The translations under genes were made by a program, and so were the position numbers. DNA of 55,286 nt, counting the filler, from Sphacelaria rigidula (lineage: Eukaryota), in the NCBI GenBank assembly GCA_964200075.2. It is 6 parts of 6 records of this genome, joined end to end, with 100 filler letters (N's around TTAATTAATTAA, not from the genome) between each part and the next. Parts side by side here need not be neighbours in the genome. Positions count along the whole stretch, not along the records: positions 9,233 to 18,364 come from CAXNAA020009222.1; 5 more parts are not named here. The stretch is one strand, 5' to 3'. The notes below the pieces were generated by a model, which had not been told where the DNA came from, ran no database searches, and worked only from the letters and a program-made list of their open reading frames with translations. Shown here in pieces: positions 1 through 55,286 of this stretch (its first letter is position 1; each line of letters begins with the position of its first letter).

Positions 1-2600
1 GTTTGCGCTCGTCTGTGGCGAAGCCACACACGTTCCACGATCCTATTCTCAACTTCCTACGGAGCGAGGGGGGGGGGGGGAAAGAGGAGGCGAAATATGG
101 CCATCACCGGGTTGACTGATATTTTAGCGATCTTTCGGGCGTATGGGTCAAGCACCAACTGTTCAAAACCAACAATGGTTTCGACTAAAAAAACGCCAAA
201 GAACGTAAAACACACAAAATCAAATCGGACATGGTTAATACCGTGGCGGCGAGGGTAGTCCATCGGGATCCAGATAGACTACCCCCGCGGTTGAGGATGA
301 GGGTCCCGTACAAGCATTACAATCCAGACCCATGGGACAAATGAAGTATTCGTTCAAGAACATAACCATTTATAGCAGTTGTAAAATAATATCATTTCCC
401 TGAGTATTCAGCAAGAAACGTTCCTGGGCTGCTGAGAGGCCAATTTTTTTCATCTGTCGAGTGCTGACATGACATGCCACTTGTTCGTATCCACTTGACT
501 TCAGAGTGCGTTGTTTTCATATCCGAAGACCCTCAACAACAGATTACGTTGTCACGAAGTGTGGCGTGCAGCATCGAATCTACTGTCGTTTATTGCAATA
601 GACGATGAATTCGGTCCTGTAAACAGTACACTTACTTACCTACCGGTGCAACCTACTGACAATTGTCCAGGGTGTCCATCTCTCGTCAGCACTCGAGAGA
701 CATTTCGCTTGACTTTTTTTAGGTTGGAATCTGTTTTTGCTTGGGTTCACAGTGCATTTGCTTCCCGCGCTGTGTTCTGCATGGCGTTACTGTATGGCAT
801 TGCGATGCGCTCCGTTCGATGCGTCGGGCGCGTTTACGGTGTGCACTCGTCTTTGTTCTTCCCGCAACTAGACGTAGCATGCGGCTACCCTTTTCGGCTG
901 CGGCAATCACGAGTGCTGTGACACAGTGACCGTTTCAAACCGTTGACCGCCGGAGGCGTCCATTTGTGAAATCTGCATCATTGTCAGATGTGATGCTGTA
1001 ATCCCCCCTTTGTGTCCCTTGTCCGGATTGAATGCCACCTGTCATGACGTCATCTGCGAGTACCGGAGATACCGCCCTTGAGTCCTCCAAATTATCTCTG
1101 ACGTAAAAATTCAAAATTGAGTCTGCATCATGTTCACTCGCGAACAGGGGGGGAAAAATATTAATATTAGACAGTTACTTGAGTGGCCGCTCGAACCCTT
1201 CGACCGGGGGAGGTGTCCATGTGTGGAATCGGCATCATGTTCAGTTGAGAGCTGGAAAAAATGACAGCAAACATTGACCTACACAGCACACGTAGGTGTA
1301 GACAACCATAGTGCTCATGGGGTCGACAACATTTGTCGTGGCGAATTGCGTTATATCCGTTTTTCATCAACAGTGCAATGATGCCCTGCACTGTACTGTA
1401 ACAGAATAATGTCACATACTACCGGGAGTTCTCATGTATTTTGAAACTCGATGCATTAAGCGTGGCGGCGACAAGTGCCAAAACCCTTGTTTGAATATAT
1501 ACTAGCACAACATATATGTTCACTGAAATCTCGTGTTTCTCACCTTTCATTTTTTACGCTGCGGACGCCGTCAGAGGATGGTCGTGCCGTTGTCAAACAT
1601 TATTTCCTCGAGATTCCAGCTTGCGGTCGTATTTTCATATCTACCTTTTGACGCATCTTCCTCTGGCGGGGTTTCCTTACTCTGCGCATATGTCATCATT
1701 CGGAATATATTCCGAAAAACTGCCATCCCCCATCCAGTTTCCAGATTGTATCGATTATTGTCCCTCAAGTTTAAGATGAAATCCTGCGAAAACTTGAGCA
1801 GTGCACGAGTGTGAGTATCTTACTCGAGTGACCCCACAGCCGCCGGTGTACCCCCAAAGGCCTGAATATCCACGTAGAACCCTGATGATCAACAGAACCC
1901 TGGCGCCCCGATTCCCGGCGCCCTCACTTCCTCCTGCTGAGGGTTGGCGTCAGCTGGCGACGACGCCGTCAAACATGCCCCTCACTGCGTAAGCTAAGCT
2001 ACCAGGTTACCGGGTTTTGTTACGCTCGCGTCTTTTTTTGCGGTAACCATGATGGTGGTCGAGCTGGATCATCTTGTGCGCGGTGGAGAACTTGAACTCT
2101 GCGCAAAGGGGATGATCTTACGACGTACTGTTTATATGGTGAGATACCCATGAGGCCGTGTGTAACTGCACGAGAGCCAGGGCTAGAGGGGAAGGAGGAC
2201 GCGGAGCACGCTTGGAAAAAGCACAAGCAGCTACCTGCGACGGAATAGGACTAGTGACAATACAGGACAGTAGCAATAGATTTAGCGAGGCTCACCAGCG
2301 CCTTGCGCGCGCTCACCTTAGTCATTTTACCTTGACGGTGGGCGGGAGATGGGATGGAGGAGGAGGAGAAGGAGGAGGAGGAGGATTACGGTACAGTGTG
2401 GTGGGAAGCTCGCGTGATGATGGGAAAGCAGCGAGTGACCATAGGAACGCTCCCTCCATTTACACAGAACACAACCTGACCCCTCCTCCCCCACTTCCCC
2501 TCCCTCGCCTGCCCACACGTTACTTCTACACTACGGTATCTCCGCTGGAAAGACGATCACCATGCCGTGCGTGTTGTCTTGCGTACGTCATGGATTTGTA

Positions 2601-2660
2601 GATTGATTGATTGTCGCACTTTAACTGGCCACCCACGGGTCCAGCCGTGGTCGCATGATA
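2601..2660 (-). mobile_element. Non-LTR retroelement 3' end with (CAAT)n tail
   Basis: Shares an exact CCAGCCGTGGTCGCATGATA and (GATT)n with 29570-29642. Confidence 0.6.
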
Positions 2661-3636
2661 GACGAGTGTTGCATTTCCAGCACTAACTGCTACATTTTAA
2701 CTGTTCCGAAAAATAATCGCCTTTTGATTTCGTTGCTGAAGGCAGCATCCATGGATTGGAATCATTGGCGTCCTACTGCAAAGGTTTGGGAGCGGTGCCT
2801 AAATCTCGTCAACGGAACACCGTGGCCGAAGTTTGATGTCCTTTAAAAGCAACTGCCTCGACGATCATTGCGTTTGAAACGGGTTTCTAGAACGATCTGT
2901 GCCTCCTGAAGGCATCTACTTTCTTGCTCCGACACTTTTGTGCTACTTATTTTAGTTTCCTTGTATCGGAACAATATGTACATGGACGTCCAGAATCTGC
3001 GGATCATGAACAGTCAGTCCATTGCGGAGATTGCGAAGAGTTGACGAGACCATATATATGCCGCAAATTATAGGGTACGGCAGACGATGACAACCTTATA
3101 AAAGAAAATACCGGGACGTCATATCATAATCAGCTTAGTTCAGGACACGGCCCACATCCAATACTGAATGTGCAGTCTTGTGCTGACTTTCAAACACGAA
3201 GCGCAGGCTGATCATCATGAAGTATGCACTCAATACAAGTGGTATGGCAACTGTCTTCTGTGCAGCATAGAGCAAAAATGTACAGCGATGTGTAGCACGA
3301 GGCTCGGAGGGATTGGATTCGCCAGTTAAAGCCGTGCGCGGCGAAACCGATGTGCTTCGTACATCGCTTTTACAGAGCTTTTTGACCACACCTACCTTCT
3401 ATGCCGAGACGAACCCCACAGAGTTGACGATATATCTACCCACACACGATCCACTGAGACAAATCCACTTGCTATGGATAACCAAGACACATATCGACCA
3501 GTACACCTTGTCTCAACGTGAATCAGGCCGTATACACACCGCTGCTGCAAACTAGAAATACCCAGGCACACAAAACCATGAGCAGCAAAAATCATACGCC
3601 TGCGTGAGACAACGAGAACAATCCTGGCAGTGAGCC

Positions 3637-3695
3637 ATGGCTGCTAGCGTATCCTACGCCTTCCTAGTGGTGGTATCACTGGTGGGCAGCTCAGC
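3637..3695 (+). CDS. Candidate first exon encoding a signal peptide
   Basis: gccATGG context, MAASVSYAFLVVVSLVGSSA, followed by a consensus donor GC|gtaagt. No convincing downstream exon found, so possibly a pseudogene. Confidence 0.35.
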
Positions 3696-4708
3696 GTAAG
3701 TTCCGTGCAAACTTGGTGCAATCGCGTTTCAGATGCCAGAATAGAAAATGACCGACACATTTGTAAAATATGTTATCCTGTTGTGGCTCAGCGATGGTAT
3801 GTTTTATCGAGTCTGCTGACTCTGCCGTGCCTTATTCTTGAAGGCTTGGTATGCAAAGTGACACTAAATCAGTCTGATTAGTACCGACTGGTTCCCCGTT
3901 TTGAGCAAAACATCACCCAGCAGCGAATACCTTCCGCGATACCTACCCAACAGTCGCGTACATGGTATCATACTGACCACCATTGGCCACTGAAAAGGGT
4001 GACATAGCCTGATTTTCGTCTAATCCTTTGACAGCGACCCCCCCAGCAGGTGGACTGAGATGGAATATGAAACATTTGGGATTTAAAACAGCTCTTTTCT
4101 CACAACACAAAACGCCTCTTTCAAAATCATGTAGATGTGTGCATCCATGAATAACTGAGGCCCGGAGAACCCCGGACTGGTTTTGACCCCGCGGTCTAGC
4201 GTGCAGAGTCAGTGTGTGTGCTGTATGTCGTCGCTGGTTACGACGGCAAGAAACATTTAGCGTGCCATCGCTCTCCACTCAACACAACTTGCTGTAAGCT
4301 GCTGATGCATCTGCTTAGTGTTTTACAACGACAGTGAGAGAGCTATGCTGGCAGCACATGAGGGGTCAGGCAGGCGGCACAGGCCACGAGCAGAGTTCAA
4401 AAACACGTTACTTGTGCCCTTGTAATCTATGATTGCATTGTCGTGACCAAAATGAGACATACCGCTAGACAGCGAAGTAGTCCACCTGTAGCGAAACAAA
4501 GTAACCATTTTGATAAGCTGTGATTGGTCAGAATGGTCACTCTGCTCCTCTCGGACCTCGTTCCTGGCTTATAATTCTCCGTAGGAAAACTTCCACACGT
4601 TGGACGAGCACGAGTTTGACTCGCGGCACTCACACTCGTTGGCCTGCTCGTTGGCGGTAAAAATTAATAGGGCGAGCACTCGAGTCATTGCTCGTGATGA
4701 ACGACTTG

Positions 4709-5152
4709 AAACATCGTTTTCGTGAGATTGAGAGTAGAGCGCTGATTGAGAGTGGCCTTGATCATTCGCGTTGACTTGACCAATTTCCCATTTCTTGTGT
4801 GCTTTTCTTTGCCTCGATCACTGGCGTGTGCTTACAGCTACACGTCGATATCCCACTCAGGGATATTACGGGCCTCAGTGGCAAGCTACTACAGAAAGCA
4901 TACTGTGGGCCTCGTGGAGGGGGGCGTACTCATTTGTTGCTTGCCTTAGTCATTTGACCATTGACCACGCATCCCTTTCGAGACGGAGCACCGTTCCTAC
5001 TCCTAATAGAGACACCTCCAACATTCTGGCGCTCATTACTTTCCTTGGGCCTCGTGGAGGGGCATTTCGGAACTGAAACGATTAATTCACTAATTGCCCG
5101 CTTTTTAATCTCAGTCGTATCATCTCCTCTCAATTTCACGAAAACATTGTTT
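4709..5152. mobile_element. MITE family A copy, interrupted by a poly(C)-tailed retroposon
   Basis: TIR AAACATCGTTTTCGTGAGATTGAGAG / CTCTCAATTTCACGAAAACATTGTTT; colinear with 42014-42313 apart from a 140-bp insertion. Confidence 0.85.
4923..5045 (-). mobile_element. Poly(C)-tailed short retroposon (longest copy)
   Basis: 17-bp TSD TGGGCCTCGTGGAGGGG (4906-4922, 5046-5062); core GTACTCATTTGTTGCTTGCCTTAGTCATTTGACCATTGACCACGCATCCC on the + strand. Confidence 0.85.
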
Positions 5153-5454
5153 TGAGTAGAGGAGTCAGCAATTCGACGAGCAAATATTCATAATGAGCTC
5201 TTCGACGATCTTGAACCTAGAATCTTCAAGTACATATGCATATTATCTGCACATGTACAAGCATCAAGCACACGATGGTGGGGAGAGGTGCGACAAACAT
5301 CCCATTGTGGGGAGTCCGGTCCCAAAGGGGTTAGTACGATTTGTAATGGTCAAAATATTACAATATTCTACCGTTGTTTCACCAGGCTTCCACCATGTCT
5401 CGCGCCTCACTCGCCTATCGCTTCAGTGATGGATGATTGGTCCTTGGGTTGTCC

Positions 5455-5926
5455 AGAGAAGACGCAAGCAAGCGAGTCATTGCTCGTGATAGAAAAAACA
5501 GATGACTCGAGCAAGCTAGTCACACCGTGTGAAAAAGTAAATGAGTCGAGCAAACGACTTGGTAGCTCGTGTTGGGAAAAAACTAATAGGGCGAGCACTT
5601 GAGTCATTGCTCGTTGCGAAAAAATGTTACGAAGGCGAGCACTCGAGTCATTTCTCGTTGTGGAAAAAATTAATATGGCGAGCACTCGAGTCATTGCTCG
5701 TTGTGAAAAAAATAATAGAGCGAACACTCGAGTCATTTCTCGTCATGGAAAAAAAATAATAGGACGAGCACTCGAGTCATTGCTTGTTGCGGAAACATAA
5801 TAGGGCGACCACTCGAGTCATTGCTCGTTGTAAAAAAAAGTAATTACTCGAGCACACGAGTCATGCTCGTTGTGTTTTCGAAAAACATCCACGAGTGCAC
5901 TCGTTTTGACAAGCAACGACTCGTCC
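5455..5926. repeat. ~40-bp minisatellite with palindromic core
   Basis: About ten units of AAAAATAATAGGGCGAGCACTCGAGTCATTGCTCGTTGTG; one more unit at ~4660-4697. Confidence 0.8.

Positions 5927-5956
<30 letters not shown>
5927..5956. repeat. (GTT)n microsatellite
   Basis: Read directly from the sequence. Confidence 0.9.
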
Positions 5957-5957
<1 letters not shown>

Positions 5958-6603
5958 TCTTCACGTTAAAAAGTCGTTCCGGTATCTGCGCAGTGCTGTA
6001 CTGGGCATCTGACTCGGACGTCTTCCGTGGTCACAGGCTACCACCCTATGTTGGGTTAAAAGGAAAATCAGGAAATAAATGTGTGAATTGATATTGCCAA
6101 ACAAACATGGTTGACTTCGCGAGCTTTCTGCGAATAGGCCCCCACCCGCTGTCGAAAACCATCCCCCCGCCCGCCGGAAATCCCCGGATGTCCCTGGACT
6201 GTCAGCCTGTGAAAAGGTTCCGGGACGATGCTCGCTGTCTAAGGGTTTAAGGCCATAGGGGCAGCGCTAAGGGAGAAAAGGTGCCCCGACCAATCAGCGA
6301 TCTTCAATTCGTCCTGAAGTTAAAACTACAACTATCCAACAAAATATCTGACTGTACTGTTTGTGCTCTATGCTGCCACTCGGTGTCAACCTATATCTCC
6401 ATGCTTCACTGACCGAACCTACCTCTTGCTCCAAGTTTCCTTGCTGTCGCTATTGCTGCTGCTGCTGCAGCGTCGGCGGTGGCGGCGGCCGCTACCCCTC
6501 TCATGGCTCATGTTATCTGTTTATTACAGTACTACGAAAACCACCATGAGCAGCAAAAATCAAACTATTGCGTGAGGCTAGGAAAAAAACTTGGCATGAA
6601 GCG

Positions 6604-6662
6604 ATGGCTGCAAGCCTTTCCTATCTCTGTGTGTAATGACAGTATCTAGTGGGCAATTCACC
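6604..6662 (+). pseudogene. Disabled paralogous copy of the 3637-3695 exon
   Basis: Same 59-nt ATG-to-gtaagt spacing; MAASLSYLCV then in-frame TAA TGA. Flanks ~6540-6745 align with ~3572-3755. Confidence 0.45.
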
Positions 6663-8209
6663 GTAAGTTCTGTGCGATCTTGGTGCACAGGTTTTGTGCC
6701 AGCTGTGCATTTTATTTAAGATGACAGATTGGAAAATGACCAAACTACGTGAGTAGCACACCAACACGAGGTTCACGTCAGATTAATCCAATTCCTATCA
6801 TCGACGATACTCTGCGGCATTGTATGCTGCTATGCTATTTTATATCTTGCTGAGCTGTATTTTACAGACATACTTAAGTAATGCACTACTTCCAAGTACC
6901 CTGGAGTTACAAACTACAATATTGGTGCTTACAGCGCGGGTCTGAGTGTAGAGTCCAGTGTGACGAGTTCAGCCTGACGTTGGGATTCTGTCGTGGCACT
7001 GCGGTCCAAGAGACGGCAGGCTTCCGACCGTCTCCAGTTGCCCCACAGCGACTTTTTTTGTCACGCGGTGCAGTTTTCGTAGGAGGTCGTGTTTGTAATT
7101 ACTCGGTGGTACTGTTCAAATGCACCACGCCGGCGAGATTTCTCGGTAGGCAGACATTTAGATAGGATATACGGATTGCGTCATGGACGTGCCCTTGGCT
7201 CGGAATGACCATTTGGATATTGAAGACAACGAGGCAGCACGGGAAGGGTCGCCGACACAACCAAGAAGGACGGTTGCTGCAAATCCAGGTGCGGTTTGGG
7301 TAAGACCAACTATGTGACTCCACTGCGGTGTTATGTAGTGTTGCGTTTGCATGTACGATGATCGATGCGATGAAGGATGAAGGAGATAGCGTACTTGCAA
7401 ATTCAAAGCACAGGAGAAAATAGCGTGCCTTCTTTTCCAGACAGAGTTCAGCACCGAGACATCGAAGGAGTGCAGTGCAGCGTAGCACCGAGATACGTGC
7501 TGTATGTACGAGCACTCTACACTGGAGTGCTGAGATGTCCCACCAGCAGCACAGACGACAGTAAAGGGTATCACAGCAGCCAAGAAGAGCGACCCTGTCC
7601 AGATAATGATGGTTGTGATGATACCGCATACTATATAATGTAAACTGTCCGCATCAGACGACTTTTGCGGAAGTGTCACTGGTACAGTAGGTTCGTCGGA
7701 GATGCCACCCTGGTTTGTTGTGCAGTATATTGCACCGGAGCGCTCCGCGCGCGTTTCAGTCATAGTCTGGACACGCCCCATAGACGAGCGCGTGGGCACG
7801 ACACGACACGAGTCGGTCACATGATCATTTATAAATTACCTTTTCAGCACATGCACGTGATGATCGTGGGTAGTAAGCCAACTGTCTGTTATAGTTTTCA
7901 AGACGGAGCGCGACTGATGTGGAGAATTTCTCAGTTGAGAATCTCAGGCTCGTTTTTTTCAAAATTTCAGATGGTACGGGTAAGTATTCATCCTTAACCT
8001 CAAGGGGAACATAATAATTAGAGATCAGAAAATGCAAGGGGGACGGCAGGTAAGCACCCGCAAGAATGCGTTACACCCCAGAATGATGAGAAACTGGCTC
8101 TACAACCACCACGGCTACATCAGGTCCCCAAGCAAGCTGCCCCCTCTCTTTAACTGCACTGATCTCTACTGGGACACCCCATGGATAATGACGACCTGCA
8201 CAAAAATCC

Positions 8210-8393
8210 TACAGTACTGTATCTGTATTGTGTCCCGATGCTATCTTTCGGAACAAGACTGGTTTACATACTGCCTGCTGCTGGCACACGGTACAGTACT
8301 GTTCTGTATGTTGTCCCGATTCTGTCTTTCGGAACAAGACTTGTTTACGTACTGCCTGGTGCTGGCACACGGTACAGTACTGTATCCGCAGTC
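8210..8393. repeat. ~81-bp tandem duplication (2+ copies)
   Basis: TACAGTACTGT at 8210, 8292 and 8373; CTTTCGGAACAAGAC...GCTGGCACACGG repeated. Confidence 0.8.
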
Positions 8394-8519
8394 CCGTTTG
8401 GCAGAGTATAAGAGTAGAGCGCACCTTGGATACCCCCTTCTCCTATGCTTGTGCACAATAAAATGTTCAAAATGAAGTATTTGGCTTTTGGCACCTCTTC
8501 GAACAAAAAGAATTGAGAT

Positions 8520-8637
8520 TTAACCCTTTCGGAACCCATTAACGATTTCTGTTTTTTGTGAATCGGCATCATTTTGACTTCAAAATGAAAGAAAATGATA
8601 ACGATTCACAAAAATAAGAATCGTTGGTGGGCAAAGG
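8520..8637. mobile_element. Small hairpin MITE, piggyBac-like left end
   Basis: Starts TTAACCCTTT; AACGATTTCTGTTTTTTGTGAATCG pairs with CGATTCACAAAAATAAGAATCGTT; right end degenerate. Confidence 0.45.
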
Positions 8638-9132
8638 CTATGACATTATACATGGGTAGTGCACTTGTTTCTGTTCCGATTGTCCGATACTTGAATATAT
8701 ATGAAAATAATCAAAAATAAATCGTCTGTGACCCACAGACGGTGCAGTTGGATATATATACAAAATGTATACAAGCTGGGCCGGCCAAGACGCTGTCAAT
8801 CCGTCAGACGGCCATAACTCTGCTTCTGCTACGTTGTAGGTCATTCCGAAACCACCGCTGAAATCGGGGAGTCACACCTAGAAGCTACAGCTCTCCAAAT
8901 CCTGCATAGAGCACGTTCTGCACTCGAAGAGTCATCGGCCAATCACAGCGCGTCATAGCGCGGCGCGATTGAGGCATGAAACGGTCATTTTCGTGAAATT
9001 CCTGAAAAAAAAATGCGGCGCAATTGTAGAAAGTGACAGTCACGAACGGCAGCATCAGCAGCACAGCAGTGTCTCCCCTGCAAGAGCTCGCTGCTGACCT
9101 CGCGTATGCCAGGCGCTATGCGGTGGGTGAAG

Positions 9133-9232
9133 NNNNNNNNNNNNNNNNNNNNNNNNNNNNNNNNNNNNNNNNNNNNTTAATTAATTAANNNNNNNNNNNN
9201 NNNNNNNNNNNNNNNNNNNNNNNNNNNNNNNN
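9133..9232. other. Artificial contig linker
   Basis: N44-TTAATTAATTAA-N44 (stops in all six frames). Confidence 0.97.
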
Positions 9233-9424
9233 TTTTTTTGGCGTTTGTTCCCCCGCCAACACCCCCCCCCCCCGGGGCGCCCGCCGCTTTTTCTACCCCC
9301 CGCCGCCCCCCCCCCCCCCCCCCCCCCCCCCCGCCTCTCCCCCGCGCAATCCGCTGCACCCCTCCTGGTGTCTATACGGTCATGTGCGTGTGTGTACACG
9401 TGATCGTGCGTCGTGTTGCAACAG

Positions 9425-9559
9425 GTGAACCTAACGACTTCGCCAGGCAATCCCGTGCTCACGTGCCGCGTCAACAACAAGTATGCCTTCGTAGAACTCC
9501 GCTCAGCCGAGGAATGCACGAAGGCGCTCAATCTCAACGGCATTCCCTTTATGGGGCAG
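9425..9559 (+). CDS. U2AF2: U2AF65-like exon (first RRM, C-terminal half)
   Basis: acag|GTG AAC ... GGG CAG|gtgcgt; VNLTTSPGNPVLTCRVNNKYAFVELRSAEECTKALNLNGIPFMGQ. Confidence 0.9.
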
Positions 9560-12500
9560 GTGCGTTTATTTTCGTTTTTTTGGGGGTGGGCGTACTCATT
9601 TGTTGTTTGCCTTAGTCGTGTAGTCGTTTTTTTGGGGGGGGGGGGGGGGGGCAGGTTATTGGTTACCCCTTATACACGCAGGGTATGTGCTTGATGTGTA
9701 TATTCAATCCTGAGTGTCTATTTTTCAGCCCATGCGGTGAGCATGCATGGCACCGTCGGGGTGTTGAGCGTCTGCCCAAGCTCTCATCTGGTTACTGAGT
9801 TCATATGCAACGGCGTGAGACACGCGTGACACCTCGTTTGTTGGGTTGGGATTTTTCTCTTCTGCCCAGTGGATCCCTTTTTGGTTTCAGTACTTGTTGC
9901 CATGTGCACACAGGGATACATATGTGCAGGGGTGCGACGGTTGGCGAGGCATTTTTTTTCAGGCGACATAATCGGACCTGTCACTGTTTGATTGTTTACC
10001 TACAGTATCAGTCTTACAGATCCCCAAAACCGCTGATCTTCGCGAGATGTGAACTCTGGAGCGTTGAATGCCAAAGTTGATTGAATTGATCGTTTTCCAG
10101 CATTTCACCCTCCCTATTCCCTTCCCCCCACCTTTAACCTTTTTTTTCGGCCGTCAAAGGGTCATGACCATGACTCCCCCAGTTGTACCCCCCCCGTCCG
10201 TCCGTCCGTCCGTCCGTCCGTCCTCGTGCGTGTTTTCTTTTCCCCCTCACCCATGCTCGCCCCTGCAGAAAAATGAACAACTCCTTCGCTGTATTTTGTT
10301 GTGTTTTTTCCGGACGCATGTGTGGCTGAGAAGGATAGTGTTGACCGTTTCCTCAATATGTATTTTTTATCTGATATCTTTATTCGCTCACAGATGCTCA
10401 AGATCGGACGCCCGTCCAAGTATCAGGGTCCCATAACACCAGCATCGACGTGGCAGCGCCTCACTGGCCAGGAAGCTGCTGACAACGTGGTCGACCCCGC
10501 CACCAAGGTTTACCGGTGAGCTTCGTTTCTTGGATAATGAAGAAAGAAGGAAGTTATTTTTATTTTGCCTTCGTTCTACTCCAGTTTTGGTCAGCGAATT
10601 CGTCCCTTTTATTCATTCTGTTCGATCGAGGACGCTCTGGGCTAGTGGGGGAAGAGGTGTACAACCGTTCCACTCAGAATGGTTAATTCAAGTTGTTTGC
10701 TGTCGAATCTACTGTTACGCTCCGTTCCGTGTTGGTATTTTTCCCGGCTCGGGAATACTCTTGCTGGAGGGGCGTAGTGTGTGAAAAGTACGTGATGTTG
10801 CGCGAACGACTACGGTGCTGACGGTGTCACCGTAACCTGTGAAGGTTGGAGCTTGTTTTGAGTGAGGTAAAAGGAGGTACGCCGTGGCAGCTAGCCGTAG
10901 CTGTGACTCTTGTGCTGTCTCAGTGTCGTCTTGTCTGGAGATGCGGATCGCTGCAGAAAGCGGGGTTCATGGGACATGTCCCTAGTGTCCCTTGCTTGCG
11001 TTGCATTCGTTGGCGATCGAAAGAAAGTCCGCAGCGCCACAAGTGCTGGATCCGTCAACCGCCAGGGTAGGCCAACCGGATCTGCGTCATATTTTTGAGC
11101 GAAAATGACTTCGCTATTCAACAGATCACAACTCGTAGCTGCCAAGGGGTTGGGGTTGTCCATGAAGGGATGGGAAGTGAAGTTCATAGCAGGTGGTGTC
11201 AGCGAGATATGTAATTCTGGTCGTTCACATGTCAACGTATGAAATTATCATCGCCCTTGTCCTTGCCGACGAGACTTGTTGTCCACTTGCAGCGTGTTGT
11301 GTTCGGTTTACGTCTTCGTTCGGGCTAACCCAGCCCTATCCTCATCAATTTGCGTGTCGTTGGGTACCGACCACGGCAGCCGTGAATTCTTTTGAGCTTT
11401 GTGAAATCGGGTAGAGGTGCGCTGGTGATGCGAACGCCGTGTGGTTTGCGCTGTCGGACATATCGCTCTTTCAGCTGCATTGCTCTGCAGAGCAGCGCCG
11501 TGCTACTTCATGAGTTCCGTATATGATGTTTTCGAGATGTGCAAGCTGCTGAGAATATTCAATCCCCTCGGAAGTGTTTGATTCTACTGTAGGTGAAATC
11601 GATACTCACAGGGGTGCATAATTAGCATCTATGCGGACTCGAACAAACTTTTCTGCGGCCTAACGGTTTTTAATTTCAGTTGTGTATTCTCAATTGTTTT
11701 TACTCTTTTATTGTTCTTCGTGAAACAACCCCCACCCACAGGGAGCTCTACATCGGAAACACAAGCCCCGACATGACGGACATTGTGCTCAAGGACTTCC
11801 TCAGCAACACCATGGAAAAGGTAAGTCGTTGTGTTGAGTGGAAGGGAGCGGGGGGGTGGGGGGTGCGGGGTGTACTCATTTGTTTGTTTGCTTGCCTTAG
11901 CCGTCTGGTCATTCACCACGCATACCTTTGGAGACGAAGCACCGTTCCTACTCATGATGGAGACGCCCCCAACGGGGAACGGGAGGAAGGGGAGGAAGGG
12001 GGGACAACGACGACGACGACAAAGCGTTGGCGTATCGCCTTCGCCTCACTATTTTATGGGCACTAGCTGCACTGCAAACGATGCGCGGAATAAATCCTAC
12101 TGTCATCACTGAAGAATCTCTCGCTTCGCTCTGTTTCGAGTGCGGCAGCACGTTTTTCTTTGCACGCCTTCATCTCCTTCCCTTTCTCGGGGCCAATCCG
12201 TAGTGTTGGGGGATCAACCTATCCCTCCCCGCGCACCATCGTGCAAATTTACATCTCACGTACAAACATGCACACAAAGCCAGCTCTTCACTGCATGATG
12301 TAATGTACTCCGAACCCCTACGGACTTGTCTCCAATTTATCCACGTCCCAGGTTGGGTTCTCCACCAAGGCGGGGAGTCCGATCATCCATGCGCGTGTGT
12401 CGGGTAACTTTGCGTTCGTCGAGTGCCGGTCCGTGGAAGAATGCACGGCGCTGCTGAACCTCAACAACATCCCCTTTATGGGCCAGGAGCTGAAGATCAA

Positions 12501-14695
12501 CCGTCCTTCGAAGTACCCCGGCCCGGAGACGCCACACTTGAACTGGCCGGATGTGCTAGCCAGGTATGTATCTGTGTGTTTGCAAAGCACATCGTAAGGG
12601 GGTGTCATTCCGAGGTCTTGAGTGTATATTTGCAAAGTTGATGATGATTTTTTTTCTGTGACGAGTGTGTGTGTGTGTGTGTGTGTTTGCAGAGTACATT
12701 ATGAGTGTGTGTATTTTTAGAAGTGCTACGCTTTTTTATATGTTTCATTACTTGATGCTTTTGGGGGGGGGGGGGTCGTAACTTTTCGCATGAAAAGCAG
12801 TTGGTTGTTCCAGGTTCGGTGTCTGATCGAATTTTGTTGTGTTGATTGAAAATCATGAAATAAATTATGTGATGGTGAAGATGGTGACAAAACCAGGATC
12901 AGGAACATTTTGCAGCTTCCCCCTGCCCCATCCCGCACAACATGCAGTTTCATACAAGAGAGCATAATCGTCCTTCCCCCTGGCTTGCTTTGGTGCACGA
13001 TTGGCCAGGTTCACTTCGGGTAATCCCAATGCAGCAATCCCGGCTCCGGCCACTACATTCGGGGGCGTTGATGCGGCCCAGGCGGCGGCGCAGGCCGCCG
13101 TGGCAGCTCTAGGTGTTGTGTCGCTCGCCCGGCCGACCACGACCCTGCGGCTGAACAACATGCTGACCGCGGGAGACCTTGAGGATGAGGCTGGCATGGG
13201 CGACATTGAGGAGGAAACCAAGGTGGTATATACTACATAGTATATATTTTTGGATAACTTTTTTGTTTTCATTTGTAATCGTTAACTAGAATCATCAGTT
13301 CTCCGAAGATCGCCGGGGTTGTTCATTTGGGAGGATCGCACCGTTTTGTGTTTTTTCCAAGTACAAATATGGTGCCCATTCATCAGCAGAGCCTGGCGGT
13401 GAAAATGTCGACGGATGAGTCCACAAGTAATATTGGGGGCTCTCGGGTGCCGACAGCTGCTCCAACTTGATGCTTTTTAACCAGGGGAATATGACGTTTT
13501 TGGTCAGTTGTTATGTGCTGCTCTCTTTGTTGTCCAGTTGATGACCTGTGACGAACTTGAGTAAACCGACCACCACCTGAGGCATGCTGTTTGTGCGTTC
13601 AATATTTGGCAAAACCCGAAGCTTAGCGTATCGCCACGAAAATGATAACCCGGGCATCCTTATTCCATCGTGATCTCCGAGTCGTGGTCATTTCTTTTTA
13701 ACCCCTTCATACGGTGTACATGATTGCTTCTAGTCGAGCAGTTGCGGTAGGGCACTGACGCCGAGCGCGAGTATTAGTTAAACTGTGTCCAAACAGTAAA
13801 CGGCTGGTGACGGGCACCACACGTGTTTTTACGTGATTTGGTTTTGCTTAACTATATGTGGAGGGATTTTGGGGCACTTGAATGAGGCGTGACGCGGCTT
13901 TCGAAACTGGAAGATGGTATTCAGTGATCCATATGGTAACCCGTTTTCTTTTGTTTCTCGGCTGGGCGGTAAACCACGATAATGTCACTCTGTGTGTGTC
14001 AATCTGCATTACAGGAGGAATGCGAGAAGTTTGGTAGCGTCAAGTCTGTGCACATTCCTCGCCCCAGCACTACGAACGAGCAAGAGAAACCCGGGGTGGG
14101 CTTCGTCTTCGTGGCTTTCGATGCTGTCGATTCCGCCGCGAAGGCTGCTGCCAGCCTAAGGGCAAGGACGTTCGACGGCCGGAAGGTGAGGAGGGCTCTG
14201 TGGTACTTTCCTATTTGTGTCTCGTCCCGTGTGTTCGCATGTGTGTTCTCTCACCACGTCTTTACCGAGAAATGTGTACAGTATGTGGCCGAGGGGAGAG
14301 CGTGAAAGTGGGGGGTGGAATCTTGAGGTTGAGGACTCCGCACGAGGAAGAGTTTTGAAGTGTGACGGAAACTTCGAGAAGAATCGTGCGCATGCGACTA
14401 GTCTGTCTTCGTGTCTGGATTCGTCGCAGCGGAGCAAAACGCAAGTGTTTGCCTTGAATTTCTTTTCTCTGGCCTCACATTGCAAGCCCCACCAGAAGTG
14501 CGCTCCCCCCGTCTTCTCGTTTATTTTGTTTCTCTTTCTCATCGTCCTCTTTGTTTCTCGTGTGTGCGCCGTCCGTCCCGATAGGTTGAGGTTACATACT
14601 GGGACGAAGAGAAGTTCAACCAACGGATATTCACTGACGAAGGAAACGACGAGATGACTCAGGCGCAAGCCGCTGCGAATGGAGGGGGCATGTAG
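9425..14695 (+). CDS. U2AF2: U2AF65-like splicing factor (U2AF large subunit family), 5'-partial, 7 exons, 347 aa visible
   Basis: Exons 9425-9559, 10394-10515, 11742-11820, 12352-12563, 13009-13222, 14015-14185 and 14585-14695 all have AG/GT boundaries with compatible phases. They splice to RRM (PGNPVLTCRVNNKYAFVELRSAEE...LKIGRPSKY), RRM (RELYIGN...NFAFVECRSVEE...LKINRPSKY) and a C-terminal UHM (TTTLRLNNML...DIEEETKEECEKFGSVKSVHIPRP...GVGFVFVAF...RTFDGRKVEVTYWDEEKF). Stop TAG is at 14693-14695. The N-terminus lies off the contig. May be a paralogue rather than the canonical U2AF2. Confidence 0.85.
9587..9623 (-). mobile_element. Poly(C)-tailed retroposon, truncated copy
   Basis: GGCGTACTCATTTGTTGTTTGCCTTAGTC flanked by a 15-bp TSD TCGTTTTTTTGGGGG (9572-9586, 9624-9638). 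Confidence 0.8.
10394..10515 (+). CDS. U2AF2: U2AF65-like exon (end of first RRM and linker)
   Basis: cacag|ATG CTC AAG ... TAC CG|gtgagc; MLKIGRPSKYQGP...DPATKVY. Confidence 0.9.
11742..11820 (+). CDS. U2AF2: U2AF65-like exon (second RRM, RNP2)
   Basis: cacag|G GAG CTC TAC ATC GGA AAC ... GAA AAG|gtaagt; ELYIGNTSPDMTDIVLKDFLSNTMEK. Confidence 0.9.
11867..11973 (-). mobile_element. Poly(C)-tailed retroposon copy
   Basis: Aligns to 4923-5022; G-rich flanks on both sides. Confidence 0.8.
12352..12563 (+). CDS. U2AF2: U2AF65-like exon (second RRM, RNP1)
   Basis: cccag|GTT GGG ... GCC AG|gtatgt; VGFSTKAGSPIIHARVSGNFAFVECRSVEEC... Confidence 0.9.
13009..13222 (+). CDS. U2AF2: U2AF65-like exon (Ala-rich linker, start of UHM)
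   Basis: gccag|G TTC ACT ... ACC AAG|gtggta; ...RPTTTLRLNNMLTAGDLEDEAGMGDIEEETK. Confidence 0.88.
14015..14185 (+). CDS. U2AF2: U2AF65-like exon (UHM core)
   Basis: tacag|GAG GAA TGC ... CGG AAG|gtgagg; EECEKFGSVKSVHIPRP...RTFDGRK. Confidence 0.9.
14585..14695 (+). CDS. U2AF2: U2AF65-like terminal exon
   Basis: gatag|GTT GAG GTT ACA TAC TGG ... ATG TAG; VEVTYWDEEKFNQRIF completes the UHM. Confidence 0.85.
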   Translation, partial: VEVTYWDEEKFNQRIFTDEGNDEMTQAQAAANGGGM

Positions 14696-15358
14696 ACACA
14701 TCATTGAACATATTTTCGTGCGAATTTTCCGGCCAGCTGTCGATGACAAATTGGGCTGCGGGCAAACACCGGTTGGGGGCGTTCCGGAGATCGTTGGGCG
14801 TGATGTGGCTAATTTGAGCACAGGTTGTGGTGGGCACAGGAACTCTACACGAAGTAAAGAGAGGGATTGCTTTAACGATACCTGTGATCGGTTCGTTTTC
14901 CGGTTTAACCCCCAAAATAATTCAAGAATGTGCGCTTGGTTCATGTGGGCCGATAACCATGGTGGCCGTCTTCGTCGAGTGGCTGTTTCGATTCCCGCAA
15001 AGGCTGTCACAGGGTGGTCGGGTTGGTTTTTCTCTATCCCCAGTTGTTCGTTCTCCACGTTAGCATAATTGGTTGTGAGGAATGATGTTGGCAATTGTCA
15101 CGCATCGTTCATTTCTTGGTTTGATCCTTTGAAGTGTGCAGGTTTCTGATATCTATGGTGTAGTGATGAGCAACGTTTCTCGGCTTTTTTTGACATGAGT
15201 GCTGTTGAAACCACATACTTTGTATACTACGTAGTATATAACTAGGACTGTCCTCGGTGGCAGAGTGTTTACCAATACCAATGATGTAGCTTTTTTTTTT
15301 TCTGTAAGACGAGTCTGTTGACGGATGTGCATTTATTCTCTGCAAACGTTTGTGCATC

Positions 15359-15805
15359 TAGTGCAAGGTGCAGAGTGGAGATTACATCAAGTACCTTGCC
15401 GAGGCAACGCGAGCCCTGGGAAAGATGATGGTTGCTGCCCATTGTGGGAAACATTATTGGCGATGGAGGTATGAGTCATTTGCCTGTTGTGAGGAACCGG
15501 GCTCAAATGTGCTCATGGGTGTCGCCTTCGGGAACTCGACAGAAAAACGGAAACAAACGGTGGTGTGTTACGGAGGGGAAGACACGTCGCCGAATCGGCC
15601 CGGTTCCGACGAGTATTTTCTATGGTCGATACCGCTCAGATGGTATCTTTGGTCGATCTGTGCGGTGTGTAGGTACACCGTTCGGCGCGCTGGGAGGCAG
15701 GGTGTTGAACGTTGGGCTAAGCCGGCAGCTGAAGGGGTTTTGCGTGGCGATATGTTTTCCTCACGTCCCTGGTGTGTGTAGCGATGTACCGATTCATGTG
15801 TTGAT
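15359..15805 (+). pseudogene. Decayed Fanzor1/TnpB-like RuvC nuclease fragment
   Basis: Colinear motifs: K..S.DYIKYL, YWRWRYESF, TVVCYG...P.RPG, DEYF, CAVC, LRG.MF, then (frameshifted) GVCSDVPIH. RuvC-I and RuvC-III are absent. Recognised by motif order only. Confidence 0.5.
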
Positions 15806-18364
15806 GAGATGATGGAGAAAAACGAAGCAACAGCTGTATCATTGACATCAGTAGCTCGTGCGGACAAGTGCGGCCACGCGTGGGCCGCGCTGGAGCTGTT
15901 GGACACATGAAATGATGTTGCGTCATCCTCCCAGGCGAACTTTTGAGTCATCGTCACACCATGGAGTATCCTGGAAAATGGGGTTGGACGTTTGAATGGG
16001 GCTCAAACCCCCTTGCAAATATCCCGTTCTCGCCTGGATGGTGTCATCAACGCAAGCGACTTCGAATATTTTTTCCTTCCCCGAGCTTGCCTCGTCGCGC
16101 ATTGTTCCGTCCGTCTCTAAAGCCAAATTCGTCTCTTTTTGGAAATTCGAACGGCTCTCACCAGGTGAGAGGAAGACCTATCGTCGGCTCCCTTCGCGTG
16201 CAATGAAAGACGGAAACGTGCACAAAACGCACGGGCAGGTCGGGTAGGGTATGTACTTTTGTGAACTTCGGTGAAACACCGTGGTATTTCACCCAAGGTT
16301 TGAGTGGATAGGTGGTGGAAAGGCTCGAGTTGTGTGGCGCTGTCTTCTGGATGGACCGGCTACTATCACACTGGACAGTAGTGTATGTCAGGGATGCACC
16401 GGTGGCTGCTAGACCAATTGCTTCTGCAGCAGGAGATGGTTTTCACTGGCGCTCATGTGGCCAACACAGGATTGAAAGCAGTCTCTTTTTAAAGCAGAGA
16501 GCTGAAGAGAACAAAAGAGAGTGGCAGACAGCATTTGGGTGCCGAGGTGGCTGGGTCCAAGCATCCTCAATCCTGGAACGAAAAGTCAGTTGGTATACGC
16601 ACGTAAGACCAAACGAAACCATTCACTTACAACGCTGATGTATTGGTCTCGCCAGCTCTTCACACTTAATCTACTGCAGGCTACGAAGCGTAGTTACCTT
16701 GATACTGTACACTATTCTATAACATACCATGACAGCATATTTTTCACTGTAGTATTTTATGAACTGTGTGACTGAACGTGGAAGTGTCACGAATCGCGTG
16801 GTGAACGTCTAGAGGTGGAGGGTGCCAGTCTGTGTGCTCCCTCGCAGTCATGTTCAGACGACACGCAAGCACCAGGATCCGACCGGGTTCGATGATTTTG
16901 CGTGCAAGGTGGTTCAAGTAATGTTCATGTAGTCGCACTCCACCTGCAGTATGTCGAGCGCATGCTCGAGACAACACCAGCTACAGGTGAGTCAGGCTTA
17001 CTTTAGACGACGACCAGCAACACCTCTGATGTCGCAGTCCGAGAACAGCTCAGATGCTTCTTGCATTATCGGCGAACAGGCGAATTGCTGCTGTACTTGG
17101 TGAGATGCTAGCCCCAGCCTTATCTAAAAGGCTAAACAAAATTCAGTCAAGGGCTGGAAGGGCCAGAACAAAAACGAAGCCTGTGCATCATACGCCTGAA
17201 GTTGAAACGAGAAAACCTGCAAAATTAGAGTGGAGGGGAGAACTCGTTGCAGATCTAGTGGAGAGGTGAATCCTGTGAAGCAGAGGAAACCTTTACACGC
17301 TGGTTCACGTTGATCACCCAAAAGACACTCATCGGCAAAACCTCACGGGAATTAGACGCTGAAATTTTGCACTAATATTCTACGGGTAATTACGTAACTT
17401 TCGAAGTTTTTTTTCTTCACTTTTTGAATTTTTTCACCGTTTTTCGGGGGATTTTGATGGAAAGAAAATTCTCCGGGCCTCCATGTGTGTTGTATCCGCC
17501 TGAAAAAGTCGTTCCTTGTTCATCGATGCCTGGCTGGAGGACAGGGGAGCCACCTTCCCTCAGGTTTTCAGAACCGTTTTCATCTTGTGCATATAGGTCA
17601 TGAAAACCAAACTCTCTAGCTTTCTCAGGTTTTGCGAAATCGGTGCAGTCTGTTAGCGTGACCACCGCTGCGCAAACGGGAGGTAGCTTTGATCCGGTTT
17701 GCATGGCGTACTGCCGACAGCGTCGCGTGAAAGTCACAAGGCCCTTGCTGTCGGCGGTTGATGGCGTGGGTCTCGAATGCAACGACATGCGGTTGATCGT
17801 AGAGCACCCTCGTCTCTCCTTTCGAGTTGTGATAATCCTTGATCTCCTGACATCGGAATAATTATTACCTATGGGAAGGTACTCGTGCTGTACCGAGCTG
17901 TCGACGCGACCACCGTATGCGTGCTGCAGATTGCCTATGCGCCACGCTAGCAACAGTTAGGTCACCACCAGGGGTATCTTTTTTCACTCTGCATGTCAAA
18001 AAGGTCCCTACAAATGTTTGATCTCTCACGCACACACACCTCAACTGGCGTGTCGTCAAGCGCCCCGTTGGCGGGAGGGGGAGGTTGGGGAGAATCAAGA
18101 ATGAATAACACCCCCTAAGTTCAAATTGGATCTATCTGGTATTGCCGAAGCACCGCCCTTGCTGGCATGTGTGTGACAGAGTACAGTAGTAGCGGTGACG
18201 AGAACATTGCCCTGTTTTTCAACGACATATTCTTCAGTGCACAGACGCGCGTCTTGTCCTAAAAGAGAGGCAGAGAGTAATTAATTGATCTTCGCATCAA
18301 GCAAGCGAGAAGAGACGAAATCTCTCCGCAGCTCTCGGTGTTCTGAGACAACATACAACAGCAA

Positions 18365-18464
18365 NNNNNNNNNNNNNNNNNNNNNNNNNNNNNNNNNNNN
18401 NNNNNNNNTTAATTAATTAANNNNNNNNNNNNNNNNNNNNNNNNNNNNNNNNNNNNNNNNNNNN
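18365..18464. other. Artificial contig linker
   Basis: N44-TTAATTAATTAA-N44. Confidence 0.97.
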
Positions 18465-19224
18465 CGGGACGGAGCACGCCGGGTTCTCAACGGACCAGGC
18501 TATCGCAGGGAGGAGGGGGGGGGGGCGAGTTCGTTTCTTGTAACCCGTGCACAGCTTCCCACTGATCATGCTTCACTCGTGATGCGTTTGGCCATGCGTG
18601 ACAACAGCATCTCGTCGTGTCGAACAGTGACCATCTTCCAGAATAGGATTGTTTCGAAGATGCTCTCTCTCTCGGTTGTCCAAAAATTGAGATTGTTCTG
18701 ACCAACTCTCATTACACGCATTTATGTACCTCTGATCGTGGTCATCGCGAAATGCCGTCGGCAATTACGTACTTCCTTCTCGGGATGTTATACTTTGTCG
18801 CTCCATCCACCCGTAGCTTCTAGTCAGACGACCGTTCCCATTTGTATAGAGTGCGCACTTGCCTATGGCAACCATGTGACAGCCGGTAAGTCGTTCCGGC
18901 GCATTAAGACAGGGGTTTCTTGGATCATTGGGCAGAGCTTGGATCAGCTCGAGCATGACTGGAATGATTGCGACCGTACCCAGTTGTTCTGACAGGTTGA
19001 CGGTGATGTACATGCAAGTTTCGTGAAGCTGAATCGTTTTTTTGTTGATTTCCGCGGGCAGCTTGGGTCTAGTGGTGTTGCGCGGTTTCCTGGATTATCG
19101 CGTGACAGGGTGCCCTCAGCGGACTTGTCGTCCTGCGGGAACTTTGTCTGGATCATCTTTTTCCGAAAGTCGAGATCGGCGTGAATTGTTCACTCTATTC
19201 CTTCGACACTGCTCTGATTAGTAC

Positions 19225-20008
19225 CAGGGCTCTTTACGGTACACGTTACTCGTACGTTACACATCACAAACGTCATGCCACAGCGGTGTGGCGTGACGTG
19301 AGGTATGTTTTTTGAAGTAGTTATAAAATGTGACGTGACGTAACGTATCGGTAAAAACATGTGACGTGACGTGACGTATCCTTTTTCAAGACGTGACAAA
19401 TGTGACGTGACGTGACGTGTTTGTTTTTAAACGTCACAAAAAATGTATTTTGAAACGTTTATTGTAACGTGTAACGTATCAAAGTTACACGTTTGTTTAT
19501 ATGTCACACGTTTGTGACGTCTGAACGAACGTCACAAACGTTTTTTGTGACGTCTGAATGAACGTCACTAACGTCACATGCTTAACTTGTACCACAATGT
19601 GACGTGGCGTACCGGAAAGTAAATGTGACGTTTGTGACGTATCATTTTTCAAGACGTCACGAATGTGACGTGACGTGATCTTTTGTGGAAACGTCACATC
19701 AGCTTATTTTGAAACGTTTGTGACATCTGAATGAACGTCACAAACGTCACCGTGAACCTCCCTCGACGCGGTCGAAGTGTAACGTTTCTTTTTACGTCAC
19801 ACGCTACAAACGTAATGTATATTATATGTCACACGTTACAATAAACGTTTCAAAATACGGCACTGTGACGTTACGTGACGTATATTTTTTCAAGACGTCA
19901 CAAGCGTGGCGTGAAGTACCGGTAAAACATTGTGACGTGACGTAACGTACATTTTTCAAGACGTAACATTTGTGACGTACCGCGTAACGTGTAACGTAAA
20001 GAGTCCTG
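19225..20008. mobile_element. Non-autonomous hAT-type element (MITE) with dense TGACGT subrepeats
   Basis: TIRs CAGGGCTCTTTACGGTACACGTTAC and GTAACGTGTAACGTAAAGAGTCCTG; 8-bp TSD ATTAGTAC (19217-19224) / GTTAGTAC (20009-20016). Confidence 0.85.
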
Positions 20009-20406
20009 GTTAGTACGTGCACTCGCACTGTGGACCCCTGCGAGTCGGAGGGTTCCCCAAACAAAGAACTCCCGTGGTGATAATGATAGTGCGGTCATGC
20101 GTACATGGAGCTCCATAGTTTACCTGGTGAAAGCTCGATTTCTCTGTGGTCCTTGCTTGTCGTCTGCTCGGGGAACAATTGGCGAGTAACAGCTTGCGAA
20201 GCGCCTCTGCTTTATCTCGGGGCACTGGAATCCGCACAGTTTGCAAGTGATCGGTCAGGCCCAGCGCCTCTACCTCACTGCTGCAGTCAGCACTCTTTTT
20301 CGATGCCAGAGTAGGGGGCTTTGCTCCTCTCTCGGACCAAAATATCTCGCTGAGTTGGATGCGAGCGAAGCTGACGCGATCAATGCGCTCGCGTCGTCAA
20401 ATATTC

Positions 20407-22213
20407 CAAGGTTGTGTTCTGAAAGGTACGGATACATTCTGTAGGGTATGAGATTCCTTACAGAACTTACGGAAGTGACGAGTACCAGTATAAAAATCTT
20501 ACAGAGTTGACAGAAGTGTCGGGTATCGGTATGAAACTCTTACAGAAATGACAGAACTTGTCGGGTGCGATACGGAATGCTTACAGAAAACCGGTACCGG
20601 CAATCATGTATCTCTTTTAGGGTTTGCCCGCCCCTCGGGTTAGGGTAGATGTTTTGTACAGAGCTCATAGAAATGCCGGGTAAGGGCATGGGAGGCTTAC
20701 AGAACTCACAGAAATGTCGGGTAAGGGTATGGAAGGCTTACAGAACTCACAGAAACTGTCGGGTAGGGTACGGAAGTTGCACAGAAAACCGTACCCGCAA
20801 CCGGGCATACTATCAAGAGCATACCCGTGTCCCCCGGTAACGGTACAAACGGCTTACGGAATTCGCACAACTATCGGGGACGGGTATGAAGGTCTTGCAG
20901 AGATTACAGAACTGTCGGGTAACTATCGGGTACGGTAAACACCCGGCAAAATACCCCGGGTATACGGAAAACCGTACCCTGCAGAACTCGACCTTAGTAT
21001 TCTCATCACCTCTGTAGTGGGAGCTACGTCACTACAACAGTGGCGAAATACAGATGACAGTTCACGAAAACTCTGGACGGCTTCACGGGGTAATTAGAGA
21101 AATGCTACACGAACGATCGCAGTAGTACAAGTGCACAGCATCGTCAACATCCGTCGGCTTCACGTACACTCCCTGAGAGTACATGAAGGAGCATTCACGG
21201 GTGCCCGTTCTCTGGAAGCCCGTTGGCCCGCGACAAAATCGCCGACGGCCTGGAAGACTTTCGGTGGCAGCTCATACTCGGTGCTGTACATGTCGATAAC
21301 GGCCTGGTGTTTGATGACCACGACACAACCACCATCAACGTCGATGACGTGCGTCTCGCTACTTGATCCCCCAGTGGCGCAGATGAACCGCCCCCGCTCG
21401 AGCCACCTCTGAAGTCTGGGGGTGATTAATCCTGACGGTCTGCAGGGCTGCTCATGTTTCGTGTGTCCACTCAGCGGTACCATGTATCCCGTCAGATCCC
21501 AAACTAAATAACTCTTCAAGATTGAATTATTGTTGGTGTGCAGTTTTGAATGGAGGAGTTGGGTGAGTTGATCGATGAGAGGTACATGTTTAGGTCATGA
21601 AGTTGTATTTGGATTGAACCTATATCCGTACCTCGACCCAAGGTATATATCTGTGCTCATACCTGCAATCGGGTATATCTATGACGGTATACCCTAACCC
21701 CGGGTAGGGGTATGGGAGGCTTACAAATCTCACAGAACTGTCGGGTATCGGTACTGGATGAAAGTCTTACAGAAGTTACAGAACTTGTCAGGTACGGTAT
21801 GGGAGACTTACAGAAAACCGGTACCGGCAATCGGGTATTTTTTCAAGAGCATACCCGCGCTCCGGGTACAGGTAACCGTTCTGTACAGAACTCACAGAAC
21901 TGTCGGGTAGGGGTTTGGGAGGCTCACACAACTCACAGAAACTGTCGGGTAGGGTGTAGGTTGCACAGAAAACCGTACCCGCAATCAGGTATCTTAGCAA
22001 GAGCGTACCCGCGCTCCCCGCTCACGGTTCGGGAGTCCTACAGAGATTACAGAACTAACAGGTAAGGGTATCAAAGTCTTAAAGAGAATAATACACAACT
22101 GTCGGGTACCGGTATGAAGGTCTTACAGAAGTCACAGAACTGTCGGGTACGGTAAATACCCGGCAAAATACCACGGGTATACAGAAAACCACACCCTACA
22201 GAACACAACCTTG
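20407..22213. mobile_element. Composite non-autonomous hAT-type element
   Basis: TIR CAAGGTTGTGTTCTG ... CAGAACACAACCTTG; perfect 8-bp TSD AAATATTC (20399-20406 and 22214-22221). Internal ACAGAACT/GTCGGGTA subrepeats, a second right end at ~20996, and unique sequence at ~20997-21620. Confidence 0.85.
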
Positions 22214-23744
22214 AAATATTCCTTGCATGGCAAGGGGCTCGCCCAGAGCGCTTGCTACATACGTTACTCGTCAACCATTTCTTATTACGTTGTAAATTTG
22301 TGCTATTAATAGAGTTTCCAGCACCTTTCCCCCTTCCTAGGTTGTAAGACCCGTTCTTACCAATTTTCCTTTTCCCGCATACCATCAATCATGCTGTTTT
22401 TTCCCTCTCTAGTCGATGAAACTGCCCTCCAGCATTAAGGGGATGAGACAGCACCGATCCTTCGAACGGTGTACCGACTACCGACCTGCCTGCTCTGTGT
22501 CCTAATTCGCCGTCGAAATCCCCTTGGGGGGTATTACTCGTTTCAAACTGGCCAAGTGGATTGACCCACGAAATCGCTTCCTAGTTGTCGTAGTTCAGGT
22601 TCTCTTCATACTCGTGGGACCCAAACTGATGGGTCCAAGGCCGGTGGGCGACTCTTTCTCCGGGAAGGGGTGAACTGCGATCTGCCCGGACTGAATTGGC
22701 ATACTACATACTGTATTTTCCTCGTTATGGCGGGCACTACGTACGTTGGGGAGGGCGTCACTTTCCCCCCTGCCCAAGCTGTCCCGAGAGGTTTGACATG
22801 GCTCTCCCATACTGGTGGGAAACATGCGCTGGGAATGGGGGCAAACTGGTCTCGTGCCCTCACTGAAACGAGTGGTCTGACGCACTCTCCTTGTACTGAC
22901 TAGTGGCCCGAAACTGGTGGCCAAACGCACAAGGGAAGAGGATAAAGTGGCTTCTACCCAAACTAAATGACTTGTCGTACATGGTTCCCCATAGTCGATG
23001 GAAAACTATATTGCGGGACAACATACACTGCTGCCTGCCCCGACAGAACTGACAGTGGTTCCCTTCCCAGTAGGTCTCAGGTGAGACGATGGTTCCCTGG
23101 GCGACGCTGTTGTTTACTCAACACATCGTTCACGCCCCCCGCCGTCTTGTACTTTTCGGTAGACCTGTTTCCTATTGGTTCCCACTTTGACGAATGCTCT
23201 TGTGTTCGTAGTATTGACGGAAGCTGGTCACTCTCACGGAAGATCTACTCATTGCTGGCAGTGAGCAAGAATGCCGTTCTCTTGGTGTAGTCGCATTTTG
23301 AGTTTCTAGCAGCTGCGGTGGTGCTCGCTGTTGTAGTCAACTGTGCAGGTGTCGGTTCTTCTCGCAAATACCAACCATGTTATTCTGCGGACGTGGTTTT
23401 GTTTTGAACTTGTACGTCCCTTTCCATGTAACGATTCCACCCTGAAGGCTATTTTTCAGGTGGTACTCAGACGTGGTCGTTGTGGACGTCAATCTGCGAG
23501 CAACGCTGAGTCTTTGAACCGATTTTTCAATCTCGATCAAAAGACCTGCCGTCACACCACTTCCGTCAAGGATGTCAACTATGTTAGTGAATTGGATTGT
23601 TTAAAGAACGCATGTGGCGATTTTGTGTTATGATACCGCTGAGCCACAACCGACATCACCGTAGCCCGAAACCTCCCGCACATGGATGGCAACGATCGAC
23701 GTCAGTTCTCTAACATATCGTACGGGCGCACTTACTACAGCAGC

Positions 23745-24023
23745 ATCAAGTCATCCGGCATGGCGTGTACCGTGATCGTCATGGTGCTATTCCTTGTCAC
23801 GAAGGTCAAGCTTTTATGTTATTTGTGTCCCAATCGGATATTTCGGGGTATGGCGTGTACTTTGATCGCCATGTTGCCATCGTTGGTGACGGGAGTCAAT
23901 TTTTCGCGTCATTCGTGCCCCGATCAGATACTTACGAAATCTGACGAATGGCGTCAAAATTTGACCCCCGTCCCCAACGACAGCGGTATAGCGGTCACGG
24001 TACGTGCCATTTCCCAAGACTGT
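23745..24023. mobile_element. Degenerate MITE-like element (90-bp direct repeat plus inverted copy)
   Basis: ATGGCGTGTAC..TGATCG occurs at ~23760 and ~23850, with an inverted copy ending GGTCACGGTACGTGCCATTTCCCAAGACTG|TA. Confidence 0.45.
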
Positions 24024-25439
24024 ATATACTGATTCAGTGTGTCGGCGCGTTATTCAAGCGGGCTTTCTCCGATCGTTAGTACAAGTATGTGTGGGAGGTT
24101 GTAGGCTGTTAGGATGTGGGCTATAGCACAGTGGCATGAAAACACAAAAAAAACACCAAATGTGCCGATGAGAGTTTTGAACATTCGATCCAGGAAAAGC
24201 TTCCCCATCCCCATGAGGAGTGGCCTCAACCCTTTCACTGCGAAGCAGTCTATTTGAGGTCATACGTGCCAATGCACCACGTTGTGTAGTGGTTTTCGAT
24301 AAACAGAACGTGATACCATCTGGTTAACGTCTAAAACTATAGTTGCAGAGCTGCCAGATAACCTGAAGGTATTCTCCAACCGGTTTGACATCGATTGATT
24401 TGTACTTGTTTTTGCTCCTCTACATCTTTGGCCATCCTTTTTGTACTGCGGGTACATTTTGTCAGTCCGGTATACAAGGTCTTTGTATTCGGCTGCTCTT
24501 CGTGAATACAGGGCTAACCCTTTCACCACCAAAGGTGGCCACCTGCTAAATCAGCAACATTGTAACTTGAAGAAAGACTGAGACCCGGATAACCCGCCCT
24601 GTCGGCTAAGGGTTACATTATTCCTCGGCAACCTATGAAGATTTCGATCGCAAAGAGGACAGTAGCAGCGCAATCAGACCACAACCCGTGGAGCGTTCTC
24701 GGAAAGCTCTGTTACATGCAGACTGTGTGTTCCCAGCGAGAAGAGAGGTGCATCGTACAGCACACTGGAGTTCACTCCAACCCGTCGCCAAACTTTGTTA
24801 TTGAAAAATACATAGTTCCAGTGGTGACCATCATAATAGAGGTTTTGGGAAAATGACAGTCCGGGCTTTCTCTCGTGTGCGCAGCACTCGTTTTTGCTCA
24901 AATCGGCGCCTGTCTTGGCGCCGGTCCGAGCACTTCCAATGCACATTGCGCAGGGCACCCTCTGTGGCCCTCTGATCTGAGAGTCCTTCATATGCCTTGG
25001 GTTGAGATCAAGGTTAGGGTTAGGGTCCGGATTCGTCAAAGGAAACTGTATTTTACGCATGAATTGTGGCAGTAGACAAAGATGGCGACTAAGCGAGCAA
25101 GCAAGCAAGACCGCCAGAAAGCAGGACCGCGGGCTCGAAGCAGAGGCCAGTGTCATTTGTCAAGCCGCTACAACATCGATTGCGGTCCGGTTCTCATGGC
25201 GCTTACTCTTCGTGAAATTCAAATGTCGCCTTGAGTCTCGTCTCCCGAAGCTCCATGATATGCTCCTATGGTGCCCACCCATTGTGGGTAATCAAACCAA
25301 TAGGGGTGGCTTTCTACGTAACGCCAAGCGAAATTGTGGACGCCGAGACCTGCAAGCCCACTTGCGGATCAAAATCTCCCCCCTCACCAAACCAAGCCCA
25401 TAATCATCGCCTGAATCCATTACACAGCTTGGGGAGCCG

Positions 25440-26776
25440 GCAGTTCGGGCGGAATCTGAAAGCATCCTTGGTCGTGCCTGGCGTAGCGTGGTGTCAGAAG
25501 CAGTAAGCGAGAGAGAACGCCGGGAAAACGTGATCGCACTCGCTGCCCTCTCTGAAGCAAGCGAGGACAGCAACGAAGAGGAAGTGACTCAGGACTGCCT
25601 GGAGGATGAAGGCACGAAATCTGCGCTCAAAGAAGACGGGGCGGATATCAAAGTCTCCCTACCTTTGTCTTCCCCGGAAGAATACGGTGCTTCATGTGGC
25701 CTTCAGAGAGCGGCAGGATGCTTCAAACGCCAGATCGCGTTGCTCAGGACCTTGGACCGCCTCTCTGCACCACTGCCCACCTTGGAGCCCAAGGTTCCCG
25801 CGTAGATCAGACTCTCAAACGTTAACCTCAGTCACGTTGCTGTATTTTTCAGGCAGAGTGTGCATCGAATCCCACCGCAGAAAAGAAGACGGCCTACCAA
25901 CCCATTCACACACGTGCAGTGTTCGGATAGTAATAGCCAACCAAGTCAACGCAAATTGGTCGAGTGCCGCAAGCATGTCCCATCGAAGAATTGAACATCC
26001 TTCAAGTCTTCGTGCGCTCCACCCACCAGGTCGACTCCGTGCAAGATATCACTCCGGGTGCCACTGCTGGCAACAGTTTTGAAGGTGGGGAAATGACAGA
26101 AAATCAGACATTTGAGGACAACCTCCACACTGCGTCAATTCGAGCGTTACTGGAGCTCGGGGAAACAGCTATGGATTTAAAGCAGTTCGGCTCTGCTATG
26201 GGCATATTTCAGCGACGGCTGAGGTATGCCTTCTGGAGATCTTCGAGCGCGGTCGTTCATCGAGCATCGCGTAGTTTGGAATCCAATCCAAGGCACAATA
26301 GCGTGGTCTCAGACTTCGCGTATTTGAGACCGGGTGTACGATAAATGCGGACTGGACGGCGCAGTAGACGAAGCAAACGTAGCGGACCTGCATATGAAAA
26401 GAGCAGCAGAGGAACTAAGTTTCTGCCGTTTGCATAATCAAATGTCGACGGCCATGCTCTCCAACGCTTCCAACACAGGCTAGCAGAACACCAGCTCACC
26501 CGTCTTTTGGCACGTTCAAAACGCGGCGATCTCCATGCTGCCTGCTTCCAAGTTTCGGTAGAGGTACATTGCCCTACTTCGTCGACCGAGCAACCGAATG
26601 CGAAGAGACCTGCGGTTACTGCGGAGTGCTCGAGGACACTGGCTGATGGTGAAGTGTCCAATGGATGTCATGTGATACCGGTGGAAGCGATGCTTGATGT
26701 CGCAGAAACGTTGTGGTGGCTGAGCCGAGCATACTGTCAGCTGCATGTGGGGGTAGACCTTGCGCGATGTCCCAGG
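25440..26776 (+). pseudogene. Frameshifted relic of a helical-repeat (TPR-like) protein exon
   Basis: Successive protein-like segments in shifting frames (LQRAAGCFKRQIALL; ASIRALLELGETAMDLKQFGSAMGIFQRRL; ADLHMKRAAEEL; MLDVAETLWWLSRAYCQL) ending at a donor-like CAG|gtgagg. Several stops and frameshifts. Confidence 0.35.
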
Positions 26777-27292
26777 TGAGGTTCTCCCGCATGTGAGGAA
26801 CGAGACGAAGACTATGCATTATTGGTCACAATGATGCATCCCCACCCGATACTAGCATGCTGCTCTTGTGGTAGCTTATGATAACATCATAGCATCATAA
26901 TGGGATCGTGATAGAACTTCCACGACGGTACCATCGCACCTCATGTCATGCCATTGGCGAGAATATTTGTCATGACGTGGGAATTTGCAAATGTTCGTGG
27001 AACAATGAAGGTGCGGCGTGACCGCGAACGTATTCAGCCCTAGCCAGAAGCAACACTCGAAGCAATTGTGCAGAGAATATTAGATGAATGTAAATGCAAA
27101 CGAAACGCGCACTAGATCGCAGTTTGGTGAAGGCGTTCAACATTCCCCATGTGATGCACGTTGGCAGAATGGGCACAATACCCTACAGTATAGTGATCTG
27201 ATATCTTGCCTCCGTGACATTACAATGATACTAATATAGAAATCACGTGCCCCCCATTTATTAGCCTTGTATCACTGCAGTTTCATGGTTAT

Positions 27293-27347
27293 GTCACGGA
27301 TGAGTCACGGATGAGTCACGGATGAGTCACGGATGAGTCACGGATGA
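27293..27347. repeat. (GTCACGGATGA)5 perfect tandem repeat
   Basis: Read directly from the sequence. Confidence 0.9.
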
Positions 27348-27595
27348 GAGTGGCACATAAATACCATGCCGGATTCATGGAACTGTCATTGGACGCTGAG
27401 GATCGAGCGTAACAGGGTCTAAGGTTTTGAGGTTACCTAGGAATGAATCGTAAAGCCGGTCGCCCCGGTGGCTCAGTTGGTAACCTCGAAATCTTCCACG
27501 GTTAGGACAAATCATCACGACTAAGAATCACCAAATTCACGATTTCTTCGGCCTGATTGCCCAACTGGGAGAAACAAGTTGATCGCTGGTCCAAG

Positions 27596-27695
27596 NNNNN
27601 NNNNNNNNNNNNNNNNNNNNNNNNNNNNNNNNNNNNNNNTTAATTAATTAANNNNNNNNNNNNNNNNNNNNNNNNNNNNNNNNNNNNNNNNNNNN
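27596..27695. other. Artificial contig linker
   Basis: N44-TTAATTAATTAA-N44. Confidence 0.97.
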
Positions 27696-35791
<8,096 letters not shown>

Positions 35792-36826
35792 GTACAAGGA
35801 CTTGGGCTGACCGTGCGTGTGGGTACGGGAAAAAGGGGGCACAGGTGCAGTAGGTAAAGCAACCACGACTGTGCGCATGTTTTTTCTTTTCTCCCCTCTT
35901 CTTGCGCCGAAAAAACTTCGTTGAATGGCTGCGAGTGAAATGTTGCGCTAGTTCAACGGTTGTAACGTGTTCACTGTAGGTAGGCTTGTGCCGCTTTCTC
36001 TGTATGCATACATTTACACACATAGATACATATACACACATATATGTTTGTGGCGACCTCGTACGTACTTCAAAGTATGAGCGTAACGGACATCCAAATT
36101 CGCACGTAAGCCGGAGAAACAGTTCCAGGAACGGAGTCTGCCAGTGACACACATGAGCCGACTCGAAACGTTCAAATCTGATAAACTGGATCTCTAGAAA
36201 CCTAGGTAACAGTATCTCCGGTATATGAACTCCGAACAATGAGAGTCACCGCATGAATCCTGGTTGAACCGGACCGGTACAGCCGTGCCGACCCGTTCAC
36301 TCGTCATTCTAGCCTACCCTTGACCACGGTCGAATCCTTCCCTAAACGTCAAAGAGAAAATCACGCCTTGCTTTGGAGATCCTTCGGCAGCAGGGCACGA
36401 CCACGATCTACTGCCTCACCTCGAGCGAAGCCTGTTTCACATGTTCGTGTTTTGTAAATCGATCGGGTTTTTTTTGTGGAGCCTTAGCATACGCAAATGA
36501 AATCTGGAATCTTGCTACCGATTTCTGATCTGTTCGCTGTTTGTTTTTGTTCCTATTTTTCGTGTTTTTTTGTAATACATTTATTCGTGCGTTCATGTCT
36601 GCTGTCGTATTTTGTACGCTACAATACGCTCCACTGTTTAGGCGGAGAGATGCAAGGCATGCACGTATCGTTCGCAGAGAGTGTCAGATGACGAACAGTA
36701 TTATGATTTTGTAATATTCGTGCACGTTTGCTCATTGTCTGTCTTTTCCCAACTTTCCCCCCCCCCCCTTCCCCCCCCCCCCCCCTCCCCCCCTCCTCCC
36801 CCCCCCTCCCCACCCCCCCCCACCCT

Positions 36827-36926
36827 NNNNNNNNNNNNNNNNNNNNNNNNNNNNNNNNNNNNNNNNNNNNTTAATTAATTAANNNNNNNNNNNNNNNNNN
36901 NNNNNNNNNNNNNNNNNNNNNNNNNN
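36827..36926. other. Artificial contig linker
   Basis: N44-TTAATTAATTAA-N44. Confidence 0.97.
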
Positions 36927-38086
36927 CACTTATGAGCCTCTTTTTTCGTGCAACCAAATACCCCCCCCCTATCGTAGGATGACTCAATGGTCCTCACCGA
37001 GACCCGTTCCTCCGAATACCATAACAACGGTGATGGTGATGATGATGACAACATAAATAGTATCGATGATGTTAATGAGCGTGTCAGTGGTGCGCGAAGT
37101 CGCACGCTCATGAGAGACCACGGTGAACGAATCGGTCACATTCCGTCTTCGGCACCCGTCATTACAGCACTTTGAGTCCACCTCTTGTGGCAAAACAGAA
37201 ATAAAAATCTGGAAACTGCCTTTTCGGAGCTACGGCGTCATATCACGCCCTGAACGAGATCTAGGCAGTTTGTCGTGTACGACCCCCAGTAATAACATAT
37301 CGTGAATGCCGTAGTCGCGAAGCTCTCTGAATCACATGACACTCTTCTTGTACCGACGGAGTCGTTTTCCGCATATTTGCAGTGGTCGACCTTCATGTGC
37401 CGTCGCGACTTGTACATTACTTGTCGCACCCGAGGGGTCCACGTCAACAAGATATATTGCCCATTATGAAAGGATTCTTCAAGAAGCCTCTTGCACAATA
37501 TCTACCACCTCCAGACGATCGTCGGTCAAAGACATTTAAACATGCAAGCACCGCATCGAAGCCCGACGCTGTGCTACTGTCTCTTGTGTGGCCAACATAA
37601 TGTTCCAAAGTTTAATCGTGGTCAGGTATTCAGCGAAAATAAGTACTGCTGATTGTAAGGTCATTGTCGGAGCCTCTCTATCTTGACCCATAGGGGGGAA
37701 AGCGGGGAGTTCTCTCGCAAATATGCACGTCGTATGATATTTATATATATATATGTATATATTGGCTAGCTCGTAATCCTGGACGAGCCAGGCCTTTCTG
37801 TTCGGTATTTTTTTGTGTTTCGTTCATCCGCATGCGCGCCATTTTTTTTTGTAGTATGTCATTGTATTTCGTTAATTGATGTGTAACCGCTGTTTCTTCG
37901 TATCTGGTGTTCCCTCATTTGGATGGCTTGCCCTTGCTCTAAATGCTTATTTCCTGAGATATACAACTAAGACCGGTTGCCGTTTGCAACTGTGACAACA
38001 GAATTGCCACGTAATCTGCATATAAAAAGTATTATCCACCCTGTGCTGTTTACGCAGATCGTTATGTACAAATGTAAGCGCTTTAA

Positions 38087-38194
38087 TCATTTTTTGCCGC
38101 CCTTCCCTCCTTTTGATGCCTTGGCCTTGCTGCCTTTCGCTGCCATCTCGGACAGATCTTGTTCGGCAGCCAATGCTTCCTTCTTTGCACTCAC
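38087..38194 (-). CDS. Probable terminal exon of the same uncharacterised protein (Lys/Gly-rich tail)
   Basis: T-rich intron end ...ttgtaatcag|GTG, then VSAKKEALAAEQDLSEMAAKGSKAKASKGGKGGKK*. Phase 0, compatible with the 44405 donor, which implies a ~6.2 kb intron unless exons were missed. Confidence 0.55.
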   Translation of the reverse strand: MSAKKEALAAEQDLSEMAAKGSKAKASKGGKGGKK

Positions 38195-41029
38195 CTGATT
38201 ACAAAATTTGTCAATTATTTAGAGCATAAAAAAAATAAATCCCAAGAATCAAATCCGATGATTTATATATGTGTGTGTGTAAAGCTCACGAAACTGCGAA
38301 ATACGAAATACACAGAAAAAGGTACTCGTCGAAAAATGTAGTTACAGCAATAATACAAAAACCAAGATTCATTAAACTTCCACACATCCCACAGTGCGGA
38401 AAAACCCTAAACATTTACTTCTTTCTATGCAAAGGTGGTCAAAATTCAGGCTTGGACAACCCGAGGTGCCGGAAAAAGACCGAAAAAAACAGGAAATTAT
38501 TAAACGAAATCTAGGGCGACGTCCATGTATTCCCAAGTTGTGAGAACTACCTCCAGCTAAAGAAAAAGGTTCGATCTCCGGGCTGACAAAGTACTGGTAT
38601 CACAACTCGCAGACGTGAGGGACAAATTCTTGAGCTGCGAGAGTATCATTCTTCAGGCTTGAAGTAAAATGACTACGAGGAAGTGGAGAACATAAACTGG
38701 CCACGAGACTGAGTGCACCACTTGGTGAAAGAGAAACATTCCGATATCGATGATGGATCGGAGCGGATTCTCAGCCTTGAGATGTAGCAGAATTCTTGTG
38801 AGCGAAGACCTCAGCTTTTCAGATGCAGCGAACCCTCAGCGGTTAGGAACCCTGAATTTCCCCGAAAAACTTTGTCACGAGGGTATAGATCTCCCCTTCC
38901 TACGAAATTGTGATGTTCGATCGTATGGTCAAATCTTCGTCGTTGAAGCTTGTCATATCATCCTTTGATTTGTAACGCCACATACAAAAGGTAATAATCT
39001 AAATATCCAACATGATAACATGCACTCTTGAAAAGATCCGACGATCCAAAGTTTCGAAGATGACAGGATGGATGAAACCATACCAAAGGAGAGACGGGGG
39101 TGGCAGAGGGTGTGGCTGCGCGGCATTCCTTGGGTAAAACTAGCTTTGAAACTGATCATGGGAGCAAGTGAGTCGATCCATCTCGACACCCGTGCAAATG
39201 CGGTTAAAAGCAGGAGGTTTGGACGAAAGATCGCCCCAAAATAATGGAATGACGAATTGGGGAGGAACCGCGGTAGAATGCGCGCATCAGACAGCTAATT
39301 GTAACGATCATGTGCGCATGGAGAAGGTTGGAGGGCTTGTATACCGCCAAGACTTCGCCCACGGATTAGGGGATTTCTTTTCAGCAAATGGAGTACGCTT
39401 TTGAGTTGCTCGATGAGGTTACATCCTATCGATTGAGAGGCAGGTGACCCGAACAATAAATTACGGCATGCTCAGAATGACGTGAAGATAATGAATGGTA
39501 CAGTCGACACCGCTTTAGAGCCGCTCTGGGTAAGTCAACTCCCCGCAATAAAGATGCAAAAAAATTCAAACCGTGGTGCCCCGCAGATGTAATGTAGGTG
39601 GGGGTCCGGAATCTTAAAGACGATTCTCCGCGTTAAAGACGCTTGAAAAAAAACATAACACGTACGTCTTTAAAGCGGGGTCGACTATATAGTAGTAGAG
39701 AAATCGTAGCATCTTCCTAACAGGGGCTGGGAATCAAAAACTTCCCGAAATACATATTTCCGCAACACACAAACCGCTCGTTTCTGTGTATTGATGTTCA
39801 GTAAAACGGGTCAAGTTGGAAATATATTGCGACACTGCTGCATCCTATCCGGTGGGCGATCCATCCGGAAATACAGAACTTCCAGGGTGCAAGTGGACCT
39901 TGTGATGCGCACCACGACATCATATGGAACGAGATTCACGCTGGTTTGTCGCCACACAATCAATATGGCTGTTTCAATCGGGGGTTGTTGGTGCAGACGC
40001 GAAGATTCAGATCTTTGGGGACATCACACTCCCAGGTGCTCGCCAGCGTGTGCAGCAGCGTACGTTTTTCTTCAAATCGGCACCGCACGGCGCAGATTAA
40101 GAGTCTCCCGACCCACACTTTGCCTAGGATACCGTCTGGACCATCGATCCTCGAGGGTTCCAGCTTTCTCTTTGGTTTGGGTTAGGGTTGAGTTCACGGT
40201 GAGGGTTACGGTTGAACAGTTTCAACAGTATGACGATCCTCCTCGCTACACCATCAGGCATTCAACTGAATGACCACTGCGTACTGTTGATTGGTAACTC
40301 ATTTCATGACACAAACAATGAATACGGTACTTTCATCAGCAAATCCTGCCTGTTCCTCCTCATGACTTTATCGTTTCCGCCCCTTTTATCGAGTTTCTCT
40401 CAGCTGAAGTTTCGCATATCCTCTTAGGTGACGTTAATGTTATGGTCACGGCTAGGCTCGTAGCGGAACAGTGGATGTACAACAATCATTGACCCACCAA
40501 CCGATCAATCAATTAGTTACCTTGGCTATCACTTCTTGAACGATGTCGTCCCTGTCCTTCAAGTATGGGAGTAGCGCGGTGTTCACCGCGGCCTCTCGCT
40601 CTCGAATGAACTTCAACTGTACGGACAATCAGAGACAAGGATCTCATCGTTTCACTGGGGAAGGGATCTCCACCGCAAGAGTATTCGTAAAAGAAAGCAA
40701 GCCACGGAACATCAGCAGTGGCGTACATGGATACACGTGAACACCCTGCGCAGTCCAGAAGACTGAAAAGTAAAATTTCTACCATCCCTAATAGTGGCGT
40801 AATCTCTCGATAGCTGAATCGTAACCTCCGTCGCGGCCTTAGCTCTTGTGGGGTTTCCTCACCCGAAGCTGGCGAGAGGTTGTCGGGGTATTTCCCTCGG
40901 GGCCGTTCACTAGTCCTTAGCCCGGCGCCTAGATCAAACTTTACTGTCTGCTTCCTCGTTGTATTTTTTGCCGCTTTTGACGATTTTCCTTTCAAGTCAG
41001 AATTTTACAATTTTTGGATGGATTTTCAC

Positions 41030-41389
41030 TTCGAGGATAAGTCTTGGGAACCTTCGTAAGCATAGAACTATTTTTGAACATAAAAAATGCACGTGCACTC
41101 TCCGGCCGTGATGTGTGGCCTCGTTGATCCTCCAAAACATTCCATCCGCAATTTGTAATATGCCGTGTTGATCACGATCGAACAATTTCGACCTCCATGC
41201 ATTCCTACGCAGAAAAAAACATTCTTATTTGTCATAATCCCGTGTTCACACAGGATTTTACAAATTGCGGATGATTTACTCTTTGAAGATGAGCGAGGCC
41301 ATACATCACGGCCAGACAGTTCATTTGCATTTTTTTACCCGAACATATCTTCGATGATTGTGAAGGTTCTCAAGGTTCATCCTCAAAGA
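41030..41389. mobile_element. Long inverted-repeat MITE-like element
   Basis: ~41030-41167 is the reverse complement of ~41249-41389 (e.g. CATCCGCAATTTGTAA / TTACAAATTGCGGATG). Confidence 0.7.
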
Positions 41390-41662
41390 CAGAGATCCAT
41401 CCACCATTCGAAGAATCCCGTGCTCTTAGCGAGCGTGCTCCTTTTCTACCTTGGTAACGTCGATTTTGTGACCATGTCTGCAACCGTTCCGGACCAGTCA
41501 ATACGTTCCTGTCCATTGAGCCGACCAATCACCCGAGCAACCAGTCAATCATCGCCTGGCACTGGAGCGAGCAAAATGGTTTTCGGGGAAACTGAAAACA
41601 TCTTCCATCCAGTTCAAGCAACATGTTTGGCCCATGTACCCGTGGTGTATGGGAACCGACAC

Positions 41663-41976
41663 TTTTTTCCTTCTTTTTTTTTCCCTCACACTTTGAGCCC
41701 CTCCCCTTCCTCGGGATGAGTCCGTGGTCTCAAGGGATCAACCCGTCTCTCCCTCGGTACGTGCTTTTCATTCTGATCTCGCGGAATTTGATCAGCACTC
41801 CCGCACCGCGTCAACTCACGTCACACAGACCCTGTCAACTACTTTTGTTTACTCACGTTCTCACACTTTCCACGGTGGAAATCATACATTACGAAGAAAA
41901 AACCCAACGCATCGGGAATCGAACCCCCCTTCTTTCAACCCCAATGGCGACAGTCGGACCATTACACCACCGGGGC
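41663..41976 (-). mobile_element. tRNA-derived SINE
   Basis: On the minus strand: GCCCCGG, A box TGGTGTAATGG (41959-41969), B box GGTTCGATTCCC (41914-41925), a body containing GACCACGG, and an A-rich tail (41663-41682). No complete cloverleaf. Confidence 0.65.
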
Positions 41977-42013
41977 GCGGCACTGCGTGGAAACTATTCA
42001 GACCATTAATCTC

Positions 42014-42313
42014 AACAACGTTTTCGTAAGATTGAGAGCAGAGCGCTGATTGAGAGTGGCTTGATCATTCGCTCTAACTTAGCCAATTTTTCATTCCTTG
42101 TGTGCGTTTCTTTGCCTCCATCACTGGCGTGTGCTTACAGCTACACGTCGATATCCTACTCAGGGATATCAAGGGCCTCAGTTGCAAGGTACTACAGGAA
42201 GCACATTGGGCCTCGTGGAAGTGTATTTCGGAGCTGAAACGATTCATTAACTAATTGACGGCTTTTCACTCTCAATCGCACCTTCTATTCTCAATCTCAC
42301 GAAAACATTTTTT
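42014..42313. mobile_element. MITE family A copy (uninterrupted)
   Basis: Same ~40-bp TIRs and internal sequence as 4709-5152, on a different contig. Confidence 0.85.
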
Positions 42314-42410
42314 CTAGCAGAAAAACGATGAAAGTGGATAGGGTGCCGTAGTGCTGGCCCAATCTTGGTGGGAAAATGTCGGGTATGTTTTGGGGGGGGG
42401 AAGTGAGGGG

Positions 42411-42450
42411 GGCGTACTCATTTTTTGCTTACCTCAGTCATTTCACCATT
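42411..42450 (-). mobile_element. Poly(C)-tailed retroposon, truncated copy
   Basis: GGCGTACTCATTTTTTGCTTACCTCAGTCATTTCACCATT; degenerate TSD GGTATGTTTTGGGGG / GGTACGTTCTGGGGG. Confidence 0.7.
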
Positions 42451-43391
42451 GGTACGTTCTGGGGGAAAGATGAATTGGTCGCTTGAGACTATGGGTTCGT
42501 TCCGACGAAGTGACTGAGAGTGCGACAAGCACAGAAATGACGTATCTGCCATGGGGAAGTCGCAGCTTCCGCTAAATCCATCTATGATGGTCCTATCACG
42601 CTCTCTTCATTGTGCATGTGTGCAGGTAAAGGCAGCTTCTCGACGACTGCGCAAAAGAAGTTTCAAGGTTGTGTTCTGTACGAGTATAGGATATACCCGG
42701 AAGAGGGGAATTTTCGGTTGGTTTACTAAACCATGACCGAAATGCGTACCGAACATTGCGGTATGATCCGGCAGGACGTTTACCAATAAAATACCTCCTT
42801 GATACTCCTGGAAATACCCGATTTTCAGCCGATATAACCTACAGGACGCAACCTCGGAAAGTTTACCACCATTTGGATCATTTCTCGAATCCTTTGCACT
42901 GACTCTGCCAGTACTCGAGATATGTGCTCGAAAACACGTACCGATACCCAACCCAATTAAACGCCCCGAGATGCCGACGGGGTAGCGACGAAGGGTGACA
43001 TGCAGCTACTGCGTCAGGTTGTGCCTCTTGAGCGATTACACAGGCAAAACGAAAGCATAGTTTTTAGTCAGAGCATGTGCCCAGAAAAATCAACACTTCG
43101 CAATTTCTCACTGCTTCATGTAGCTAGCGATGGACTCCAAACCCTTGACCCCCGGAGATCTGCGTTGACTTCTTGTGCTGAACAACTTCTGCAGATCGAA
43201 ATTCACGGATATTCCGGTACTCCCTGCATGCACACCTCCCCCTCTCGCTGTGGCCTATCTCATATTTACGGCATCTCAAATTCTGCAATGTTGAGGTTTT
43301 GGCGTTTTTCGAATGCCAAGCACAACAATATGTAAACTTACCGCTGTGAACTGTCGATGGCGGACACGAACAGCGTCGCAGGAAGGCCAAG

Positions 43392-43458
43392 CAGACCAAA
43401 CAGACCAAACAGACCAAACAGACCAAACAGACAAAACAGACAAAACAGACAAAACAGA
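43392..43458. repeat. 9-bp tandem repeat (CAGACMAAA)7
   Basis: Read directly from the sequence. Confidence 0.9.
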
Positions 43459-43527
43459 ACAGCTAGAAAGGATTCTCGTGCCAGGCAGTCGACAAAATTG
43501 CGCAAATCGTTCTGTTAACCGCCGATA

Positions 43528-43949
43528 ATCGAAATTGAGGATGGAGCTTGTCATCGAGGATGAGAACCCAGAGGATTAACATCTTTGTGTCCTCACCAAA
43601 TCTTCGAAATATGGTTCCATTCCTTCACCCACTGATAGCTATTGATAACTGCTGCGCGTTTTACAAATTAGGATTTTTTTAACCGAAATATTGGGGTCCC
43701 AGATGAAGAAACAATTTTGAGGAGTTTAGGTGATCAGATCGGATCGCCGAATTTCCCCAAAATTAGTTTTTTACATAGGACCCCAACAGTTCGGTTATCG
43801 AAATTCAAAATCGTATGACGTGTAGTATTTGTCAATAGCTACCAGTAGGCGAAGGAATGGAAACATATATCAAAGATGTGGTGTGGATATGAAGACTTTA
43901 GTCGTCCGGGTTATCATCCTCAATGAAAAGCTCGATACTCAATTTCGAT
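43528..43949. mobile_element. Fold-back (fully palindromic) MITE-like element
   Basis: ATCGAAATTGAG...CTCAATTTCGAT; the arms pair imperfectly along ~200 bp up to a centre near 43740. Confidence 0.75.
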
Positions 43950-44404
43950 GATCCGCTGTTTGTTGCGTGTTCCCGAACGACACGCGCCGGCACTGGTACG
44001 TTTTTTTTATTTTATTATGCCGTACTTATAGACGGCATTCGAGCAACTGCACTTAACGCTATTATACTTGACCCGGACGGACGAGATCTGGTCCCATTCA
44101 ACCGTTTGTTTGGGCGCGGCCGCCCGTCGGAGGAGCAAGGCTCGAGTAACCCCGACGTCATAGGTGAGCAGCTTCTCTCTACTGACGGACATCGTTCTCA
44201 ACGACAACACACATATATATTTTTCCTTCGTTCAAGAAACGCTCATTTGAAGACGGCAGCCTAATCAACTCCTGCGCATGCCGCAGAACAAGAAACGACT
44301 AGGTTCGTCAGCATTTCCATGACGATTTTGATCATGGGACCGATTCCATGACTGTCTTTCAGCTCAGCAGCGGGCCGGGTCTGCACCGTGTTACTGTGCC
44401 GCAC

Positions 44405-44749
44405 CTGCATGGCCATCTCTTCCTTCCCGGCGTTCACGCTCGCCAACCGCTCCGCCTCCCAGGTCTTGACGAACTCCTCGGTTTCCGCTTTCAACAGTGC
44501 TCGCTTGTCTGCTCTTTCTCTCACGTCTTCCGGTCCCAGGAGTTTTGTCGTTTCCGGGTCCGCCGTCAGTGGCGGCTGCTGTTGCTGTTGATGTTGCTGT
44601 TGTACTCTTTTGTCATCCGTCGTCATCCAGTCCGATGAGCAGGTCTTGCTGACATTGGTGCTTCCGGATGAAGGTGCCAATTCGGGCACCGAAAATTGTG
44701 GCAGTGCCGCGCGGCTGTATGATTTCGTCAACGTGGGCAGAGCAGACAT
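44405..44749 (-). CDS. Probable exon of an uncharacterised protein (Gln-rich tract plus charged helix)
   Basis: 115 codons, MSALPTL...VRERADKRALLKAETEEFVKTWEAERLASVNAGKEEMAMQ. It is preceded by an acceptor-like acgcag|C ATG and ends at CAG|gtgcgg (phase 0). No family recognised. Confidence 0.6.
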
Positions 44750-46056
44750 GCTGCGTGTATCGGAGCTCGGTAGAGTGATATATCATCTGCCTCACTGGCG
44801 GGTTGTGGTCTGAATAAGACTTTTTTGTCAATTATTTTCGTCGCACACTTTTGTTTCCTTCTTTCTGTCAGACGAAAGCAGATTTTGGTGTATTGTTGCT
44901 CTTCGGCGTGTGCATGCAGACGTGACAAGCTGCAGCAAGTTGATTCGTTTGTTGTCGCACATCAACGAATGTCTCACAAATCCAGCTGTGGTTGAATGAT
45001 AGACGGACGTTCCCCACGTAGAATATGGGGAAACAATCGCTGGAGGAAACTCGAGGAAGGGGACAGACAAAAAAGGGACACAGAGAAAACGCAAAAGGAA
45101 CCGCAAAGAAAGGGGGGGGAGGAAAAGGCACGGTGGAAGGGAAGGAAAGGGAGAACAAGAGAAATGCGAGAAAATACCAGGCTAAGATCTGGCACCCGTC
45201 CCGAGCAAAGAAGAGAAAAAATGCGACAGAATTCTGACGCATGGTTTCAGGAATTGAAGACGTACAAGGGCAAACCAAACAAAAAAACGAAGCAAAACAC
45301 AGCAAGATCATCGAAGAAGGTACAGTGAAAAACGAGAAGGCGGTTTTCCGGAACATGACGCACAAGCGAAATCGAAAGAACTCTTCATTTCTCCCCCGTG
45401 AGACCACGGTAGCATTCGACTTTTCGAGTTGTGCAAAGAAAGAGGGAGGTTCAAAATACGTTGAAGGTGCCGATTCGATGCGTTCAACGCGTCTTCGAGG
45501 AAGGCGCTCTAACAATCTCTGCATAGCTGAGTAGTTACACCATTTTGGTGTTGGGAAGCTCAATAATATTTCCAGAGGGATGGGATATTTTCACGTCCTC
45601 TCGTTAATCGCAGATCAGAGAATTTTCTCCACGACTCGTAGGTGACACTGATTGTAATCAATAACGTCCATGCGATTGTTTTGTAGCGTTATTTCAATGA
45701 TGGCAATATCATATATTCGCTTCGAAACGCGCGGTGGGCCCCCATCGCTCACCACGATTGTTGAACCTATGCCACGGTTGGTCCCTCAAGGCCTGGAGCT
45801 TTTCTCATGAAAAATTACCCGTTTTCCCCTGAAGTATTTTCGGTAGTGTTCTGCTCCTAAAATCGTGACAAGTAGTGGAATACCGAAGCGTGTAAAATAT
45901 TCCCACATGTTTCGAGAGTTAACCGCGGCCACTCAAGTCTGGGCGAATGCGTGAGCATGCAAGGGGGGGGGGGGGGGGGGACACTTTTTTTTTTTCCTTT
46001 TTTTTTCTGCCCCCGGCCCCCACCTCCTTTTAGAACCGGCGCCGGGGGGGGGGGGG

Positions 46057-46156
46057 NNNNNNNNNNNNNNNNNNNNNNNNNNNNNNNNNNNNNNNNNNNN
46101 TTAATTAATTAANNNNNNNNNNNNNNNNNNNNNNNNNNNNNNNNNNNNNNNNNNNN
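46057..46156. other. Artificial contig linker
   Basis: N44-TTAATTAATTAA-N44. Confidence 0.97.
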
Positions 46157-48808
46157 AACCTCATTTTTTTTTTCAACCCCATTTTCAAAAATCGGCTGTT
46201 TATTGTTTATTTCTTACCGCGCAGTTCTCGAGACAGGAAGCAAACCGGCCTGTGGCACTACACAGACCCCCGTACACACTAGATCTGTTCAGTGTGGCGG
46301 CGTAGTTGCTCAATTCGCCACAGCGGATCCGAAAAGCCCCAAAACGCTGCAGGAAACGCGTTCTTAGTACATTTCGCGTCTGATTTGTGTTTTGTGCAGC
46401 GGTTTGCGAAGTGCTGCGGCCTCCGCGGCACGCTTTACGGAAACCTGAAAACACTTGATAGTTTTGGTGTGTGGAAAGCGCATGCATCAAACCGCAGTCC
46501 AATCCTCTGCTTCGTTGCCGACAAAATAGAGTTGAAAGATAAGCACAGCAAAATACTGCAACAAGACGGGCACAATACGAGCCGCAGCTTCTCTCCTGTT
46601 GTTATTCCTTCCAAATATATTTCAGTGCCCCGGCGTTCCAACCGTTGCCCAATATTTGGCAATGGCCGGGCAAAACTTAGGTCATATTTGGGCGGGGGAG
46701 AGGGAGCATCACCTTCGTGTTGCGTAGAGCTCCTCGGGGTTGTTGGTAGCGGTGGGCATTGTTGTGTGAGTGTCAATTTGGGGGGGCTGAGTATTGTGTG
46801 CACTGTCAATGGTTGGACCGCGGGTGCTTCCTACCGATCTTCATGAATTCCAGATTTGCACCTATCTTTGGAGGGATTAACTTGCGACCACGACGTGGGT
46901 ACAACGGGTTGATATGCCCAACTCAGTCAACTACTCATGCAAATAGTACTGAGGAGTTGGGGAAGCGTGCTATCGATGGGGTGTACTTCTACTCCGTGTC
47001 TACAGGCGTGCTGCGATGGTACTTCCATTATCACCAAGTAGTGCAGGACCCCCGGGCCAAATCGAGTTGTTCCAGCGATGCCCACCGACCTGTTGCGCGG
47101 GTCAGTTAACGAAGATGCGACGCAACAAGCTCTTCTTCGGCCGTGCTTGACACAAAAAGATTTTCGATCAGCCCCTCCGCTGAGCAGCAGGGCCCGCACT
47201 CACAGCCAAGCCTCGGCACTGGTATCGCATGTTCCTCCTCCCGCCCCCCTCGCTCCCACCCTCATGTAGTCGACGGGTTCAACTCCAGTTGCCCTCGCAC
47301 CTGCCGCGGTGGTTACTGCTACCCCTGCTACACCGGGGTGAGTGACATCGCGTCATGGAAACCTATATCTGGTGTCTCGCGGGCAGCGCAGCTCAGCCTG
47401 TTGAGGGAAGTGGCTGTCGAGACGCTGATCACAACTCTCCATTGTGAGGTACTGTCTTTGCCTGGGTGTTCGTGCAGCATTTGCCATGTTGTGTTGTACC
47501 CAAATTGACTCGAACACGTTCGAAAACCACTACTTGTACTGTACTTGACTGTCTTGCACCTGTGGCTGTTCATTGCCTTGCTCATTATTGGCGAGCGCGG
47601 AGTGCTTTTTGGGCTTGGGAACTGAACAAAGCTCCCCGCTCCATCTCTCTTTTATATGCGATAGCAATATATTCGAATCAGGCCTGCCCTTTCGATGCTG
47701 CGGTCGATAGTTTCCCTCACTACTACAATGTATATACCCTCTCAGTCTATACTCAAACTCATAGCGCTCAACTCATGTGTAATTTCGGCCCCATCTGTAT
47801 ACCCGCTCCCATATTTGAGATGTGACTGTAATACGCCGCTTTCCGTGCCCACACTGAAGACAAGCCACTCGCAACTATTCCTGAAGACATGGAAAAGATG
47901 ACGCCCCGGCGAAATTTCGAGAGCTGAAGCACACCATCACCCTTCGTGTTGTGATTTCCGCGCACAATAGACCGAGCATCTGATCAAAAATGCAGGTAAC
48001 TTACTCAACAGCCATCCTTTTTATCATCATCACCATTTAGCACAACGGTAGCGTGTCGCGAAGTTGCAGAGGTACCATTGCAAGCCGGTTCGGGTCCAAA
48101 ATTTCAAGCCCAGATAGCGTTGGTAAACGATCATGTGAAACGAGTAAGGGCCGTTATTGTCGACAAATAAACAAAATGGGAGAAGATCCGAAATTTCGGC
48201 ATTCGCCTAGGACTCGTTATTATCTAGATCTACCGTTGCTGTTAGATATCTCATTACAGATGGTGCTGATCTCGTCGTTTACTTGCCTTCGCCGGCAACA
48301 TAAAGGACAGGGTTATGCTACCTGCCCGTGTATGGCGTTCATAACTGTGGTGAACATATTTCTCACAACCTCTCTGTGACACGGGGGGGCAGTTGGATAG
48401 GCTATGGCATCATCGACTAGCTCTCTCGGGATGCTACAGCAGCACACATGAGTAAAAATACTGACTGTAGAAAGCCCCGTGCATAGATTACAGCATGCTT
48501 GCTTTCTGTGACTTGTATGCGCAGATGCACCCAATCAAACCACCAGCAATACACTTTTCAGACGGTGCGGTAGCGTACCCTCGTAGCAGCACTGCAGGCA
48601 AGTAGGTAGCTACTGGCTTGTTTCTACCCTTCGCTTCGAAAGTGCGTGTGTCTGCAACGACGACCACCGTGCTTGGCACCAACAGGTGCTGCCGGGGCAC
48701 ACACCGTCTAAGGAAATAGATACCGCCAACCCGCGGTGCTTTTTACTCTACGACATAGCCCAGGGTGTCACTACAAAGGTTCCTGATGATTCTCGCATGC
48801 TTGCGAGC

Positions 48809-49654
48809 TAATTGACGATCGTCGAGCTGAACAATAGTGCATGTGTACTTGGATTCATTCGGGTACATGCGGTGCAGATTGACGAAGCATCATAGATATC
48901 GGATCGCGTACGTTGACGGATTGTGTTATAACTGGGTGTGAGAATAATTGGGGGAACCCATATGCAGTCCTCCCTTCCGTACTCAGTTGTGTTTTAGGGT
49001 GCATTTTAGGCATTGCATTTCGGGTGGAGAGAGCAGCTCGGGTGGAGCTTGCACGATTGATGTGTGGTGAGTGAAGGTTATAAGAGGTTAATACAAGGAG
49101 AAGGTATACACATTCCCCCGTCCAGAGCGCGTCCCCTACGGGTCAATCCCTTTATCAAATACGCTAGTGAGTTTGAAACGGGTAGACAGCAGCCGGAGTA
49201 GCAGGGAAGTAAGAGAGTTTGAGCAATATTCAGCAGCACGTTTTAGCGCTTGAGCCAGCTCGAGGCAAGATACAGCAGCACCAGTTAGCGCTTGAGCATT
49301 CAAAGAGAGCGACGCAGTTAGCGTTTGTTCCGGTCAGAGGCAAAATTCAGCAGCATTTCATAGCGCTTGAGCCTTCAAAGAGAGTCACGCAGTGAGCGTT
49401 TGTTACGGTCAGAGGCATAATACAGCAGCACTTTATAGCGCTTGAGCCTTCAAAGAGAGTCACGCAATAGCGTTTGTCACGGTCAGAGGCAAAACTCAGC
49501 AGCACTTTATAGCGCTTGAGCCTTCAAAGAGAGTTACGCAATTAGCGTTTGTTACAGTTCCAACAACAGAGCAGCATTTGATTGCGCTTGAGTCAACGAG
49601 GAAGGGAATCAACAAGTGAGAGGTCAAGGAGAGTTTGAGACAAACAATCCAACA
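48809..49654 (+). repeat. Putative LTR 1 (contains ~75-bp tandem repeats at ~49273-49560)
   Basis: Similarity to the copy at 53994 starts here. The 3' boundary is inferred from a Copia-like TCCAACA end 35 bp before the gag ATG. Confidence 0.6.
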
Positions 49655-49688
49655 ACAAGTAACAGTAGTAGATAATAAAAGTCGATCC

Positions 49689-52546
49689 ATGGCTAAGATG
49701 AGGTACAGTACTGAAGAGTTAACGGAAAAACTCAGGCGTATGGAGGTAGAGCAGACCGGAAAACTACGAATCATGGAATAAAAACAGGCAGGACTTATCG
49801 AGGCCGCAAAACGCGATGCTGTTGCAGAGTACGAAAGAGATAGGAGTATGCATTTGGGCGCAGGCGCACAAGGTAATCCCACGGTGGGTACAGCACACCG
49901 CGAGCAGGAGAACAACCCACGTTTTTTTCCAGAGTTCCGAAGCGACAACGTCACGGGAGGGCAACGTGCCCCACCCATCTTTGTAAGAGTACGCAACAAT
50001 ACGAGCATTCACCCATGGGATGGTGCAGTAAAAGCAGGGGAAACTTTGGAGTCCAAGTTTCGTGTGTTTCAAGTTCAGATGATCGGATACTTTCGTGCCG
50101 AGAAATGCTATGATGCTCTGTTTGTTCAAGACCCCATTCGAGTGTTTCATGGAAGAGAAGAAGAGTTGATAAGGCAGCATGGGTTCAGGGCAGTACAGGA
50201 AGCTCAACGTGCCCACGATATACTCCTCGAAAAAATCACCGCTCCCGTAATGGTAGAAAACTTTGCGATGCTTGGTTCGCCTAGTGAGTCTTGGGATTAT
50301 TTTGTTCAGTACTATACCGTTTCGCCTACCACTGAGAAGGCACGTCTTGAGCACGAATGGTCATGCCTGTAGATGTCCCCGGGCGAAAGCCCTTTGGTAT
50401 TTCTAAATAGGGCGAACCTGAACCGCCAGAAGAGACACCATTTTGGTCATGTAGTTTCGGAGTCTGATGCAAACAGGCATTCCGCACGCAGGCTGTCATC
50501 GGAATATCAGATTCAGAGAGGAATTCTCCTCGCGATGCCAGATATCGACACAGAGACCCCTCACCGAACGGTGAAAACTGCACACGCAGAGTTGGAACTG
50601 TCGAGCAGCAGGATAGACTCTCCGACTAACCATGCCTTGTCTGCTATAGCTCGAGATGCATTTCACAGTGACGTGTCGGGGAGGCGACGCGGAGGCAGGG
50701 GGGGCAGGCGAAACCACCACTGCCGGGAGTGTGGATCTGACCGAACTGGGAATTCGACGTTACACCACCGCTATGACCATGAACCGTCGCCAAGGCCTTA
50801 TTCCCGATCACATTTTACATCCCCACATGACCCACACAACGACCACAACCCCAATTCAACCTCTCAACCCTCATCATGCAATGTTCCCAATTGCACGATC
50901 TGTCACACACGAGGCGACGGGCGCAGTCATGTTGATAGCCGACATGGCAATCGATATCCTCACCGAGACCAGGGTGCCCCGCATCACGGGGGACACCACC
51001 CCCAAGTAACCATCACACCAACGATCCACGCCACTTCAATGACTCCCGACATTCTAGGATGTCTCACTCGCGTGCAAACCTTGTACAGTATAGTGAGCCA
51101 CCGACTTCTGACGAACACTTCACCCCACCGGGCAGAGACGACTTCAGTGATGCTGGATATGCCCACTACGTGCAGAATCATGAGGCATCGTCACATCGAA
51201 CACAGCCTCAACAGCAACATTTCCAACAATATCACCCGCCGGGCCAGGAGCATTACTCTTACTACTACCCTCACCCTGACAACAGCCATCAACAATACCA
51301 GACCGAAGATCCACATCACGACCAACAGTCACAGCAACAGCAGCAACAGCCGCGAGCCCCCCCAGCTACATCTACTGCCTCTCCCGATACGCATACTGGG
51401 GAACATCCACGGCTATTCATGGCGCGTACCATGCCCGCAGGCGAGTCTCGTTCTCGGCTTGGTGATTACGATCCACGTAGGTATGATGTACTGGGTGATG
51501 GTACTGTATCTGGTAAGGATGATAATGCAGAAGAATGGCTCGCGGATACAGGCACTACGGTTCATGTCACGGGTAGTGTAGATGACGTTTTTAATTTACG
51601 ACCCCCTCCTCAGGGCATGGAATATTTCGTGATGAGTGACGGGACCAGACTTCCTGTGAAGGCAGCAGGTAACTTGAACTTGACATTTCACGTGAGATCT
51701 TTGGATGTCTCAGCCCCCCCAAGTGACTTCCCAATACAGTTGACCGATGTCTACATCGTGGAAGGTGTCAAGTTCAATATTTTCTCCCCTCACTACATGC
51801 AGGAGCGGCAGGGTATCGCTTTGAATTCCACTGGAATACATTTGTTCAATGGCAGATTACGATTTGACCGCAAATCGGGGATTTCATCACAGATCGCGAC
51901 GCGCCTTCGCCCGTACAGCGTTAGTAAGTCTGATCGCTCGAATACTGTAGTTTCGACTCCCCCGAGTACTGTAGTTTCGCCCTATATTGTAAAGTCACAT
52001 ACACCTCCTGCGGATTCACGTACCAATGTAGAGTCAGATCTCCCCAAAACTGTAGAGGCTTCACGTACTACGGTAGATTCTTCCACGGCAGCTGCCGGGA
52101 CTAGTTGCGATGAATCTGAATTCCGGAATTCTACCGTAGAATCTTCCCCGGGGAATCGTACACGCAATATGACTGTAGGATCTTGTAGTCGGCCCACGGT
52201 TGTTTCGTCTGCGAATGATGATGTTAGTGCTCCCCCGAACACTGTGTCTAGTACTTCTGACGGTGCAACCTCGCCTACTGTAGCGCAATTTACCACGTCG
52301 GAGTCTTCACGTACTTCTGTCGGTGCCCTCCCGACTACAGTCTCTTCGCATGCTACAGTAAGTGTCCCGCCTAATACTGTGTGCTGGTGTGCTACTATCA
52401 GTGCTCCGCAGCTCCCGAGTGCGGAAAGATTGGATTTTCATTCTCCCCCCACATTGCTCACGCCATTATCCCGCCGAAGGCGTTGTGTCTTCCCCCCTCG
52501 GTTTCTTTGTCCAGTCCCCCTCCGCTACAAGCGTTGTTCCGTCTGA
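49689..52546 (+). pseudogene. Disrupted Copia gag-protease polyprotein
   Basis: ATG at 49689; in-frame stops at 49779-49781 and 50370-50372; frameshift near 51000. Gag-like FRVFQVQMIGYF...SPSESWDYF...ARLEHEW...MSPGESPLVFLNRA. Copia protease EWLADTGTTVHVTG...MSDGTRLPVKAAGNLNL...LTDVYIVEGVKFNIFS at ~51530-51790. Confidence 0.85.
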
Positions 52547-53993
52547 CACATCAGCTGTTGGTATTCAGCTTGGTCACCGGGCAGATAGTGTATCTTCAAT
52601 GCGACCTGTTCCGCGTGTACAGCTTCTGCGAACACCGCCGTTACCGCTCGACGGAAGGGGGGGTTATGGAGCGAGTACCGTCGCCGACCCGCCGGCATCC
52701 CCGCAGCCGCCGATGAACGCGGTAAATCCTGAGCCGACGCCGCCATTTTCATATCATACTGCCCCATTGCCGAGCCAGCACCAACACATTTTTACCACCA
52801 CTGCGCCGCCATTATTTCCACCCCCCGCAGTACCGCCACAATTATATTTCCCAATTGCCGCTGTGCTGCCGCCACCATTCCCATTCACCACCGCGCCTCA
52901 ACAACCATACTTCATCACGACCCCAAGTCCGGCACGATCGATGCGAACACCACTGCCGCCACCTCCGACCCAATCGGCAACACACTTCAATACGTGGCAT
53001 CGTCGGCGCCGGTGAAACTGAGCGGCGGGGCAATACCGATGGGCTGGAGCAGGGAAATGATGCCGGTGGAGTGGAGCAAGGATGCGGAGCCGTTTCGATG
53101 GAGGAGGGGGGACGTGACCATGGACCATGGAAGAGTCCAGAAAGTTGAAGATGGATTTTGGAGAATAATATATTCCGATGTGTAGACTGTCAAGCATTTA
53201 TTTGTACACCACTTCAACTTCATGAAGATTCATGCTTTGGATATTTTGATTTTGAGTAAAAGCGCGGCGATGTGACAACTGTCCGGATGCAATGATTTGA
53301 CTAGTGGGCATCACATCCGCAACAGCGATTGGGATGCACGACAAGGATTTGTTTAATCTTGCATGAGGATATTACGCTTTGTAGTGCATCATGTATTTCA
53401 CAGTTCGATTTGAGTTCGACTTTTGCGTGATTCACTCTCGTTTTCTCTTCATATTATCACCGAGATGACATGATGGGAATTTTCCCTTCATGTGAGTTTG
53501 ATCTTCGATATCTTTTATGGATCATGGCATATGACGAATTCTAGTTGGTGGATAAATCTATTAATCTTGGGTATCCAGCCATATGTCCATGAGATATTTT
53601 TGCACCAACATATCCCGAGTTTTGAAATGGCGATATGATATGGGGTCAGGGGGGCGTCTAATGTAGGGAATAGCTTTCCTTGATGAATTATTTTTTTCTT
53701 ACTGAGTCCACCATGTACTCCGGAACTTGCATTGTGAGAGGAGTATGTTTTTCTTGGGAGAGTTGGGGAACATACGTCGGGAGATTTGAGATTTTATGCT
53801 CCCGAAAATAGTGAGATGGTGTGGGGTCAGGGGGGCATATAATTTAGGCGCCGATGTTCCATGATGATTTCGTTCTTTATTTGCTGAATCTTCCATGTAT
53901 CCCGGCTTTTGTGTTTGAATTTGCCCAATCTCCTGAAATGGAACTACGATTTTTTGTGTGATATGAGTAAGGTTCAGCCTCAACGTGGGGGGC

Positions 53994-54767
53994 TAATTGA
54001 CGATCGTCGAGCTGAACAATAGTGCACGTGTACTTGGATTAATTCGGGTACATGCGGTGCAGATTGACGAAGCATCAAGGATATCGGATCGCGTACGTTG
54101 ACGGATTATGTTATGACTGGGTGTGGGAACGATTGGGGAAACCCATATGCGGTCCTCCCTACCGTTGTCAGTTGTGTTTTAGGGTGCATTTTGGTCAGTG
54201 CGTTTTGGGTTGGAGAGAGCAGCTCGGGTGGAGCGTGCACGGTTGATGTGTGGTGAGTGAAGGTTATAAGAGGTTAATACAAGAAGAAGGTATACACATT
54301 CCCCTGTCCAGAGCGCGTCCCCTGCGGGATCATCCCTTTATCAAATACGCTAGCGAGTTTGAAACGGGTAGACAGCAGCCGAAGTAGCAGGGAAGTAAGA
54401 GGCGAGTTTGAGCAATATTCAGCAGCATTTAATAGCGCTTGAGCCAGCTTGAGGCAAGATACAGCAGCATTAGTTAGCGCTTGAGCCTTCAAAGAGAGTC
54501 ACGCATTCAGCGTTTGTTACGGTCAGGCAAAATTCAGCAGCTTTTCATAGCGCTTGAGCCATCAAAGAGAGTCACGCAATTAGCGTTTGTCACGGTCAGA
54601 GGCAAAATTCAGCTGCATTTCATAGCGCTTGAGCCTTCAAAGAGAGTTACGCAGTAAGCTTCTGTTACAGTTCGAACAATAAAGCAGCATTTGATTGCGC
54701 TTGAGTCAACGAGGAAGGTAGTCAACAAGTGAGAGATCGAGGAGAGTTTGAGACAAACAATTCAACA
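53994..54767 (+). repeat. Putative LTR 2 (shared between tandem units)
   Basis: Follows GTGGGGGGC and ends TTCAACA. It has one fewer ~75-bp internal repeat than LTR 1. Confidence 0.6.
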
Positions 54768-54801
54768 AAAAGTAACAGTAGTAGATAATTGAAGCCGATC
54801 C

Positions 54802-55286
54802 ATGACTAACATGAAATACAGTACTGAAGAGTTAATGGAAAAGCTCAGGCGTATGGAGGTAGAGCAGACCGAAAAACTACGAATCATGGAAGACAAACAG
54901 GCAGAGCTTATCGAGGCCGCAAAACGCGATGCTATTGCAGAGTACGAAAGAGATAGGAGTATGCATTTGAGCGCAGGCGCACAAGGTAATCCCACGGTGG
55001 GTACAGCACACCGCGAGCAGGAGAACAACTCACGTTTTTCCCCAGAGTTCCGAAGCGACAACGTCACGGGAGGGCAACATGCCCCACCCAACTTTGTAAG
55101 GGTACGCAACAATAAGAGCATCCACCCATGGGACGGTACAGTAAAAGCAGGGGAAAATGTGGAGTCCAAGTTTCGTGTGTTTCAGGTTCAGATGATCGGA
55201 TATTTTCGAGCCGAGAAATGCTATGATGCTCTGTTTGTTCAAGAGCCTATTCGAGTGTTCCATGGAAGAGAAGAAGAGTTGATCAG
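54802..55286 (+). CDS. Gag N-terminus of the second tandem unit, open to the window end
   Basis: MTNMKYSTEELMEKLRRMEVEQ...FRVFQVQMIGYFRAEKCYDALF; it has GAC where unit 1 has the TAA stop. Confidence 0.75.
   Translation, partial: MTNMKYSTEELMEKLRRMEVEQTEKLRIMEDKQAELIEAAKRDAIAEYERDRSMHLSAGAQGNPTVGTAHREQENNSRFSPEFRSDNVTGGQHAPPNFVRVRNNKSIHPWDGTVKAGENVESKFRVFQVQMIGYFRAEKCYDALFVQEPIRVFHGREEELI

Follow-up and report, generated by a model that had tools for sequence, protein, structure and literature searches.

Two genes of the brown alga Sphacelaria rigidula raise the question of why copies of a C-tailed repeat in their introns lie antisense behind splice donors and sense in front of acceptors, and why runs of G and C mark the same intron ends. 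The window, i.e. the whole stretch of 55,286 nucleotides analysed here, consists of six separate contigs of about 9.1 kb each, spliced via N44-TTAATTAATTAA-N44 spacers; since the contigs are merely spacer-joined, the two plus-strand genes are unrelated pieces of arbitrary orientation. Long homopolymers of G and C are over-represented in the window, with 11 runs of at least 12 nt versus two of A or T, and six of the 12 contig ends have a G/C run of at least 9 nt no more than about 100 nt away. G/C runs thus break the assembly, and the introns of interest are under-assembled. Examples are the plus-strand C12, C6 and C27 tracts at 9262..9332, situated 92-162 nt upstream of the acceptor at 9424 and less than 100 nt from a contig start, and the plus-strand cluster of C12, C15, C7, C9 and C9 at 36757..36821, which stops 5 nt short of a contig end. 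A search of the whole window against Rfam returned no match, and Pfam found no domain in 139 ORFs of contigs S1 and S3.

The first plus-strand gene is the 3′ part of a U2AF65-like gene (9425..14695), defined by its spliced ORF, GT-AG introns and protein identity. Its exons (9425-9559, 10394-10515, 11742-11820, 12352-12563, 13009-13222, 14015-14185 and 14585-14695) form an uninterrupted reading frame of 347 codons to the stop, separated by introns U1 to U6 (9560-10393, 10516-11741, 11821-12351, 12564-13008, 13223-14014 and 14186-14584) and preceded by a partial intron U0 (9233-9424). The ORF is identical from MGQ to the stop to a publicly annotated 305-aa S. rigidula protein (P0152), is collinear with brown-alga orthologues in sequence comparison and has RRM matches in Pfam; the top PDB match of exon 4 is the RRM of U2AF65 (E=4e-8). 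The second gene, the middle part of PRP8 (plus strand, eight exons, 27793..35791), was recognised by Pfam (U6-snRNA_bdg of PrP8, E down to 3.9e-29) and modelled by tblastn with seven PRP8 homologues, followed by refinement of the splice sites against P0048. This segment is 87-93% identical to homologues of many lineages. It contains introns P1 to P7 (27949-28898, 29052-30296, 30384-31404, 31546-32469, 32599-32974, 33160-34077 and 34269-35688) and is bordered by the partial introns P0 (27696-27792) and P8 (35792-36826), the latter harboring the C-run cluster mentioned above. The last 15 nt of several introns, namely U4, P3, P5 and P7, are poor in pyrimidines; for Ectocarpus introns a classical 3′ polypyrimidine tract has been reported (PMC3787667). 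Both gene models were built independently of the initial annotation, and the element coordinates and splice-site distances given there agree with them.

That annotation had called the repeat a C-tailed element. Judged by sequence comparison, it is not a short autonomous unit but the 5′-truncated 3′ end of a LINE with APE endonuclease and reverse transcriptase, present here as fragments of 30-227 nt. In three marine-metagenome loci the shared sequence reaches more than 800 nt beyond the upstream side of the element unit, and one 271-codon open frame (ORF2) crosses the unit and ends with the TGA of AAATGAGTAC, leaving 8 nt between it and the C run. Followed upstream in metagenome locus L001, the frame gives P0121, whose identity to P0124 is 83% along the entire length; P0124 is a protein of 1360 aa in which Pfam places Exo_endo_phos at residues 170-414 and RVT_1 at 740-989, and which thus combines endonuclease and reverse transcriptase in a single ORF; Pfam gave no match on P0121 itself. 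One Ectocarpus protein is 66% identical to the LINE ORF. Interpretation as a SINE was rejected, as ORF2 reads through the unit, no Rfam family is found in the window and, in the full copies, the homologous region goes on upstream for more than 800 nt.

All nine copies of the window and the three metagenome copies end in GAGTAC(G/A)CC or a variant thereof, followed by C-rich runs; in each of the metagenome copies GCC precedes six to eight C residues, the run of L003 being interrupted by one T. The 5′ ends, in contrast to this common 3′ end, are found at reference positions 595, 706, 726, 730, 774, 785, 785 and 797, the ninth being cut by a contig start. A constant 3′ end with variable 5′ truncation fits target-primed reverse transcription. 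Exact target-site duplications are present in two of the eight copies examined, CCCCTCCACGAGGCCCA (17 nt) and CCCCCAAAAAAACGA (15 nt), both of which begin with a C run. Two further copies have probable duplications with a C run, whose two sides differ in homopolymer length, and in the remaining four only C-rich flanks and no recognisable duplication were seen. By duplication of a C run every insertion leaves a C tract, or on the other strand a G tract, on both sides, and the earlier suggestion that the retroposon targets or regenerates the tracts is borne out by the shared 3′ end, the variable 5′ ends and the C-run duplications.

Four copies are antisense to their gene and lie 27-179 nt past donors. 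In U1 a minus-strand fragment (9588..9617, reference 797-826) follows the donor at 9560 by 27 nt and is flanked by the exact 15-nt duplication (9572-9586 and 9624-9638), the second unit of which continues as G18 to position 9651. A longer minus-strand fragment in U3 (11868..11973, reference 726-826), 46 nt past the donor at 11821, is bordered on both sides by G-rich tracts (11846-11866 and 11975-12003). The minus-strand copy in P3 (30455..30490, reference 785-820) lies 71 nt past the donor at 30384, between G8-A-G10 at 30424-30442 and G5 at 30494-30498, which constitute a probable duplication. In P7 the minus-strand copy (34457..34683, reference 595-816) begins 179-188 nt past the donor at 34269; it had been placed correctly at 34448 as an antisense copy behind a donor, but with 227 nt it is longer than first noted.

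Three plus-strand copies are sense to their gene and end 21-272 nt before acceptors. The fragment at 27696..27768, whose 5′ side is cut by the contig start, ends 25 nt before the acceptor at 27792, and its C-rich tail and flank (27771-27789) are the pyrimidine tract of that acceptor (27791-27792). Within P3 a second copy (31037..31132, reference 730-825) lies 272 nt before the acceptor at 31404. The copy in P4 (32389..32437, from reference 774), 21 nt before the acceptor at 32469, has a C-rich tail (32438-32455) which ends about 14 nt short of the acceptor AG (32468-32469), so that the tail region 32438-32469 supplies the pyrimidine tract. All seven copies that can be placed in the two plus-strand genes thereby follow the orientation proposed in the initial annotation, for which the one-sided chance is 1/128 (p=0.008); this figure refers to seven copies in two genes and to a rule noticed after the fact.

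Two further copies lie outside these genes. The minus-strand fragment at 42410..42451 (reference 785-826) resides in the intron 44404->40617 of a minus-strand gene on contig S5, to which it is sense. It had been regarded as a misfit; its mid-intron location stands (relative position 0.52 of 3788 nt), which makes it neutral rather than contrary to the rule. It adjoins a repeat (41502-42416) with a depth of about 10^4 times single-copy. Reads were mapped on S5 alone out of the six contigs; set X1 is about 30x DNA of the same organism, whereas the coverage of sets X6-X8 on this contig is confined to repeats, so that the mapping yielded no splice joints. The minus-strand fragment at 4922..5042 (reference 706-826) is 96.7% identical to the metagenome copy L001 and is flanked by the exact 17-nt duplication (4906-4922 and 5046-5062). 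No gene context was found for it, the 63 ORFs of its contig giving no Pfam match. A search by nhmmer with a profile of the nine copies yielded one weak extra match at 18509-18575 (E=0.034), which was placed in no gene, and no degenerate LINE copies beside the tracts that had been called element-free.

The tracts themselves are polarised within both genes. Within 100 nt of the donor GGGG occurs at 7 of 14 donors versus CCCC at one, and within 100 nt of the acceptor CCCC occurs at 11 of 15 acceptors versus GGGG at none. Reading inward from the donor, GGGG is encountered before CCCC in 11 of 14 introns (Wilcoxon p=0.0085); reading back from the acceptor, CCCC is encountered before GGGG in 14 of 15 (p=0.002). 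Over the 13 complete introns the GC skew is +0.23 in the first decile and drops to -0.145 by the tenth, and the difference between first and last third, 0.29, was reached by none of 5000 draws of random segments from the other four contigs (-0.004 +/- 0.053). Element-free examples are the plus-strand G13 in U4 (12763..12775), which has no LINE nearby and whose predicted partner is the C-rich segment 12919-12934, and the plus-strand G-rich tract in U6 (14308..14318), with C6 at 14505-14510, 74 nt before the acceptor. While the G-then-C order claimed for these introns is thus significant, the claim had passed over counter-examples: in P2, P4 and P6 several C runs are accompanied by no G run of at least 5 nt, U5 has a G run and no C run, and four runs are found on the side opposite to expectation, namely C17 at 30701 (relative position 0.32), C7 at 31887 (0.37), G5 at 12208 (0.73) and G5 at 35338 (0.75).

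Could orientation and polarity be a coincidence seen post hoc, superimposed on the generic composition of introns with their G-rich 5′ splice-site region and polypyrimidine tract? The polarity is indeed concentrated near the splice sites and fades beyond about 100 nt. Compared by thirds, 10 of the 13 introns show it (p=0.01); 9 do so after trimming of 50 nt (p=0.03-0.05), and 7-8 after trimming of 100 nt from each end, where it is lost (p>0.4). Furthermore, only two genes are involved, and the fourteenth intron, on S5, is almost free of skew (+0.05 in the first 100 nt versus -0.02 in the last 100 nt; 0.05 in the first third versus 0.13 in the last). The low chance of the seven-copy result, the excess of long G/C homopolymers described above and the C-run duplications, an independent mechanistic reason which predicts exactly the direction seen, argue in the other direction, and coincidence is considered very unlikely.

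The explanation we favour, and regard as probably correct, is that C-run-primed insertion into existing G and C tracts near splice sites sets the orientation of the LINE, and that the duplication copies the tract. Integration of the LINE would proceed by target-primed reverse transcription, in which the G residues at the end of the nicked strand would pair with the RNA 3′ end ...GUACGCC(C)n. On the strand of the element the target would then start with a C run, and this run would be duplicated on both sides of the insert. Introns of both genes would offer such targets, as G-rich tracts in the first 100 nt or so and as C-rich, pyrimidine-tract-like stretches in the last. Because a run that reads G on the sense strand reads C on the opposite one, target preference alone gives antisense copies near donors and sense copies near acceptors. 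The duplication would preserve a copy of the tract on the side of the splice site and the tail would add the same base, so that insertions can sit 12-46 nt from a splice site while multiplying and lengthening the tracts. As four of the eight copies have no recognisable duplication, the target preference rests on two clear and two probable cases together with the literature note on Ectocarpus discussed below.

This order of events presupposes that the tracts are older than the insertions. Nine of the 18 G runs of at least 5 nt in complete introns are LINE copies or their flanking duplications; with LINE zones masked, 4 of 14 donors still have GGGG within 100 nt versus one with CCCC, and 9 of 15 acceptors have CCCC within 100 nt versus none with GGGG. 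With half of the G runs LINE-associated and a weak masked donor signal (4/14), the LINE could be the source of the polarity rather than its follower. We infer that the tracts came first and would work as ordinary linear signals for splicing. Known signals of this kind include G-triplet intronic splicing enhancers and polypyrimidine tracts. The introns described here resemble them in having G runs within about 100 nt past donors and C-rich pyrimidine stretches before acceptors, and differ in run lengths far beyond triplets; the comparison with G triplets rests in part on McCullough and Berget as cited in PMC4691745.

The same arrangement would arise if the LINE inserted in both directions and purifying selection removed the copies harmful to splicing. 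A G run, or an antisense motif resembling a branch point, pyrimidine tract and AG, would compete near a real acceptor, whereas antisense copies hugging a donor would do no harm, any mini-intron they create being too short, and sense copies near acceptors would add pyrimidines. In agreement with this, the tail in antisense gives GTACTCATTTGTTGCTTGCCTTAG, which could plausibly serve as a cryptic 3′ splice site, and holds the 3′-splice-site-like TACTCAT...TTTGTTGCTTGCCTTAG, and two acceptors (27771-27792 and 32438-32469) take their pyrimidine tract from sense tails. Yet the antisense copy in P7 covers 179-414 nt from its donor, far enough for a usable cryptic acceptor, and the clear duplications demonstrate genuine targeting of C runs, from which the orientation is already expected. 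Selection as the cause is therefore judged improbable, and target choice is inferred to set the orientation.

The initial annotation had gone further and proposed that G:C pairing loops out these introns in a feedback between transposon and splicing. Here the 5′ G and 3′ C tracts would pair in the pre-mRNA, bridge the splice sites and lower the dependence on U2AF2, with the LINE supplying oriented tracts. The significant G-then-C order is the arrangement that bridging needs, and the tracts are reverse-complement symmetric, as expected of a pairing element. Partition-function folding covered 10 of the 13 complete introns; P2, P4 and P6 were left out as they have no G run of at least 5 nt. In the predicted structures G18 and G5 of U1 pair with C runs at 10188-10262 (probability 0.8-1.0), G13 and G5 of U4 with 12919-12980 (0.7-1.0), and G8/G10 of P3 with the C/T-rich segment 31341-31352, 52-63 nt before the acceptor (about 1.0). 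The pyrimidine-poor acceptors of U4, P3, P5 and P7 are also in line with bridging. In 6 of the 10 folded introns (U2, U3, U5, P1, P5 and P7), however, the G runs are predicted to pair locally, U6 being partly long-range, so that bridging is predicted in 3-4 of 10. Moreover, any long G run is predicted to pair with whatever pyrimidine tract is present, and for a C tract the G tract of the following intron, on the far side of the exon, would be an equally possible partner.

A signal of pairing per intron had also been anticipated. Among the 13 complete introns, 11 have GGGG in the first 200 nt, 11 have CCCC in the last 200 nt and 10 have both, versus 9.3 expected (Fisher p=0.29, with very low power at n=13). 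Runs of at least 5 nt scored by intron half are both present in 7 introns versus 7.7 expected (p=1.0, n=13), P2, P4 and P6 having C runs without such a G run and U5 the reverse. No excess over independence is seen, which at this sample size with almost no power is no refutation. Matched 5′ and 3′ intron ends are no more complementary than mismatched ones (p=0.19); the duplexfold energies of 300-nt intron ends are dominated by segment length. Looping and the splicing feedback hence go unsupported by co-occurrence and end complementarity. As the cause of the pattern, G:C looping by bridging appears unlikely.

C-run-primed insertion has parallels in LINEs that use homology between tail and target. 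L1 inserts at TTTT/AA with a poly(A) tail, and LINEs of the R1 clade target microsatellites; in such elements the RNA anneals by its 3′ tail to the nicked target, the duplications begin with the tail base, and simple repeats are seeded or extended. The element described here differs in that the base is C, not A, and in that its preferred targets fall on splice-site-proximal tracts of opposite kind at the two intron ends, which couples orientation to position. The general theme of homology between tail and target appears in the abstract of PMC3812793.

The closest known counterparts are the RTE-X elements of Ectocarpus (RTEX-1_Ec32, RTEX-2_Ec32 and the non-autonomous RTEX-N1/N2). For that genus, LINEs of the RTE-X type with (C)n tails and C-rich duplications are on record: supplementary file 1 of PMC12477816, the transposable-element library, lists RTEX-1 with '(C)n 3′' and RTEX-2 with '(C)n termini/TSD', and its TSD column reads 'C-rich'. 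Common to both systems are the brown-alga host, a single endonuclease-RT ORF (here via the homologue P0124), the (C)n 3′ end, target-site duplications rich in C, copies that are often 5′-truncated and an abundance within introns (PMC12477816). The host species is different, and the protein identity to the single named Ectocarpus match is 66%. From this annotation note rather than from a tree, the element probably belongs to the (C)n-tailed RTE-X kind. The word 'orientation' occurs nowhere in the main text of PMC12477816, where the dependence of orientation on intron position is apparently undescribed, and a literature search on poly(C)-tailed LINEs found nothing relevant beyond the Ectocarpus supplement.

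For bridging itself, the precedent of AC/GT repeats in fish had been cited accurately: Lin et al. 2016 describe (AC)m-(GT)n introns in teleosts and propose (GGG)m-(CCC)n bridging for human introns; their work demonstrated co-occurrence across introns on a genome-wide scale, and function by minigenes and U2af2 depletion (PMC4691745). Like those introns, the introns reported here have complementary simple tracts at opposite ends, and the human class shares the 5′ G and 3′ C arrangement. Unlike them, they show no co-occurrence signal (n=13), their bridging function is predicted only, and the tracts are homopolymers of up to 18-27 nt, many of them tied to a LINE. The string 'transpos' is absent from the main text of PMC4691745. 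A self-reinforcing loop between the LINE family and intron architecture in brown algae, in which the tracts take part in pairing or recognising splice sites through G:C bridging or tract-binding factors, serve the RTE-X LINE as landing pads and are copied and lengthened in turn, so that the element is tolerated next to splice sites and gradually builds the polarised long introns characteristic of this group, is a tentative and rather doubtful proposal.

About 46% of the Ectocarpus genome is intronic, and brown-alga introns are unusually long and rich in transposable elements (PMC12477816). If a high-copy LINE is steered by homopolymers adjacent to splice sites, this would provide a simple reason why LINE fragments are abundant and tolerated in the introns of old, essential genes such as PRP8 and U2AF65, and the same steering, if true, would explain how the long homopolymers of G and C originate. 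Introns of this pattern also make it possible to put (GGG)m-(CCC)n bridging to the test outside the vertebrates.

The 55,286-base window comprises six distinct contigs of 9,130–9,132 nt each (S1 1–9132, S2 9233–18364, S3 18465–27595, S4 27696–36826, S5 36927–46056 and S6 46157–55286). The contig joins at 9133–9232, 18365–18464, 27596–27695, 36827–36926 and 46057–46156 are artificial spacers of the form N44-TTAATTAATTAA-N44, thus any spacer-spanning feature is not real. G/C homopolymers of at least 9 nt are located within about 100 nt of six of the twelve contig ends (9–27 nt; 68–80, 9262–9332, 18515–18525, 36757–36821, 36961–36969 and 45963–46056), and homopolymer runs of at least 12 in the window number eleven for G/C versus two for A/T. 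Assembly breakage seems to occur at long G/C tracts, and the printed lengths of long G/C homopolymers may be unreliable.

The two + strand genes described in the initial annotation reside on S2 and S4, respectively, and are therefore unlinked pieces. On S2 lies a U2AF65-like gene, represented by its 3′ portion, whose seven exons form a single 347-codon open reading frame with GT-AG introns. The model shows Pfam RRM matches, collinear orthologues and a match to the U2AF65 RRM in the PDB (E=4e-8). A public Sphacelaria rigidula protein corresponds to it from MGQ to the stop with 100% identity in the queried exon. The remaining best matches likewise stem from brown algae, with identities of 93% in Pylaiella, 90% in Ectocarpus and 87% in Ascophyllum, which identifies the host as a brown alga. 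The initial two RRMs of this gene (9425–12563) are near-copies, both resembling U2AF65 RRM1 and sharing the ending ...FAFVE(L/C)RS.EECT.(A)LNLN.IPFMGQ.LKI.RPSKY.GP, and the Pylaiella orthologue has the same twin RRMs; this looks like an internal duplication replacing the canonical RRM2. S4 carries the middle portion of PRP8 (Pfam U6-snRNA_bdg), of which eight exons were placed with seven homologues and refined at the junctions against the PRP8 homologue P0048. Together, both genes provide 13 complete introns (376–1420 nt) and three partial ones. The − strand gene of S5 (40617–44626) is small and conserved, with mainly short predicted proteins as relatives. Its first mapped exon (~44405–44626) leads to the donor at 44404 and the acceptor at 40617 precedes the next exon (~40518–40616), the first intron being 3.8 kb long and filled with repeats.

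Searching the window with blastn and a profile yielded nine copies of the C-tailed element and one additional weak match. A 22-nt motif of the element 3′ end is matched in three marine-metagenome contigs, where similarity extends more than 800 nt upstream of the element unit. One 271-codon open frame crosses the "105-nt unit" and ends at the TGA of AAATGAGTAC, 8 nt ahead of the C run. A homologue of 1,360 amino acids with APE endonuclease and reverse transcriptase is 83% identical, a homologous Ectocarpus protein 66%. The unit therefore represents the 3′-terminal stretch of a LINE, and a SINE is ruled out. On the longer reference the window copies have a common 3′ end and eight different 5′ ends. 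The copy in the PRP8 intron P7 has a length of 227 nt instead of ~95 nt. Exact target duplications, C run first, are found in two of eight copies checked (17 and 15 nt), probable ones of unequal homopolymer length in another two, and none is recognisable in the remaining four. In the U2AF65-like intron U1 the duplicated target is represented twice, by G5 (9582–9586) and by the first five Gs of G18 (9634–9651). In the Ectocarpus TE library, RTE-X LINEs are listed as terminating in "(C)n 3′" and as having duplications that are "C-rich"; their non-autonomous derivatives are highly abundant there, and LINEs are enriched in introns of old genes (PMC12477816). The Sphacelaria element shares the (C)n end and the C-rich duplications and is a putative RTE-X member.

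Antisense (G-first) copies are located 27, 46, 71 and 179 nt downstream of donors and sense (C-tail) copies 25, 21 and 272 nt upstream of acceptors, which exactly reproduces the previously noted distances on the gene models built here. Orientation thus follows position in all seven placeable copies, a pattern picked post hoc and analyzed in two genes. The S5 copy had been regarded as a misfit; it is indeed mid-intron (relative position 0.52; intron length 3,788 nt), but as a sense copy there it is neutral to the rule. Neither the copy on S1 nor the weak match on S3 could be assigned to a gene. In two PRP8 introns the sense copy tail and its flank constitute the acceptor pyrimidine tract (27771–27792, 32438–32469). 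On the + strand, the antisense LINE tail reads GTACTCAT + TTTGTTGCTTGCCTT + AG at 9581–9612, 11867–11893 and 4923–4947, which looks like branch point, pyrimidine tract and acceptor, and could permit exonisation.

The LINE fragments of S5 and S1 adjoin the same repeat (4757–4905 is 88% like 42060–42208) and could form a composite or nested element with it. The repeats at 41502–42416, 36927–37231 and 4757–4905 reach a summed word depth of ~2–3 x 10^5 in X1, a ~30x DNA run of the same organism, versus ~30 for single-copy sequence, and are therefore present in thousands of copies. Two direct repeats of 0.9 kb (48807–49767 and 53992–54880), in which 75-nt tandem units occur, are 91–94% identical and separated by ~5.1 kb. 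They enclose open reading frames (50373–52546) with a weak, below cut-off Pol beta-barrel match (E=4e-5); this is possibly an LTR-type element. Minisatellite arrays at 19287–19968, 20470–22149, 5551–5839 and 43375–43464 consist of TGTGACGTGACG-type, 41-nt, 42–44-nt and (AGACCAAAC)n units.

The G-then-C polarity of the introns is real in the two genes. Over intron deciles the skew falls from +0.23 to −0.145. GGGG is closer than CCCC to the donor in 11/14 introns, and CCCC closer than GGGG to the acceptor in 14/15, exceptions being present. Within 100 nt of donors GGGG occurs in 7/14 introns and CCCC in 1/14; within 100 nt of acceptors CCCC occurs in 11/15 and GGGG in 0/15. Trimming 50 nt from both intron ends retains the polarity (9/13, p=0.03–0.05) and trimming 100 nt abolishes it (7–8/13, p>0.4); the signal is concentrated near splice sites. 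The G...C arrangement reads identically on either DNA strand. LINE zones, i.e. copies with their flanking duplications, hold 9 of the 18 G runs and 4 of the 27 C runs of at least 5 nt in complete introns. With these zones masked, the acceptor-side C signal is still strong (9/15 vs 0/15) and the donor-side G signal weak (4/14 vs 1/14), thus the LINE may contribute much of the donor-side polarity. Intron U1 also contains a (GTCC)n microsatellite immediately past its C8 run (10196–10225), and U4 a (GT)n run (12667–12690).

For the proposed G:C looping of these introns neither positive nor decisive negative evidence was obtained. Introns combine a 5′ G tract with a 3′ C tract about as often as independence would give (p=0.29 and 1.0), and complementarity of matched intron ends shows no excess over mismatched ones (p=0.19). 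When the ten introns with a G run of at least 5 were folded, long-range G:C pairing was predicted for U1, U4 and P3 and in part for U6, whereas the other six were predicted to pair locally. The sample of 13 introns leaves all of these tests without power. Bridging of introns by (GGG)m-(CCC)n has already been proposed for humans in a paper that also describes the (AC)m-(GT)n intron class of fish (PMC4691745). A splicing feedback, like looping, is hypothetical for these introns.

The orientation of the copies would follow from target-primed reverse transcription with a G-run primer complementary to the C tail of the RNA, which would direct the element to C runs in its own orientation. The G tracts near donors and C tracts near acceptors of the sense strand would then receive antisense and sense insertions, respectively, without any added assumption. 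The duplication would retain a tract on the splice-site side of the insert, and each LINE insertion would multiply tracts. C-run-primed LINE insertion is most likely what sets orientation by position. The suggestion that the retroposon targets or regenerates the tracts is supported, and a LINE of a known kind accounts for most of it.
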